DNA of 64,000 nucleotides from Candidatus Acidiferrales bacterium. Lineage in GTDB: Bacteria; Chloroflexota; Dormibacteria; Aeolococcales; Bog-877. This document shows positions 1 to 64,000 of the stretch, piece after piece. Each line of letters opens with the position of its first letter. Within the stretch, counting starts at the first letter, position 1. The stretch spans positions 1,988-65,987 of the forward strand of contig DATLTJ010000093.1 of NCBI GenBank assembly GCA_035533655.1. Direction: 5' to 3'. The notes below the pieces were generated by a model. The model was given only the letters and a program-made list of their open reading frames with translations. It did no database searches and was not told the DNA's origin. The translations under genes were made by a program, and so were the position numbers.

Positions 1-753
1 AGGGTCGCCGGGCGCTGGTGCTGGCAGAGATCGGGAATGGGCTCTTGACCCCGCTCATCCCGATCGCGGGACTGCTCCACGGACCAGTGCTGGTCGTGAT
101 TTTTGTGGTGACCGCTCCACTCAGCCTTCTCAAGGGTTTTTGCGCGGCTGGCGTGGCCTCGCTCACCCCCCGGATCGCGAGCCGCGACCAGCAGATCAGG
201 GTGTACTCGCTGGTGGAAACAGCGGCGGCGTTGGCCTGGGTCGCAGGACCTCTGTTAGCCGGGATTGTGGCCACCGCTTTCGGTGCGGCCACCGGTTTGG
301 CGATCGACGGCGTCTCCTTCTTCATCTTGGCGGTGGGTTTGGCGGTGCTGCGCGCGGAGCCTCTGGTCATCAGCTCCGCCGCGGCGAGTGTCTGGCAGGA
401 CGCGCGGGCGGGACTGCACTATTTCATCGATCACGCCAACTTGCGGCGCGCTCAGCTGGCCTGGACCTTTGTACACCGCGGTTGGTTTCGAGGTCGTCCT
501 AGGCCTGGTCTTCGTGTCCACCGCCGAGCCGCGGTAGCGATCGCCGCGTAGGCGGCGGGCTCCGCCCTGGGGCCGTTCGCCGCCGGGGTCAGAACCCCAG
601 GGCGCTGGTGACTGGGAATCGCGGGGGGATTTCTGGTTCTGGCGCTTGGTGCCGCCCTGATCAGCGCCAGTCAGCCTTTCCTGGTGATCGGTTTGGGGCT
701 CGCCAGCTGGGCTGGTCTCGGCGACCGCCGCCTCCCGTTGCCTAACGTCCACT
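1..753 (+). pseudogene. MFS transporter, 5' end outside window, disrupted by frameshifts and in-frame stops
   Basis: The frame-3 ORF 18..551 gives MFS-like helices (LTPLIPIAGLL, AGPLLAGIVATAFGAATGLAIDG). Sense is lost near ~470, where the hydrophobic reading continues in frame 1 (YTAVGFEVVLGLVFV). Frame 3 then carries TAG 549-551 and TGA 609-611 before a last TM-like stretch LGIAGGFLVLALGAALISASQPFLVIGLGLASW ending at the stop at 751-753. Confidence 0.5.
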
Positions 754-776
754 GAGTCGAATTGGCAGCCGCCGCG

Positions 777-1739
777 CTACTCCACCCCGTCGAGTACCCG
801 ATCCAGCTCCGCCCAGTCGGCCTCGGTCGCAATCCACCGGGCCGCCTCAACATTGGCGACGACCTGCTCAGGCCGGGTGGCACCCGCGATCACGGAGGCC
901 ACCTGGGGCCGCCCGAGAAGCGCGCCGAACGCCACCTGCAATAGGGAGAGACCACGCCGCTGGGCAAAACGCTCGAGGGCTTCAACCGTGTCGAAGCTGG
1001 TCTGATCATCCAGCATTCCCGAGTTCGAGGCATGGCTCGCCCGCGACTCCGGAGGCGCTGGCTGGCCCCTTCGGTACTTCCCCGTCAGCAGGCCCCGGGC
1101 CAAGGGGTAGTACGGCAGCAGCTGCATCCCCAAGTGATCCAGTGCCGGTAGGAGGTCACGCTCGGCCTCCCGGTTGAGCAGGCTGTACTCATCCTGGGCA
1201 CTTACGAAGGCGGTCAAGCCTAAGGAACGGGCGGTCCAGTCGGCCTCCACCACCTGCCAGCTCCGGAAGTTTGAGCACCCGATCCAGCGCACCTTGCCGG
1301 CCTGGACCAGTTCGTGGAGAGCTCCCAGGGACTCCGCGATGGGAGTGGCGGGATCGGGCTCGTGCATCTGATAGAGGTCGATCACGTCGACGCCCAGCCG
1401 CCGGAGGCTGGCCTCGGCAGAGGCCTTGATGTAGTCGGGTGAACCCCGATGCTGAGCGGGATCGTCCCCGGCTCGCTTCATACCGAACTTGGTGGCGATC
1501 AGCGCCTCTTCGCGTCGCCCTTGGAGAGCTTCTCCCAGGAGCCGCTCGCTCTCGCCCCGGCCATAGATGTCGGCGGTGTCGAAGAGGTTGATGCCAAGTT
1601 CGAGGGCGGCATCGACCACCTTCCCCACGGCCTTGTCGGGCATCCGAGTGCCGAAGCTGTTGGTTCCGAGTCCGACCACGGAGACGGCAGGTCCGCCCAG
1701 ACCGAGGAGGCGCCGGTCGAATTCCACCGCTTTGCTCAC
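777..1739 (-). CDS. aldo/keto reductase family oxidoreductase
   Basis: 320-aa ORF with a GTG start preceded by GGGAGA. AKR signatures are present: LGINLFDTADIYGRGESERLLGEAL, IATKFG, IDLYQMHEPD, VIAGATRPEQV. Confidence 0.9.
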   Translation of the reverse strand: MSKAVEFDRRLLGLGGPAVSVVGLGTNSFGTRMPDKAVGKVVDAALELGINLFDTADIYGRGESERLLGEALQGRREEALIATKFGMKRAGDDPAQHRGSPDYIKASAEASLRRLGVDVIDLYQMHEPDPATPIAESLGALHELVQAGKVRWIGCSNFRSWQVVEADWTARSLGLTAFVSAQDEYSLLNREAERDLLPALDHLGMQLLPYYPLARGLLTGKYRRGQPAPPESRASHASNSGMLDDQTSFDTVEALERFAQRRGLSLLQVAFGALLGRPQVASVIAGATRPEQVVANVEAARWIATEADWAELDRVLDGVE

Positions 1740-1926
1740 CGGCAGGTTCTCCCATTCAGTTCGGTCAACGCCGACTCCTCCATGGTGTCAGAAAGCCCCG
1801 GTCTGCCGCCACTCCGCAAGTAATCGAATTGGACACGGTCGGCAGCGGGTATTTAGCTCGACGCCCTCTCAGTGGCGCCATCGGCACCGTGGCCCCTATC
1901 GCCACGGCCCCGGTAACGTTGGCCAG

Positions 1927-2886
1927 ATGGGGAGGAAAGCTCACCTGGCGCGCCAAGGGGCTGGGCTGCTGCTACCGGTTCGCCACGGTCTTCTGGCTTG
2001 GGTCGTAGTTGCGGCCGCGGTGGGGCTCGCCCTGCCTAATGGCGCAGCGGTACTCAATCCGTTGGTCCCGGTGTTGCTTGCCGGCCAAGTTCTGGGAGTA
2101 GCGCTCAACCTCACCCCGGGAGAGGTGCGATCCGCTGCTCGAGACGCTCGCCTGGTAGGGGCGGCGCTGGTGGTCCAGTGGACGGTCCTGCCCGGGCTCG
2201 GGCTGCTGCTGCACCTGGTGGCTCCGACTCCGCTGCTCGCAACTGGGATCATGATCTGCGCTGCCTCTCCGGCGGAGATCACGAGCGGCCTGCTGGCGAC
2301 CATCGCCGGCGGCGACACCGCGCTCGCCATGGCCTGCATGTCAGGTTCGTTGGCCCTCTCCATCGTGCTCACCCCGTTCTGGCTGGCGGTGGGCCTCGGG
2401 TCAGATGTCCACATCAGACCCACCTCCTTGGCCCTGGAGCTGGCGCTCTCCGTCCTGCTGCCCCTGGTGGTAGGGATCACCCTGCGGGCACGATTCCCCC
2501 GAATCGCCCGCTGGCGTCATCTATTTCTGGATCTCAGCGCGTCGTGCCTGGTCTTGGTGGTCCTCGCCGGAACCACCAGTGCGCGGGGGGTGCTAACCTC
2601 GCCGGCGATCTTCGCGATTCTGCTGTTGGTCGGGGCTCTTTTGGCGGGCAGTGGACTGGCCGGTTGGGGATTCGGCCGGGTATTTCGGTTGCGCCGTCGG
2701 CAGGCGCTCGCGGTCGGCTTCCCGATTGGGATTCGAGAATTCGGCGTGGCGATCGCCATCGCCGTGGTGGTGGCCCCCCACGCCAGCGCGGTGGGCGGCG
2801 TCTACGGGATCGTGATGGTCGCCACTGCCGGCACTCTGGCATCCCGCTTAGGCACGCGAAGCTGGGGGCGGCCCCAGCCCAGTTGA
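1927..2886 (+). CDS. bile acid:Na+ symporter (BASS)/ACR3-superfamily transporter
   Basis: Polytopic 319-aa protein from the in-frame ATG at 1927 within ORF 1567..2886. The upstream 120 codons are Arg/Pro/Ser-rich and lie antisense to the AKR gene. Motifs: GVALNLTPGEV, ICAASPAEITSGLLATIAGGD, GFPIGIREFGVAIAIA. Confidence 0.7.
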   Translation: MGRKAHLARQGAGLLLPVRHGLLAWVVVAAAVGLALPNGAAVLNPLVPVLLAGQVLGVALNLTPGEVRSAARDARLVGAALVVQWTVLPGLGLLLHLVAPTPLLATGIMICAASPAEITSGLLATIAGGDTALAMACMSGSLALSIVLTPFWLAVGLGSDVHIRPTSLALELALSVLLPLVVGITLRARFPRIARWRHLFLDLSASCLVLVVLAGTTSARGVLTSPAIFAILLLVGALLAGSGLAGWGFGRVFRLRRRQALAVGFPIGIREFGVAIAIAVVVAPHASAVGGVYGIVMVATAGTLASRLGTRSWGRPQPS

Positions 2887-2926
2887 ACCGGTGAGCGCTC
2901 GACGCCTCAGACCACAGTGTTCCGCA

Positions 2927-5056
2927 TCAGCGCACCAAGAGCACGAGCACGAACACCGCCATCAGATAGAGCAGATAGAGGCTGACCTGACCAGACTGGA
3001 ATCGGCCGGCCACTGCAGAAATTCGCCGCGCTGCGTTGAGGATCGGTTGGTACGCGTAGGCGTCCACAGGCTCGACGACCCGCCGCAGGTAGCGAACTGA
3101 ATGGGCGAAGAAGGGTGCCTGGTGATAGTCGCGCTCGACAGCGCGCTGGTCGCGGAACACCCCGCCGAACGTTGATCGGAAGAGATTCGTGAAGGCGGTG
3201 GAGGTGTACTGCATAGCGGGCCGGTAGTCGCTTCCGGCACCGATCCAGACGGCCCTCTCGCGCCGGGTCCGGCGCCCCAGCAAGCGGAGCGCACCGGCGG
3301 TCAGCGCGATGATGCAGACCAGACTCAGGAAAATATAGGTGGGCGAAATGAAGGCATAGTTGAAGCTGGTGGGTACGATCACCATCCCGTTGGCGTGGAG
3401 GATCTGGCTGAGGAACGTTCCCCCCACCTGAATCGGCAGAGCGAACTGGGCCGGGTGCAGAAAGAACGGCGGCAGCAGCGAATTGAGCAGGCCCGGTACA
3501 TGGGTGGCGCCCTCCGCAGACGCCACGGCCGCCCCGATCCCGAGTGGGGGTAGCAAGGCCGTGATCACCGCGACGCCAGCGGTCACCAGCATGCCCAGCC
3601 GCATGGTGACGGGCACCTCGACGGCTTGCGCCGCCCGACGGCTGCGGGGGGCTCCCAGGAAGGCGCCGCCAAAGACGCGGATGTAGGCGGTCGCCGCCAG
3701 CGCGAAGGTCAGCGTGAGCAGCATGCCCGCGGCGGCCATGTAAACCCGGCTTTCCGGAGTGTCGAGCACGCGGGCACGGATGAGCATCTGCAAGCCTAGC
3801 CATTCGGTCTGGAACCCATTCAAAGGTGGGACTCCAGCCAGACCCATCGCCCCGATGAAAAACAGAATGGTGGTCCACCGCATGCGCCGAGCCAGGCCGC
3901 CGAGACGGTCCATGTCGAGGCCGCGGGCACCCACGTCGACGCAGCCGGCGCCCATGAACAACGTGCTCTTGAGCAGGGCGTGGTAGAGCGCATGGAGGAT
4001 GACCACCACCAGCGCCGCCGCCGCGAGCAGGCGGTGGTGGCTGCTGGCGAAGACCAGTGCCACGCCCAGCATCGCCACCATAAACCCCAGGTTCTCGATG
4101 GTGCTGTAGGCCAGCATTCGCTTGAGATTCGGCACCAGCAAGGAGAACAGCACTCCGTACGCGGCGGTCACCACGCCCACGCCCAGAGCCAGGTAGCCCC
4201 ACCAATCGGCCGGCGAGGGGAGCAGGGTGACGACGGTCAGCGTCAAGCCGTAGATGCCCATCGAGACCACGATGCCCGAGAGGGCCGCGGATACGTTGGC
4301 CGGAGCGGCGGGATGGGCCTCAGGGAGCCAACCCTGCAGCGGTACCAATCCCGCCTTGACGCCGAACCCCACCAGAAAGAGTACGAATGCGACCGAGGCG
4401 AGCGCCCCACTCGCCACCGGGTGGTGGGCCAGAGTTGCGAACGAAACCCCCGCCCGAAGGGCTCCTACCGCGATGAAGCCAACCGCCATCGCGATGAAGC
4501 CGATCTTGGCCAGCGCCAGCATCAGGAAGGCGGCTTGGGGGCGCCCCGGGCGATCGAACTCCAAGGTGACCAGGATGTAGGTGGCACTCACCATCACCTC
4601 CCAGGCCAAAAGGAAGGTGAAACCGTTGGCGGCGGCCAGCACCAGCAGGATCGAGGCGAAGCTGAGGTTGAGCAAACTGTGCAGGCTGGCCTGGCGGCTC
4701 GGCCCGCCCACGTGGGGGGCGTATCCCGCGGTATAGAGGGAGATCCCCGTACCGACCACGCCGCTCAGCAGTAGAAAGGTCCCCGCCAGCGGGGTCGCTC
4801 GGAAAGCCAGACCTCCGAGCGGCGTGCTGATCGGCATGGTCAGGCTGGCCTGGGCACCTCCCAGCCACATGGCGGCGGTGACTACGACCAGCAACCCGGC
4901 GCCTATCGCCGCCGCCACCGAGAGATCAGCCAGGAAGCGCCAGCGCAGGACGCCCAGTCCGAGCAAGCCGGCCAGGGCATAGCAGGCCACCGCCGCCGCC
5001 AGCAACTCAAGTGCCACCAGGGGCCTCCTGGTCGGCGCGGTACCGTTCGGTGGCAC
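2927..5056 (-). CDS. NuoL/HyfB/HycC-like antiporter-type membrane subunit of hydrogenase-like complex
   Basis: 709-aa polytopic protein with the Mrp/NuoL core pattern (GWLPEAHPAAPANVSAALSGIVVSMGIYG, LKRMLAYSTIENLGFM, HALYHALLKSTLFMGAG). It is the last gene of the operon. The start is uncertain: the annotated start overlaps the upstream gene by 50 nt, and an alternative Val codon lies near 5017. Confidence 0.85.
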   Translation of the reverse strand: MPPNGTAPTRRPLVALELLAAAVACYALAGLLGLGVLRWRFLADLSVAAAIGAGLLVVVTAAMWLGGAQASLTMPISTPLGGLAFRATPLAGTFLLLSGVVGTGISLYTAGYAPHVGGPSRQASLHSLLNLSFASILLVLAAANGFTFLLAWEVMVSATYILVTLEFDRPGRPQAAFLMLALAKIGFIAMAVGFIAVGALRAGVSFATLAHHPVASGALASVAFVLFLVGFGVKAGLVPLQGWLPEAHPAAPANVSAALSGIVVSMGIYGLTLTVVTLLPSPADWWGYLALGVGVVTAAYGVLFSLLVPNLKRMLAYSTIENLGFMVAMLGVALVFASSHHRLLAAAALVVVILHALYHALLKSTLFMGAGCVDVGARGLDMDRLGGLARRMRWTTILFFIGAMGLAGVPPLNGFQTEWLGLQMLIRARVLDTPESRVYMAAAGMLLTLTFALAATAYIRVFGGAFLGAPRSRRAAQAVEVPVTMRLGMLVTAGVAVITALLPPLGIGAAVASAEGATHVPGLLNSLLPPFFLHPAQFALPIQVGGTFLSQILHANGMVIVPTSFNYAFISPTYIFLSLVCIIALTAGALRLLGRRTRRERAVWIGAGSDYRPAMQYTSTAFTNLFRSTFGGVFRDQRAVERDYHQAPFFAHSVRYLRRVVEPVDAYAYQPILNAARRISAVAGRFQSGQVSLYLLYLMAVFVLVLLVR

Positions 5057-5849
5057 GTCCCACGGCCAGCAAGAGCCCGTGCAGGAGTGCCTGGGGGGTC
5101 GGGGGACAGCCCGGCACGTAGGCGTCCACCTGGAGGAGCTGGTCCAGCGGCCCCACCGTCATGGGACCACCGGCAAAGCTGCCGCAGCTGACGGCGCAGG
5201 CGCCCGCCGCGATCACCAGTTTGGGAGCTGGCATGGCGGCGTACGTCGCCAGCAGGGTCTCCTTCATATTGCTGGTCACCACGCCCGTGACCAGCAGCGC
5301 ATCGGCGTGCCGCGGCGTGGGGGTGAAGAACAGCCCTAGTCGGTGCAGGTCGAGGTAAGGGGAGCTCAGCATCTGCAGTTCGGATTCGCAGCCGTTGCAG
5401 GAACCGGCATCCACGTGCCGGATATGCAGTGACCGGCGAAAGAGGCGGTAGGCACTCTGTTGGACAGCCGTTGACGCTTCCAGCAGCGATACCGGAGCTG
5501 GTGCCTGCCCTTCGCTCCACCGGAGAGTGGTCCGCAGGTGGTCGCGGCTCCGGACCGCCACCCGGGGATCGTCGACTCGCGTGAAGGCGGCGGGAAACTC
5601 GCGCGTGCAGCGCCCACAGAGAGTGCAGGCACCGGCGTCGAAGCGCAGCTCTCCGCTCGCATCGGTCCCGCGGGCTTCGATGGCTGCCGTGGGACAGAGC
5701 GAGCCGGCAGCCAGCGCTTGGCGGCCGGTCAGCCCCTGCCACCGCAGCCGGACGGCCGAGGGCGCCTCCTCCTCTCCGACAATCCTGCGATCCGGGAAGC
5801 GCGTGGTCCGAATACCGGTCCTGAGCCCCTTCACAATCCAGCGGCTCAT
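5007..5849 (-). CDS. fusion of a ferredoxin-like domain and a NuoB/HycG-like hydrogenase small subunit
   Basis: The C-terminal half has NuoB/HycG cluster motifs HVDAGSCNGCESE, AAGACAVSCG and VPGCPP. The N-terminal ~110 aa carries only one CxxCxxC (GACTLCGRCTREFP) plus one CP (SLCPTAAIE). Its ATG overlaps the stop of the upstream gene (ATGA at 5846-5849). Confidence 0.85.
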   Translation of the reverse strand: MSRWIVKGLRTGIRTTRFPDRRIVGEEEAPSAVRLRWQGLTGRQALAAGSLCPTAAIEARGTDASGELRFDAGACTLCGRCTREFPAAFTRVDDPRVAVRSRDHLRTTLRWSEGQAPAPVSLLEASTAVQQSAYRLFRRSLHIRHVDAGSCNGCESELQMLSSPYLDLHRLGLFFTPTPRHADALLVTGVVTSNMKETLLATYAAMPAPKLVIAAGACAVSCGSFAGGPMTVGPLDQLLQVDAYVPGCPPTPQALLHGLLLAVGRATERYRADQEAPGGT

Positions 5850-7393
5850 CGGTCGAACTCAGCCGGCGAGATCGAAAAGCTGGCCTCGATCACGGGGTAA
5901 TCGGTCAGGTTGTTGCCACTCCCACAGGCGTGGGCGAAGGGATGCCAGTTGACCACCGCCGGCGGTCGCGCTCGCCAGCGAAGCACCCGACCCTCCTGGT
6001 CCAGGTCCACCCAGTGAAGGGTCTCGCCGCCGGGGGCCTCAGCCCAACCGAGCCCGGAACCTGCGCGCCAACGGGGAGCCACCGGCTGCTCGGCGCCGGA
6101 CGGCCACCCGGCCAGCAGCTGCCGCATGATCGTCAGGGACTGCGCCAGTTCGGCGGCGTGCACCTGGAAGCGTGCCTCGGCGTCGCCATCGGCCACGGTG
6201 GGAACGTCGAATTCCACCGATCCGTAGGCAGCGTACGGGTGGTCCCGGCGCACGTCGCGGTCAATTCCGGACGCGCGTCCCACCGGTCCGACCAGGTTGT
6301 GCTCGGAGGCGTAGTCCGGCAGCAGGATCGCCGTCGTATCGAGCCGATCGACGAAGGTGGAAGTCTGCTCCAGCAGCCGTCTCAATCCCTCCGACCGCTC
6401 CCTCCACTCGTCCAATTGGGCTCTCAGTTGGTCGCGGGCTCCGGCCGCCAGCCCCAGCTCCAGGCCGCCGATTCGCAGGACTCCCCGGAGGTAGCGATGG
6501 CCGGTGAGCCGGCCGGCGGCCCGCAGAGCCTCCTCTTTGAGCAGGCTATATTGGGCGGCCGCCACCAGCAGTCCCGTGGCCTCGGCCAGCCGCCCGATGG
6601 TACCGAAGTGGTTATAGAGCCGCTCCAGTTCGCCGAGCAAGGCTCGGGTGTGCTCGGCGGTGGGGCCGACCGAGACTCCCACCGCCCGCTCCACCGCCCG
6701 GGTGAAAGCCAGCCCGTTGGCGAACCCGGAGGTGCCGGCCAGACGCTCGGCCAGCTGCAGTGCCCGATCGGCGGGCTGGCCTTCGGCGAATTTCTCGATC
6801 GCCCGGTACTTGAATCCGAGACGGACCTCCAATTCCACGATGTCCTCGCCGCCGGAGAAGAAGAGGAACTCCGCCGACTCTTGGGGTCCGCTGCGAACCG
6901 GGCCGAGAGGCAGCTGGAAGACTCCTTGTCCGGTAACGGCCAGCCGCGGCCTGACGTGCGGCGGGTGGGGAAATCGGCCCACCTCGGCTGGCCGATCGCG
7001 CATGGGCCGGTGTCCGACCGGCCAGCTGTGCAACCGCAGCCGATCGGGCGCCGGATGGCCGACCGGCTCGAGCCCATGCATCTCGAGGATTTCGCGCTCA
7101 TACCAGCTGGCCGCGTGCACCTCGGGCGTCAGCGAGGGGAATCGCATCGCGCCCAACTCGCTGGTGAGCAACAACCAGGCCGGATCCCCCGCCATCTGGA
7201 GGACCGCGGTTAGGCGGGGGGGTGCCGGGGGCGTGGTGGTGGCGAACAGGTCCGAGAGCGTGGCCCTGCCCACCAGGGCGCCGACCCGATCGCGGAACTC
7301 GCCTTCGGGGCAGTCAGCCCACGCTTCGTCGCCGCTCCGCCACTTGACCACCAGGCCCGCGCCCGACGCCAAGCGCTCGAGTGCGCTGCTCAT
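5846..7393 (-). CDS. HycE-like large subunit (NuoC-NuoD fusion) lacking Ni-Fe cysteine ligands
   Basis: The N-terminal part is NuoC-like (WYEREILEMHGLEPVGHP) and the remainder is NuoD/HycE-like (GPVRSGPQESAEFLFFSGGEDIVELEVRLGFKYRAIEK). The ligand motif positions read LAERLAGTSGFAN and SISPAEFDR-stop, with no Cys. The start was re-picked to ATG 7393, which forms an ATGA overlap with the stop of the upstream gene. Confidence 0.85.
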   Translation of the reverse strand: MSSALERLASGAGLVVKWRSGDEAWADCPEGEFRDRVGALVGRATLSDLFATTTPPAPPRLTAVLQMAGDPAWLLLTSELGAMRFPSLTPEVHAASWYEREILEMHGLEPVGHPAPDRLRLHSWPVGHRPMRDRPAEVGRFPHPPHVRPRLAVTGQGVFQLPLGPVRSGPQESAEFLFFSGGEDIVELEVRLGFKYRAIEKFAEGQPADRALQLAERLAGTSGFANGLAFTRAVERAVGVSVGPTAEHTRALLGELERLYNHFGTIGRLAEATGLLVAAAQYSLLKEEALRAAGRLTGHRYLRGVLRIGGLELGLAAGARDQLRAQLDEWRERSEGLRRLLEQTSTFVDRLDTTAILLPDYASEHNLVGPVGRASGIDRDVRRDHPYAAYGSVEFDVPTVADGDAEARFQVHAAELAQSLTIMRQLLAGWPSGAEQPVAPRWRAGSGLGWAEAPGGETLHWVDLDQEGRVLRWRARPPAVVNWHPFAHACGSGNNLTDYPVIEASFSISPAEFDR

Positions 7394-8874
7394 CGGCCAA
7401 CCACGTGACTGGCCCCCAACAGCAAGGAGTGCAGCGGAGCGGGAATCCACAAGCCGAGGATCAGCACCAGTGCCAAGAGCGCGAATCCCGGCGCGAGCAC
7501 CGGGAATCCCAGATCAGCTCGGGGCTGCGCCGGCTGGGCATCGCCGTCGCCGAAGGTCATCCGGCTGAAGGGCGCAACCAGGGCGATGAACCCGACCAAA
7601 AGGAGGGTGGCGATCAGGGCGCCGGCACCCCAGTCCGGTTGACCTAGTGCGCCGCGCACGATCGAGAATTCGGAGACGAATAGGCCAAAGGGAGGCGCTC
7701 CCCCGATGGCGAGGGCGCCCACTATGACCAGCGCCGCAGTAGCCGGGGCCACCCGCACCGCGCCACGGATCTCCGCGATGGTGGTGGTCCGAAAACGTAG
7801 CAGCAGATTGCCCGAGGCAAAGAACATGAGCGTCTTGGCCAAGCTGTGGGTGAGCATCTGGAGCAAGGCTCCGACCACGGCCAGCGGGGCTCCAATCCCG
7901 AAGCCCGCGGCGATAAGACCCATCTGCTCTACTGACGAGTAGGCGAGCAGCCGCTTGAAGTTCCGTTGCGAGATCAGGAATACGACCCCCACGGTCATCG
8001 ATAGCAGACCGAATCCGAGCATCGCCCGGTGGAGATCCTCGGCGTGACTGCCGGCCGACGGGGTGGCCAGGGACAGGACACGGACGATGGCCAGCATGGC
8101 GCAGTTCAACTCGGCTCCCGACAGCATGGCGCACACGGGCGCGGGAGCCTGGCTGTGCGCATCTGGCAGCCAGGTATGCATGGGCGCCAGACCGGCCTTG
8201 GTGCCGAAGCCCACCAGAACCAGCAGGAAACCCAGCCCCGCCAGGGACGGCGACAGGTGGGAGCCCGCGGCAGCTAGCACTGGGATGGAGAAGTTGTACG
8301 CGGATCCCAGCGCAGCGATGCCGGACGCGTACAGCAGCAGAAAGCCAAGGAGCGCAATTAGCTCGCCCGCGACCGCTAGGATTAGGAACTTCCAAGCCGC
8401 CTCCAGCGGCTCGCGGGAGCCGTAGAAATCGACCAGCGGAGCCGAGGCAAAGGTGGTGGCCGTTACCGCCGTCCAAAGCAGCGCCAGGTTGCCCGAAACG
8501 CTGGCCAGCACCATGGTGAAGGTGAAGAGGTGGAAGAGCGAAAAGTACTTTCGTAGCTCACCCGGTCGCAGCACATGGCCTTGCTCGGATGAGCGAAAGT
8601 AGGCGACCGAGAAGGCGCCAGCCAGGGCCGAGACGAACATCACCACCAGCAGCACGATGGCGTTGAGGTCGTCAAAGTAGAGCCAGTCGCCGAGGGCTTG
8701 CATCGGGCCCGCAGTGAGCAGCCGAGCGATCAGCGTCAGGGCCAACCCAAAGGTGATGAGCGAGCTCGGCACGACCATCTCATAGCGGGTACGGTCCTGA
8801 CGGACCACGGCGCTGGCGACCGCAGTCAGCAGCGGGACCGCCAGCAGGCAGAGCAACAGCGCGGAGTTGATCAT
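7390..8874 (-). CDS. NuoN/NuoM/HyfF-like antiporter-type membrane subunit
   Basis: 494-aa polytopic protein with motifs TKAGLAPMHTWLPDAHSQAPAPVCAMLSG, FKRLLAYSSVEQMG and HSLAKTLMFFASG. It shares an ATGA overlap with the upstream gene at 8871-8874. Confidence 0.85.
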   Translation of the reverse strand: MINSALLLCLLAVPLLTAVASAVVRQDRTRYEMVVPSSLITFGLALTLIARLLTAGPMQALGDWLYFDDLNAIVLLVVMFVSALAGAFSVAYFRSSEQGHVLRPGELRKYFSLFHLFTFTMVLASVSGNLALLWTAVTATTFASAPLVDFYGSREPLEAAWKFLILAVAGELIALLGFLLLYASGIAALGSAYNFSIPVLAAAGSHLSPSLAGLGFLLVLVGFGTKAGLAPMHTWLPDAHSQAPAPVCAMLSGAELNCAMLAIVRVLSLATPSAGSHAEDLHRAMLGFGLLSMTVGVVFLISQRNFKRLLAYSSVEQMGLIAAGFGIGAPLAVVGALLQMLTHSLAKTLMFFASGNLLLRFRTTTIAEIRGAVRVAPATAALVIVGALAIGGAPPFGLFVSEFSIVRGALGQPDWGAGALIATLLLVGFIALVAPFSRMTFGDGDAQPAQPRADLGFPVLAPGFALLALVLILGLWIPAPLHSLLLGASHVVGR

Positions 8875-9515
8875 CCCCGCAACCGAGTGAGCTCTGAGGT
8901 GTCCGTGCTGGAGACCTCCTGGTGCATGCGAGCGACCAAGAAACCCATCACCAGCACCGCGATCAGGACGTCCAGCACGATCGCGAATTCAATCAGTAAG
9001 CTGAGCCGGGGAGCCAGCACCAGGCCCACCAACAGGAGGCCGTTCTCCGCCGCCAACAACCCGGTGACCTGGAGGATGGCGTCGCGGCGGGCCGTGGTCG
9101 TGAACAGTCCTAGGAGCAGTACGGCCAAGGCGATCCCCAGCACCGATTCGGGTAGGAGCTGATGGGTGTAGGGAATCCGCGTGGCCGCGATGAAGCCGAT
9201 CAACGTCAACCCCGCCCCGATCAACAGGGCCGTGGGAAACCGGACAAAGTAGGAGGTTTCCCGTCCTCCGGCCAGGACGAACGTGGTACGCCGCCGCAGG
9301 ATCTGCGGGACGACCACGCCCTTGACGGCGATCGTCAGCAGGCCGAACAAAAGCAACTCCAGGAATCTGGAATCGGCGAACAGGGCGATCGCCACCCCTC
9401 CCAGCAACCACGACTGGACGGCATATGCCGAGACGGCGGCGCGCAGCTGGCGGGTGACGATGAAGGCGAAGGTGACTAGCAGGATCAGGGCGGCGAGGAT
9501 CACTTCAGCTAGCAC
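8871..9515 (-). CDS. HyfE-like small membrane subunit
   Basis: 214-aa protein of about 7 hydrophobic helices, sitting between the NuoH-like and NuoN-like genes as in hyf-type operons. There is no enzymatic motif, so the call rests on context and topology. Confidence 0.65.
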   Translation of the reverse strand: MLAEVILAALILLVTFAFIVTRQLRAAVSAYAVQSWLLGGVAIALFADSRFLELLLFGLLTIAVKGVVVPQILRRRTTFVLAGGRETSYFVRFPTALLIGAGLTLIGFIAATRIPYTHQLLPESVLGIALAVLLLGLFTTTARRDAILQVTGLLAAENGLLLVGLVLAPRLSLLIEFAIVLDVLIAVLVMGFLVARMHQEVSSTDTSELTRLRG

Positions 9516-9551
9516 GAAGCGCTCCCCCGAACGGGTACGTCGGCCGGCCCA

Positions 9552-10499
9552 TCAACGTCCCACCGTGTAGAGCACGAGTCCCAGGAAGGCCAGCACAAAA
9601 CTGCCTCCCAGGTATTCGGGGACGCGCAGGATGCGGATCTTGGCCAAGGCCGATTCGATGCCCACCAGCAGCACCGCGGCGCCCAACATCTTGGCGGCCA
9701 GGGTGGCGATAGCCACGAGGAAGGCGGGGAAGGCGATGGCATCGGCCAGCCCGAGCGGGAGGACCAGCACGTTGAGCCAGACGATCAGCAGGACAAAGAG
9801 CTTCATGAAGCCGCCCCACTCCATCAGAGCCTGATCGGGTCCGGAGAATTCGAAGAGGCGGGAGGACTCGATCATCGACAGTTCCTGGGGGCTGTTGGGG
9901 TTGTCGATGGGAAGGCGTCCCGCCTCCGCCAACACCACCATCAGAAACGCCGCGGCCACCAGCGCGTGGCTCGGAACGATGTGCGAGGCGCTCGTGAACA
10001 GCGCTCCGTTCACGACGAATGGGACGGTGCCTCCGGAGATGAAACCGACCGCAAAGAAGACCACGATGAAGGTCGGCTCCGCTAGCGAGGAGACGAAGCG
10101 CGAGCGGCTACCGCCCAGCCCGCCATACGGGCTGCCGCTGTCCATTGCCGCCAGATTGGTGAAGAATCCGCCGACGCCGATAACAAATCCGCTGCCCACC
10201 ATGTCCGCCATCAGCGCCCAGCTCAGCGGCATCGCTGTCAGCACCGGGATGAGCATGGCGAAGGCGATGGGGGTGGCGAACACTACATAGGGTGCGATCC
10301 GGAACAGGAACGATGCGTTGGGGGTGACCGTGCGTTCCTTGCCTAGTAGCTTCACCAGGTCGTAGTAGGGCTGCAGCGGCGAAGGACCACGGCGCGACTG
10401 AACTTTGCCTTTGAGATTTTCGATCACGCCCTTGAGCAGGGGCGCGAGCGCGACCACGGTCAGGATGGCGATGACCTGCCCGATGGCCGCCGCTAGCAC
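9552..10499 (-). CDS. NuoH/HycD/HyfC-like membrane subunit
   Basis: 315-aa first gene of the operon. NuoH/HycD-like pattern: VQSRRGPSPLQPYYDLVKLLGKE, PIDNPNSPQELSMIESSRLFEFSG. Confidence 0.85.
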   Translation of the reverse strand: MLAAAIGQVIAILTVVALAPLLKGVIENLKGKVQSRRGPSPLQPYYDLVKLLGKERTVTPNASFLFRIAPYVVFATPIAFAMLIPVLTAMPLSWALMADMVGSGFVIGVGGFFTNLAAMDSGSPYGGLGGSRSRFVSSLAEPTFIVVFFAVGFISGGTVPFVVNGALFTSASHIVPSHALVAAAFLMVVLAEAGRLPIDNPNSPQELSMIESSRLFEFSGPDQALMEWGGFMKLFVLLIVWLNVLVLPLGLADAIAFPAFLVAIATLAAKMLGAAVLLVGIESALAKIRILRVPEYLGGSFVLAFLGLVLYTVGR

Positions 10500-10797
10500 C
10501 GCTCTCTCGAAGTGCTGGCGATCGCGGGTAAAGTTCTGCTCAACGCCAGCCGGACGCTGAGGCGACGCCAGAACGGCAGCGGGGAGGACAACGCGGGGCT
10601 CCTTGCTCGACTTCTATCCAGATTGGGTAGAAGCCATCACCCGGGCAGGCCGGGTTACGCGGGCCTCATCGCGCTACGCGGACCATTTGTAGCGACCAGC
10701 GCTGCTCCGTGTCAAGCTAGGGACAGCCACTGGGGCGGTCGGGGCGGGTCCAGCTGCGGAGTTGGGGGCCAGAGCAACCGGAATTGAGGCGGGCTAG

Positions 10798-11244
10798 ATG
10801 GAAGTAAAGGAGCTGGGGCACCTGGTGCTCTATGTGCATGACATCAAGCGCTCGGCCGAGTTCTACGGCGAAGTTCTGGGCTGGAAGCGGATCTCCCCCG
10901 AGGGGCTGCCGGTGGCCGCCTTCTCCAGCGGCCGCACTCATCACGAGCTGCTGCTGATCGAGGTGGGCCCCGAGGCCCAGGAGCTGCCCCGGGGGCGGCA
11001 CGTGGGGCTCTACCACTTCGGACTCAAGGTGGCCGACTCCGACGAGGAGCTGAAAGTCGTGCTGGACCACATTCGGGAGCACGGCGTGACGCTGGTGGGA
11101 ACCGCCGACCACACGGTGACCCACAGCATCTACATCCAGGACCCTGACGGTAACGAGATCGAGCTCTACTCCGACGTGGCCGAGGCCGACTGGCGGAGCG
11201 ACCCCGACCTCCTGCTTTCCCCAATCCGACCTCTGACGCTGTAA
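10798..11244 (+). CDS. VOC (glyoxalase/bleomycin resistance/extradiol dioxygenase) family protein
   Basis: 148 aa with an ATG start. Motifs: LGHLVLYVHDIKRSAEFYGEVLGW, HHELLLIE, GLYHFGLKV, SIYIQDPDGNEIELY. Confidence 0.85.
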   Translation: MEVKELGHLVLYVHDIKRSAEFYGEVLGWKRISPEGLPVAAFSSGRTHHELLLIEVGPEAQELPRGRHVGLYHFGLKVADSDEELKVVLDHIREHGVTLVGTADHTVTHSIYIQDPDGNEIELYSDVAEADWRSDPDLLLSPIRPLTL

Positions 11245-11844
11245 GGCGGCAGGGACGACGGCTCGAGCCGCTGGCGGTGAAGAGTGCCCAGAGATGCTTG
11301 GGACCGCTGATAAACCCCCGTGTTGGGTCAGGCAGGCTGCTGCTGACCTGACGGGCAGACCGGCGGGCGCCTCCAGCCGGCGAGCCAAGCCCTCGCCAGC
11401 TCCCCGTGCCTCGACCCCGGCCACCCCTCTCTCTGGAAGGTGAAGATCGGGACTCGACTAAACGCGCTGCGATCGCCAGGAGCGACGGGACCGGTCGGCA
11501 CGGCGGAACTCGGGGAACTTCAACTGTGGAGTCCGCATTCAGTCTTGTCACTGCCTGACCAGCGCCCCGCCCGAGGGTCCTCGCCAGACTGCACCGGGCG
11601 GGTGGTGGGCGCCCACGTAAGATCGCCGCGGTGCTCGACCGGATCCGGTCAACCGAACGCGGGGGAGTCCACTTGCCAAGTGCTGCCCGTAGCGACGGCG
11701 GGGACGTTCCCGACGCGTGCACTCGCCGGGAGCAACGGTGACAATTCTGGCAGAACCCACTTCCGAGCAACTTATTTGTTGCGAGTGAATTCGCCTACGT
11801 GCCGAACATTTAGCAGCTAACGGTGCCATTCTTAGGAGGGTCTC

Positions 11845-12288
11845 ATGAGCTTCGTCCACAAGCCGCATCCCCACACCACCGCCGTCCTGGGGGGCAAGAC
11901 CAGCGGCCCAGTCAAGGTCAAGGACCAGTTAGATCGCAGCACTGCGGTCAATCGCGTCAACTCTTGGTTGGCGGTGAAGATCACTCAGGGCGTCGGATCG
12001 ATGTGGTGTGCTTACGTCTTCGCCATCATCGCCTTGCTCGGTCTACCGGATGCGCTCAAGCCCGGGGGTGAGGGAATCATTGCCTGGATTGCGCAGACAT
12101 TCCTCCAGTTGGTTCTCCTGAGCATCATCATCGTCGGCACCAACATCCAGAGTGCGGCAGCTGACAAGCGCGCAGAGAACACCTACGCAGATGCGGAGGC
12201 GGTGTTGCACGAGGCGATGCAGATCCAGGCCCACCTCGTCGCCCAGGATGAGGCGCTCAGCGCGCTCATTGCCGCCAGCAAAACCTGA
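11845..12288 (+). CDS. small two-TM membrane protein (DUF1003 / low-affinity iron permease-like)
   Basis: The ATG is preceded by AGGAGGG. The protein has two hydrophobic helices followed by a charged helical tail (NIQSAAADKRAENTYADAEAVLHEAMQIQAHL). The family assignment is tentative. Confidence 0.6.
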   Translation: MSFVHKPHPHTTAVLGGKTSGPVKVKDQLDRSTAVNRVNSWLAVKITQGVGSMWCAYVFAIIALLGLPDALKPGGEGIIAWIAQTFLQLVLLSIIIVGTNIQSAAADKRAENTYADAEAVLHEAMQIQAHLVAQDEALSALIAASKT

Positions 12289-12375
12289 CGGCAGGCAACT
12301 GCCCGAGCCCACTTAGACTTGTCTCAGAGCGCCGGTCCTGACTGGCGAACACCGCAGAGCGTGGAGGGATGTGCC

Positions 12376-13125
12376 GTGTCCAGTCGGTCGGTTTTGGTCA
12401 CGGGCGCGTCCCGTGGCATCGGGCGGGCGACCGCCCAAGCCTTCGCGGCGGTGGGCGACCGGGTCGCGGTTAATCACCGGGACTCTGCGGCGGACGCCGA
12501 GGAGGTGGTGCGCTCTCTGCCTGGCACCGGACACTTGGCGATTCAGGCGGATCTGGCGGACCCTGACGCGGCCAAGCACCTGGTGCACGCCACCGTGGCC
12601 GCCCTGGGCGGTCTCGACGTTTTGGTCAACAACGCCGGGGTCAGCGTCCTCCACGACATCACCAGCGACGACTTCGAGGCTTGGCGCGATGCCTGGGACC
12701 GGACCCTGGCCGTCAACCTCAGTGGGCCCGCCTTCGTCACCTATTGGACGGTCCAACAGATGCTTGGGCGCGGCGGCCGGATCATCAACATCAGCTCCCG
12801 GGGCGCCTTCCGCGGAGAGCCGGATCAGCCGGCCTACGGCGCGAGCAAGGCCGGACTCAACGCCTTCGGGCAATCGTTGGCGCGGGCCCTGGGAGCCCAC
12901 GGGATCGCGGTCATGACCATCGCCCCCGGCTGGGTCGCGACCGAGATGTCCCATGAGGAGCTGAAGCGGCCGCAGGGCGCGGAGATCCTGAGCCAGAGCC
13001 CGTTCGGCCGCCTGGCCCGTCCGGAGGAGGTGGCCGCCGCGGCGGTCTTCTTCGCCTCGCCCGAGGCCGAGTTCACGAGCGGAGCGGTGCTGGACCTCAA
13101 CGGCGCCTCCTATCTGCGCACCTGA
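12376..13125 (+). CDS. SDR family oxidoreductase (FabG-like)
   Basis: Motifs: VLVTGASRGIGRA, NNAG, and the catalytic YGASKAGL. The start was re-picked to GTG 12376, which has GGAGGG 7 nt upstream. The ORF track begins at TTG 12319. Confidence 0.85.
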   Translation: MSSRSVLVTGASRGIGRATAQAFAAVGDRVAVNHRDSAADAEEVVRSLPGTGHLAIQADLADPDAAKHLVHATVAALGGLDVLVNNAGVSVLHDITSDDFEAWRDAWDRTLAVNLSGPAFVTYWTVQQMLGRGGRIINISSRGAFRGEPDQPAYGASKAGLNAFGQSLARALGAHGIAVMTIAPGWVATEMSHEELKRPQGAEILSQSPFGRLARPEEVAAAAVFFASPEAEFTSGAVLDLNGASYLRT

Positions 13126-13453
13126 TCTGATCCCGCAGCGCAGCGCCGCTACCGCCGGGAACGCGACGCGCTTCGACTAACGCCGGCACGGATGATCACA
13201 AAAGGGGGCAAGGAACCTGGAGGCCGGTCGGCTGGGCCGGCAGACGCTCGTGAATGATGCCGCCAGGCGCTGGACCGACGACCCCAGCGACCAGGGCGCG
13301 CTGGCGGGAGCCGCAGATTCGAGGTGGCGGAGAATCCTCGCTGCCGCAGCCATCCTGGGCTCGCCCTCAGCTGGGCGACTCGGGTACCCACCCATCACCT
13401 GAGGGGCACCTTCGAGTACGACAGGGGGTCTGCCCGGGCCGCAGAAGCAGCGG

Positions 13454-14437
13454 TCAGCCGGCGGCGATCAGCGGCGGAAAGGCCCCGAAAAGGCGCAGCT
13501 CGGCCGTGACCGCGGTCAGGGCCGCCAGCAGCGCCGGCAGCTGCTTCGCGTCAGCCAGCTCGGCGTCCACGTAGAAGCGGTAGTTGAAGGGCTGCTCGGG
13601 GATCGGTCGAGAGTCGAGTCGGGTCAGGTTGACCTCCTTGCCGGCGAACACCTCGAGCACCTGGGCCAAGCCGCCCGGGCGGTGCTCGGCCACCAACCCA
13701 AGGGCCAGCTTCAGGGCCCCGGTTGCCGGCGCCCGCTGAGGACCCCGACGCACCACCAGAAAGCGGGTGCGGTTGCTGGGCTGATCGGCAATGTCGGACG
13801 CCACGATCCGCAACCGGTAACGCGCGGCGGCGGCTCGGCTGGCGATGGCGCCATCACCTTCTCCGCCACGCTCGGCGACCTCCCGGGCGGCGCCCGCGGT
13901 GTCGTGGACCGGGACCGGGGTGATCTGGCGCTCCGCCAGCCAAACGGCGCACTGGGCGAGCGCCTGGGGATGGGAGAGAGCGCGCCGGACCGGCTCATCT
14001 CCTCGACTCAGCAGGTGATGCTGAATGGGGCTGACGTGCTCCTGCACGACTGTCAGTCGCGGGTGCGCCCAGAGCAGATCCGAGACCTCCTGGACCACTC
14101 CCGCGACGCTGTTCTCGACCGGCAGCACGGCGGCCTGGGCAGCGCCCTCCTCGACTTCGTCGAAGGCGGCGCCGAAGGTCGGGAGCCCCACGGTCCCGGC
14201 CTCCGGAAAAAGTCGCTGGGCGGCCTCATCGGAGTAGGCTCCTGGCTCTCCTTGGTAGGCGATCGGAAGTTCCTTGTCGGCATCGGGACGGCGGTCGCTC
14301 AGGACCGTTCCGCCGTCTCTCCCACCGCCACCACGGCGCCTCGGGCCGCCGTCCCAACCAGGTGGGCATAGCGGGCGAAGGCACTGGTCCCGGTCAGCGC
14401 CGGACGAGGCACCCACGCTTCCGCCCGACGGGCCCAC
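13454..14437 (-). CDS. pheA: prephenate dehydratase
   Basis: PDT domain ([37 protein letters not shown]) plus a C-terminal ACT domain ([27 protein letters not shown]). The start is uncertain. The only GTG candidates (14437, 14416) lie inside the ilvD 3' end. A CTG at 14302 overlapping the ilvD stop is an alternative. Confidence 0.85.
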
Positions 14438-16017
14438 TCGTCAGCCGGGACCGAGGTGGAGATGGATCGGCCGGCGACATCGACGGTCACCTCATCCCCC
14501 TCGGCGATCAGAGCAATGGGCCCGCCAACGGCGGCCTCCGGGGCCACGTGACCGACCATCAAACCGTGGGTCGCTCCGCTGAAGCGGCCATCGGTCATGA
14601 GGGCCACCGAATCGCCCAGCCCCTGGCCCACCAAGGCCGCCGTCACCCCCAGCATCTCCCGCATCCCCGGGCCGCCCCGCGGCCCCTCGTAGCGCACGAC
14701 CACCACATCGCCGGCCCTGATCTGCTGCGCCTTGACCGCGGCCATGGCCTCTTCCTCCGAATCGAAGACGCGGGCCGGACCGGTGTGATGCCGCCGCTCA
14801 TGGCCGGCCACCTTGACCACGCCGCCCTCCGGGGCCAGCGGACCGTGCAGGATCACCATCCCCCCGGTCTCGCTGAGTGGCCGCTCCACGCTCCTGACCA
14901 CGTCCTGCTCGGGTGGCTCGGGGAAGGCGGACTCAGCGACGCTGGCCGCCGCGGCCAGCGTCTCACCGGTGCAGGTCCCGGCGCTCCCTTGGAGGAGATC
15001 CCGCTGCAGAAGTCGGCGGGCCACCAGGGCCACCCCCCCGGCCTTGGTCAGGTCGACGGCGTTGTAGCGGCCGCCCGGCCGCAGGTCGGCAATCCAGGGG
15101 GTGCGCTGGCTGATCACGTCGAAGTCGTCGATCATCAGCGGGACGTTGGCGTCCCGAGCGATCGCCATCAGGTGGAGCACCGCATTGGTCGAGCCGCCGG
15201 TGGCCATGACCCCCGCCACCGCATTGTGGAAGGAGGCTGGGCTCAGATACGAGCTGGGACGGCGACCTTGGCGCACCATCTCGACCACTAGGCCGCCCAC
15301 CTCCTGGGCGACCGCCGACTTGGCGGGATCGGTAGCCGCCACCCCGCCGGTCTGCAGGGGGGCGATCCCCAGCAGCTCGATGGCCATCGCCATGGTGTTG
15401 GCGGTGAACTGACCGCCGCAGGCTCCGGCGCCCGGGCAGGCCACGTCCTCCAGCTCTTTGAGCTCTTGGTCGGTCATCCGGCCAGCCTCGACGCTGCCGA
15501 TCGCTTCGAAGACGTCAATGATCGTGACGTCACGTCCCCGGAATCGGCCGGGCTGGATGGCCCCGCCGTAGAGCAGGCAGCCAGGGAGGTCGAGGCGGGC
15601 TAGGGCCATGGCGGCCCCGGGAATAGTCTTGTCGCAGGCCACCAGCGCCACCACTCCGTCCAGGAGATGGCCGCGGCAGACCAGCTCGATCGAGTCGGCG
15701 ATCAACTCCCGGCTGATCAGAGATGCCTTCATGCCCTGGGTCCCCATGGAGACGCCGTCGCTGATGGCGATGGTGTTGAACTCCAAAGGGGTGGCACCGG
15801 CCACCCGGATCCCCCGCTTGACATGCTCCGCCAGCGCGCGCAGTCCCAGATTGCACGGCATGGTCTCGATCCAGGTGTTGGCGATTCCGATCAAGGGCCG
15901 CGAGAGGTCGGCGTCGGTCAGTCCGGTGCCCTTCAGCATGGCGCGGGCGGCGGCCCGCTCGCGCCCGACGACCAGCCCCCGGCTCGGCAGGTTCAGGTTG
16001 GGGGTGGCGCTCTCCAT
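14299..16017 (-). CDS. ilvD: dihydroxy-acid dehydratase
   Basis: 572 aa with an ATG start and an AGGGAGA RBS. IlvD/Edd signatures: [48 protein letters not shown]. Confidence 0.95.
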
Positions 16018-16436
16018 AAGTCTTGATCTCCCTGCGCTAATCGCCGATCCAGGCCCTTCGCTCTCCGTAGCGGCCAGCGCCGGGCAACTTGGTCAGCTAC
16101 GTCCGGCCGGTCGGACCAGCCCCATCCGGTCGGTGCTGACCTCTCCCCGAAGACGGGTTCGGGTCTTCGCCAGCCGGGAGGTCGCTCCCGAAGGAGTCCA
16201 CTGCGAGGGAGAATGGCAGGGGACGGGAGAGCGTGTCAAGCGCGGTGCCGCGGGCCATCCGTCACACGAAATTTTACGCAGGCGTTCGCTGAGCGCTGCC
16301 CGAAGAGTGGCGTCGACCACGCGCTACCCACATCCAGTGCGCACTCGCGACCCGGGCGGAAACCTGAGCCGGGCCCAGGTCGGCTTCCGCCGGCGCAGAG
16401 CACGGACTCCACTCGGACCCGCAACCGTTCCGTAAC

Positions 16437-16465
16437 TTGACAGCTCGGGGGGCGGCCCGGATAAT
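16437..16465 (+). promoter_or_regulatory. candidate sigma-70-type promoter of the ilv leader/operon
   Basis: TTGACA (16437-16442), a 17-nt spacer, then GATAAT (16460-16465). This is the only near-consensus pair in the ilvD/ilvB divergent region, and it lies just upstream of the leader ORF. Confidence 0.45.
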
Positions 16466-16474
16466 GGCGGTACT

Positions 16475-16582
16475 TTGCCGAACGTGCAGCGCGTCCAGTC
16501 GATCGCCGAGGACTTGGTAGTCCTAGTACTCCTAATTACCGGAGGGCCGATCAGCTAGCGTCTGCGCGACCTGGCGAGATCA
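16475..16582 (+). promoter_or_regulatory. ilv leader peptide ORF plus antiterminator segment (transcription attenuator)
   Basis: A short ORF (TTG 16475 or GTG 16484 to TAG 16556-16558) encodes ..SIAEDLVVLVLLITGGPIS. The eight consecutive Leu/Val/Ile codons are mostly A/T-ending (gta, cta, att), which is atypical for this GC-rich sequence. CCGGAGGGCCG (16539-16549) can pair 10 of 11 with the 5' arm of the downstream terminator. Confidence 0.65.
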
Positions 16583-16619
16583 CCGGCCCCCCGGAAACCC
16601 CGGGGGGCCGGTTTTTTTT
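16583..16619 (+). terminator. intrinsic terminator of the ilv attenuator
   Basis: A 12-bp all-G/C stem, CCGGCCCCCCGG / CCGGGGGGCCGG, with a 5-nt loop, followed directly by eight T residues. Confidence 0.85.
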
Positions 16620-16694
16620 ACCCGGAGCGCAGTCAAGGCCCCGACTTCGTCCCCCACTGCTTCGATTTATCGGCCATCCCCAAGGAGAAAACCC

Positions 16695-16886
16695 GTGACC
16701 ACCGAATCGCCAGCAACCGACACCCTCGGAAGCTCCGAGCCGTTTCCGGACGACATCGAACTCGACGAGGCCGGTCGCAATTGGGTGGGCCGCCAGAGCG
16801 CCGCGGACCCCCAGCGACCGCTGCGCCGCCTGGCCGCCGACGCGGCAGTGATGGCGGCCATCGGCGATGCCTACGGATCGGACTGA
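16695..16886 (+). CDS. hypothetical small acidic protein (63 aa) between attenuator and ilvB
   Basis: GTG start with AAGGAG 7 nt upstream. Third-codon positions are G/C-biased like neighbouring genes. The stop lies 13 nt before the ilvB start. No family was recognised. Confidence 0.55.
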   Translation: MTTESPATDTLGSSEPFPDDIELDEAGRNWVGRQSAADPQRPLRRLAADAAVMAAIGDAYGSD

Positions 16887-16899
16887 GCGAAGTTAGCCC

Positions 16900-18636
16900 G
16901 TGACCATCACCGCCACTGTCGAACGCGCGACCCGGCCGATACCGACAGCCGGCCTCACCGCGGGGACGACCGGTGCCGAGTTGCTGCTGGCCGCCTTGAT
17001 CAAGGAGGGCGTGGACACGGTCTTCGGGATTCCCGGCGGCGCCAACCTGCCGATCTACCAGCACCTGCCCGACTTCCCTCTCCGGCACGTCCTGGTCCGG
17101 CATGAGCAAGGTGCGGCCCACATGGCCGATGGCTACGCCCGCGCCAGCGGCAAGGTGGGGGTGTGCGTGGCCACCTCCGGCCCCGGCGCCCTCAATCTGA
17201 TCACCGGGCTGGCCACCGCCCACTTCGACTCGGTGCCAGTGGTGGCGATCACCGGTCAGGTGGCGGCGGCCAGTATTGGTACCGACGCCTTTCAGGAGTC
17301 GGACGTGATCGGCTCCAGCCTCTCGGTGACGAAGCACAGCTACCAGGTCCTCGACGCCACGGACATCCCCGGAGTGGTCGCCGAGGCCTTCCACATCGCC
17401 CGCACCGGACGGCCTGGGGCGGTCCTCATCGACATCCCCAAGGACGTCCAGCAGCAGCGGATCGAGGTGGTCGCAGAGCCGATCCAGCGGCAGCGACCCC
17501 ACCGGGCACCTGGCCGGCCGGACCAATCCCAGCTGGCCCAGGCGGCGGACTTCCTGGCCCAGGCCGAGCGGCCGATGATCCTGGCGGGCCGGGGAGTCGC
17601 CATCTCGGGCGGCCAGGCCGCCCTGCGGGCGCTCGCCGAGGTCTGCGACGCCCCGGTGGGCACCACCCTTTTGGGAACTGGGATCTTCCCCAGCAGCCAT
17701 CCCCTGGCGCTGGGGTTGGTCGGCTTCATGGGCACCGGCTATTGCAACCGGGCGGTGACCAACTGCGACGTCCTGTTGATGGTGGGCATGCGGGCTGACG
17801 ACCGGGTCACCTGCCGGCTGGACGAGTTCGCACCCCGGGCGACTCACATCGTTCACATCAACATCGACCCGGCCGAGCTGGGCAAGACGGTCAAAGCAGA
17901 CTGCCAGATCGTCGGTGATGCGAAGGCCGCCCTGGAGGCGCTGACGGATCAGCTGGCCTTCCAGCCGCGGCCCGCCTGGCGCGCCCAGGTGGAGGCCTGG
18001 CGGGTCCAGCACCCCCTGCGTCATCCAGACAATGGGCTGCTCCAACCCCAGGAGGTGCTGGCCGCCTGCTACGCCCGGCTGGGGCCGGACGACATCACCG
18101 TCGCCGATGTGGGGCTGAACCAGATCTGGGCAGCGGTGGCCTGGACCGGAGATCGCCCGGGTCACTTCCTCAACTCCGGCGGGCAGGGGACCATGGGCTT
18201 CGCCCTCCCGGCCGCCATCGGGGCCCAGGCCGCATTTCCCGACCGCCGGGTGCTCAGCGTCAGCGGTGAGGGGGGCTTCGTGATGACCCTTCAGGAGCTG
18301 GCCACGGCGGTCGAGTCCCAGCTGCCGGTGAAGGCGATGGTCCTCAACAACCGCCAGCTGGGGATGGTTCGCCAGTTCCAGGACGACTTCTACGGTGGGG
18401 TGCGTTCCCAGGTCGACCATGTGCTCACCCCCGATTTCGTGATGCTGGCCCGGGCCTTCGGATGCTTCGGCGCGGTGGTCCGCCAGGCCAACGAGATCGG
18501 CCCGGCGCTGGACGCGGCCTTCGCCCATCCGGGGCCGGCGGTGATCGACTTCGAGATCGACCCCAACGCCAACGTGTACCCGATCGTCCCGCTCGGCAAG
18601 GGCCTCTCCGATTTCGTCGAGTGTCCGAGGTCGTAA
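16900..18636 (+). CDS. ilvB: acetolactate synthase large subunit
   Basis: 578 aa, a ThDP enzyme. Motifs: GVDTVFGIPGGANLPIY, RHEQGAAHMADGYARASGKVGVC, GGQGTMGFALPAAIGA, NNRQLGMVRQFQ. Confidence 0.95.
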   Translation: MTITATVERATRPIPTAGLTAGTTGAELLLAALIKEGVDTVFGIPGGANLPIYQHLPDFPLRHVLVRHEQGAAHMADGYARASGKVGVCVATSGPGALNLITGLATAHFDSVPVVAITGQVAAASIGTDAFQESDVIGSSLSVTKHSYQVLDATDIPGVVAEAFHIARTGRPGAVLIDIPKDVQQQRIEVVAEPIQRQRPHRAPGRPDQSQLAQAADFLAQAERPMILAGRGVAISGGQAALRALAEVCDAPVGTTLLGTGIFPSSHPLALGLVGFMGTGYCNRAVTNCDVLLMVGMRADDRVTCRLDEFAPRATHIVHINIDPAELGKTVKADCQIVGDAKAALEALTDQLAFQPRPAWRAQVEAWRVQHPLRHPDNGLLQPQEVLAACYARLGPDDITVADVGLNQIWAAVAWTGDRPGHFLNSGGQGTMGFALPAAIGAQAAFPDRRVLSVSGEGGFVMTLQELATAVESQLPVKAMVLNNRQLGMVRQFQDDFYGGVRSQVDHVLTPDFVMLARAFGCFGAVVRQANEIGPALDAAFAHPGPAVIDFEIDPNANVYPIVPLGKGLSDFVECPRS

Positions 18637-19234
18637 TGAGTCCCCCCGCCATCGTCGCCCCGCGGCTGGCCCCCGGCACCGACGGGCTGACCACCACCCG
18701 CCACCCCGGACGAATCCGGCTGATCTCGGTGCGGGTGGAGGACCGGCGCGGCGTCCTGCAGCGGGTCACCAACCTGCTGGGACGGCGTGGCTTCGGTATC
18801 GAGACCTGCGCGGTAGGCCCCAGCGCCGAGCCCGGGGTGGTGGCGATCAGCCTCCGCATTGACGCCGGCACCCAGGCTCATGACCAGATCGTCAAGCAGC
18901 TCAACAAGCTGATCGACGTGGTCAGTGTCGAGGACATCACCAGCTCCGCCACCGTGGAGTGGAGCACGGCCCTGATCGAGCTTCGCTCTGCCGACGTGGA
19001 CCCGGCTTTCGCCCGGTTGCCCAGTGGGGTGGGCAGCCAGGTGGTGCGGGAGGCGGGGACGCGGACCATCGCCGCGATCTGGGGACCGCCCGGTCCCGTG
19101 GAGGAAGCACTGGCGGAGTTGCGGCGCCGGCCCAATTCGAATTGGATCTGCAGCGGACCGCTGGCCATGGCCACGGCCTCCGCCGGGGGCTCCGGCCCCG
19201 TTTCAGCCCCGGACCCCGGAGGGAGGCCAGAGAG

Positions 19235-19238
<4 letters not shown>
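18636..19238 (+). CDS. ilvN: acetolactate synthase small (regulatory) subunit
   Basis: The ATG overlaps the ilvB stop (TAATG). ACT domain: [51 protein letters not shown]. It has a ~30-aa Pro/Gly-rich C-terminal tail. Confidence 0.9.
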
Positions 19239-20298
<1,060 letters not shown>

Positions 20299-20302
<4 letters not shown>

Positions 20303-21540
20303 GCTCGAAGGAGGGCTCAGTAGCCCCGGAAGGAAACGGGACCGCGCTGGGCGCCATGCCCGACATAGTCGAGTTCTTCGACACCACCCTGCGGGACGGC
20401 GAGCAGTGCCCGGGGGCCACCCTGCACCCGGCCGACAAGCTCCTGATCGCCCACCAGCTCAAGCGGCTTCAGGTCGACGTCATCGAGGCCGGATTTCCGT
20501 TCTCCTCACCGGGCGACTTCGCGGCGGTCCAGCAAATCGCCCGAGAGGTCCAGGGACCGGCGATCACCGGACTGGCCCGGACCAAGCGGAGCGACATCGA
20601 TGCGGTCTACCAGGCGGTCCGCGACGCGCCCCGGCACCTGATCCACGTCTTCATGAGCGTCTCCGACATCCACATCACCTACAAACTGGGACTGGATCGG
20701 GCCACCGTCCTCAGCCAGACGGCGGCGGCAATCGCCTACGCCAAGACCCTCTGCGACACCGTCCAGTTCTCCCCCGAGGACGCCGGCCGCGCCGATCTCG
20801 ACTACCTCTGCACCGTGGTCCAGGCTGCCGTCGACGCTGGGGCCAACGTGATCAACCTGCCCGACACGACCGGGTACTGCCTGCCCAGTGAGTTCCAGCA
20901 CCTGGTGGCGACGGTGCGCCAAGAGGTGCGGGGGATGGACCGGGTGCTGGTGAGCGTCCACTGCCACGACGACCTGGGGCTGGCGACCGCCAACTCGCTG
21001 GCGGGGATCGCCGCCGGGGCCAGGCGGGTCGAGGGCTGCATCAACGGCATCGGCGAGCGGGCCGGCAACGCCTCGATCGAGGAGATCCTGATGGCGCTCC
21101 GGGTGCGCCGCCCGGTTCTCGGTCTGGCCGACAACCTCTGCGCCACCGAGCTGGTGCCGACCAGCCGGCTGGTCGCCGAACTGACCGGGATGGTGGTGCC
21201 CGCCAACAAGCCGGTGGTGGGCTCCAACGCCTTCGCCCATGCCTCGGGAGTCCACCAGCACGGGGTTCTCCGCGACCGCCGCACCTACGAGATCATCGCT
21301 GCCGAGGACGTCGGTGCCGGTGAGTCCAAGATCGTCCTGACCGCCCGTTCCGGGCGCCACGCCCTGCGGCACCGGCTCGACCGGATCGGGGTGGAGTTAC
21401 CCCCAGAGTCCTTCCAGGCGGTCTGGACCCGCTTCCTGGAGGTGGCCGACACCTCCAAGGAGGTGGAGGACGAGACCCTGACCCAGATCGTGGGCGAGGT
21501 CTCCGTCGCCCAGGCCGCTCTGAGGCCGGCCCCCGGGTGA
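20299..21540 (+). CDS. leuA: 2-isopropylmalate synthase-like enzyme lacking the C-terminal LeuA-dimer/regulatory domain
   Basis: Motifs: [65 protein letters not shown]. The protein ends at 413 aa, right after subdomain II. GTGA overlaps occur at both ends. An alternative ATG start lies at 20356. Confidence 0.75.
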
Positions 21541-22622
21541 CCGAAGAGCAGAAGGCGCTCCGCCTCACCGTGCTGGCTGGCGACGGCATCGGTCCGGAGG
21601 TGACCGCGGCGGCGCTGCGGGTGCTGGAGGCCGCTCTGCGATCGGTCGGGATCGACCTGATCACGACCCAGCATCTGATCGGAGGGGTCGCCCTGGACCA
21701 AGCCGGAGACCCACTTCCGGAGGCCAGCCTGAATTCCGCGCGCGCCGCCGACGCCGTGTTCCTGGGCGCGGTCGGAGGACCCGCCTGGGATCAGGCTTCG
21801 GTGCGGCCCGAGGAGGGACTCCTCCGGCTGCGCTCGGGGCTGGGCGCCTTCGCCAACCTCCGCCCGGTTCGGGTCTGGCCGGGTCTGGAGAGCTACAGCC
21901 CGCTCCGGGCCGAGGTGCTCCAGGGCGCCGACCTGCTCTTCATCCGCGAGCTCACCGGCGGGATCTACTTCGGGCGGCCCAAGGGGGTCGCCGGCAAGGC
22001 GCCGCACCGCCACGCGGTGGACACCAGCGAGTACAGCGAGGCGGAGGTGCGCCGGACCGCTGAGGTGGCCTTCCGGGAGGCCCGGCAGCGCCGCTCCCGG
22101 GTCACCTCGGTGGACAAGGCCAACGTGCTGGCCACCTCCCAGCTCTGGCGCGAGGTGGTGACCGAGGTGGGCCAGAAGTTCCCGGACGTGGCCCTGGAGC
22201 ACTGCCTGGTGGACAGCTTCGCGCTCCGGCTGCTGCAGCAGCCGGGTGCCTTCGATGTGGTGGTTACCGAGAACCTCTTCGGCGACATCCTCACCGACGA
22301 GGCGGGCGCGCTCAGCGGCACGCTCGGGGTGCTCCCGTCCGCCAGCGGCGGCGGCGAGGGCCCCTGGCTCTACGAGCCGGTACACGGCTCGGCGCCGGAC
22401 ATCGCAGGCCAGGGAATCGCCAATCCGGTGGGGGCCATCGTCACCGTCGCCCTCTTGCTCCGGCTCACCCTCAAGCTCGATCAGCTGGCGGAAGTGGTGG
22501 AGCAGGCGGTCGGAGCGGTGATCGCTGAGGGCCGGCTCACCCCTGACCTAGGCGGCCGCGAGAGCACTGAATCGCTCACCGAGGCGGTGATCGAGCGGCT
22601 GCCGGTTGGGGCAACCGCATGA
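21537..22622 (+). CDS. leuB: 3-isopropylmalate dehydrogenase
   Basis: 361 aa. Motifs: LAGDGIGPEV, RELTGGIYFG, NLFGDILTDEAGALSGTLGVLPSAS, YEPVHGSAPDIAG. Confidence 0.95.
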   Translation: MTEEQKALRLTVLAGDGIGPEVTAAALRVLEAALRSVGIDLITTQHLIGGVALDQAGDPLPEASLNSARAADAVFLGAVGGPAWDQASVRPEEGLLRLRSGLGAFANLRPVRVWPGLESYSPLRAEVLQGADLLFIRELTGGIYFGRPKGVAGKAPHRHAVDTSEYSEAEVRRTAEVAFREARQRRSRVTSVDKANVLATSQLWREVVTEVGQKFPDVALEHCLVDSFALRLLQQPGAFDVVVTENLFGDILTDEAGALSGTLGVLPSASGGGEGPWLYEPVHGSAPDIAGQGIANPVGAIVTVALLLRLTLKLDQLAEVVEQAVGAVIAEGRLTPDLGGRESTESLTEAVIERLPVGATA

Positions 22623-24253
22623 ACTCAGCACAAGGCTGGCCCCAGCACCAGAATGAGACGGTCGCTCTCTACGACACCACCCTGCGCGACGGGATGCAGG
22701 GCTTCGGCCTCCAGCTCAGCATCGAGCAAAAGCTCCAGGTCGCCCGCCGCCTCGACGAGCTGGGGGTCGACTACGTCGAGGCTGGCTGGCCCGGGGCCAA
22801 TCCCCGGGACACGGCAGTCTTCGAGCAGCTGGCCAAGGCGCCCCTGCACCGCTCCCAGCTGGCCGCCTTCGGCTCAACCTGCCGCCCCGAGGTCGAGGCC
22901 GAGTTGGACCCGGGTCTCGCGCTGACCCTGAACTCCGGGGCCCCCGTGGTCACGGTGGTCGGTAAATCCTCCCGCTGGCAGGTGGAGACGGTGCTGCGCA
23001 CGACTCCCCAGGAGAACCTGCGCATGGTGGGGACTACCGTCATCTATGCGGTCGCCCAGGGTCGGGAGGTCATCTTTGACGCCGAGCACTTCTTCGACGG
23101 CCTCGGCCAGGACGAGGGGTATGCCCTGGCGGTGATCGAGACCGCAGCTCGGGCGGGCGCCCGCTGGGTGGTACTCTGCGACACCAACGGCGGCCAGCTT
23201 CCCACCGAGATCGGCCGGGCGACGGAGGCGGTGCGGGCCCGGCTGGAGGTACCGCTTGGGATCCATTGCCACAACGATGCGGGAGTCGCGGTAGCCAACT
23301 CCCTGGCCGCCGTGGAGGCCGGCGCCACCATGGTCCAGGGCACCGTCAATGGCAGCGGCGAGCGCTGCGGTAATGCCGACCTCCTGGTGATCGCCGCCAA
23401 CCTTCATCTGAAGATGGGGCGTCCGGTCCTGAGTCCCGAGCGACTGCGAGAGCTGGTCGGGGTGTCCCGACTCTTCGACGCCCTGGTCAACCGGGCCCCC
23501 GACCCCCACCGGCCCTACATGGGTCCGGCGGCCTTCCTGCACAAGGGAGGGCTTCACGCCCAGGCGGTGGCCCGGGATGAGCGCGCCTACCAGCACATCG
23601 ACCCGGCCCTGGTGGGGAACGAGGCCCGGACTGTGGTCTCCGACCAGAGCGGGAGGAGCAATGTCGCCAGCAAGCTGCACCAGCTTGGCCTGGCGGGACT
23701 GGACCGGGACGCGCGGGGATCCATCGTGGACCGGCTGAAGCAACTGGAGAACTCCGGCTGGGCCTTCGAGGACGCCGATGCCTCCTTCGAACTGCTGGTG
23801 ACCAGGGGAATTCCCGGCGATTCCGCACCTTTCGCGCTGCAGGAGTCGCTGGTGGTGGCCCACGAGACCTCGGCCCCACGGGCGGCTGAACCATCCCGGA
23901 GCGTTCACGCCAGCGTCAAGGTGCTGGTGGCCGGCACGGTGGTCGACACCGCCGCCGAGGCGGCCGGTCCGGTGGAGGCGCTCGACACCGCGCTGCGCCG
24001 GGCGCTGGCTCCCCACTTCCCCAGTCTGGCGTCGGTGAAGCTGGTGGACTACCGGGTCCGGGTGATCGACGGCGACCGGGGCACCGCGGCCACGGTGCGG
24101 GTGGGGATCGACTCCAGTGACGGCGAGCGGGTCTGGACCACGGTGGGCTGCTCGGCCAACATCCTCCAGGCGTCGGCGCTGGCGCTGGTCGACAGCTACG
24201 AGTGGGCGGCGCGGCACGCCGAATCTCTGGCCTGCCTCTCCCCCACCGCATGA
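22619..24253 (+). CDS. cimA: citramalate synthase-type (LeuA/CimA family, with C-terminal regulatory domain)
   Basis: The N terminus [48 protein letters not shown] matches the citramalate-synthase subfamily pattern as I recall it. The 544-aa length includes a LeuA-dimer-like C terminus. It shares an ATGA overlap with leuB. Confidence 0.7.
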
Positions 24254-24281
24254 GAACGCAAAGTTGCGCTCCCACAGCCTC

Positions 24282-25757
24282 ATGACCACCGAGGAGCAAC
24301 CGATCTCGGTGCACCAGGTCCGCACTCCAGGCGCCCCCCGGACCGCCTATCGCAAGATCTGGGATGCGCACATGGTCAGCGGCGACCCCGACTCGCGGGC
24401 GCTGCTCTACGTCGACCTCCACCTCATCCATGAGGTGACCTCTCCCCAGGCGTTCGCCGGATTGCGGGCGGCCGGACGAACCGTTCGCCGTCCTGATCTG
24501 ACCCTGGCAGTGATGGACCACACCGTGCCCACCTGGGAGCGCAGCCGACCCACCCCCGACCCGGTGGCTGCCGAGCAGCTCCGCCAGCTGGCCCAAAACT
24601 CCAGCGAGGCCAAGGTGCCGCTGCTGGACCTGCACCATCGGCGCCAGGGGATCGTCCACGTGGTCGGTCCGGAGCTGGGCCTGATTCAGCCAGGGATGAC
24701 CATCGTCTGCGGTGATTCCCACACCTCCACGCTGGGGGCCTTCGGAGCGCTGGCCTTCGGGATTGGGACCTCCGAGGTGGAGCAGGTGCTGGCCACCCAG
24801 TGCCTCTGGCAGGCTCCCGCCCAGACCCTGGAAATCCGGGTGGACGGTGAGCTCCCGGTGGGCGTGACCGCCAAGGACATGGCCCTGGCCATCATCGGCC
24901 GGGTCGGCGTCGCGGGCGCCCAGGGCAGCGTGGTCGAGTACCGCGGGAGCGCGATCAGGGCGCTGTCGATGGAGGGCCGGCTGACGGTCTGCAACTTGAC
25001 CATCGAAGCGGGCGCGCGGGCGGGCCTGGTTTCTGCGGACCAGACGACGGTGCGCTACCTGGCTGGGCGCGCGGCCTCCCCGCCGGGGGCGGAGTTCGAC
25101 CCGGCCGCTGCGGCTTGGCTGGGTTTCGCCACCGACGAGGGGGCGGCGTTCGACCGCACGGTGGTGATCGATGCCGCCGAGCTGGTGCCCCACGTCACCT
25201 GGGGGACCAACCCCGGGATGGTGGCCCAGGTGACCGGGCGCATTCCCCAGCTGAGCGACTTCTCCACTGAGTTCGACCGCCAGCAGGCCGCGCGGGCCCT
25301 GGAGTACATGGGCCTGACCGAGGGCACGGCCATCGAAGAGATCATGATCGACCGGGTCTTCATCGGCTCGTGCACCAATGGCCGCCTGGAGGACCTCCGG
25401 GCGGCGGCGGCCATCGCAGCCGGCGGACAAGTGCATCCACGAGTGCGGGCGATGGTGGTCCCGGGATCCCAGACGGTTAAGCGGGCGGCCGAGGCGGAGG
25501 GGCTCGACCGGATCTTCACCGACGCGGGCTTCGAGTGGCGCGAGGCCGGCTGCTCCATGTGCCTCGGGATGAACCCGGACGTGCTGGCCGCAGGCGAGCG
25601 CTGCGCCTCGACCTCGAATCGCAACTTCGAAGGGCGCCAGGGCGCCGGGGGGCGCACCCACCTGGTCAGTCCATCGATGGCGGCCGCGGCGGCGCTGCAC
25701 GGCCACTTCGTTGATGTCCGCAACCTGGAGCCGGCCGCCCTGGCCAAGGTCGGCTAG
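24282..25757 (+). CDS. leuC: 3-isopropylmalate/citramalate dehydratase large subunit
   Basis: The start was re-picked to the in-frame ATG at 24282 (MTTEEQP). Motifs: [60 protein letters not shown]. Confidence 0.95.
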
Positions 25758-25763
25758 GCCCAG

Positions 25764-26387
25764 ATGGAAGCCTTCACGGTGCACGAGGGACTCTGCGCGG
25801 CACTCAGCCGCGACGATGTCGACACCGATCAGATCATCCCCAAGCAATTCCTGAAGCGCACCGACCGGGGCGATTACGGAGCTGCCGGTTTCTTCGCCTG
25901 GCGCTACGACGACCAGGGCCAGCTGCGCAACGACTTCGAGCTCAACAACCCAATCTATCAAGGCGCCAGCATCCTGGTCACGGGACGAAACTTTGGCTGC
26001 GGTTCGTCGCGAGAACATGCGGTGTGGGCGCTCGTCGGGATGGGCTTCAGCGTGGTCATCGCGCCGTCCTTCGCCGACATCTTCACCGCCAACGCGCTCC
26101 AGAACGGCCTGCTTCCGGTGCAGCTGGCGGCCGATGTGGTGGCCGGTCTGCGCGAGCGGGCGACGGCGGGCGGCTACCGGCTGGCGGTCGACCTCGAGAA
26201 CCAGCAGGTGCGGGACCATGGGGGCCCGATCGCCGAGTTCGCCATCGACTCCTTCTGGCGGGACTGTCTGCTCAGCGGGCGCGATCCGATCGCCCTGGCG
26301 CTCAGCCACGAAGTCGCGATCGCCGACTTCGAGGGGAGACGGCCCGGGTGGCGCCCAGTAACCACTGCCGAAGGGCTCTTCGCGTGA
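25764..26387 (+). CDS. leuD: 3-isopropylmalate/citramalate dehydratase small subunit
   Basis: 207 aa. Motifs: DVDTDQIIPKQFLK, GRNFGCGSSREHAVWAL, VIAPSFADIF. Confidence 0.95.
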   Translation: MEAFTVHEGLCAALSRDDVDTDQIIPKQFLKRTDRGDYGAAGFFAWRYDDQGQLRNDFELNNPIYQGASILVTGRNFGCGSSREHAVWALVGMGFSVVIAPSFADIFTANALQNGLLPVQLAADVVAGLRERATAGGYRLAVDLENQQVRDHGGPIAEFAIDSFWRDCLLSGRDPIALALSHEVAIADFEGRRPGWRPVTTAEGLFA

Positions 26388-26586
26388 CGGCCGGGGCCGC
26401 GACCCTCCCCCCTCTTAGCACTCCCGACCGCCTCTGGTCGCTGGTCAGAGATCTGCGATGGTCTCTCCGGCGGCATAAAGCTGTTGACGGTCAGCCAAGA
26501 ACTGCAGTAGCGTCGCGCTAGCTGGGCGAGGCCGCTGGTGCGCCGACCATTGGCGCTGGCTTCGCCTGCCGAAAAGGAGGGAGAGA

Positions 26587-28041
26587 GTGGCCAGCACGCC
26601 CATCAGCGAGTCAGCCGAGCCCGGCACCCCCGGGCTCCGCCGGAACAGCCTCAACCTGCGACGGTTGATTTTCATCGGGCTCGCCTACTTCTCACTGGCG
26701 CCCGTGATCTATTTGAACATGGGCTTCATGGAGACCGACTCCGGTGGCCCAGTCATGCCCTTCCTGTTCATCCTCATCACCATCGCCGTCCTGCCGACGG
26801 CGGTCAGCTTTGCCGTGATGAACAACCGTCGTCCCTCGGCAGGCAGTGGCTACACCTGGCTCTGGGAGAGCACCTATCCTGCCGTCGGCCTCTGGCTCGG
26901 TTGGATGATGATCACCACCTACGTGGTAGTGGCGGCGCTGTACCCCGCAGCCTTCGGAACCTTCTTCAACGCGCTGTTGTCGTACTTCCACCTCAGCGCC
27001 ACCACGTGGACCGGAATTGGTGGCGGGGTGCTCTCTATCCTGATCATTGGTTACCTGCAGCACAACAACATCAAGCTCTCGGCCACCGTCATCTCCGTGC
27101 TGATGGTCATCGAGGGCAGCTTCGTTGCCGCGTTGGCCATCGTGATCGTGATCAAGGGCGGTGCCCTTGGTCATTTCTCCAGTAAACCGTTCAATCCGGG
27201 AGCGGCCACATTGGGTTTCGCCGGCCTTAGTTTAGCGGCAATCTTTGCCTTTCTCTCCATCGCTGGAGTCGACGGCATAGCCCCCGTGGCCGAGGAATCA
27301 CATACCCCCCGGCGCCTCATTCCCTTGGCGACGATCCTGATGACGCTGATCGCCGGCGGCTATTGGACGCTGGTCTCCTATGGATTCGCAATCTCGGTCC
27401 CGGTTTCTACGGTAGAGCACTACGTCACCGCCGGCCAGCTCACTCCTGTGCTCCCCATTGCCCAAAAGTACATTGGGGGGTGGGCCGTTCTGGTCCCGAT
27501 CACCGGGTTCACTGCCGCGCTAGCCAGCTTTGGCGCGTCACTGTACGCAGCCAGTCGCGTGACCTACGCTGTCGCCCGCGAGGGGTTCATCTGGCACTAC
27601 TTCACCAAACTGCACCCGCGATTCAACACGCCTTGGCGCGCGGAGGTGGCTACGCTAGTGATCGGAACAGTGGCCCTCTTCGCGGTCAGCCTCTGGCAGG
27701 GAGGGGTCGCCCTGGCGTACGGCTACCTCGGTGAGATCTTCGTGTTCTTCGTGCTTATCCTGTACATCTTTGTCAACGTGGCCAATATCGTGTATCACCT
27801 GCGATTCCGACGGGCCGACTTCAATTGGTTGACTAACGGGATCATTCCCGTGCTGGGAATCGTGATTGACGGCTACATCCTGTACAAGGGCTTCTTCGTG
27901 TCCGAGATCTCTCTCCCGTTCGCGTCCGGGAGCAGCATTGTCTGGTTCTCGCTCGGCTGGACCGTGCTCGGGATCTTCTGGACACTTTGGTGGCGCAGCC
28001 GGCGCAAGCTGTCGAGCATCTCGCTCACCTCCGAGGTCTGA
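26587..28041 (+). CDS. APC-superfamily amino acid/amine permease
   Basis: GTG start with an AAAAGGAGGGAG RBS. The 484-aa protein has about 12 TM helices and typical APC features (SAGSGYTWLWES, AGVDGIAPVAEESHTPRR). Confidence 0.85.
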   Translation: MASTPISESAEPGTPGLRRNSLNLRRLIFIGLAYFSLAPVIYLNMGFMETDSGGPVMPFLFILITIAVLPTAVSFAVMNNRRPSAGSGYTWLWESTYPAVGLWLGWMMITTYVVVAALYPAAFGTFFNALLSYFHLSATTWTGIGGGVLSILIIGYLQHNNIKLSATVISVLMVIEGSFVAALAIVIVIKGGALGHFSSKPFNPGAATLGFAGLSLAAIFAFLSIAGVDGIAPVAEESHTPRRLIPLATILMTLIAGGYWTLVSYGFAISVPVSTVEHYVTAGQLTPVLPIAQKYIGGWAVLVPITGFTAALASFGASLYAASRVTYAVAREGFIWHYFTKLHPRFNTPWRAEVATLVIGTVALFAVSLWQGGVALAYGYLGEIFVFFVLILYIFVNVANIVYHLRFRRADFNWLTNGIIPVLGIVIDGYILYKGFFVSEISLPFASGSSIVWFSLGWTVLGIFWTLWWRSRRKLSSISLTSEV

Positions 28042-28084
28042 GCGCTGATGCGCCATTTCTCACCACACCTCTCTGGGAGGTCCC

Positions 28085-28960
28085 ATGACTGACGGGTTCA
28101 TCGACGTCGCCGACGGGCGAGTGTGGTACACGATCGCGGGTGAGGACCGCGGCGGTACACCGCTCCTCTGCCTGCACGGCGGACCGGGCATGCCGCACGA
28201 CTACCTGGAACCGCTCGGCGACCTGAGCGATGACCGTCCCGTCATCTTCTACGACCAGCTGGGTTGCGGTAGATCTCCAGCCCCCGATAGTGGGGTGACC
28301 TGGACGGTGCAGCGGTTTGTGGACGAATTGGTGGCGGTACGGCAAGCACTGCCGTTCGACGAGGTGGTGCTGTTCGGCAACTCCTGGGGCGGCATGCTGG
28401 CCCTGCAGTACATGCTCGACCGCTCGCCCCAGTTGCGCGGGCTGATCCTCAGCAGCACCCCGGTCAGCGTGTCGCGCTGGCTGGCGGATGCCGCCCAATT
28501 GCGGAGCGAGCTGCCGGACGATGTCCAAGCTGTGCTCGACAGCCATGAGCGTTCCGGGTTCTTTAGCTGTCCCGAGTATCAGGGGGCAGTCGCCGAGTTC
28601 TATCGTCGGCATCTCTGTCGCCTCTCGCCGTGGCCTGACTGCATCGAACGCACCTTTATGGGCCTGGGAGTGGACGTCTACTCCACGCTGTGGGGCCCCA
28701 GCGAGTTTGGTCCCGTGACCGGGGAGCTGGTCAATTTCGAGGTGGTCGATCGGCTGCACCAGATCACGGTGCCAACCCTGGTGACGGGCGGACGGTTCGA
28801 CGAGGCCCGCCCGGAACACATGGAGCTGTTGGCGCGGAGCATCCCAGGCGCCGAGTTGGCCGTGTTCGAACACAGTGCGCACGTAGCCTTTGTCGAGGAG
28901 CGGTACGAGTACATGACCCGTTTGCGGCAGTTCCTAACTCGGATCGACGCCGGAGCCTGA
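28085..28960 (+). CDS. proline iminopeptidase-family alpha/beta hydrolase (aminopeptidase / amino-acid amidase-like)
   Basis: Motifs: LLCLHGGPGMPHDY, VIFYDQLGCGRS, and the nucleophile elbow GNSWGGMLA. Confidence 0.8.
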   Translation: MTDGFIDVADGRVWYTIAGEDRGGTPLLCLHGGPGMPHDYLEPLGDLSDDRPVIFYDQLGCGRSPAPDSGVTWTVQRFVDELVAVRQALPFDEVVLFGNSWGGMLALQYMLDRSPQLRGLILSSTPVSVSRWLADAAQLRSELPDDVQAVLDSHERSGFFSCPEYQGAVAEFYRRHLCRLSPWPDCIERTFMGLGVDVYSTLWGPSEFGPVTGELVNFEVVDRLHQITVPTLVTGGRFDEARPEHMELLARSIPGAELAVFEHSAHVAFVEERYEYMTRLRQFLTRIDAGA

Positions 28961-28962
28961 GG

Positions 28963-29889
28963 ATGGCTCGCGAGCACGTCATTGACCCCAGCCTGATCCA
29001 CCACGACTGGGATGAAACGCTCGCTCCTGTTTTGGAAATCGAGTCGGGCGACGTTGTTCATTTCGACGTCCAGGTATCAGGCGCCGGTCAGGTCGAGCCC
29101 GGAAATAGTTTCCACGATGTGCGGTTTGACTTCGACACCATGTACAACCTCAGCGGACCCATCGCGATCGCCGGCGCGACTCCCGGGGACACTCTCTGCA
29201 TAGAGGTTCTCGAGTTGGTGCGGAGCACCTGGGGTTGGGCTGCCATCCTGCCCGGGTTCGGTCTCCTGCCGAAGGAGTTTCCGGGCGGCTACTTGCGGAC
29301 TTTCACCCTGGATTCGCCGCTCGGCGTGGAGTTCTCCCCAAGGATTCGCATCCCGTACCGTCCCTTCCTCGGCACGATGGGGGTCAACCCAGGCGGGGGC
29401 ATGCGTCTCTCGCCATTTCCTCCCCACGGAGGCGGCGGCAACATCGACAACCGCTATCTGACTGAGGGTGCCCGCCTCTATTTGCCGGTGTTCCTACCCC
29501 GAGCCCTCTTCTCCTGTGGAGATCCCCATGCAGTTCAGGGGGACGGCGAGGTCTGCGTCACTGCGCTGGAGTCCCCACTTCGGGCCAGCCTGCGCTTCAC
29601 CCTGCAGAAGCAGTCTTTGGCCGCTCCCGCCTTCTTCAACCCCGGGGGTTCGCCGGGGGAGACTACACCGAAAGGCGAGTACTGCACCATGGGGCTCGAC
29701 CCTGACCTGATGGAGGGAGCCCGGTCGGCGACCCGCACCATGATCTCGTGGCTGGCTTCGGAACATGGCCTCAGCCGCGAGGATGCCTACCTGCTATGCA
29801 GCCTGGCCGGGCAGCTCCGAATACTCGAGGTGGTGGATGCGGGGATTTGGAACGTGGCCATGTGCATGCCGCTCGCGGTGTTCGGGTAG
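28963..29889 (+). CDS. acetamidase/formamidase family protein
   Basis: The start was re-picked to ATG 28963, 2 nt after the upstream stop. Motifs: SGDVVHFDV, NLSGPIAIAGATPGDTL, GGGNIDNRYLTEGARLYLPV, FSCGDPHAVQGDGEV. Confidence 0.85.
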   Translation: MAREHVIDPSLIHHDWDETLAPVLEIESGDVVHFDVQVSGAGQVEPGNSFHDVRFDFDTMYNLSGPIAIAGATPGDTLCIEVLELVRSTWGWAAILPGFGLLPKEFPGGYLRTFTLDSPLGVEFSPRIRIPYRPFLGTMGVNPGGGMRLSPFPPHGGGGNIDNRYLTEGARLYLPVFLPRALFSCGDPHAVQGDGEVCVTALESPLRASLRFTLQKQSLAAPAFFNPGGSPGETTPKGEYCTMGLDPDLMEGARSATRTMISWLASEHGLSREDAYLLCSLAGQLRILEVVDAGIWNVAMCMPLAVFG

Positions 29890-30091
29890 GCGCGCACTCT
29901 CCTCGCGGTACCACTCACCGACCGCCGGCGCCAGCCGTTGCGCTTCTGGCTTGCCTCGCGCAACTGCTCCCGTGGCGTCGACTTTGGGGTTAAAGGTCGG
30001 GGAGTAAGACTAGCGTCGCTTGCTGATTCGGGTCCGGCTCGCTAAGTCGGACCCACCCGCCGCCAACCGGTAGCAGACCCGGTGCTCCGCC

Positions 30092-31189
30092 CTAGAACTT
30101 GTAGAGGCGAGCGGTGTTAGCCCGGAAGATGGCGTCCTCCATCCCGGCCAGCCAGGGCGGGCGGGCCCCGCGGGCGGCCCAACTCTTACGCACCGTGGTC
30201 CAGGCGTCCCGCAGCTCGTGAGCCGCGAACCAGAAGGACTCGGGCGCACCGTGCCCGTCGGTGCCACACAGCACCCGGGACGCCGGGGCCAGTTCCAGCA
30301 CCCGCTCCAGCCGCTCCGCGACTCTAGCCGGTGCAAACAGGTTGAAGAGCGAGACCTCGGCGTAGACGTTGGGGCGGACCAGTGCCAAGTAGGCCAGCTC
30401 CTCGTGCCAGGGAAAGGAGCCGTGGATCAGAACCACCGTCGCGGCCGTCCCTTCGGGGGTTAGCAGCAGCTCCTCCAGGCAGAGTGGATTGGACTCGCTG
30501 AGGCGGATCTCCGAGTCGCCGAAACCGGTGTGGAACTGAATCGGTAGCTCCAGCTCCGCAGCCCAGCCCAATGTCTGCCGGCAGATCAGGTCGCGTAGCG
30601 CCTTGCCCCGCCGCCGCGTCGGGAGCTCCTTGGTGGTGCGCAGCGAGGCGTCCGCGTCTTTCAGGGTGGCGTTGGGGTCCACCTTGAGCCCGGTTCGGTA
30701 GGCGAGGATCGTCTTCAGCCCGACATAGCCCTGCTCCGGAGCCTGGCGCACCGCCTGCTCGGCGGCGGCGAGGATCTCCGACCCCGTTCGCCCCTCGGAG
30801 ATGAGCTGGTCCACGAGCGGATCGAGGCGCATGATCGATCGGACCTTGGCTCCAGTCAGCGAAGCCATCTCCTCGGCCACCGGAGCGGGGTCCACCTGGT
30901 AGGTGCCGGGGTCGAGCACCACTCCCTCGATATGGGCGTCGGAGAAGAGGCCCGCCACGTAGCCAGGCCAGTGGGCACTGGCCTGGGCCCGGGCCACTCC
31001 CAGCTCCTCGACCTCGCAGCGGAGGTAGTGGGCCAGCCGCACCGCCATCAGCTCCTGGCTCAGCCGCCCCGGAGCTGCCTGGGCCCGGCGATCCTTGGCG
31101 GCTTGGTCCTCGGCCATCACCAGGGAGATCGCGCTGAAGTCGAGTGCCTCGCCCTCTCCGGTGACCGGGTGCACGTGGCTGTCGATCAT
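30092..31189 (-). CDS. amidohydrolase-2 (metal-dependent hydrolase, TIM barrel) family protein
   Basis: The start was re-picked to the in-frame ATG at 31189 (MIDSHVHP, an HxH metal motif). Other motifs: LPIQFHTGFGD, VLIHGSFPW, LCGTDGHG. The upstream 104 codons of the ORF are Arg/Pro/Trp-rich junk. Confidence 0.8.
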   Translation of the reverse strand: MIDSHVHPVTGEGEALDFSAISLVMAEDQAAKDRRAQAAPGRLSQELMAVRLAHYLRCEVEELGVARAQASAHWPGYVAGLFSDAHIEGVVLDPGTYQVDPAPVAEEMASLTGAKVRSIMRLDPLVDQLISEGRTGSEILAAAEQAVRQAPEQGYVGLKTILAYRTGLKVDPNATLKDADASLRTTKELPTRRRGKALRDLICRQTLGWAAELELPIQFHTGFGDSEIRLSESNPLCLEELLLTPEGTAATVVLIHGSFPWHEELAYLALVRPNVYAEVSLFNLFAPARVAERLERVLELAPASRVLCGTDGHGAPESFWFAAHELRDAWTTVRKSWAARGARPPWLAGMEDAIFRANTARLYKF

Positions 31190-31385
31190 GTCTTCGCGGC
31201 CGACTGGGACGGGGTGGGAGCCCGGCGGCCCCCACCCACAGCCCGGTTGGAAATGGCCTTGGTGCCCGTCACTAGGCGCCGGCCGGGGCGACGGCCGGCT
31301 GGTCCATAATCGCGGCCGTCTTCCTGCTCTCCTCGCCCAGGATGGAGCAGAGCTGGCCCAACTTTTCGGGCGCGGTCTTGGAGAG

Positions 31386-31766
31386 TTAGCCCACCAACAA
31401 TATCCCCAACACCAGCCAGCCCAGGTTGCGGTAGGGCACAGAGGCGTGGGGCGCCGACGGTACCGCTCCCGCGTCGACGGAGCGGTACCCGGCGAGCCCA
31501 AACACTGCGATCCCGATCACCGGAATCAGTCCGTGGACAAACAGGTGGTAGCGCTGCGCAATGCGGCGGAAGCAGACCGAGCTGCTGGCGCAGAGGAACA
31601 CATCGACGAGGCATGCCGCAATGGTGCCGACACCGGCGGAGAAGAAGTAGTTATTAGATGGGTCCACGTTCCAGAGAATGCCGCTAACAGAGGCGGACAG
31701 GGTGCCGGCCCGGCGAGACACAAGATCGAGACGCGGAAGTACTCGATCAAGGGCGCTGGTGAACAC
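31386..31766 (-). pseudogene. C-terminal fragment of an APC permease (paralog of 26587..28041)
   Basis: Only the last ~3 TM helices are present. FRRIAQRYHLFVHGLIPVIGIAVFG and NLGWLVLGILL align with FRRADFNWLTNGIIPVLGIVIDG and SLGWTVLGIFW of the intact permease. No N-terminal ~350 aa is encoded upstream. Confidence 0.5.
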
Positions 31767-31993
31767 GCTCGCATTACGAAATCGTTGCGCAAACCACCGT
31801 TTACGCTACTTTCCAACGCTCTCGGGAACGTCAACAGGCGGTTCGAGTCGACTCTTGGCGGGGCGCGTAGGGCAACGGCTTGGCGTAGTGCCGGGGCGGC
31901 GCGCTCGGCGCCCCGTGTGGGCCGACCGCTCCCACGCGGATTGGGAGCTGCCGGCTCGTCGCGCGGACTCTAGCCGATGGAGGACGGTTCGGC

Positions 31994-32338
31994 TCACAGG
32001 ATGAGTGGATCAGCGCATGAATCGCTCGCTCGCTTCCCCCGCTGCCGTCCGGGGGTCAACTTGCGGTCGCAGACGACCAGGATCAGATCTTGGGCTCTGC
32101 CGATCACCGGAATCCCCGAGCCATAGGACCAATCGATGTCAACCGCCTGGAGCTGAATATCCTTCAGGTCGACACCGAAGCGCTTCCGGCTCTTGGGGCT
32201 GGTTACCGCTTGGAGGACAGAGCGGATGCGATCCTCGGGCACCCCCCAGTCGATGTTGAGGGGCACGGTGAAATCGAGCCCGTGGATCACGTCGTGGGTC
32301 AGCGCGCCTTGGAGCCCGCCACCGGGCGGCTTCCAATG
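31994..32338 (-). pseudogene. possible fragment of a DinB/mycothiol-maleylpyruvate-isomerase-like protein
   Basis: The open frame reads ..GALTHDVIHGLDFTVPL..IDWSYGSGIPVIGRAQDLILVVCDRKL. It resembles the C-terminal two thirds of that family, begins right after a TAG, and has no plausible N terminus. The assignment is weak. Confidence 0.3.
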
Positions 32339-32686
32339 CTAGGTTGCGTTGTCCCGGAAGGCTGCACGCAATTGGTCAGTTGACATGGCGGCCGGATCCA
32401 GCCTGGCGCGACGACCGCCCTCCTCACCACCGTGTGCCACGCCGACTCCCCCATGGCCAAAGAGACCTCGGTGGTGATCACCGACTGCGGACAGCCCGGG
32501 CACCCCTCCCGGCGACCTGCCCGCCCAGGCTGCCTCGGTTTCTGCCGAGATCGACGCCGAGCAGGAGGCGGAGTCGGCGCCTGAAGCTCAAGCATCACCC
32601 AGAGAGCCTGAGCCGGGTTGGAGCCTGGTGGAGGAGCCAGAGAGAGACCACGAACGGGAGTGAGCAGTTGCTCCCGCTGAGGACGC

Positions 32687-33091
32687 TCAGGGCTCGCGCC
32701 GCTGCACCTTCAACCCCTGCAGCTTGGCGTCAAGCCGATCGAAGCTCAACAACGAGTCCAGCTGCCGGGTCTCTGTCAGTGCCACCAGATAGGCGTCAGG
32801 CCAGTCCATGCCCCGGCGGCCGTAGTGCTCCAGGGCGCGGCGCAGGAGGGCCTCGTTGTCGACCGCGATCGAGACCAGGGAGAGGGTGGCCTCCACCAGC
32901 CTGACCACCTCCTCCCGGGGCCGCTCGTACACCCCTTGGAGGACATATACGATCTCGGCCACCGTCAGGTCGGCAAGCACAAGGCTTCGGGGCGGCGCCC
33001 CCACCAGAGCCGCGGTCGCCCGGGCCGCTAGCGCTGGCGGCTGGCCGGTGAAGTGACGAAGGACGACGTTGGCGTCGAGAGCCTCGATCAC
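32687..33091 (-). CDS. vapC: type II toxin, PIN-domain ribonuclease VapC
   Basis: 134 aa with acidic PIN residues in the expected context (LDANVVLRH, LADLTVAEIVY, WPDAYLVALT, LLSFD). It overlaps the antitoxin gene by 4 nt. Confidence 0.85.
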   Translation of the reverse strand: MIEALDANVVLRHFTGQPPALAARATAALVGAPPRSLVLADLTVAEIVYVLQGVYERPREEVVRLVEATLSLVSIAVDNEALLRRALEHYGRRGMDWPDAYLVALTETRQLDSLLSFDRLDAKLQGLKVQRREP

Positions 33092-33357
33092 CCCCTGCGG
33101 CCGAGCTCTTGACGAGCGGCCTGGACCGCCCAGGCGGCGCTGCGGATACTCTCCCAGTCGGCATCAGCCAACTCCTTTGGCACCGGGACCGAACCGGCGA
33201 GGGCGAGGAAGTCGGCAGCCTTCCGAACCTGAGCTCGGCCGAGCTCAGGCTCGATCTCGAAGAGCAGCTCGTCTCCGGGGTCCAGTCCCAGAGCGCGGCG
33301 GACGGCGACCGGGATGGTCACCTGCCCCTTGGAGGTGATGCGGGCGGAAGACCCCAT
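33088..33357 (-). CDS. vapB: type II antitoxin, AbrB/MazE/SpoVT family (VapB)
   Basis: 89 aa with the N-terminal swapped-hairpin motif ITSKGQVTIPVAVRRALGLDPGDEL. It lies directly upstream of vapC. Confidence 0.85.
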   Translation of the reverse strand: MGSSARITSKGQVTIPVAVRRALGLDPGDELLFEIEPELGRAQVRKAADFLALAGSVPVPKELADADWESIRSAAWAVQAARQELGRRG

Positions 33358-33880
33358 GTCCTTACTCTAGTGGAAGGTAAGGATCTGGGCAGAATTCCTG
33401 TCGAATTAACCTGCTGAGAAGTGGCAGTCCTCGGACCATCCCGCAGGGGGTGGTGGAGCTGACTCTCCGCGCCGGCTGCAGCCAGCGGGGTCGCCGTCCT
33501 CGTCTTGCAGGGCTGGGAGCACTACCGGTTCTACCGGTCATGCGCCGGGGGAGGTGCGACCAAGCCAGCGCATGCTGGGACGAGCTCCACGCGACCAAAT
33601 CGGCGCGTGGGTGCCGGCGGGGCTTGGGCATCCAGATCTTGGGTCTCGGGGCGACCATGGCCCCAATAGGTGAGGTGCGATTGCCTATCAGTGTGATCGC
33701 CCTCAGCCGATCACGAGGTGACCGGGGCCAGAGCTGAGGCAGAGCGGCTCGGGAGCCGGGCCCCGGAGCGAGACCAATGCCGGGTTCGGAGCCCGTGACC
33801 GGGCAGGGTTGGATCGTGGTGAGCCGCCCAGGAAAGCGGCAGCCGATTTGGTCAGCGAGGCGCCGGGGCCGGGCATTTAG

Positions 33881-34619
33881 TCAGCACCGATAGAGGCGGC
33901 TCGTGTTGCCCTCCAGGATGTCCCGCTCGACCTTCTTCAGCCAATCCTGCCTCGCGCCCTGAGCGGCCCAGCGCTGGCGGACCACCGCCCAGCCCTCCTG
34001 AATGAGCAGCGCTCCCAACCAGAAGCTCTCAGGCGTACCGTGGCCGTCGGTGCCGCATCGCACCTTGCTGGTAGGGGCCCACTCCAGGACCCGTTCGATG
34101 CGGGCGGCGACCGTCGCGGCGGCGAAGAGATTGAACATGGAAAGCTCGGCATAGACGTTGGGCTTGGCTAGGGTGAGATGGGCGAGTTCCTCACGCCAGG
34201 GGTAGAAGCCGTGGATGAGCAGGATCGTGGCTGCGCGCCCCTCCGGGGTGCGCAGCAGCTCCTCTAGGAGGGTCGGATTCGCCTCCAGCAGGCGAATGTC
34301 CGAGTCCCCCGAACCCGGTGTGGATTTGCAACGGCACGCCCAGCTCGGCTGCTTACCCGAGCGCCCACCGCAAGACCAGATCCCTCAGCGCCTTGGCGCG
34401 GCGACGAACCGGTTCATCGGTTCCGGCCCGGAGGGAAACCGAAGCCTGGTCCAGAGTTGCCCCTGGGTCGACGGCCAGCCCGGTCCGGTAGGCAATGATC
34501 GTCTTGAAGCCGAAGTAGCCACTTTGGGGGGCATCGCGCATGGCCGGCTCGACTTCGCTGAGGGATGGCCGTGACTGTCCGATCAACCCGGCCGCCGATC
34601 GCCGGACCCAAACAGCCAT
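33881..34619 (-). pseudogene. amidohydrolase-2 pseudogene (paralog of 30092..31189)
   Basis: The translation parallels the intact paralog: GFKTIIAYRTGLAVDPGATL, RRRAKALRDLVLRWALG, then an in-frame TAA where the paralog has W. LQIHTGFG follows, then a +1 shift in a G-run near 34308. The rest reads DSDIRLLEANPTLLEELLRTPEGRAATILLIHGFYPWREELAHLTLAKPNVYAELSMFNLF..RCGTDGHG. The N-terminal ~170 aa is absent. Confidence 0.7.
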
Positions 34620-34674
34620 CCTGTGCTCACGTCGGCCCCCTGGCGCTCCCTCCCAGTCGGCCGCCCGGCCGCGC

Positions 34675-35094
34675 TCACGCCTCAGCCTCCACCGCTTCCT
34701 CGAGCGGCACCGGCGGGGTGTACTCGACCTTCAGCCCCGATGCCACGGCGTTCGATCCGTTGAAAAAGTCAACCACCGCCATCAGCTCCACCAGTTCGGC
34801 ATCGCCCAGCCCCATTCCCCGGAGCGCGTCCGTGTGGCTGTGCAGGCAGTAACCGCAGTTGTTGGTGGCAGAGACCGCGATGATCTCCTTGGTCCGCCGA
34901 TCCAGCGCGCCGTCGGCCATTACCACCTTGAGCTTCTCCCAGATGACTACCAGCAGGGCCGGCTGATTGGCCAGCGCCTTCCAGTAGTTGGACACCTTGG
35001 CCAGCTTGAGGCTGGTCATGATCTCCTGGTAGACCTCCTTGACCAACCCCTCCGCCTCTGACTCCTCGACCAGATGGACTAGCGCCATCCCCAA
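34675..35094 (-). CDS. carboxymuconolactone decarboxylase (AhpD-like) family protein
   Basis: 139 aa with the AhpD-like motif SATNNCGYCLHSH. Confidence 0.8.
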   Translation of the reverse strand: MGMALVHLVEESEAEGLVKEVYQEIMTSLKLAKVSNYWKALANQPALLVVIWEKLKVVMADGALDRRTKEIIAVSATNNCGYCLHSHTDALRGMGLGDAELVELMAVVDFFNGSNAVASGLKVEYTPPVPLEEAVEAEA

Positions 35095-35115
35095 CCTCCC
35101 GGTGAGCCGGCTCGC

Positions 35116-36066
35116 TCAGTGACCAGCCGGCAGAGCCCTGGGCTCCACCGCGGTGCGCCAGCTGGCGAAATCCTCCACCTCGCCCCGCACTATCTGCAGG
35201 TACCAGTCCTGGAGTTCCCTGGTCAGCTCACCCAGCTGGCCGGCCCCAACCTGGCGGCCGTCGATGCTGGTCACCGGGGCGATCTGCACCCCGGTGCCGC
35301 AGAGGAACGCCTCGTCGGCCGCCAGCAACTCGCTGCGGTTGACCTGGCGTACCTCCATCTCCCAGCCCTTCTGCTTGACCATCGCGATCACACAGTCCCT
35401 GGTCACCCCAACCAGCAGGTCGTCGGTGACCGGCGGGGTGATCACCACCCCGTCCTGGACCATGAACAGATTGGCCGAAGAGGCCTCAGCGACCCGACCG
35501 TCATGGGTCAGCATCAGCGCCTCGTCGAAGCCCAAAGAGCGAGCCTCGTCGGCCGCCAAAGCCGCGTTGAGGTAGGCGCCGGTCGGCTTGGCCCGCGCCG
35601 GGATGGCATTGTCGTCGATCCGACGCCAGCTGGAGGTCATCAACCGCAGCCCCTTGCGGATATCCAGGTAGTCACCCATCGGCAGGGTGTAGCAGCAGAA
35701 CTCGGTGGGGATCCCGGAGAGGGTGACCTTGATGGTGTGACCGCCCTTGTAGATGATCGGGCGGATATAGGCGTCCTGCTGGTAATCGTTGCGGACCAGC
35801 AGCTCCAGGATGATCTCCTCAAACTTGGCCACGGTGAGCTCGGGATCCGGTTCCAAATGGAGGATCTTAGCCGAGCGCAAAATCCGCTGACCGTGCTCCT
35901 TGAGGCGAATCACGAAGAGCTGCTCGCGCCGATCGGTCCAGTAGGCGCGAATCCCCTCGAAGCAGCCGGTGCCGTAGTTGAAGGCGTGGGTGGTGATGGG
36001 GACTCGGGCCTGGTCCTCGGTCACGAACTCCCCGCCGAAGTAGACGATCTCACCAGGCGCGGTCAT
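35116..36066 (-). CDS. ilvE: branched-chain amino acid aminotransferase (fold-type IV)
   Basis: 316 aa. Motifs: HAFNYGTGCFEGIRAY, AYIRPI, AKPTGAYLNAALA, EASSANLFMV, GVTRD, CGTGVQIAPV. Confidence 0.9.
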   Translation of the reverse strand: MTAPGEIVYFGGEFVTEDQARVPITTHAFNYGTGCFEGIRAYWTDRREQLFVIRLKEHGQRILRSAKILHLEPDPELTVAKFEEIILELLVRNDYQQDAYIRPIIYKGGHTIKVTLSGIPTEFCCYTLPMGDYLDIRKGLRLMTSSWRRIDDNAIPARAKPTGAYLNAALAADEARSLGFDEALMLTHDGRVAEASSANLFMVQDGVVITPPVTDDLLVGVTRDCVIAMVKQKGWEMEVRQVNRSELLAADEAFLCGTGVQIAPVTSIDGRQVGAGQLGELTRELQDWYLQIVRGEVEDFASWRTAVEPRALPAGH

Positions 36067-36845
36067 ACGTACCTCCCCATGCCACCGCTGACGTCGATCG
36101 ACGCCCCGGTGATGTAGCTGGCCCGGGAGCTGGCCAGAAAGGCGACCAGCCCTGAAACTTCATCGGCTTCGCCGAACCGCCCCAGGGGGACGTCGGCGGC
36201 CGCGATCTGCGCCAGGAACTCGTCCTCACTCAGCTGGGGTGCCCGCCGCTGGTGAATGTTCCGCCACTGGGGCGTGCGGACAAAGCCGATGTTGACGCTG
36301 TTGACCAGGATCCCCTCCGGCGCCAGCTCCATGGCCAGGGCCTTGTTGAAGGCCAGGCAGGCCGCCCGGTCCACCGAGGTGGCAAAGAAGGCGGGATCGG
36401 GCTGCCGCCCGTAGATCGCGTTGATGTTGATGATGGCTCCCCCTCCGGCCTGGCGCAGATGGGGCAGCGCAGCCCGACTGCAGCGCAGCTGGGAGAAGAG
36501 CTTGACCTCCAGGTCCGCCTGGAAGTCGGCATCGGTCAAGGTCGCGAAGCTCCCGGGATGGGCCCGGCCGGCGTTGTTCACCAGCAGATCGAGGCCACCC
36601 AGCTCCGCCACCGAGTGGCCGATAAAACCCTTGACCTGGTCCGCATCGGTCACGTCAGCGACCTGGGCCACCACCTGGCCCCCGCCCTGGCGCAGCTCCT
36701 CTGCCGTGGCCTCGAGCTCGTCCTGATTCCGAGAGCAGATCGCCACCGCCGCTCCCTCGGCGAGCAGCTCCTTGGCGATGGCCGCGCCCAGACCTTTGGA
36801 GCCCCCGGTCACGATCGCCCGCCGGCCTTGGAGCTGGAGGTCCAC
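36063..36845 (-). CDS. SDR family oxidoreductase
   Basis: Motifs: AIVTGGSKGLGAAIA, NNAG, and a Rossmann/SDR layout. It overlaps ilvE by 4 nt. Confidence 0.85.
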   Translation of the reverse strand: MDLQLQGRRAIVTGGSKGLGAAIAKELLAEGAAVAICSRNQDELEATAEELRQGGGQVVAQVADVTDADQVKGFIGHSVAELGGLDLLVNNAGRAHPGSFATLTDADFQADLEVKLFSQLRCSRAALPHLRQAGGGAIININAIYGRQPDPAFFATSVDRAACLAFNKALAMELAPEGILVNSVNIGFVRTPQWRNIHQRRAPQLSEDEFLAQIAAADVPLGRFGEADEVSGLVAFLASSRASYITGASIDVSGGMGRYV

Positions 36846-36848
36846 CAG

Positions 36849-37271
36849 CTAGCCATCCGCCTGGGGTAGGCCCTGGCCCTGCAGGGCCAGCAGCGCCTGA
36901 CGGGGTGGGTTGAAGACGTCGTACTCGTGGCAGGGAACTTCCCCGGTCTTGGCCCCGTGGGGGACATTGGCCGGGATCACCGCCACCATCCCGGGCTTGA
37001 GCAGGCGCACCTCCCGGTCGATCTGGAACTGCAGCTCGCCCTCGACCACCAAGGTGAGCTGCTCCTCGTCGTGGCTGTGCATGGGTGCCTCGGTGTGGGG
37101 CGCGAAGCGCACGGAGTTGAGCATGGTGATCTCGCCCAGCGCCGGCCGGAACTCCAGGCCGGGTACGAATACGACCGGTTCGACATCTTGGGCCAGGTCG
37201 ACGAAGTGGCCCTTGCTGGTAGGAGCCTTGCCCGATCCGGGTTCGGCGAAGTACTGATCCGCGAGGCTCAT
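36849..37271 (-). CDS. cupin domain protein
   Basis: The start was re-picked to ATG 37271. Cupin motifs: APMHSHDEEQLTLVVEGEL and PGMVAVIPANVPHGA. Confidence 0.8.
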   Translation of the reverse strand: MSLADQYFAEPGSGKAPTSKGHFVDLAQDVEPVVFVPGLEFRPALGEITMLNSVRFAPHTEAPMHSHDEEQLTLVVEGELQFQIDREVRLLKPGMVAVIPANVPHGAKTGEVPCHEYDVFNPPRQALLALQGQGLPQADG

Positions 37272-37452
37272 AGCTGGTCTCCCCTCGATGCACCGGAGCC
37301 GGCAGTCTCCACCGGCCCCTCGAATCCCGCTGTCATCATCCCCACCGCCCGAGCAGGCGCCCCGCCCGGCCCGAGTCGCAAATGATAGCCCAATTACACC
37401 TTTACCGATAACATGAAAACGTGGCAAACGAAGCGTTCCTCGCGACCTAGCG

Positions 37453-38064
37453 GTGAAACCAGTTCGCCACCTTACTGATGGTGACTCAGACGTGAGCCCC
37501 GTCGGGGCGCTTCACGGGCCCCCGGCAACCCCGGATCAGACCGACCTCCAGATCCTGGTGCTGCTGCTGCGCGACGCCCGCCGGTCGGTGCGCGGGATCG
37601 CCGCCGAGGTCGGCATGTCGGCCCCCGCGGTTGCCGAGCGGATCGGCCGGCTGGAGCGCCAGGGAGTGATCCGGGGCTACCGAGCGGAGATCGACTGGGG
37701 CCGCCTTGGCTACGGCCTCTTGGTGTACATCCGGGTCACCGGGGTGCAGGGTAGTGAGCAGTCCGCGACCGTGACTCAGCTGCGGCAGCTACCCGAGGTG
37801 GAGCAGGTGGAGGTGGTGACCGGTGACTCCGACCTCCTGGTGCGGCTGCGGGCCCGAGACCAGCAGCACCTGCGTGAGCTGCTCTTCGAGCGGGTCTGGA
37901 AGGTCAGCGGGATCGAGCGCACCGAGACGCTGCTCTGCCTCGGCGAGCTGCCCCCGAAATCGTTCGACCTGGAGCTGACCGAGTCGCTGCTGGCCGAAAT
38001 CGGTCTGGATCCGTCCCGTCCAGGGGGGAGCAACGGCGCCCGGGAGGCCAAGCCTCGTGTGTGA
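37453..38064 (+). CDS. Lrp/AsnC family transcriptional regulator
   Basis: HTH region (LDLQILVLLLRDARRSVRGIAAEVGMSAPAVAERIGRLERQGVIRGY) plus a RAM/AsnC_trans_reg domain. It is divergent from the cupin-SDR-ilvE-CMD operon. The start is uncertain (GTG 37453 or 37492). Confidence 0.85.
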   Translation: MKPVRHLTDGDSDVSPVGALHGPPATPDQTDLQILVLLLRDARRSVRGIAAEVGMSAPAVAERIGRLERQGVIRGYRAEIDWGRLGYGLLVYIRVTGVQGSEQSATVTQLRQLPEVEQVEVVTGDSDLLVRLRARDQQHLRELLFERVWKVSGIERTETLLCLGELPPKSFDLELTESLLAEIGLDPSRPGGSNGAREAKPRV

Positions 38065-38788
38065 GATCTTGGTCGTCGTCTGGCCCGAGCCACAGCCGTT
38101 CGAGCGGGTGCTGCCCTGGGGACTCGAGTTGGAGCGCCTCGGGATCGGCGGCTTCGGTTGGGGTCTGGCCTGGCGAGAGCAGAGCCGGGTGCGCCGGTAC
38201 CGCGACCCCGGCCAGCTGAGCGACGACCACTCCGGCCAGCGCGAGCTGCGCACTGTCAGCTCCACCCATTACTTGCTCCATCTCCGGCGGCCCTCCCAGC
38301 TCAGCACCGTGTCCCTGGCCGACACCCAGCCCTTCGTGGCGGACGACGGCTCCTTCGCCTTCGCCCACAACGGGCGGCTGGCGGGAGCACCCACCTTCCG
38401 CCTCCGCTACCCGGGCAAGCTGGACGGCCAGGCGGACAGCGAGGTCGGCTTCAGGCTCTGCGAGACATTCCTCGGCGTAGGCATGAAGCCGGCGGCCGCC
38501 CTCCAGGAGGTGCACCGGCAGATGGGTGGGCAGGCCAACCTGGGCTTCCTGGCCGCCGAGGGTGCGGCCCTGCTCTATGCCGGTAATCCGGAAAACGATG
38601 GCTGGCGCTTCGACCTGGAGGGAGCCGAGGTCGCCAGCACCGCCCTGCACTCAGCGGACGAGGCCATCTTCAGCCTCTGCTTCCCCAACGCCAGCCACCG
38701 GGTTAGGCTGGCTGCCGGAGAAGTGGGGTCGCTGGGACTTCGCCCGGCCCCCCGCCCGTCGGCGTCTGGGGTGACCGTCAACGGCTGA
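38057..38788 (+). CDS. class II (Ntn-type) glutamine amidotransferase
   Basis: The N terminus reads M-C-E-I-L, with Cys2 as nucleophile. Other motifs: LHLRRPS, TQPFVADDGSFAFAHNGRL. The GTG start overlaps the end of the Lrp gene. Confidence 0.8.
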   Translation: MCEILVVVWPEPQPFERVLPWGLELERLGIGGFGWGLAWREQSRVRRYRDPGQLSDDHSGQRELRTVSSTHYLLHLRRPSQLSTVSLADTQPFVADDGSFAFAHNGRLAGAPTFRLRYPGKLDGQADSEVGFRLCETFLGVGMKPAAALQEVHRQMGGQANLGFLAAEGAALLYAGNPENDGWRFDLEGAEVASTALHSADEAIFSLCFPNASHRVRLAAGEVGSLGLRPAPRPSASGVTVNG

Positions 38789-38821
38789 GCGGCGGGAGAG
38801 GTTGAAGTGGAGGCGAGGTAG

Positions 38822-39465
38822 ATGACCAGCATGTCAGTGCAGGACTTGGCGGTCGGCAAGGCGGGCTTCATCGAGCAGCACGGCCTCTTCACCGACGCCA
38901 TGCAGGCGGCCGCCGAGCGCGCCGCCGCCCTGGTCTCCGACCGCGGCATTCGAACGGTTCGGATTGGGGTGGTGGATCAGCATGGGGCGGTCCGCTGCAA
39001 GTTCGTCTCCGCCCACGATTTCCTGCTGTCGTTGCGCAACGGCATCGACTTTTCCGGGGCCATCCTGAGCCTCGACACCGCCCACAAAGTCTTTCCCCCC
39101 GCCTTCGTGGAGGGAGGTGGATTCGGTATTCCCGAGCTGACCGGATTCCCCGATGTGGTCTTGGTCCCCGACCCGACCACATTTCAGATCCTGCCCTGGG
39201 CCAACCAGAGCGCCTGGGTGCTGTCGGACGCCTACTTCGGCAACGGCAAGCTGGTGGCGCTCTTCACCCGCCAGGTGCTGCGCCGGCAGCTGGAGCTGAC
39301 GCGGGAGCTGGGCTTCGAGTACGCCGCCGGGCTGGAGGTGGAGTTCTACACCTTTCGCCGCGAACAGCTGAAGATCGGCATCAACGAGACCGGCTGGCCG
39401 CCCCCAGCGCCGACCCAGTCGAGGTCACCGAGTGGGAGCAGAACGAATACTTTGAAGTCTTCTAG
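38822..39465 (+). pseudogene. glutamine synthetase-like (gamma-glutamyl ligase) gene with large internal deletion
   Basis: The N-terminal ~190 aa is GS-like (IRTVRIGVVDQHGAVRCKF, PDPTTFQILPW, GLEVEFYTF). The reading frame then decays, and the typical GS-family C terminus ..DPVEVTEWEQNEYFEVF-stop appears in the +1 frame ending at 39465. A full-length GS would be ~450 aa, and only ~215 codons of space exist. Confidence 0.65.
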
Positions 39466-39492
39466 TCGCCCTTCCGCCGGCGGGAGCCGCTA

Positions 39493-39849
39493 GTGGACTC
39501 GGCACCCGACCTACCCGCGCCCCGGCCGATCCAGCACCTGGTCCTCTTCCGGCTCCGGGACGAGCCCGGCTCCGAAGTCGAAGAGGAGATGCGCCGCCAG
39601 ATTCTCAAGTGGGCGGGGCTGCCAGGGCTGCGCCGGCTGCGCTTTGGCAGGGACACCCTGGAGCGAGCCGATGGCTACCAGTTCGGGCTCTTCACGGAGT
39701 TCAGCGACCCCCAAGCCTATGCCGCCTACCTGGTCCATCCCCTGCATCAAAGCTTCCTGGCCTGGGTATCAGAGCGTCCCTTCGACGTGATCCGCTTCGA
39801 CTACCCGCTGACGGAGGCGACCTGCCTGCAGGAGCCGGCTGGGGACTGA
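39493..39849 (+). CDS. Dabb (stress-responsive alpha/beta barrel) family protein
   Basis: 118 aa. Motifs: IQHLVLFRL, LRFGRD, GYQFGLFTEFSDPQAYAAYLVHPLHQSF. Confidence 0.8.
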   Translation: MDSAPDLPAPRPIQHLVLFRLRDEPGSEVEEEMRRQILKWAGLPGLRRLRFGRDTLERADGYQFGLFTEFSDPQAYAAYLVHPLHQSFLAWVSERPFDVIRFDYPLTEATCLQEPAGD

Positions 39850-40202
39850 GTTCGGCCCACCCCGCCCGTCCGGGGGCGACGGGGGAGCGCCGCACTCGAA
39901 CCGCCACGCTCGTGTTCGCTGTGACTTCTTGGGTGTTCGGAGCCACGCCATCTCCGGGCGGCTGTTCCGTCTCTGGGGATCACCCGGATCGGGGAAGAAC
40001 CCCTTGGCCCAGCGCCCGGCCGTACAGCACCCGGCGATCCGCCTGTGGGGCGCCGGGTGCCTGACCCAACCTGGCGGTATATCAGCCGTGCGGTTCTAGG
40101 AACTCTGGCAGCGACTGGAGGTCGGCAATCAGGGGGAGAGCGGGGGAATCGCACTCAGCCGCCCCAATCAGCTCGAGCTCTTCGACCCCGCCGGGTAACG
40201 GT

Positions 40203-40238
40203 CGAGGTCTCTCCGGACGGTGGGCCGGAGAGACCTCG
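40203..40238 (-). terminator. stem-loop immediately downstream of thrC (possible intrinsic terminator, no U-tract)
   Basis: A 14-bp perfect stem, CGAGGTCTCTCCGG / CCGGAGAGACCTCG, with an 8-nt loop, lies 8 nt after the thrC stop in the convergent gap. Confidence 0.45.
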
Positions 40239-40246
40239 GCTGGGCA

Positions 40247-41527
40247 TTAGCCGCGGGACTCCAGCCAGGACGAGAGAACTCCCGCGGCCTGGGGGTTAGG
40301 CTCCAGCTTCAGCGTCCGGTCGAAAGAGTTCTGCTGCTCCAGGATGTAGTCGACATCCTTCAGCTGATGTCCAGTCAGGATCGCCACCACGTCGGCGTCC
40401 TCCTCAAGCTGGCCGGCCTGCCGGAGCTTGCGCAGGCCGGCCACGGTGATCGCGGAGGCCGGCTCGCACCCGATCCCGTCGCGCCCCAGCGCCTCCTTGG
40501 CCGCCGCGATCTCCTGGTCGCTGACGGACTCACAGCCCCCCTCGGACCACCGCAGCGCTCGGAGCGCCTTGGACCAGTTGGCAGGACTGCCGATCCGGAT
40601 CGCCGTGGCCCTCGTCTGCGGATCTGGGAGCGGCTCCAGGGTGTGGCCGCCGGCCGACCACATCCGATAGAAAGGGTCCGAGCCATCGGCTTGAACTACG
40701 ATCAGCCGGGGGATCTTGGCGATCAGGCCAAAACTCGCCAATTCCATCAGCCCCTTACCGATCGCGGAGACGTTGCCCAGATTGCCCCCGGGCACCACCA
40801 GGTAGTCGGGCACCCGCCAGTCCCGCTGCTCCAGCAGCTCCACGATCACCGTCTTCTGGCCCTCGATCCGGTAGGGATTGATCGAGTTCACCACGTAACA
40901 ACCGAGGTCTCCCGAAACCTGGCGGAGCAGGCGGAGCGCCTGGTCGAAATTCTTCCCGGTCTCCACCACCAGGGCCCCGAAATCGATCGCCTGGGCCAGC
41001 TTGGCGCTGGAGACGGCCCCCTCGGGGACGAACACCAGAGCTCTCATCCCGGCGCGCGCGGCGTAGGCGGCCATCGATGAGGAGGTGTTCCCGGTCGAGG
41101 CGCAGGCCACCATCTGGGTCTTCAGAGAGACGGCATGGCTGATGCAGGCGGTCATCCCCAGGTCCTTGAAGGAACCGGTCGGGTTGACCCCCTGGTGCTT
41201 CACCAGGAGACGGTGGAGCCCGGCCCAACGCGCCGCCCCAGGCGAGCTCACCAGCGGAGTTGAACCCTCGCCCAGGGAGATTGGCGCCTGGTCCTCGGCC
41301 AGAAAGGGCAGCAGCTCCCGAAAGCGCCAGACCCCGCTGCGATCCGCCTCCAGGCTCCCGCCCTGCCGCCCGTGCCAGACCTCGCGCCACTGGCTGGGAT
41401 TGGGACTCTCGAACTCGTAGCCCACCTCCAGCAGCCCCCCGCAGCTGGAGCAGACGTAGGCGATCCCCGGCGACGAGCTCTCCTTCGCGCAGGCGGGCTC
41501 GGAGCAGCGTAGAAAGGAGCGGGTCAT
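40247..41527 (-). CDS. thrC: threonine synthase (canonical bacterial type with N-terminal Cys-rich Zn-ribbon-like segment)
   Basis: 426 aa. Motifs: NPTGSFKDLGMT (PLP Lys), CASTGNTSSSMAAYAARAG, IRIGSPANW, EPASAITVAGL. N-terminal CSEPAC..CSSCG. Confidence 0.88.
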   Translation of the reverse strand: MTRSFLRCSEPACAKESSSPGIAYVCSSCGGLLEVGYEFESPNPSQWREVWHGRQGGSLEADRSGVWRFRELLPFLAEDQAPISLGEGSTPLVSSPGAARWAGLHRLLVKHQGVNPTGSFKDLGMTACISHAVSLKTQMVACASTGNTSSSMAAYAARAGMRALVFVPEGAVSSAKLAQAIDFGALVVETGKNFDQALRLLRQVSGDLGCYVVNSINPYRIEGQKTVIVELLEQRDWRVPDYLVVPGGNLGNVSAIGKGLMELASFGLIAKIPRLIVVQADGSDPFYRMWSAGGHTLEPLPDPQTRATAIRIGSPANWSKALRALRWSEGGCESVSDQEIAAAKEALGRDGIGCEPASAITVAGLRKLRQAGQLEEDADVVAILTGHQLKDVDYILEQQNSFDRTLKLEPNPQAAGVLSSWLESRG

Positions 41528-41537
41528 CCGCCAGACT

Positions 41538-42917
41538 TTAGAGCCCGAACTCCTGGTGCATGGCCCCCACGGCCGCGGGGACGTCCACTGATCTCACCAC
41601 CAGGGAGACGCTGAGCTCCGAGGAGCCCTGGGCGATCGCGGCGATGTTGATCCCCAAGCGGGCGATCGACCCACAGATCCGGGCGGCGATGCCGGGGATG
41701 CCCTTCATGCCCTCGCCTACCGCCACCACCACCCCAACGTCGGGCAGCTCCTCCACCGCCGCGATGGAAAAGCCGCCCCGCAGCGATCCGCGCTCCCGCT
41801 CTAGGCGGCGCCTGACCCTGGCGGCATCGGAACTGTTGACCACGAAGGAGATGACGTTCTCGGCGGAGGACTGGGTCACCACCAGGGTGCTGATCCGGTC
41901 CGCATCCAGCGCCCCGAATACCTGCGCCGCCAGGCGGGTGAAGGACATCGAGCGGGTGGCGGACACGGTGAACAAGGAGGCCTCCGCCGTGGACGCGATC
42001 GCCCGAACGCCCGGGCGACTCGGCTGAGAGCCGCCGATCTCGGTGCCGAGGGCCGCGGGATTGAAGCTGCTCTTGATCAGGACCGGGATCCCCGCCAGGA
42101 AGGGGAGCTCCAGCGCCTTGGGGTGCAGCACTCTAGCGCCGAAGAACGAGAGCTCGATCGCCTCGCGGTAGGAGAGCTCTGGGATCACCCGCGCCTGCGG
42201 GACCAGCCGCGGATCGGCGGTCATCATTCCGTCCACATCCGTCCAGATCCAGATGGCGTTGGCGGGGATGCTGGCTCCCAAGATCGTGGCGCTGTAGTCG
42301 GAGCCACCTCGCCCCAGAGTGGTGCAGCTTCCGTCACTGGTGGCGGCTCGGAAGCCGGTCACGACCGGGACGACTCGACGCTGGAGGAGGGGACCCAGGC
42401 GGGCCCGGACCTTTTGGTTGGTGGGCTCGAAGAGGAGAGACGCGTTGCCGAAGCCATCGTCGGTCACGATCAGCTCGGTGGCGTCGACCGCCTCCGCGTC
42501 CAGGCCGCCCGCCCGCAGGATGGCGGCCAACAGAGTGGCCGACATCACCTCGCCGAGGGAGGAAAGCGAGTCGAGAGCGCGCGGGGTGAGCTCTCGGACC
42601 AGGGAGAAGCCGACGCAGAAGTCCTTGAAGGTGGACAGCTCGGCGTCGATCTGAGCCTGGATCTGCGGCCGCTCCTGGGCCGCGACCAGCGTTTCGCACA
42701 CCTCAGAGTGGCGCCGCCTCAGCTCTTCGCCGATGGTCTGCCAGGTGTCGGTCTCCCGACCACTGGCCGCGGTCGCCGCCGCCAGCAGGGACGCGGTCAC
42801 CTGCTGCATCGCGGAGACGACCACCACCAGCTGTCCCTCCGCCGCGTGCTCCCGGATGATCTTGGCCGTCGCCGCCATCCGGTCTGGGTCACCGACCGAC
42901 GTACCGCCGAACTTCAT
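41538..42917 (-). CDS. ask: aspartate kinase
   Basis: The start was re-picked to ATG 42917 (MKFGGTSVG). Motifs: VVVVSAM, TLGRGGSDYSA, and two C-terminal ACT-like repeats. The ORF-track N-terminal extension would overlap thrB. Confidence 0.9.
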   Translation of the reverse strand: MKFGGTSVGDPDRMAATAKIIREHAAEGQLVVVVSAMQQVTASLLAAATAASGRETDTWQTIGEELRRRHSEVCETLVAAQERPQIQAQIDAELSTFKDFCVGFSLVRELTPRALDSLSSLGEVMSATLLAAILRAGGLDAEAVDATELIVTDDGFGNASLLFEPTNQKVRARLGPLLQRRVVPVVTGFRAATSDGSCTTLGRGGSDYSATILGASIPANAIWIWTDVDGMMTADPRLVPQARVIPELSYREAIELSFFGARVLHPKALELPFLAGIPVLIKSSFNPAALGTEIGGSQPSRPGVRAIASTAEASLFTVSATRSMSFTRLAAQVFGALDADRISTLVVTQSSAENVISFVVNSSDAARVRRRLERERGSLRGGFSIAAVEELPDVGVVVAVGEGMKGIPGIAARICGSIARLGINIAAIAQGSSELSVSLVVRSVDVPAAVGAMHQEFGL

Positions 42918-42943
42918 GACCCGCAGGTACGGCACCGGAGTGA

Positions 42944-43867
42944 TCACGAGGGGGTCAGCTTCCCGCGAAGGCGCCCCTTGGCCCCCTGGTTGTCGGCCGT
43001 CAGCCGCAGCGCCCGGGCGCCCACGCCGTGGCCGTGAAAGCACTGCAGCAGCTCTTGCTCGATTTCCGAGCCAGCTCGCCTGGTCACCGCCATTACCCCG
43101 GACCCGGCGCCGCTCAGAAAGATCCCCAGGAGCGCGGGATGGGCCAACTCCAAGCACTCCCCCAGCCCGGGCATCAGCTCGGCTCGCTGCTTCTGGTGCC
43201 AGCGGTCCGCGAAAAATTCCGGTTCGAAGTCGAAGTCCCCGGAAAATGCCGACGCGACCAGCAGGGCGGCGCGCTGCAGGTTATGCACCGCATCGGCGCG
43301 GCTGTACGTGTCCGGCAGGACCGACCGCGACTTCGAAGTGGGCATCGGCCGATCTGGGATCACCACGACGAACTCGAGATCAGGGGGGACCTCCGCCTTG
43401 CGGGTCAGCACCGGGCCCGACGGGGAGCCTCCGGCCGACACCACCAGCCCTCCCAGGTAGGCGGCGGCGACGTTGTCGGGATGCCCGTCCAGCTCCGCCG
43501 CCAGCCCGATCAGCGTGGCGTCGTCGGGTCGCTGCTGCGAGAGCTCGGCCCCGATCAACAGTCCAGCGACGATCGCCGCGGCGCTGGAGCCCAGCCCAAC
43601 CCCCACCGGGATCGCGCTGCGCAGGTCGATGCGCAACCCCGGGGTCGGCACCGCAGCCCAGGCATGCAGTCGGGCGATGCCCTGAACCACCAGGTTGGCG
43701 GCGTCCCGCGGTATCACGTCGGCGCCCTCGCCTTGACAGCTGAGCTCTAGGTCCGGTGTCAGGAGCGGAGTCGCCGCCACCATCAGGTCGAGGTCGAGCG
43801 CGAGCGCCGCACAGTCGAAGGCACATCCGAGATTGGCGGAGGTCGCGGGGACGGTTACCTCGAGCAC
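42944..43867 (-). CDS. thrB: homoserine kinase
   Basis: 307 aa, GHMP kinase. Motifs: VPATSANLGCAFD, PVGVGLGSSAAAIVAG, HPDNVAAA. Confidence 0.9.
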   Translation of the reverse strand: MLEVTVPATSANLGCAFDCAALALDLDLMVAATPLLTPDLELSCQGEGADVIPRDAANLVVQGIARLHAWAAVPTPGLRIDLRSAIPVGVGLGSSAAAIVAGLLIGAELSQQRPDDATLIGLAAELDGHPDNVAAAYLGGLVVSAGGSPSGPVLTRKAEVPPDLEFVVVIPDRPMPTSKSRSVLPDTYSRADAVHNLQRAALLVASAFSGDFDFEPEFFADRWHQKQRAELMPGLGECLELAHPALLGIFLSGAGSGVMAVTRRAGSEIEQELLQCFHGHGVGARALRLTADNQGAKGRLRGKLTPS

Positions 43868-43874
43868 GGCCGGC

Positions 43875-45134
43875 TCATCCGCTGGTCGAGCCTGACCGAC
43901 TCACCCTCACCGCTCCCAGCTGCTCCTCGAAGGCCTCGATCTTGGCCGCCAGGACCGGAATCTCAGGCAGGCTGCCCACCAAGGCGTCGGTCGTCTTGAG
44001 GCCGTTCCCCGTGATGCAGAGCACGGTCGTCTCACCGGCTTGGATTCGCCCGTCCTGGAGCAGCTGACCGGCGACCGCGACGGTCACCCCTCCGGCGGTC
44101 TCGCCGAATACCCCCTCCGACTCCGCCAGCAGTCTCATCCCGGCCACGATCTCGGGATCGGTGGCGGACTCGGCCCAGCCCCCGCTCGAGCGGATCACCT
44201 CCAGCGCTCGGTAGCCGTCGGCCGGGTTGCCGATCGCTAGCGATCGACAGATGGTGTCGGGCAGCTGCGGAGTGATCTCCGTCTGGCCCGCCGAGACCGC
44301 GCTCGAGATTGGGGAACAGCCCAAAGCCTGGGCGCCGTACACCCTGACCGGCCGGGGATCAACCAGCCCGGTCGCAACCAGCTCGGAGAATGCCTTGGCG
44401 ATCTTGGAGATCTGGGCACCCCCGGCCATCGGCACCACCACGTTGTCCGGGAGCCGCCAGCCCAACTGTTCGGCGATCTCAAAACCCACCGTCTTGGAGC
44501 CCTCCGCGTAGTACGGGCGGAGGTTGACATTGACGAAGCCCCAGGGGTGCAGCTCCGCAATCTCGGCGCAGAGCCGGTTCACCTGGTCGTAGTTGCCGTC
44601 CACCCGGATCACCCGGGCCCCGTAGACGGCGGTCCCCAGCACCTTGGCCGCCTCCAGGTCGGCGGGGATGAAGACCAGCGCCTCCAGCCCCAGCCGGGCC
44701 GCTTGGGCCGCGACAGCATTGGCCAGATTGCCGGTCGAGGCACATCCCACCACCTCAAAGCCGAACGCCCGGGCCTGGGCCAGCGCCACCGCCACCACCC
44801 GGTCCTTGAATGAGAGCGTCGGGAAGCAGACCGCGTCGTCCTTCAGCCAGAGGTCGTGGCTCCCGAGGCGCTCGCCGAGCCGGGGGGCCCGGAGCAGGGG
44901 GGTGAAGCCCACCGGCAGGTCGGATCGGAATCCTTCAGCCACGGGAAGGAATTCCGCGTACCGCCAGATGTCATAGGGCCGGCGTTCGATGGAGTCCCGG
45001 CTCACCGCCGCGCGGACCGCGGCCAGGTCAAAGGCCACTTCTACAGGCGCGAAGCAGTCCTCACAGAGCACCAGGGGACCATTTCCGAAAGTACGTCCGC
45101 ACTGCTCGCAGCGCAATTGAAAGAGTTCCGACAC
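43875..45134 (-). CDS. threonine synthase-like PLP enzyme, second divergent paralog
   Basis: 419 aa with a GTG start and AAGGAG RBS. N-terminal CEQCG..CEDC. Motifs: TLSFKDRVVAVALAQA (PLP Lys), CASTGNLANAVAAQAARLG, NLRPYYAEGSKT, SLAIGNPADG. It is clearly a different subfamily from 40247..41527. Confidence 0.8.
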   Translation of the reverse strand: MSELFQLRCEQCGRTFGNGPLVLCEDCFAPVEVAFDLAAVRAAVSRDSIERRPYDIWRYAEFLPVAEGFRSDLPVGFTPLLRAPRLGERLGSHDLWLKDDAVCFPTLSFKDRVVAVALAQARAFGFEVVGCASTGNLANAVAAQAARLGLEALVFIPADLEAAKVLGTAVYGARVIRVDGNYDQVNRLCAEIAELHPWGFVNVNLRPYYAEGSKTVGFEIAEQLGWRLPDNVVVPMAGGAQISKIAKAFSELVATGLVDPRPVRVYGAQALGCSPISSAVSAGQTEITPQLPDTICRSLAIGNPADGYRALEVIRSSGGWAESATDPEIVAGMRLLAESEGVFGETAGGVTVAVAGQLLQDGRIQAGETTVLCITGNGLKTTDALVGSLPEIPVLAAKIEAFEEQLGAVRVSRSGSTSG

Positions 45135-45222
45135 GGCTTGCTCCTTTGAGTATCAATTAGTTGGATCGCCTGAGGTGGTCCAGAGCGCTTGGCAAGGTGC
45201 TCTGGAGGTCGATCCGGGGGAG

Positions 45223-45242
45223 CTAGCACCCGCGGGTGCTAG
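45223..45242. repeat. perfect 20-bp palindrome in the thrC-like/asd divergent spacer
   Basis: CTAGCACCCGCGGGTGCTAG is its own reverse complement. It lies ~90-108 nt upstream of the GTG at 45134. Confidence 0.8.
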
Positions 45243-45508
45243 GACTTAGTTCGCGAGTCCCCCGTGGCGCGCTGGCGCATTCGGTTTCCTGGGATAGGAG
45301 ACCGAGCGGGTCCGCGGCCAATCAGGCATCGATCGTCACCAAAGAAGAAGCCGGATGCGCCGAGAAAGCGTGCGCCGAGTGCGTCTCGGGTCCCGCCGCC
45401 AGCTGTCGGGGCAAGTGCCATCGGGGCAACTCTAACGAACCGAGGGTCTCGTCGGCACGATGCCTAGATCACAGCGATTAACCCTCGGCCTGGCAAACTG
45501 CCCTACAG

Positions 45509-46561
45509 ATGAAGAGATTTCGGGTCGGCGTGCTGGGGGCGACCGGAGCGGTCGGCCAGCGTTTAGTCCAGCTCTTGGAGGACCATCCCTGGTTCACCGT
45601 GACCGAGGTGGTCGCCTCCGAGCGGTCGGCGGGCCGCGCCTACGACGAGGCCGTTTCCTGGCGGCTTGCCAGCCGAATTCCGGAGGAGGTCGCCCACCTG
45701 GTGGTGCAGCCATTGTCCGCTGAACTTGACTGCGACCTGGTGCTCTCCGCCCTCGACTCCCAGGTGGCCGGCGACGCGGAATCAGCGCTGGCCGCCGCCG
45801 GTTGCCCGGTGATTAGCAACGCCCGCAACCACCGCCTAGACGAGGACGTTCCCCTGCTGATTCCCGAGGTGAACTGGGAGCACGCCGCCGTGCTACGGCA
45901 CCAGCGTGCGCTGCGCCACTTCACAACTGGGCTCCTGGCGACCAACCCCAACTGCTCGGCGATCGGGCTGACCCTGGCCCTCAAGCCACTCCAGGACGCC
46001 TTCGGAGTGGCGGAGGTCTCGGTCGTGACCATGCAGGCGCTGTCCGGGGCCGGGATCACCGGGGTCGCGGCCATGACCATCCTGGACAACGTCATCCCCT
46101 ACGTCGCCGGCGAGGAGGAGAAGATCGAGACCGAGTCGTTGAAGATTCTGGGTGGTCTGGAGAGCGAGCGGTTCGTCCCTGCCGACCTGCGAGTCAGCGC
46201 CCAGTGCAACCGCGTTGGCGTTCTGGACGGCCACACCGAGGCCGTCTCGGTCCGACTGCGCACCGAGGCCACGGCCGATCAGCTGCGCCAGGCCTTCGCC
46301 GGCTTCACCTCCGAGCCCCAGCGACTCCAGCTGCCCAGCGCTCCCCCCAACCCGGTTTTGGTGGTGGACGGGGCGGACCGGCCGCAACCACAGCTGGATC
46401 GAGGGGCGGCCCAGGGAATGGCGGTCAGCGTCGGCCACCTGCGCCCCTGCCCGGTGCTCGACTGGAAGTTCACCCTGGTCGTCCACAACGCTATTCGGGG
46501 AGCGGCCGGCGCGGCGCTGCTCAACGCGGAGCTGCTGGTGGCGCAGGGATACATCAGCTGA
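45509..46561 (+). CDS. asd: aspartate-semialdehyde dehydrogenase
   Basis: 350 aa. Motifs: VGVLGATGAVGQ, NPNCSAIGL (active-site Cys), QALSGAG. It resembles the archaeal/fungal-like subfamily as I recall it. Confidence 0.9.
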   Translation: MKRFRVGVLGATGAVGQRLVQLLEDHPWFTVTEVVASERSAGRAYDEAVSWRLASRIPEEVAHLVVQPLSAELDCDLVLSALDSQVAGDAESALAAAGCPVISNARNHRLDEDVPLLIPEVNWEHAAVLRHQRALRHFTTGLLATNPNCSAIGLTLALKPLQDAFGVAEVSVVTMQALSGAGITGVAAMTILDNVIPYVAGEEEKIETESLKILGGLESERFVPADLRVSAQCNRVGVLDGHTEAVSVRLRTEATADQLRQAFAGFTSEPQRLQLPSAPPNPVLVVDGADRPQPQLDRGAAQGMAVSVGHLRPCPVLDWKFTLVVHNAIRGAAGAALLNAELLVAQGYIS

Positions 46562-46636
46562 CGGCGGAGGGAGCCCGTCCGGGACTCACACTTTCGGGAG
46601 CCGTTCTTGGCGGATTTTCTGGGGAGGGACTGAGGC

Positions 46637-47248
46637 TTGCCGGAGAGATTTCCTGAGCTGCGCCGGCAGGACGTCGACCCTGATCCGCTGGCCCAGTTAG
46701 AGCGCTGGTTCACCGAGGCGTCGGGCGCGATGGCCCTGCCCGAGGCGGCAGCACTGGCCACGGCCGACAGCGCCGGTCGACCCTCCGTGCGGATGGTCCT
46801 GATCAAGGGATGGGATACGCAGGGTTTCGCCTTCTACAGCAACCATGAGAGTCGAAAGGGCGGTGAGCTGGCCACTAACCCCTGGGCGGCGCTGCTCTTC
46901 TACTGGCCGGCCCTGGGACGCCAGGTGCGCATCGAGGGACCCGTGCACCAGCTCGACGATCTGGACTCAGATCGGTACTTCGCGAGCCGGCCCCGGGCCA
47001 GTCAGCTGGGCGCCTTGGCGTCGGCTCAGAGCCAGCCGGTGGGAAGCCGGGAGGAGCTGGATCGTCGGGTTAGCGAGCTCGAGCGATCGCTGGCAGATAA
47101 GGCGGTGAACCGTCCCACCTGGTGGGGTGGATATCGGCTCGAACCGGTCAGCTACGAGTTCTGGCAGCAGCGGGAGGACCGCCTCCACGACCGAATCCGC
47201 TATCTCTCTGACGCCCCGGGCTGGCGACTGGATCGGCTTCAGCCCTGA
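46637..47248 (+). CDS. pdxH: pyridoxamine 5'-phosphate oxidase
   Basis: 203 aa. Motifs: RMVLIKGWDTQGFAFYSNHESRKG, ALGRQVRIEG, WGGYRLEPVSYEFWQ. Confidence 0.9.
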   Translation: MPERFPELRRQDVDPDPLAQLERWFTEASGAMALPEAAALATADSAGRPSVRMVLIKGWDTQGFAFYSNHESRKGGELATNPWAALLFYWPALGRQVRIEGPVHQLDDLDSDRYFASRPRASQLGALASAQSQPVGSREELDRRVSELERSLADKAVNRPTWWGGYRLEPVSYEFWQQREDRLHDRIRYLSDAPGWRLDRLQP

Positions 47249-47433
47249 GCTCGGTTCCCACCGCTCGCTCGTCGCTGCTAAGATTCCGGCCTGACGCTCC
47301 GGGAGGGGGAAGCTCTCGGGACTGGCGTCCCGCCGCACTCGCGGCATCCGCCGGGCTCGTTACCGAGTTGGCCGCGAGCCCGGTGGCCACCTGCCCGGTG
47401 AGGTAGGGCCGGCGCCGAGGAGGTTTTGGGAAG

Positions 47434-48171
47434 GTGTCAGCACCGGCTCCCGACCGCGAACTCGATACCGGCCCCCAGGTGGGTCCCCAAGTCGATCCCC
47501 GCCAAGCGCCCGCTCCCCAGCGGGTGACCCTGCGAGGCCAGTATGTCGAGCTTGCCCCGCTGGATCCTGCCCAGCACGGGGAGGAGCTCTGGGAGGGACT
47601 GCTCGAGCCGGCCAACGACCAGCTCTGGCGGTACCTTCCCGATGGTCCCTTCGCGGACCGAGCCAATTTCGACGCCAACCTGCAGCGGCTCGGCGGTACC
47701 GACGACCCCCTCTTCTTCGCCATTCTCGACGGCGACACCAAGCGCGCCTTGGGCTGGGCCTCCCTAATGCGGATCAAACCCCAGCACCGCTGTTTGGAGG
47801 TCGGGTACATCCTGTACACGCCAGCGCTGCAGCGCACCAGGGGGGCGACGGAGGCCATGTACCTGCTGGCACGCCATGTCTTCGAGGACCTCGGTTACCG
47901 CCGCTACGAGTGGAAGTGCGACGCACTCAACGCGCCCTCGCGCCGCGCCGCGCTCCGGCTCGGCTTCACGTATGAGGGCATCTTTCGCCAGCATATGGTG
48001 ATCAAGAGTCGAAGCCGCGACACCGCCTGGTTCGCCATCCTGGACTGCGAGTGGCCGGCCCGGAAGGCCCGGTTGGAGAAGTGGCTCGACCCCGCCAACT
48101 TCGACGCTCAGGGAATTCAGAAGCAGCCGCTGTCCGCAGTCAACGTCGAGACCGAAAGACCGCCGGGCTAG
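47434..48171 (+). CDS. GNAT family N-acetyltransferase (RimJ/RimL-like)
   Basis: 245 aa. Motifs: VTLRGQYVELAPLDP, LEVGYILYTPALQRTRGATEA, YRRYEWKCDALNAPSRRAALRLGFTYEG. Confidence 0.8.
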   Translation: MSAPAPDRELDTGPQVGPQVDPRQAPAPQRVTLRGQYVELAPLDPAQHGEELWEGLLEPANDQLWRYLPDGPFADRANFDANLQRLGGTDDPLFFAILDGDTKRALGWASLMRIKPQHRCLEVGYILYTPALQRTRGATEAMYLLARHVFEDLGYRRYEWKCDALNAPSRRAALRLGFTYEGIFRQHMVIKSRSRDTAWFAILDCEWPARKARLEKWLDPANFDAQGIQKQPLSAVNVETERPPG

Positions 48172-49022
48172 GTCAGATCCTCGCGCCGGTAGAGCCTGAT
48201 GGAGATCGGGACGAAGATCAAAAGCAACGCCGCCGCCCAGAGTGCGGTCGCCAGTTCGGGATGTTGCAAGGGCCACACCTGCACCGACGCGGACGGATTG
48301 GGGTTGCCGAAGAGCTCGCGGCAGCTGGCAGTCACGGTGCTCACCGGATTCCACTCGGCAATCACCCGCAACCAGACGGGCATGTTCTGCAGCGCCACGA
48401 ATGCGTTGGACACAAAGATCATCGGAAAGAAGACCACGAACGCCATCGCCTGGGCGGACTCGGGGTTGTGCAACCACATTCCCGCGGCCGCCCCCGCCCA
48501 GCTCATCGCGTAGTTGAAGAGCAGAGCCAAGGCAAATCCGAGCAGTACTTCACCCGGGTTTGTGTGCACCCGCCACCCGACCGCGAGCCCCACCACCACC
48601 ACCACCAACAGGCCCAGAACGGCGGTCATCAGGTCGGCCGTCAGCCGACCCGCCAGGACCGCGGCCCGGGACATCGGCAAGGAACGGAAGCGGTCGATGA
48701 TTCCGGATTGGATGTCGGTAGCCAGTCCCACGGCCACACCCGGGGCGGCGCCCGCCATGGTGATCCCGAAGATGCCAGCCACCACGTACTCGTGATAGTT
48801 ACCGCCCCCCGGCAAGCGAATAGCACTCCCGAACACAAAGGTGAAGAGGACCACAAACATGATTGGCTGGATGGTTACGTCGGCGAGCTGGGCGGGGTTT
48901 CGGACAACGTGGATCAGACTGCGTCGGGTCAACACCAGGACGTCCTTGAGAAACCAGAGGAGTCGCGAGAGTCCCGTTTCCCCAGCGCCGCGATGAGTCT
49001 CCGCGACTTGCGCCACGCTCAT
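48168..49022 (-). CDS. ABC-2 type transporter permease (DrrB-like)
   Basis: 284 aa with six hydrophobic helices. It overlaps the upstream ATPase gene by 4 nt. Confidence 0.85.
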   Translation of the reverse strand: MSVAQVAETHRGAGETGLSRLLWFLKDVLVLTRRSLIHVVRNPAQLADVTIQPIMFVVLFTFVFGSAIRLPGGGNYHEYVVAGIFGITMAGAAPGVAVGLATDIQSGIIDRFRSLPMSRAAVLAGRLTADLMTAVLGLLVVVVVGLAVGWRVHTNPGEVLLGFALALLFNYAMSWAGAAAGMWLHNPESAQAMAFVVFFPMIFVSNAFVALQNMPVWLRVIAEWNPVSTVTASCRELFGNPNPSASVQVWPLQHPELATALWAAALLLIFVPISIRLYRREDLT

Positions 49023-50005
49023 GCCGCATCCTCGTTGCCCAATTCCGCCGCACGACCGGTCAGGGTCATGAACACGTCATCCAGAGCCGGCCGCCGCACG
49101 GTGATGTCGTCAACCATCACGCCGCCGGCGTCCAGCGCCCGGACCACCTTTGTCACCAATCCCGTTTCAGCGGTGGCCGGCAGAGTGAGCCGGTGCCGAC
49201 GCTGGTCGACGGTCACCGCCGCCGAGGTTGCTCGGCCCAGAACCCGGCCCGCCGCCTCCGCGTCGGACGCCTCCGGCAGGGTCACCTCCAGGACGGCGCC
49301 GCCAACTTGGGTCTTGAGCTCGTCCGGGGTACCCCAGGCGATCACCTGGCCATGGTCCACCACGGCGATGTTGTGGGCCAGCTGATCGGCCTCGTCCAGG
49401 TATTGGGTGGTCAGCAGGAGGGTAGTCCCGGCCTCTCCCAGTTCCCGGATCAGCTGCCACATGCCCATCCTTGCCCGGGGGTCGAGCCCGGTCGTCGGCT
49501 CGTCCAGGAAGAGCACCTCCGGCTGGGTGATCAGGCTGGCCGCGAGATCGAGCTTGCGACGCATGCCGCCGGAGTAGGTCTTGGTCGTGCGGTCGGCTGC
49601 TTCGCTGAGCTCGAAGCGCGCCAGCAGTTCGGCCGCCCGCCGCTTCGCCTCCCCCCGGGGGAGCCGGCTCAGCTCGCCGAACATGACTAGGTTCTGCCGC
49701 CCGGTCAGGTACTCGTCAATACTCTCCGACTGGCCGGCGATGCCGATATGGCGCCGGACCTGGGCCGGGTGCGAGGCCACATCGATGCCGGCGACCAGAG
49801 CTCGCCCACTGGTGGGCTTGGCCAAGGTCGCGAGGATTCGGATCAGGGTCGTCTTGCCCGCCCCGTTGGGCCCGAGAACCGCCACGACGCTGCCTTTCTC
49901 GACGACCAGGTCCAAGCCATCGACGGCCCTGGTCGAGCCGTAGAGCTTCACCAGCCCCTCGACGAGGATCGGAGGTCCTGCACCCACAATTGATCTCCTT
50001 ACCAT
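49019..50005 (-). CDS. ABC transporter ATP-binding protein (DrrA-like)
   Basis: Walker [10 protein letters not shown], signature YSGGMRRKL, Walker [12 protein letters not shown], and a DrrA-type C-terminal domain. Confidence 0.9.
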
Positions 50006-50054
50006 CCGGCCGGTAGACTACGATACAGCTGGTAGATACTTTGCCTACCGGCCG
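50006..50054. promoter_or_regulatory. inverted repeats in ABC/TetR divergent spacer (candidate TetR operator)
   Basis: CGGCCGGTAG (50007-50016) and CTACCGGCCG (50045-50054) are reverse complements. Between them are the GGTAGA direct repeats and the small palindrome GTAGACTAC. Confidence 0.3.
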
Positions 50055-50072
50055 TCAAGTAGAATAGCTGAA

Positions 50073-50672
50073 GTGGATCATGCAGCAGAAGTGGAGGGGT
50101 CCTCCACCAGAGATCGGATCTTGGAGGCTGCGCTCGACCTCTTCACCGAGCAGGGATTCGACAAGACCTCGCTGCGCGAGGTGGCGGAGCAGGTAGGCGT
50201 TACCAAGGCGGCCCTCTACTACCACTTCGATAGCAAAGACGAGATCCTCTCCTCACTGGTGGAGCGGGCCTACGGGATCGGGCACCACGGCCTCGACGTC
50301 CTGCCCCTCCTCAACGACCCCATTGACTTCGCGGCGGCACTGCAGACCTTCGAGGTGGTCATCGACCAGGTACTCGCGAACCGCAAGATATTCGTGCTGA
50401 TGGAGCGGAACCGCACCGCCATTGATAGCCTCGGCGGCCATGACCCCAAGCACCAGGCGGAGCACCAGAAGCTGGAGCAGCACTGGGCGGAGTTCGTGGC
50501 TAATCCGAAGATCTCGCTCCGTGATCGGGTTCGGGTTGCCGCCGCCCTGGGCGCGGTGATGGCGGGCGCTGTGGGCACCACCCGGGGCCTCGGCTCGGAA
50601 GCCCCGGCGGGGCTGAAGGAAGAGCTGGTTTCCGTGCTCCGTGACGTTCTCGGACTTGGGCAGCCGACCTAG
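50073..50672 (+). CDS. TetR/AcrR family transcriptional regulator
   Basis: N-terminal HTH: [38 protein letters not shown]. Confidence 0.9.
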
Positions 50673-50814
50673 CGCCGCTGCCCCCGCATCCGCCGCTCCG
50701 GTCCACGAGGAGGCCGCCAAGGACTATGTGGGGCTCATTTCACCGCCCGAGGCAAGCCTCAGCGCCGAGGTCCAGCCCAGCCCAGCGAATCCTCGGCTCG
50801 TCATAGTGCTCGAG

Positions 50815-51291
50815 ATGAGTCCCGCCGTTTCGCGCTGGCGCCTAGCTGGGGTTGGGATGGGCCTTGTGGCCGCGCTCGCGCTGACCGGCTGCGGGGGGCT
50901 ATCCTCCTTATCCAACCCGACTCTCGTGCCGAGTTCAGATCGTTCGGCCACGATCGCTTTGGAGAGCCTGGCTCCGGCCGTCGGCCGGAGATCGCTAGTA
51001 CTCACCCGTGGACCCCAGCTCACCTCGCTGATCCGGCTGCTCAATCGACTGGAGACCGTCCCCCCGCCTGGGCCCGGGAGCTGTGACCTGAGCACCACCT
51101 CGGTCAAACTCACCTTCCGCCGTCGAGAGGGGATGCCCGAGAACGCTGTGGCGAATCAGGAAATCGGTTGCAGTGACTTCAAGCTTCAAGTTGGGAGCGG
51201 TCAGCTCCTGCTCAAACTGGCGCCGCTAGCTTCGCGGGAACTCTCCCTCCTCCAGCTGACGATGGCGGATCTGCACGGCCCCGGGTCCTAG
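50815..51291 (+). CDS. putative lipoprotein
   Basis: The in-frame ATG at 50815 gives a signal peptide with lipobox LALTGC. No family was recognised. Confidence 0.55.
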   Translation: MSPAVSRWRLAGVGMGLVAALALTGCGGLSSLSNPTLVPSSDRSATIALESLAPAVGRRSLVLTRGPQLTSLIRLLNRLETVPPPGPGSCDLSTTSVKLTFRRREGMPENAVANQEIGCSDFKLQVGSGQLLLKLAPLASRELSLLQLTMADLHGPGS

Positions 51292-51378
51292 CCACAATTA
51301 CGGTCGTTTGCTGAGCTATCCTTCCGATGAGGCTGTTCCGATCAGAACATTGGGTAGCTGATCCGAGTTGGTGTCCCC

Positions 51379-52056
51379 TCAGACGGTGAGCGCGGCGCCG
51401 GTGACCGCCCCCGACTCCTCGCTGCAGAGCCAGGCAATCGTCCGGGCCACCGCCGCGGGGGAGACCGCGCTGCGCATCGCGTCAGCGCTGCGCTCCGCCC
51501 GGTTGGCGGGAGTGTCGATCAAGGTTGGCAGCAGGACGTTGACCCGCACCTGCTCGGGCTTGAGCTCCGCCGCCAGCACCTGGCTGAGCCGCAGCACCGC
51601 CGCCTTGGAGACGGCGTAGGCGGCCGAGCCAGCACCTCCCTCTACCGCCTGCCGGGCTGAGACGTTGACGATTCCGCCACCCCCTCCGGCGGCGATCCGC
51701 CGGGCACCCTCCCGGCAGGACCACCAGCAGCTGTCCAGGTTGAGCCGCAAGAGAAACCGGTAATCCTCCTCGCTGGTCTCCCCAGCCCGGCTGGCGCGGT
51801 ACCCGCCGGTGAGGTTGACCAGCCAGCGCACCCTCTCCCCCCGGCCGTCGATGCGGCCCCAGAGCTGCTCGGTTGGCTCCCGATCAGTGAGGTCAGCCTG
51901 TTCCCAGGTCACCCCGGGGACCGCCCGCTCCAACTGCTCGCGCTCCTCGCGGGGAGAAGCAACTGCGATCACTCGGTCTCCCCGCTCCGCCAGCCGGGTC
52001 GCCACCGCGGGCCCCAGACCTCCACTGGCCCCGCAAACGACCGTCAGCTCTGCCAT
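51379..52056 (-). CDS. SDR family oxidoreductase (short form)
   Basis: 225 aa. Motifs: VCGASGGLGPAV and the catalytic YAVSKAAV. Confidence 0.8.
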   Translation of the reverse strand: MAELTVVCGASGGLGPAVATRLAERGDRVIAVASPREEREQLERAVPGVTWEQADLTDREPTEQLWGRIDGRGERVRWLVNLTGGYRASRAGETSEEDYRFLLRLNLDSCWWSCREGARRIAAGGGGGIVNVSARQAVEGGAGSAAYAVSKAAVLRLSQVLAAELKPEQVRVNVLLPTLIDTPANRAERSADAMRSAVSPAAVARTIAWLCSEESGAVTGAALTV

Positions 52057-52089
52057 CGAAGCTCACCTCCGAGACTGGCCCGATCGGGC

Positions 52090-53769
52090 GTGGACTTCCG
52101 TGCCCCGATGGTACCGGTCAACGGGGAGATGTGGCGGGGTGGGTTCAGATGGGATACTGCATCGGCCGTGGCTGACTTCCAAACGATCGCCGACACGGCG
52201 GTCGACGACCTGCTTGAGCTAGCCCCCGAGGAGGCCACCTCGCTCGGAGACCATCGGTTCGACGACCGGGTCGCGGACCGCAGCCTGGCCGGCGCCGCAG
52301 CTGGGGTGCGCCGGCTACGGACCCGCCAGCGCGAACTGGAGAGTGTCGAGCCAACCGCCCTTGACCCGGAGAGCCGGGTGGACCTGGCCGTGCTGGCCAA
52401 CCAGCTGGAATGGCAGATCTTCAACGACGAGGAGGTTCACGCCCCGAGCTGGAACCCCCTGGTCTACAACCCCGGTGATGGTCTCTTCGCGCTGCTGGTG
52501 CAGCAGACCCAGCCGGCCGAAGTCCGTTTGCGAGGAGTCTGCGGGCGCCTGGAGACGATTCCTGAGGTGGTGGAGCTGGCGCTCCGTCAGCTGGAGAATC
52601 CCCCCCGCGTCCACGTCGAGACCGCCCTTCAGCAGCACCCCGGCGTGGTCAAGTTGGTGCGTCAAGAGGTGGACCAGCTGGCAGGGCAGGTGACCGACCC
52701 CACTCTGCGCGGCAGATTCGCCAAGGCCCAGGAGCGAGCACTCACCGCCTGGGAGAAATTCGGGCGCTACCTGGAAGATACGGTGGAGTCGGCCCACGGC
52801 GATTTCCGGCTCGGGGAGGAGCGCTTCACCAAGAAGCTCCGGCTCGCTCTCCACTCGCCGCTTAGCCCGGAGGAGGTCCTCCGCCGCGCCGATGCCCGCC
52901 TCGAGGCTCTCAATCAGGAGCTGGCGGAAGTGGCCGCCGCCCTGGTTGGGGGCGGCGGCCCGCCGCAGGAGGTGATCCGGCGGGCCCTCGACCAGGTGGC
53001 AGCGGTCCGACCGAACAACGACACGGTGCTGGGCGAGGCCCGCACCGCGCTCGCTCAGCTGACGACGGCGATCGAGTCATCGGGGCTGTTCACGGTTCCG
53101 CAGGACCCCTACGACCTGGTGGTGGTGCCCGAGTTCATGCGCGGCGTCGCGTCCGCATTTTGCATGCCGGCCGGGCCCTTCGAGGAGGGCGCCCACTCCC
53201 AGGTGATGATCGCCCCCACTCCCAACGACTGGTCAGCGGAGCGGGTCCGGTCCTTTTACCGCGAGATCAACTCGGCGATGCTGGTGATGCTGATGGCGCA
53301 CGAGGCCATGCCGGGACATGTGCTCCAGCTGGCGCGGACGCGGGAATTCCGGGGCCCCACCAAGGTCCGGGCAGCGGTCGTCAATGGTCCATTCGCCGAG
53401 GGCTGGGCCTGCCATGCAGAGCGGATCGTGGGGGAGCTCGGGCTGGGCGGCCTGCCGGTGCGACTGCAGCAGATCAAGGTCCAGATCCGGAGCACCATGA
53501 ACGCCATCCTCGACTCATCGATTCACGCCGGGAACATGAGTGAGAAGGAGGCGCTGGCCATGATGATCGACCGGGGCTTCCAGGAGCCGGCCGAGGCGCA
53601 GGAGAAGTGGCGACGGGCCTGCCTCAGCTCGGCCCAGCTCTCCACCTACTTCGTCGGCTACACCGAGCTGCAGGACCTCTTCGATCAACTGGCCCCGATC
53701 ACCTCGTACGACGAGGTGCTGGCCCACGGGTCTCCGCCAACGTCACTCCTGGCGGCCCTGCTCAACTAG
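52090..53769 (+). CDS. DUF885 family protein (putative metallopeptidase fold)
   Basis: 559 aa. The N-terminal PEEATSLGDHRFDDRVADRS and the HEAMPGHVLQ (HExxxGH) motif are characteristic of DUF885 as I recall it. The start is uncertain. Confidence 0.75.
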   Translation: MDFRAPMVPVNGEMWRGGFRWDTASAVADFQTIADTAVDDLLELAPEEATSLGDHRFDDRVADRSLAGAAAGVRRLRTRQRELESVEPTALDPESRVDLAVLANQLEWQIFNDEEVHAPSWNPLVYNPGDGLFALLVQQTQPAEVRLRGVCGRLETIPEVVELALRQLENPPRVHVETALQQHPGVVKLVRQEVDQLAGQVTDPTLRGRFAKAQERALTAWEKFGRYLEDTVESAHGDFRLGEERFTKKLRLALHSPLSPEEVLRRADARLEALNQELAEVAAALVGGGGPPQEVIRRALDQVAAVRPNNDTVLGEARTALAQLTTAIESSGLFTVPQDPYDLVVVPEFMRGVASAFCMPAGPFEEGAHSQVMIAPTPNDWSAERVRSFYREINSAMLVMLMAHEAMPGHVLQLARTREFRGPTKVRAAVVNGPFAEGWACHAERIVGELGLGGLPVRLQQIKVQIRSTMNAILDSSIHAGNMSEKEALAMMIDRGFQEPAEAQEKWRRACLSSAQLSTYFVGYTELQDLFDQLAPITSYDEVLAHGSPPTSLLAALLN

Positions 53770-54102
53770 GACGGGAGGCACGGTTTCAGCCGCGGTGGCG
53801 AAGGTGAGTTCCGCTGAGTCGGTCAGGGTAACCTGGTCGGTGTCTTCGGCTACCGAAGTGGGCGAGCTGGCGTACCTCCTCCCTCCGCTCTAGCCACGGC
53901 CGTAAGCGCATCAGGCGTGGCAATCGAACCGTTGGTCCAAAGAGTCCGCGAGGGTGGTGACCCATCTCGGCAATCGACCGCTCGGAGCGCTGAATTGCGG
54001 CAAGGCGAACCGTTCCTGGTAGTCGCTGATCATGTGGTCCGGCAGAGAGACTAGTGGCGCTGGACTGCTGCGGTGGACTGAAAGCACGGAGGGCTAGTCG
54101 GT

Positions 54103-55041
54103 TTGTCAGACCCTAACGGAATGCTGGAGGCAGGCTCGGACCGCGAGCGGCGGTGGCAGCTGCTAACCGACGAAGTGCGGGCGAGCTTTGCGGACACCCC
54201 ATCTCATCGCCACCGCGCCGTCCTGGACAGCCTGGTGCGTCACCTTCATGACTTTATCCGCGAGGTCGGCCTTACCGATGAGGAGTGGCAGGTGGGCATA
54301 GATTTCCTTACCCGAACTGGTCAGATCACCGATGAGCGCCGACAGGAATTCATCCTGCTCTCGGACGTACTGGGGGCTTCCATGATGACCGTAGGGGTCA
54401 ATGAACCGTCGGACTCCGCCGTTACGGAGTCAACGGTGTTCGGGCCCTTTTTTCTCACCGAGTCGCCGCGGATCGAGCTGGGCGACGATCTGGCCCAAGG
54501 CGCACCCGGGCAGCCGTGCTTTGTCCACGGCTCGGTGCGCGGGCTCACCGGGGAACCGGTGGGTGGCGCCCGGCTGGAGGTTTGGGGGGCTGACGAGGAG
54601 GGCCTTTACGACGTCCAGCACCAGGGGACGCTCACCGCTAATCGCGGCCATCTCTTCGCGGATCAAGGCGGCAAGTTCTCCTTCTGGTCAATCAGGCCGA
54701 CCGCGTATCCAATCCCCACCGACGGACCGGTTGGCGAGCTGCTTCGGATGTCCGGCCGAAGTCCGATGCGACCGGCTCACCTCCACTTCATGGTGTCCTC
54801 GCCGGGATGGCGCACCGTGGTCACTCACCTCTTCGCCGCCGGTGACCGGTACCTCTCCAGCGATGCCGTGTTCGGCGTGAAGCATTCGCTGGTGGTTCCG
54901 TTCATTGAGCACCCCGAGACCGAGCCGCCGCCCAAGCGCATTCTCGATGGGTCCTGGTCGAGCGTCAGCTACGACTTCGTGCTAGCCCGGAGCAGCTCGG
55001 GTCTGGAAGCCGGGTCGGCGGATGGTCCCACTCCACCATGA
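54103..55041 (+). CDS. intradiol ring-cleavage dioxygenase (hydroxyquinol/catechol 1,2-dioxygenase-like)
   Basis: Motifs: TESTVFGPFF, YDVQHQG, RPAHLHFMVSSPGWRTVVTHLF. An alternative ATG start lies at 54121. Confidence 0.85.
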   Translation: MSDPNGMLEAGSDRERRWQLLTDEVRASFADTPSHRHRAVLDSLVRHLHDFIREVGLTDEEWQVGIDFLTRTGQITDERRQEFILLSDVLGASMMTVGVNEPSDSAVTESTVFGPFFLTESPRIELGDDLAQGAPGQPCFVHGSVRGLTGEPVGGARLEVWGADEEGLYDVQHQGTLTANRGHLFADQGGKFSFWSIRPTAYPIPTDGPVGELLRMSGRSPMRPAHLHFMVSSPGWRTVVTHLFAAGDRYLSSDAVFGVKHSLVVPFIEHPETEPPPKRILDGSWSSVSYDFVLARSSSGLEAGSADGPTPP

Positions 55042-55120
55042 GCCAGGAGCCAGGAGCCAGCGCGCGAAGCCGACGGCGCCTGGTTGGCCAGTGCCCTCCG
55101 GCCACCTGCCGAGTTGGGAG

Positions 55121-56725
55121 CTAACCGCTCCTTCGATGGCGGAAACGAGGCAGCTTCCTACCGGTAAGCCCAAAGTGCCGGACTACCAGCGCCGCCGCTC
55201 CTGCCAAAGCCAGGAGAACCAATGCCGCCCAGAGGATCACCCTTCCCGATGGATCGGCCGCGGTCCCGCTGGCTAGGGCCGCATCCGGATGGGCGAAACC
55301 GGGCGCTGCCTGGGCGCCGAAACAGATGACTGGTGGGGAACTGGGTGATCCCGACGGCGAGGGAGAGATGTCCGGCGCGGGCGGAAGGGTGGTGCTCGAT
55401 GGAGCGGCAGTCGGGGCGGTCGGCGGCGTTGAGGCCGGCGCCGCGCCGCTGGCTCCGGAGTTAGCCCCCGCCGCCGGGGGCTGACTGCTGGGGCTGATCT
55501 CCACCGGCCCCACTGGCTCGATGGGGTCGATCATGACCGGGCCGCAGGTTGGGGTCGGCGTCGGGGTTGGCGCGGCGGTGGGGGTCGACGCGGCTGCCAG
55601 CGGGGCGAGGACGAGACTGACCGGCTGTTGCCCTCCGGCGAGGATGACCGGCGAGCTGACGCTGCCCGTCGCGAGATCGACCGATACGAGCTCGCTGGTC
55701 CCGCCGACGGCGGTGCCGTCCAGGTAGGCGGTCGTACCGTCAGCGGTGACCGTGATGTCCCGTGGGGTGAGCCCCTGAGGCAGCGCGATGGTTGCGGAAT
55801 TGAGGGTGGCGGTCGTGGTGTCGACGCGGGCCACCGCTTGCCCATTGGCGTCGGTCACGTAGAGCTCGCTCCCGTCCGGGCTCAGAGCCAGCTGCGCCGG
55901 CTGGCTGGTGGCGGGGAGCGCGACCGGGGGACCGCTGACCTTGCCCGTGGCTGGGTCGATCACCACCACCGCGGGTCCGGAGGTGGGGCTGGATATCACG
56001 TAGAGAGCGGTGCCGTCCGCGGACATCGCCATGGCTCCCGGATCACTGACCGGGATGGGGTTCGGGTTCACCGTGTCGGTGGCCGTGGAGACGACGGTGA
56101 CGGAGTTGCTCAGGCTTCCTCCGTCGACGAAGAGCGAGCTGCCGTCGGGTGAGATGGCCAGGTTGAGCGCGGGCCCGGTCACCATCGGCGAACCGACCAG
56201 GGAGTGTTCGATGGTGTCCACCTCCACCACCTGACCCAAGCCCGACTCCGCGACGTAGAGGTCTTGGCCGTTGGGGGTGACCACCATCCCCGCCGGGGAG
56301 CTGGTGGACCCAAGGTCGATCGGTGCACCCAGATAAGTGTCCGAGGCGGTGGCCATGATGCCGATGCTGCCGTCCTTGAACGCGACGTAGACGGTCGAGC
56401 CGTCGGGGCTGATCGCGAGACTCTGAATGCCACCGGACACCGGGGCCGGAACCGGCGTCACGGAGCCGGCGCTGGGGTCGTTCACGTAGATCGTGCCGGA
56501 GGGGCCGTCTGCCACCAGGATCTGGTAGCTGGTCGTGGTCGCCGCCAGGGATACGAGGCTCCCCCCAAGGACGGAGGCGCCGAGCGCGCCCCCCATCGCG
56601 ATGACACCGAGCAGGAACTGACGGAGGCTCCGGGACCCGGTTGAGGGCCGGGATGGCCTCCCCACGGCGGGGCGCTCGGTCACAGGGTGTATTCCATGTC
56701 GGAATGAGAGACGCGTCGACCCCAC
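55121..56725 (-). CDS. secreted YVTN-type beta-propeller repeat protein with Pro/Thr/Ala-rich stalk and C-terminal TM anchor
   Basis: Repeated ..SPDGS.(V/L)Y(V/A).. units occur (ISPDGSTVYVA, VTPNGQDLYVAE, ISPDGSSLFVD, MSADGTALYVIS, LSPDGSELYVTD, VTADGTTAYLD). An N-terminal hydrophobic signal is present. The C terminus has PTPTPTPT and PSSPP-rich linkers, then ILWAALVLLALAGAAALVV followed by basic residues. Confidence 0.75.
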   Translation of the reverse strand: MGSTRLSFRHGIHPVTERPAVGRPSRPSTGSRSLRQFLLGVIAMGGALGASVLGGSLVSLAATTTSYQILVADGPSGTIYVNDPSAGSVTPVPAPVSGGIQSLAISPDGSTVYVAFKDGSIGIMATASDTYLGAPIDLGSTSSPAGMVVTPNGQDLYVAESGLGQVVEVDTIEHSLVGSPMVTGPALNLAISPDGSSLFVDGGSLSNSVTVVSTATDTVNPNPIPVSDPGAMAMSADGTALYVISSPTSGPAVVVIDPATGKVSGPPVALPATSQPAQLALSPDGSELYVTDANGQAVARVDTTTATLNSATIALPQGLTPRDITVTADGTTAYLDGTAVGGTSELVSVDLATGSVSSPVILAGGQQPVSLVLAPLAAASTPTAAPTPTPTPTCGPVMIDPIEPVGPVEISPSSQPPAAGANSGASGAAPASTPPTAPTAAPSSTTLPPAPDISPSPSGSPSSPPVICFGAQAAPGFAHPDAALASGTAADPSGRVILWAALVLLALAGAAALVVRHFGLTGRKLPRFRHRRSG

Positions 56726-56772
56726 GATTGGTTCCCTGAACCGTCAGAGGAGCTGGCCGGTCCCCGCTCCGC

Positions 56773-57219
56773 CTAGCTCCGGAGGGTCTCCTCGATCGCG
56801 TCACCCCAGCTCTCGAGGAATTTCGCCAGGATCTCCAGCTCCGCTGTCCGGTAGCCCGCCAGCACCGTGGTCACGCGTGCCTGGAGTGGTCCGAAGGCCT
56901 CCTGAGAAGGCCTGCCAATCTCTTCAGTTACCTGGACCACGATGCTCCGGCGGTCCCGGGGGTTGAGCTCCCGCCGGACATAGCCCGCCCGCTCCAGCCG
57001 ATCGAGGGCAATGGTCATCCCGCCGCTGCTGATTCCGGCCGCCCGGGCCAAGGCACCGGCGGTGAGTGGCCCTTGGCTGGCCAGCAGATCCAACAGGCGG
57101 AGGTCGGTGCGATTGACCCCGAAGATGAGGGCCGCCCGCTGGTCCAGGCCATCGACCGCGGTGGTGGCCCGCCGGAGCCGCGAGTCCACCAGCTGGACCA
57201 GCGCTTGCTTACTTGACAA
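56773..57219 (-). CDS. MarR family transcriptional regulator
   Basis: 148 aa with a winged HTH: LRLLDLLASQGPLTAGALARAAGISSGGMTIALDRLERAGYVRR. TTG start. Confidence 0.9.
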   Translation of the reverse strand: MSSKQALVQLVDSRLRRATTAVDGLDQRAALIFGVNRTDLRLLDLLASQGPLTAGALARAAGISSGGMTIALDRLERAGYVRRELNPRDRRSIVVQVTEEIGRPSQEAFGPLQARVTTVLAGYRTAELEILAKFLESWGDAIEETLRS

Positions 57220-57234
57220 CCTGATTGAGCCTCC

Positions 57235-57257
57235 AGTATCTTGACCATTAAGATACT
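57235..57257. promoter_or_regulatory. inverted repeat in MarR/membrane-protein divergent spacer (candidate MarR operator)
   Basis: AGTATCTT-N7-AAGATACT has perfect 8-bp arms. It lies in an AT-richer 60-nt spacer, 16-38 nt upstream of the marR start. Confidence 0.45.
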
Positions 57258-57281
57258 TTGAATGTGAGGCAATTATAGAGC

Positions 57282-57773
57282 GTGGCTAGCCGCGAGCCCA
57301 GGTCGAACGGGCCGGTCGAGATCCGACGGCTTTCCCTCTTGCTGATCGGGCTCACTCTCGTCCAATACCTGTTGGGCATGGTGCTCAACCTCTTCGTGGT
57401 AATCTCCCGACAGCACCCGGGCGCCTCCGGCAGCGACTACTTTGTTAGGGCTTACCAGAGCATGGTCTGGGGCCTCACCCACGGTGGTGTGCTGGCCTTC
57501 CACATCGGTCTCGGAATCGTGCTCCTGCTGGGTTCTATCCGCTTGGCGGTGGCCACCTGGGCGGTTGCTCAGCCACGGGTCCGGACCGTCGGAGTCGCGG
57601 GCTCACTGGCGATCTTGGCGGCCGCCTTCAACGGGGCCTCCTTCCTCAACTACAACGAGGATGTGAATTCGATGCTGATGGCGGCATTCTTCGCGATCGC
57701 TCTCTTCTGCTTCGCTTGGACTCTCTTCCGCGCCACTACCGCCGCCCCCGAACCGCAGCACTCAGCTGGCTGA
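57282..57773 (+). CDS. hypothetical 4-TM membrane protein
   Basis: 163 aa with four hydrophobic helices, divergent from marR. No family was recognised. Confidence 0.6.
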   Translation: MASREPRSNGPVEIRRLSLLLIGLTLVQYLLGMVLNLFVVISRQHPGASGSDYFVRAYQSMVWGLTHGGVLAFHIGLGIVLLLGSIRLAVATWAVAQPRVRTVGVAGSLAILAAAFNGASFLNYNEDVNSMLMAAFFAIALFCFAWTLFRATTAAPEPQHSAG

Positions 57774-57784
57774 CGGCTGGCCGG

Positions 57785-58579
57785 CTAGCCTGGCGGCGGC
57801 TCCCACGCCACCGTGACGATCGTGGGGACCTCGAGTGGCCAGCGGTCGCCGAGCTCCGCCTCCACCTCCGGGTCTCGGTCTTTGGTGAGGCAGAGCCGTC
57901 TCCGGGCAAAGGCAACGTAGTCGGAGCGAGTCATGCTGGGTGGCTGGCGGGGGCGCACGAAGGACTCCTCGATCGGGTCGTACCCCAGCTCCCGGACCAC
58001 CTCCAGGAAGAGCTGCGCGCTCGGCTCCGCAGGCCGGGGGAGCTGCCAGAATCGCTGCCAGAGCGGATTGAAGGGGGAGGTGGGATGAGTGTCGGTCAGC
58101 TCCACCACCACCAGTCGGCGGGAGTGGTCGGTAAGCGCCTGAAGAAAGGAACCGATCTCGGCCACGTTGTAGACGACGTGGTGGCAGACCACCACGTCCA
58201 TTGGCTCCACCTCCGCAGAGACGTCCGGCCACCGGCCCTCTACCTCCGCGTGCCGCACCTCGGCAGCGGCGCAGGCCCGGGCGAAGTTGCTGAGCATCGC
58301 GGACCGCTCGTCCACGCCCGTGATCTGGACGGCCTGGGGAATGAGTGGCACGCTGGCTCCGCCGCCACCGCAGCCCACGTCGAGGACGGAGCCCCCGGTA
58401 CCCAATGCGGACCGCGCCCGGCGAAGGGAGGGCCGCTGGTCCTGCCGGTCGGACTCCTCAACTTTGAAGAACTCGGGCGGCAATAGCCACGGCGATTCGG
58501 GGGCCAGGGCTTGGATCCGCTCCGGAATCGCCCACTCCGCGAGGGCCAGTGCCCATCTCTCGGTGGCGGGCCGGGTCAC
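57785..58579 (-). CDS. class I SAM-dependent methyltransferase
   Basis: Motif I VLDVGCGGGGASV, plus a downstream acidic motif (ITGVDERS). Confidence 0.8.
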   Translation of the reverse strand: MTRPATERWALALAEWAIPERIQALAPESPWLLPPEFFKVEESDRQDQRPSLRRARSALGTGGSVLDVGCGGGGASVPLIPQAVQITGVDERSAMLSNFARACAAAEVRHAEVEGRWPDVSAEVEPMDVVVCHHVVYNVAEIGSFLQALTDHSRRLVVVELTDTHPTSPFNPLWQRFWQLPRPAEPSAQLFLEVVRELGYDPIEESFVRPRQPPSMTRSDYVAFARRRLCLTKDRDPEVEAELGDRWPLEVPTIVTVAWEPPPG

Positions 58580-59023
58580 TGGCAGGCTCGGCTGTCGAGG
58601 TTTCCGGTCACCAACACCTCCACTCGGTCGAACTCGACATGGGTCCCCCTAGGTGTGATTCGGATATCGCTAGCCGAACCCTGAGCATGTTCGCACCAGA
58701 TGATCGCACGATCAACCGGAACTCAGATCGGGCGGTGGAGGCTGCGTGAGCACCTGGCGACGGCATTGGAAGTGGTGGCTGGGCGGAGCCATGGCCATGG
58801 TGCGGTGCGCCACCGTGATCGGACCATTTGCCTTCCTGCAGGTGATCGAGAGCCCGGCACCCCGCCGCTCGCGATCCACCGGTCCCACCACACACCGACT
58901 AACTCACCCAACTCGTCGGCTGCCTTCGCCGGCGGAAGCTACCCCTCGGTGTCAATGTGGAGCGAGACAGGTCTGGAGCGTTAATGACTGGCCAAGAGAG
59001 GGCGACAAGGAGTCAAGGCCAAC

Positions 59024-59580
59024 ATGGTTATCGGTGCCCTCGAAAGCGAGGCAATTGGATCCAGGAACTCCACGTTGGAAAACAATCCGGAAGTTCCCGA
59101 GCGGGCCAGGGTTAGAACCTAGAGCGCGGCCTACAAGCTGAGGGTCCGGGAGGACTACGACGGGTGGGACAAGGCCGGCAAGTCAGCGCTGTTGCGCAGA
59201 GAAGGGCGGTACCGCTCTCTGCTCAGCCAGGGGCGCCAGCAACGGGACCGGGGCGCCATCACCGCCCTCACCCAGAGGGTGGGCCGGCCGGGAGAGAATC
59301 CGCGAGATCGAGAGTTGGCTCGATTGCGCAAGGAGAAGGCCCGTCTGGTGCAGGAGCTGGACCGAGCCAGGAGGGTCATGGAGAGCCGGGGAAAACTCGC
59401 CGCGCTCTTGGAGGGACTCGCCCCCGAGAGCGCAGCGGAGAAGAGCGAGCCAACCTCATGACTGACCAGACCACCGCCGAGCTGATGCCGCCTGGCAGGC
59501 ACCCTGGGTGCCTGCCAGGCGGCGGGCCGAGCCCGCGCCACTTGCTACCGGCACCGCCAGCCGGGAATTGATCGGCGTTT
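59024..59580 (+). mobile_element. IS3-family insertion sequence remnant (orfA with in-frame stop, only the first ~25 codons of orfB)
   Basis: ATG 59024 has an AAGGAG RBS. An in-frame TAG lies at 59120-59122. The sequence then reads SAAYKLRVREDYD..ALLRREGRYRSLLSQGRQQRD..ELARLRKEKARLVQELDRARRVMESRGKLAALLE, typical of IS3-type OrfA. The next frame reads LAGTLGACQAAGRARATCYRHRQPG, a typical OrfB N terminus. Homology then ends, with no DDE domain and no terminal inverted repeats identified. Confidence 0.6.
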
Positions 59581-59777
59581 AGATCCCTGCGGCGGCCCCG
59601 GAGAACCGGGTCCGGCGCTGCCTCCTCGGCGGCCAGGTGCCTGGGCGCCCAACTGGGCGGTGGCTCTGCCACAGCCCTCGGTGCTTATCACTCCCCCACG
59701 GATCACGATGGGTCACCAGGAGAGTCAGGTAGGCACCAGCCACCGCGAGGCGACAGTCCCAGGGCCCAGCGCCGAGC

Positions 59778-60473
59778 CTAGGCTGCCTGGCTGGAAGAGC
59801 CCGGCGCAGCCGGCGCCGGGGCTTTTACGGGGGAGCTGCCGCGCCCGGTTCGCCGGCCCGCTGACCACCTCAAGTTCGTGACCCGCCCCGTGGTGGGAAG
59901 CAGGCTGAGCGCGGACGGGCGGACCGGCGCGAGCAGATTGCCTCTAACCCCCCGGATGGCGCGGTGGACCAGCAACTTCACGGCTTCGACGCTGCGTCCC
60001 ATGAGAAGCGCAATCTCGCGCAGCTCCAATTCCTCCCCGTACCGCAGCCAGAGCGCCCGCCGCTGGGAGGGCGGCAGGCACTTAGAGAGTTCCCACACCT
60101 CCCGCACCTGGTCCTGGGTCACCACGACATCGGCCGGGTTGGGGCTGCCACCGTCCACCAGAGCGGTCTCGTCCAGTTCGCTGGTCGGCCGAGCGGCCCG
60201 GTAGTGGTCGATCACCCGATGAGCCGCGATGGTGTACAGCCACGGCAGCGCCGAGGAACGCATCGGGCGGTAGTTTTTGAGACCGGCCACCGCCCTGCAG
60301 AAGACGTCGCCGGTCAGGTCCTCCGCCTCCGCCTGAGTCCGGACCCGAGACCTCACGTACCGGAACACAGCGGCGTAGTGCATTGCGTACATCTGAGCTG
60401 CGATCGCCTCATGCGCCCGTTCCGAGCCCCTATCGGACCTCGCGTGAACTGCCTCCGCTGTGGTTCCGCTCAT
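59778..60473 (-). CDS. ECF-type sigma-70 family RNA polymerase sigma factor
   Basis: The start was re-picked to ATG 60473, which has a GAGGAGG RBS. Region 2: FRYVRSRVRTQAEAEDLTGDVF, LPWLYTIAAHRVIDHYR. Region 4: LPPSQRRALWLRYGEELELREIALLMGRSVEAVKLLVHRA. A ~55-aa low-complexity C-terminal tail follows. Confidence 0.85.
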   Translation of the reverse strand: MSGTTAEAVHARSDRGSERAHEAIAAQMYAMHYAAVFRYVRSRVRTQAEAEDLTGDVFCRAVAGLKNYRPMRSSALPWLYTIAAHRVIDHYRAARPTSELDETALVDGGSPNPADVVVTQDQVREVWELSKCLPPSQRRALWLRYGEELELREIALLMGRSVEAVKLLVHRAIRGVRGNLLAPVRPSALSLLPTTGRVTNLRWSAGRRTGRGSSPVKAPAPAAPGSSSQAA

Positions 60474-60964
60474 CAAGACAACAACCTCCTCATGGTCGTC
60501 TCCCCCGTACCACGTCGAGGAAACTAGCACAGCCTCGCGCGCCGATGCAACTCCCTTACTTCAAAAAGCACCTATTTTTTCTGGGAATATTGAAACTTTT
60601 GGACAATGCATTTGGTTGCTAATTCCAGTTTGTAAATGTACGTATGGCTAAGGAAGGTGGCGAGCCTGCGCTGAACGATTTCGTAATCCTTTGCAGCGCG
60701 AACTTTCAATGCCTGGCGAAGAGCGGTTGCTCAGGCCGTGTGGCGAAACTCCGCGGCTGAGGCTTCGTTATTCAAAGGCGAGATGGCTCCTGGATCGAGT
60801 CCACCTACACCATCAAGCGACCGGCGACAGCGGGGCCCGAGGGGCTGGGAACTACCGAGGAGATAGGAGGAGAGAAGTTGTCAACAGCCCTGACGGGCCG
60901 GCCCAGCTTCTGTCCCGAGAGCAGCACCAATTCCCTCTCACGGTGGCGCCCCAGCGGAGGGAGG

Positions 60965-61369
60965 ATGGACCGCGCCAATCGCGAGATCCGGGTGGCCCTG
61001 GCGGAGAGTCGCCAGCGAAACCTGGTGAAGTCCCGCAAGCGCCGCTGCCTCACCGGCATCGATGACTGCCTCACGAAGTTGGAGGAACTCCACGCCAAGG
61101 GTACCCAGATCGCGCGGCGGGATGGTTGCCGAAAGGTGGTGGCCCAGTTGGTGGCAGCGGTCTGCGAGGAGCCGCCGGAGGCGGTCCAGACCGCCCGCAA
61201 CTCTTACGACCTGCACTCCGCCCTGCTCAACTGGCAGTCGCTGGTGCTGGACACGCTGGTGCCGCATCGCCGGGAGCGGTTCCCCGACCTCAATCGGGAG
61301 CGGGACGATTGGCCCCGCCCACGGCGACGGCGACGGCGGGCGAACTCGGGGGCGCTGGCCGCCGCTTGA
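60965..61369 (+). CDS. hypothetical protein (helical, Arg-rich C terminus)
   Basis: The in-frame ATG at 60965 lies directly after GGAGGGAGG. The 134-aa protein is divergent from the ECF sigma gene across the AT-rich spacer. No family was recognised. Confidence 0.45.
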   Translation: MDRANREIRVALAESRQRNLVKSRKRRCLTGIDDCLTKLEELHAKGTQIARRDGCRKVVAQLVAAVCEEPPEAVQTARNSYDLHSALLNWQSLVLDTLVPHRRERFPDLNRERDDWPRPRRRRRRANSGALAAA

Positions 61370-61400
61370 GATTAGTTGCGACAGAGCAGTAGCCGGGGAG

Positions 61401-61616
61401 TTACCTGATGGGGATCTCCCAAGGCTGAGTGGGGCTGCATATCCGCCCGTCCATGGTGACCAGGGGCAAACCGTGCTCGATGGCGTCGGCGCAGATCAGT
61501 CGGTCGGCTGGGTCGCCCGGGATGCGAGCCGACAATGTCGCCGCCGGTGACTGCCGCCCACTGCGGCCCGGGACTACCCCGACTGGCTGGACCTGGAAGA
61601 CTCCAACAGTTGGCAA
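61401..61616 (-). pseudogene. C-terminal fragment of a PIN-domain (VapC-like) toxin
   Basis: ..GDPADRLICADAIEHGLPLVTMDGRI.. matches the conserved C-terminal part of PIN toxins (D-P-x-D-R-L-I...L-V-T-x-D). There is no N-terminal PIN half and no antitoxin gene upstream. Confidence 0.45.
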
Positions 61617-62051
61617 TCCGATAGCGACCTAAACGTGGCGGATCTTCCGGGCCGGGGGTACGAGCTCCCGCAAGCCGGCACCATGGAATTGGGGGTGATC
61701 GCCCTCCCCCTGCATTGGCAGGCGATCACCGCAGGAGCCGACTGGCGGGCCTTCGCGTCGCCACCGCCGCGTCAAGACTGGATCCTAGGGGCAGGTTCGC
61801 TCGAGCTCGCCGAGACGGAGCGTCAGCAGCCGCCCTCCACCAGCGCGGGTGTTGCTCTCAACCAGTTCCCCTTGGGCAGCTTCGACGGGGACTCTGCCTG
61901 CTGAGCCAACTCTCCCGACTGGCTACTAGTGGGGCCGCCGCTCTCGGCGAAGGTGACCTGCCCGATCGTAGCGAGATAGAGGCCGCTCTCCGGTGCTCGT
62001 ATGATGTTGTAGGAACAACCACATCGCCTGCCAGGAGGCCTGGAACTGACC

Positions 62052-62480
62052 ATGAAGTTGCCGCTCAAGACCCGCGACCTGCCCACCCGGCTCGCCACCG
62101 GCGCCTACATCCTCAACGCCGGTTTGGGAAAGTGGACCGCTGACGAGGAGCGCGCCAAGGGGCTGCACGGCATGGCCAGCGGCGCCTTCCCGGTCCTCCG
62201 GCGCATCCCTCCGGCGCGCTTCGGCAAGCTGCTGGCGGGGGGAGAGATCGCCACCGGGGCCGCTCTCCTGACTCCCCTGGTACCTGGCTGGCTGGCCGGG
62301 GGCGCGCTAACCCTGTTCTCCGGCGCTCTGGTCACTATGTATCTCAGGACTCCCGGTATGCATCAGCCGGGCAGCGTCCGGCCGACCCCCCAGGGGACCG
62401 CGGTGAGCAAGGACGTCTGGATGCTGGGCATTGGGCTAGGGCTCCTGCTGGAAGCTGCCAGCGACCGCCAGTACGGCTGA
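62052..62480 (+). CDS. hypothetical membrane protein
   Basis: 142 aa with an ATG start and 3-4 hydrophobic helices. No family was recognised. Confidence 0.6.
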   Translation: MKLPLKTRDLPTRLATGAYILNAGLGKWTADEERAKGLHGMASGAFPVLRRIPPARFGKLLAGGEIATGAALLTPLVPGWLAGGALTLFSGALVTMYLRTPGMHQPGSVRPTPQGTAVSKDVWMLGIGLGLLLEAASDRQYG

Positions 62481-62935
62481 CCGGCTCCGCTCGCCAGCCC
62501 CTGCATACTCCAGGTAGTCGACGAAGCGCTCGAGATGGGTGGCCAGGTTGAGCCCATGCTGGCGAGCGTGGTGATCCCGCCCGTCAGAATCGCGGGCCTC
62601 GAGAGCCTCCAGGATGCGCAGGTGTGCTGGCGGTGAGCGCTTCATGTGGTCGCGCTCCCGCATGGTGCGGGTGCGGATCGCGCGCTGGTGGATCTTGAGT
62701 GACTCGACCAGACTGCTGAGCAGCTCCGAGTGCGCCAAGTCGACAACCTACTGCTGGAACTGCAAGTTGATAGCGGAGTACTGCTCGGCGTCGAGGTGGG
62801 TGGGATTGGTAATCGCATCGCTGAAAAGCTCCCGCACCGACGCGATCTGCTCATCGGTTGCTCGGTCCGCCGCCCAGCGGCCCGCCAGTCCCTCCAAGAC
62901 TGCGCTGGCCAGCACTATCTCGATTACCTCGGACT
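62436..62935 (-). pseudogene. GntR/FadR-family regulator remnant (FCD domain only, with in-frame stop)
   Basis: The minus-strand frame reads ..VLEGLAGRWAADRATDEQIASVRELF..NLQFQQ-TAG-VVDLAHSELLSSLVESL..HLRILEALEARDSDG... This is the ligand-binding FCD domain interrupted by TAG. The N-terminal winged-helix domain is missing. Confidence 0.5.
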
Positions 62936-62984
62936 TGCACTAGCGGACTACGAAAACGCCGCGTGGTGGCACGGTGCGCACCAG

Positions 62985-63488
62985 GCCTTCGTGCTGAAGC
63001 CCAAGCTGCTGATCGCCGACGAGCCGGTCTCGCCACTCGACGTGTCGATTCGGGCCGGGATCTTGAATCTGCTCGTGGACCTGCAGCGGTCCACGGGCTT
63101 CTCCTGCCTCTTCACCACCCACGACCTTTCGGTGGCGGAGCTCCTCTGCGACCGCGCGGCGGTCATGTACCTAGGCGAAATCGCCGAGGTGGGCTCCCGA
63201 GATGAGGTCTTCGGCGATGCCTGGCACCTGTACACTCGCTCGCTACTGGCGCCGGCGCCGATTGCAGATCCCGTGCTGCAGCGTTCCCGAGAGCGCTCGG
63301 TAATGCCGGGTGAGCCCCCAAGCGCGGTCGCCCCCCCGTCCGGCTGTAGCCCACATCCACGTTGCCCCCTGGCCAACGAGCGGTGCTCCCAAGAGGTCCC
63401 CGCCACGACCACGGTCTCCGACAGCGGGCATCTCGTCCACTGTCATCGCGTTGCCGAACAGCTTAGCCTGGAAGTGTCCCGAAGATGA
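62985..63488 (+). pseudogene. 3' fragment of a Dpp/Opp-type peptide ABC transporter ATPase
   Basis: Homology starts at the Walker B region: KPKLLIADEPVSPLDVSIRAGILNLLVDLQ, FTTHDLSVAELLCDRAAVMYLGEI, and the oligopeptide C-terminal motif PPSGCSPHPRCPLANERC. Walker A and the signature motif are absent upstream. Confidence 0.65.
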
Positions 63489-64000
63489 ACTCACCGACCC
63501 GTCCTCAACTGATCGGAAGCTTCGGCATGGTCGCCGCCAGCCACTGGCTGGCGGCCGCGACCGGGATGAGGATCCTGGAGAAAGGCGGCAACGCATTCGA
63601 CGCTGCGGTGGCGACCGGGCTGGTACTGCAGGTGGCCGAGCCTCACCTGAACGGTCCCGGAGGCGAGGTTCCCATAGTTCTGTACGACGCCACCGAGGGC
63701 GAGGTGGTGGTGGTGGACGGCCAGGGACCGGCCCCGGCCGAGGCGAGCATCGCCCGTTTCCTAGCCATGGACGTTCCCCTCATCCCCGGGACGGGACTCT
63801 TGCCGGCCAACGTCCCGGGGGCGTTCGGAGCGTGGCTGCTGATGCTCCAGCGCTACGGACGGATGCCTCTTCGGGAGGTGCTGGAGCCGGTCATCCACTA
63901 CGCCCGTCACGGAGTACCGGTCCTGCCAGCTGTCAATCGCACCCTAGCGGCCTGCCAGCAGCGGTTTCAAGAGCTCTGGCCCAGCTCGGGAGAAGTCTTC
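63485..64000 (+). CDS. ggt: gamma-glutamyltransferase family protein (N-terminal part; 3' end runs off the window)
   Basis: The ATG overlaps the stop of the ABC fragment (ATGA). My translation reads MNSPTRPQLIGSFGMVAASHWLAAATGMRILEKGGNAFDAAVATGLVLQVAEPHLNGPGGE.., which matches the GGT family N terminus. The frame stays open to the window end and is not in the ORF track because no stop is reached. Confidence 0.85.
   Translation, partial: MNSPTRPQLIGSFGMVAASHWLAAATGMRILEKGGNAFDAAVATGLVLQVAEPHLNGPGGEVPIVLYDATEGEVVVVDGQGPAPAEASIARFLAMDVPLIPGTGLLPANVPGAFGAWLLMLQRYGRMPLREVLEPVIHYARHGVPVLPAVNRTLAACQQRFQELWPSSGEVF

Follow-up and report, generated by a model that had tools for sequence, protein, structure and literature searches.

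A six-gene operon for a hydrogenase-like membrane complex

The window (the whole stretch of DNA analysed, 64 kb) carries at 2927-10499 on the minus strand six co-directional genes in the order H-E-F-L-S-B (NuoH-, HyfE-, HyfF-, HycE-, HycG- and HyfB-like), and each of the six proteins has Pfam, NCBIfam or PDB matches that agree with the operon proposed in the original prediction. All features located below lie on the minus strand. The first gene (9552-10499) encodes a NuoH/HycD/HyfC-like membrane subunit of 315 aa (Pfam NADHdh, 1e-29; HycD 7z0s_D, E=6e-33), which links the peripheral and membrane arms. It is followed by a HyfE-like small membrane subunit (8871-9515; 214 aa; NCBIfam hydrogenase-4 membrane subunit, 2.5e-23), whose gene is conserved in 72 loci, a HyfF/NuoN-like antiporter-type subunit (7390-8874; 494 aa), a HycE/NuoCD-like large subunit without Ni-Fe ligands (5846-7393; 515 aa), a small subunit fusing a HycF(NuoI)-like to a HycG/NuoB-like part (5007-5849; 280 aa) and a HyfB/HycC/NuoL-like antiporter-type subunit (2927-5017; 696 aa). 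The ATGA start/stop overlaps at 8874/8871, 7393/7390 and 5849/5846 can be read directly in the sequence, as had been claimed. The start of the large-subunit gene was corrected from the longest-ORF GTG 7450 to ATG 7393, yielding 515 aa identical to a database protein (P0001), and the HyfB-like gene most likely begins at GTG 5017 behind AGGAGG (696 aa) rather than at 5056.

All six reading frames are intact, and comparison with the closest relatives reveals purifying selection on every gene (dN/dS 0.04-0.19), in line with the earlier description of an apparently intact operon. The NuoH-like gene is the most constrained (dN/dS 0.04-0.05), the peripheral genes also show clear purifying selection (0.13-0.19), and constraint on the membrane subunits is 2-4 times that on the peripheral ones. 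Neither frameshifts nor dN/dS near 1 were seen in close relatives, and six-gene synteny is maintained across several phyla. Since all six genes are under purifying selection, the operon is not a decaying relic. The loss of the catalytic site described below and the faster evolution of the large subunit than of the membrane subunits could be read as marks of a non-functional evolutionary remnant; we hold this to be scarcely credible in view of the six intact frames with overlapping stop/start codons, the low dN/dS values, the shared synteny and the dedicated riboswitch control.

In the two antiporter-like subunits, the charged transmembrane residues are conserved, with the exception of the HyfF TM5 Glu and the TM8 Lys, the latter replaced in both. 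The HyfB/HycC/NuoL-like subunit keeps E140 (TM5), K221 (TM7), K350 (TM11) and E405 (TM12). The HyfF/NuoN-like subunit keeps K226 (TM7), K347 (TM11) and E402 (TM12), while its TM5 Glu is replaced by Thr138 and a clade-specific Glu255 is found in TM8.

The large subunit has lost the Ni-Fe site

Residue-by-residue alignment with E. coli HycE (7z0s_E, E=2.9e-57) places HycE RVCGICGFAH opposite RLAGTSGFAN, and HycE DPCYSCTDR opposite SISPAEFDR at the very C terminus. The ligand positions are therefore occupied by A219, S222, S509 and E512. The motifs RxCGxCxxxH and DPCxxCxxR are both missing, so that the absence of all Ni-Fe cysteines, originally called by eye, stands in a proper alignment. No Cys is found at these positions in the 120 closest database homologues, in 75 of 81 aligned large subunits (the query and 80 loci) or in any of 23 riboswitch-linked large subunits. 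The overall fold appears to be retained: an AlphaFold model of the subunit (pLDDT 88) has HycE as its best PDB match (TM 0.92).

The large subunit keeps Glu172 in the β1-β2 loop and H262, R373 and E415 on the proton path, and carries Gly455 at the canopy Arg position, a substitution typical of this clade. The position of Nqo4 Y87 is Gly220 and not Tyr, and the residue aligned with the β1-β2 loop His of complex I (H38) is Gln171, with no His in the loop. The former active-site pocket contains neither the hydrogenase residues nor the quinone residues of complex I. In the alignment, the large subunit also ends where HycE is processed, at what we take to be the C-terminal processing site. From these features, the complex is predicted to be unable to make hydrogen.

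The surroundings of the operon agree with this picture. Pfam annotation of the whole window confirms the claimed lack of hyp, endopeptidase, formate dehydrogenase and NuoEFG genes: neither hyp nor hycI was found, nor any gene for formate dehydrogenase, NuoEFG or a further Nuo subunit; NuoA, NuoJ, NuoK or another input module are likewise absent from operon and window. FdhF, HycB, hyp and hycI are neither present in the window nor conserved within 10 kb either side of related loci, and in none of about 80 loci is the operon linked to a gene for an electron donor or acceptor. A canonical nuo operon, the alternative originally considered, does not fit a locus with no NuoD quinone-site residues and no adjacent nuo genes. 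A genuine formate hydrogenlyase (FHL) or hydrogenase is what the fluoride-riboswitch literature and some pipelines annotate, with database names such as "Ni,Fe-hydrogenase III large subunit" and "formate hydrogenlyase subunit 5/7" and with reviews calling the riboswitch-linked operons FHL. We regard this as extremely improbable, given that the four Ni-Fe cysteines are absent in the window and in 23/23 riboswitch-linked homologues, that FdhF, HycB, hyp and hycI are missing nearby, and that the large subunit stops at the presumed HycE processing position.

The small subunit retains a short iron-sulfur wire

The proximal cluster had been recognized in the small subunit, while its N-terminal HycF/NuoI-like domain had been overlooked. 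Residues 1 to about 110 form this domain (profile against HycF 7z0s_F, E=1.4e-19), which keeps one 4Fe-4S site with ligands C52, C75, C78 and C81. Residues ~136-272 form the HycG/NuoB-like domain, in which all four claimed proximal-cluster ligands are present (C151, C154, C218 and C248); almost every related locus shares them, C248 being Asp in two. The ligands lost are exactly those of the second HycF cluster, and both complete 4Fe-4S sets are present in every fused homologue aligned. With one of the two HycF clusters and the proximal cluster kept, a two-cluster electron wire is left. Loss of the second HycF cluster should not break this wire, if that cluster is placed as we assume from the T. 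thermophilus complex I structure.

Taken together, the subunit set of a group-4/FHL-2 hydrogenase, the missing ligands, the retained proximal cluster and the lack of maturation or input genes nearby support the earlier view that the operon encodes an Ehr complex, a putative descendant of group-4 [NiFe]-hydrogenases (Hyf/FHL-2-like) without a Ni-Fe site.

The operon leader contains a fluoride riboswitch motif

Whereas the Ehr reading of the operon holds, a fluoride riboswitch in its leader had escaped the original prediction. A promoter-like pair at 10686-10715, read from the sequence, consists of TTGACA (10715-10710), an 18-nt spacer and TACAAA (10691-10686); a consensus scan missed it because its rule demands that the -10 hexamer have T at position 6. 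Two related loci (L004 and L014) share TTGACA and the spacing. From this tentative promoter, transcription would begin only a few bases upstream of the riboswitch. Downstream of this site, on the same strand as the operon and 121 nt ahead of the start codon of the NuoH-like gene, lies an element (10620-10682) that we identify, based on Rfam (crcB motif, RF01734), our own covariance model and its pseudoknot, as a fluoride riboswitch aptamer. P1 is formed by 10674-10670 with 10661-10657, the P2 hairpin spans 10654-10640, and the pseudoknot pairs GAGGCC (10667-10662) with GGCUUC (10635-10630); both GAUG motifs can be read directly.

The window aptamer scores 25.6 bits with the full Rfam model (E=3.8e-5), below the gathering score of 34, and 75 bits with our own covariance model; for copies at the corresponding site of related operons, Rfam gives 48.6-57.6 bits. 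Covariation supports P1, the second hairpin and the pseudoknot: across copies, 90% of cells are paired compared with 77% in shuffles, a level that none of 500 shuffles attains. For the pseudoknot, which the search model did not include, pairing amounts to 98%, and three of the six pairs show compensatory changes.

The minimum-free-energy fold contains an alternative hairpin, GGCUUCUA-loop-UAGAAGUC (10609-10635), which takes the 3' pseudoknot strand and is therefore mutually exclusive with the fluoride-bound fold. Its stem is conserved and its loops are variable in four related loci (L004, L005, L008 and L014). The window copy has no U tract, and Chloroflexota copies carry a classic terminator with a U tract at the same place. 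We consider this hairpin a candidate expression platform.

Related operons with the same gene order share the riboswitch and occur in fluoride islands

Among related loci with the order H-E-F-L-S-B, 23 of 25 have the riboswitch 50-260 nt upstream of the first gene, and these span at least four phyla, including Dormibacterota, Chloroflexota and Alphaproteobacteria; no copy was found in front of some 50 loci with the order B-H-E-F-L-S. In the same loci, further riboswitch-preceded genes encode MutS-domain proteins, a dynamin-like protein, a universal stress protein (USP), PP2C phosphatases and DUF190. On the Burkholderia cenocepacia conjugative plasmid NZ_CP073671, the same operon, likewise Cys-less, lies between pyrophosphatase/HAD/DUF190 genes and crcB with a CLC channel gene, in an island with seven riboswitches at the Rfam gathering score. 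No crcB or CLC-F gene is present in the 64-kb window.

These observations bear on whether the complex might be a housekeeping oxidoreductase from ferredoxin, or another donor, to menaquinone, that is, a minimal complex I with no special fluoride link. The architecture resembles ferredoxin-dependent NDH-1 and Fpo-like complexes, the complex retains a NuoI-type entry cluster as well as the proximal one, and the host lineages are described as mostly aerobic soil bacteria. However, the riboswitch is conserved at the operon across phyla and the operon occurs in fluoride islands, the quinone-ligating NuoD Tyr and His are absent, and Gly takes the place of the canopy Arg/Lys on which quinone reduction by complex I depends; moreover, Ehr complexes are found in lineages reported to lack quinone synthesis (PMC6349859). 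We therefore judge a minimal complex I to be quite improbable.

A proposed role in fluoride stress

Both cytoplasmic pH and the proton-motive force are reported to fall under fluoride stress (PMC11139923). HF would diffuse in and F- leave via Fluc or CLC-F, a proton-leaking futile cycle that would acidify the cytoplasm and drain the proton-motive force. We propose, at somewhat better than even confidence, that the complex is a fluoride-induced, redox-linked proton/cation translocator supporting pH and proton-motive-force homeostasis. The riboswitch would control transcription or translation of the operon, such that the complex is made when cytoplasmic fluoride rises. A soluble, ferredoxin-like carrier of low potential may deliver electrons to the exposed NuoI-type cluster of the small-subunit N-terminal domain, from where they would pass via the proximal cluster, the other half of the short wire, to an acceptor other than H+. 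The retained four-subunit, complex-I-like membrane arm would translocate ions, and electron transfer through this auxiliary, redox-driven translocator may thereby restore membrane potential and pH. In this proposal, gene content, ligand loss, cluster ligands, purifying selection, the riboswitch with its taxonomic spread and the fluoride-island context are observed; we infer that fluoride induces the operon, which way the ions move and what donates and accepts the electrons.

A secondary, Mrp-like cation/proton antiporter, in which the peripheral arm is structural or acts as a redox sensor gating antiport with no net electron flow, would account for the membrane subunits being the most constrained, for the degenerate pocket and for the lack of a linked partner or acceptor gene. 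Na+/H+ antiporters are also the second most common gene class tied to the fluoride riboswitch (PMC11139923). It is harder to reconcile with the conservation of both 4Fe-4S ligand sets in every fused homologue aligned, with the loss of precisely the cluster that, by homology, should leave the wire unbroken, and with purifying selection on the peripheral genes (dN/dS 0.13-0.19). In addition, neither operon nor window encodes MrpB, C, E, F or G homologues, only the two MrpA/D-type subunits being present. Such an antiporter thus appears unlikely, though a more serious contender than a minimal complex I. The riboswitch provides the operon with a specific regulatory and physiological context, and its position in front of the operon suggests fluoride stress as the condition for testing function.

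Comparison with known systems

The E. coli FHL-1 (Hyc, PDB 7Z0S) and Hyf/FHL-2 (group 4a) complexes give the best sequence and fold matches for every subunit, namely HycE, HycD, HycC, HycG and HycF. The HycE proton-path residues E193, H284, R395 and E437 are conserved, and, as in Hyf, two antiporter-like subunits and HyfE are present. Unlike E. coli FHL, the complex lacks the Ni-Fe ligands, the canopy Arg and Asp, and HycB/FdhF; its HycF and HycG parts form a single protein, and the HycF part, which is without the C-terminal metal site, carries one cluster where E. coli HycF has two. The core of NuoB/C/D/H/I and antiporter-like subunits is common to the operon, complex I, ferredoxin-dependent NDH-1 and Pyrococcus MBH/MBS. 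In contrast to complex I, there is no quinone-site His/Tyr and no NuoA/J/K/E/F/G, and only two Fe-S clusters are predicted. Similarly to Pyrococcus MBS, the complex is hydrogenase-derived and predicted to make H2 no longer, but the extra Mrp-type subunits of MBH/MBS are missing.

Relatives with cysteines (Desulfosporosinus and Negativicutes; L040, L044, L054, L061, L070 and L076), which probably correspond to group 4f of the literature, contain the same six gene families and share with the query the fused HycF-HycG small subunit and the NuoH-loop motif D-N-P-x-T-H-L-E. They are only ~36% identical to the query and differ from it in that the four Cys are all in place, as are the canopy Arg and both HycF clusters, and in that the order is B-H-E-F-L-S with no riboswitch found.

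The kind of complex is not new, since the Ehr class has been known since 2005 and has been reported in the Chloroflexi supergroup by a study covering Dormibacteraeota. Geobacter sulfurreducens GSU0739-45, the six-gene clusters described in Sulfobacillus and M. tuberculosis Rv0082-Rv0087 have the same subunit families, with a large subunit without the L1/L2 CxxC motifs and a small subunit that keeps its cluster. As the original prediction held, the Ehr literature gives no demonstrated substrate. Differently from known Ehr complexes, the small subunit here carries a one-cluster HycF/NuoI domain and the gene order is H-E-F-L-S-B; that of M. tuberculosis is, we believe, S-B-H-E-F-L with an ArsR-type regulator. 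We found no mention in the Ehr literature of fluoride riboswitch control.

In the fluoride literature, the crcB motif was found upstream of "formate hydrogen lyase" genes (PMC2864571), and operons of this name are among the commonest riboswitch-associated enzymes (PMC11139923). There, the operon is taken as a true FHL signalling a shift to fermentation, whereas the 23/23 cases here are Cys-less Ehr operons. Because they lack both the Ni-Fe ligands and a neighboring formate dehydrogenase, the name is wrong. The leader here has the crcB-motif architecture of the known fluoride riboswitch regulon (crcB, eriC-F, enolase, pyrophosphatase, Na+/H+ antiporters, mutS and "formate hydrogen lyase"), and the neighboring riboswitch-controlled genes in related loci are its classic set.

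A compact six-gene Ehr operon is maintained

The six tightly packed genes on the minus strand (2927–10499, in a window of about 67% GC) were identified using Pfam, NCBIfam and searches against solved structures. In transcriptional order they encode a NuoH/HycD-like subunit (9552–10499), a HyfE-like subunit (8871–9515), an antiporter-type HyfF/NuoN-like subunit (7390–8874), a HycE/NuoCD-like large subunit of 515 residues (from ATG 7393), a HycG/NuoB-like small subunit (5007–5849) and a HyfB/HycC/NuoL-like subunit, which on reading the sequence probably starts at GTG 5017 behind AGGAGG. [quoted passage not shown] Two starts need adjusting relative to the earlier calls, namely that of the HyfB-like gene and that of the large subunit, which now matches an identical database protein.

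The Ehr name reportedly comes from work on Geobacter, and Marreiros et al. published a survey of these complexes in 2013. Six-gene clusters without ligand cysteines have been described in Sulfobacillus (PMC4378227), and Ehr complexes also in comammox Nitrospira, in Margulisbacteria and relatives, in M. tuberculosis, and in the Chloroflexi supergroup by a study covering Dormibacteraeota. Each of these papers gives their function as unknown.

The nearest relatives of the operon are almost exclusively Candidatus Dormibacterota MAGs. A record 100% identical to the window protein (P0001/P0121) is labelled 'Candidatus Acidoferrales bacterium', and the related locus L005 'Micrarchaeaceae archaeon'; as every close relative is from Dormibacterota, these are probably mis-binned or mislabelled contigs. 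Measured against the closest relatives with dS below 1, dN/dS is 0.04–0.05 for the NuoH-like gene, 0.05–0.12 for the other three membrane genes and 0.13–0.19 for the two peripheral (large- and small-subunit) genes. Every gene of the operon is maintained, with the membrane part the most constrained, and on these ratios we reject the idea that the operon is a relic.

The large subunit has lost the Ni–Fe site

The top sequence match of the large subunit is E. coli HycE (E=2.9e-57), and its AlphaFold model (pLDDT 88, pTM 0.91) superimposes best on HycE (TM 0.92) and second best on the fused NuoCD of complex I. The alignment places RLAGTSGFAN opposite HycE RVCGICGFAH, and the C-terminal SISPAEFDR opposite DPCYSCTDR. 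The loss of the Ni–Fe cysteines, first read from the motifs alone, is thereby borne out residue by residue, with A219, S222, S509 and E512 at the ligand positions. None of the four ligand cysteines is found in the 120 nearest database homologues, and all four occur in just 6 of 80 related genome loci, from Desulfosporosinus and Negativicutes. These six are genuine hydrogenases, built from six gene families identical to those of the operon.

We mapped the pocket residues given in the formate hydrogenlyase (FHL) structure paper (PMC9474812) onto the family. Four residues do not vary: the Glu of the β1–β2 loop (E172) and, along the proton path, H262, R373 and E415. Nearly every Cys-less relative has lost the canopy Asp, and Gly455 stands in for the canopy Arg in the Dormibacterota clade. 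The complex I quinone ligands are likewise absent, with Gly220 aligned at Nqo4 Y87 and Gln171 at H38. The pocket therefore suits neither the chemistry of a hydrogenase nor quinone reduction of the canonical type. On the ligand and quinone-site residues, we reject both a true hydrogenase and a canonical complex I.

The small subunit carries a HycF/NuoI-like extension

The proximal-cluster cysteines C151, C154, C218 and C248 are kept in the small subunit and in nearly all relatives, C248 being Asp in two. The protein also has a 135-residue N-terminal extension, overlooked in the original prediction. A profile of this domain matches HycF over its full length (residues 1–111 of chain F in the E. 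coli FHL-1 structure, 7z0s_F; E=1.4e-19) and also NuoI/NdhI (about 1e-10), the N-terminal amphipathic segment included. Some relatives, true hydrogenases among them, have two complete CxxCxxCxxxCP motifs, while the proteins of Dormibacterota and Acidobacteriota retain only the CP cysteine of motif 1 (C52) and the CxxCxxC of motif 2 (C75, C78, C81). In two-cluster ferredoxin folds, these four positions bind one cluster, which by homology with Nqo9 in the T. thermophilus structure would be of the N6b type, adjoining N2. If this assignment holds, two clusters are left as a wire linking the protein surface with the former active site.

A fluoride riboswitch precedes the operon

Aligning the leaders of close relatives revealed conserved blocks, and a permissive Rfam search (351 nt) returned a full-length match to the fluoride riboswitch (crcB motif, RF01734) at 10621–10682 on the minus strand (25.6 bits, E=3.8e-5). 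The gathering score of RF01734 is 34, and it is because the window copy falls below this score that the routine Rfam scan of the whole window gave zero matches. For pre-operon copies in four related loci (L016, L058, L068 and L083), Rfam's own model reaches 48.6–57.6 bits.

The related clusters occur in two gene orders. Dormibacterota, Chloroflexota, Alphaproteobacteria and a few others have H-E-F-L-S-B (NuoH-like, HyfE-like, HyfF-like, large, small and HyfB-like subunits); Acidobacteriota, Methanoperedens, Methanomassiliicoccales and the Cys-containing Firmicutes have B-H-E-F-L-S. With our own covariance model, built from nine aptamers, 23 of the 25 H-first loci with upstream sequence show an aptamer 50–260 nt ahead of their first gene, and none of the roughly 50 B-first loci does. 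Dormibacterota account for twelve (12/12 loci), with five strong and seven weaker matches, the latter sharing the position of the strong ones and having complementary pseudoknot strands. The others are four Chloroflexota/Ktedonobacteria, three Alphaproteobacteria and the loci L052, L058, L065 and L078. The pseudoknot was left out of the covariance model and hence serves as an independent test: over 46 sequences it is 98% paired, with compensatory changes at three of six pairs. Ligand-position cysteines are absent from all riboswitch-linked large subunits (23/23).

The Chloroflexota aptamers are followed by a classic terminator whose stem takes up the 3' aptamer strand. Dormibacterota have an equivalent competing hairpin (10609–10635 in the window) with no U tract, for which reason we only infer the mode of regulation in the window. 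Consensus promoter and terminator scans and a tRNA scan of the window returned nothing informative.

Between the riboswitch and the NuoH-like start (10500–10605, minus strand), AAGGAG (10604–10599) is followed by TTG (10591), which opens a 32-codon frame ending at a TAG that overlaps the NuoH start (GTGCTAG). The AGGAG and TTG are conserved in the loci L004 and L005; the leader peptide is not, and the stop of the frame is forced by the conserved ATG-CTA-GC start region. This frame is at most a candidate for a translated leader used in coupling.

Neighbouring genes reveal no redox partner

The original prediction had reported the window to be free of maturation and input-module genes, and Pfam annotation agrees: no hyp, hycI, formate dehydrogenase, NuoEFG or further nuo genes are found in the 64 kb. 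Clustering the ORFs within ±10 kb of about 80 loci likewise yielded no recurring redox partner (ferredoxin, formate dehydrogenase, NuoEFG or oxidoreductase). The sole recurring neighbours are ArsR regulators (Acidobacteriota), universal stress protein (USP) genes (archaea, after the small subunit in 19 loci), and MutS-like, dynamin-like, enolase and MFS genes. The ArsR-family gene lies just upstream of the B-first cluster in 11 Acidobacteriota loci (e.g., L072, 4050–4481), a position resembling that of the ArsR-type Rv0081 upstream of the M. tuberculosis Ehr cluster. This distribution suggests different regulatory inputs for the two Ehr subfamilies.

Some loci carry a second set of related genes. 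In four Methanomassiliicoccales loci (L024, L028, L035 and L037) the Cys-less six-gene cluster is directly followed by a second complex I-like set, with F, H, S and L matches at 27–42% identity, possibly an Fpo-like complex. A Dormibacterota-like contig (L007, 11284–17045, minus strand) has a second, inverted paralogous cluster of F, L, S and B, 33–54% identical to the first.

The remaining window genes comprise ilv/leu and thr biosynthesis, transporters and regulators. By Pfam, a branched-chain amino-acid cluster (ilvB-, ilvC-, leuA/cimA-, leuB- and leuCD-like) spans 16900–26387 on the plus strand, and aspartate kinase, two PLP-dependent (PALP-family) enzymes and aspartate-semialdehyde dehydrogenase lie at 40247–46561; these biosynthesis genes are ordinary housekeeping context. 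At 26–30 kb, where an amino-acid permease and a hydrolase are located, GC drops to 0.63. At 32687–33357 (minus strand), a PIN-domain gene and its small upstream partner ORF form a probable VapBC-type toxin–antitoxin pair.

Some Ehr operons reside in fluoride islands

A human blood isolate is the source of the conjugative B. cenocepacia plasmid NZ_CP073671.1, on which a 19-kb fluoride island (93094–112377) holds seven fluoride riboswitches at the Rfam gathering score, one of them directly before the NuoH-like gene. The large subunit encoded there (ERVSGVDSFAQ ... GLTIAGCAR) is without ligand cysteines. At one end of its operon lie genes for an inorganic pyrophosphatase, a HAD hydrolase and DUF190; at the other are crcB and the genes for a histidine phosphatase and a CLC-family channel. 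A dynamin-family protein is also encoded in the island. Similar matches are found in B. multivorans and in Caballeronia sp. SBC1/SBC2.

Across the riboswitch-linked loci, riboswitches also precede MutS-domain-V pairs and genes for a dynamin-like GTPase, USP, PP2C phosphatases and DUF190. A weaker riboswitch match lies ahead of an MFS transporter gene, and enolase genes are nearby. Locus L083 (2316–6590) has three fluoride riboswitches; two of these follow one another upstream of the Ehr operon, with a 151-aa ORF that has no Pfam match between them. In L013 (5568–5629 and 13953–14006), divergent riboswitches serve a MutS-like pair and the Ehr operon, and a further one serves a USP gene just 3' of the latter.

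The crcB motif has been described upstream of mutS, K+/Cl− transport and "formate hydrogen lyase" genes (Weinberg et al. 2010, PMC2864571). The last are listed in the fluoride-resistance literature among the most frequent riboswitch-controlled operons and read there as a shift to fermentation. Among the papers covered by our searches, none connects Ehr with fluoride. Three elements are new: the operon belongs to the fluoride regulon; every riboswitch-linked "FHL" operon examined encodes a Cys-less Ehr complex and consequently cannot be a hydrogenlyase; and the Dormibacterota clade has a one-cluster HycF–HycG fusion together with a further degenerated, more acidic pocket.

A possible role in offsetting the HF/F− leak

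Fluoride stress involves an influx of the weak acid HF, which lowers the proton-motive force and cytoplasmic pH, and export by Fluc or CLC-F depends on that same force (PMC11139923). For this reason, the most economical mechanism would be that the complex is induced to offset the HF/F− proton leak, acting as an auxiliary redox-driven proton or cation translocator. We infer this offsetting role, as well as which way transport runs and what the donor and acceptor are.

The main rival is a redox-independent antiporter role. In the membrane arm, four residues of the HyfB-like subunit (TM5 Glu, TM7 Lys, TM11 Lys and TM12 Glu) are retained across all loci, and the last three of these are also kept in the HyfF-like subunit. 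The TM5 Glu of the latter, invariant elsewhere, is replaced by Thr or Ser in Dormibacterota alone (T138 in the window protein). This clade also has a Glu of its own in TM8 (E255), two residues ahead of the Lys position; Leu, Val or Met occupies that site in other clades. From the alignment, it looks as if the buried carboxylate has been relocated from TM5 to TM8.

Going beyond an auxiliary redox-driven translocator, this Ehr subfamily could be a dedicated fluoride-resistance machine and not a general energy converter, which we consider improbable. In the strongest version, redox chemistry would power a primary transporter, and its remodelled acidic pocket (E175, E512 and the Gly replacing the canopy Arg) or its membrane arm would itself handle fluoride, a Mg-fluoride species or HF. 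In a weaker one, the complex may be the obligatory energiser of Fluc/CLC-F export, spread via mobile fluoride islands.

Since 2005, Ehr complexes have to our knowledge formed an orphan branch within the complex I/hydrogenase superfamily, none having a known substrate, partner or inducing condition. The riboswitch makes this long-standing question of function directly testable: workers in bioenergetics gain fluoride as a defined inducer, culturable and plasmid-borne examples, and a concrete hypothesis of HF/F− leak compensation. For the fluoride field, the annotation in use for one of its commonest regulon members is corrected. In sum, our results suggest that the Ehr complexes and the riboswitch-linked "formate hydrogen lyase" operons are the same objects, and that these are not hydrogenlyases.
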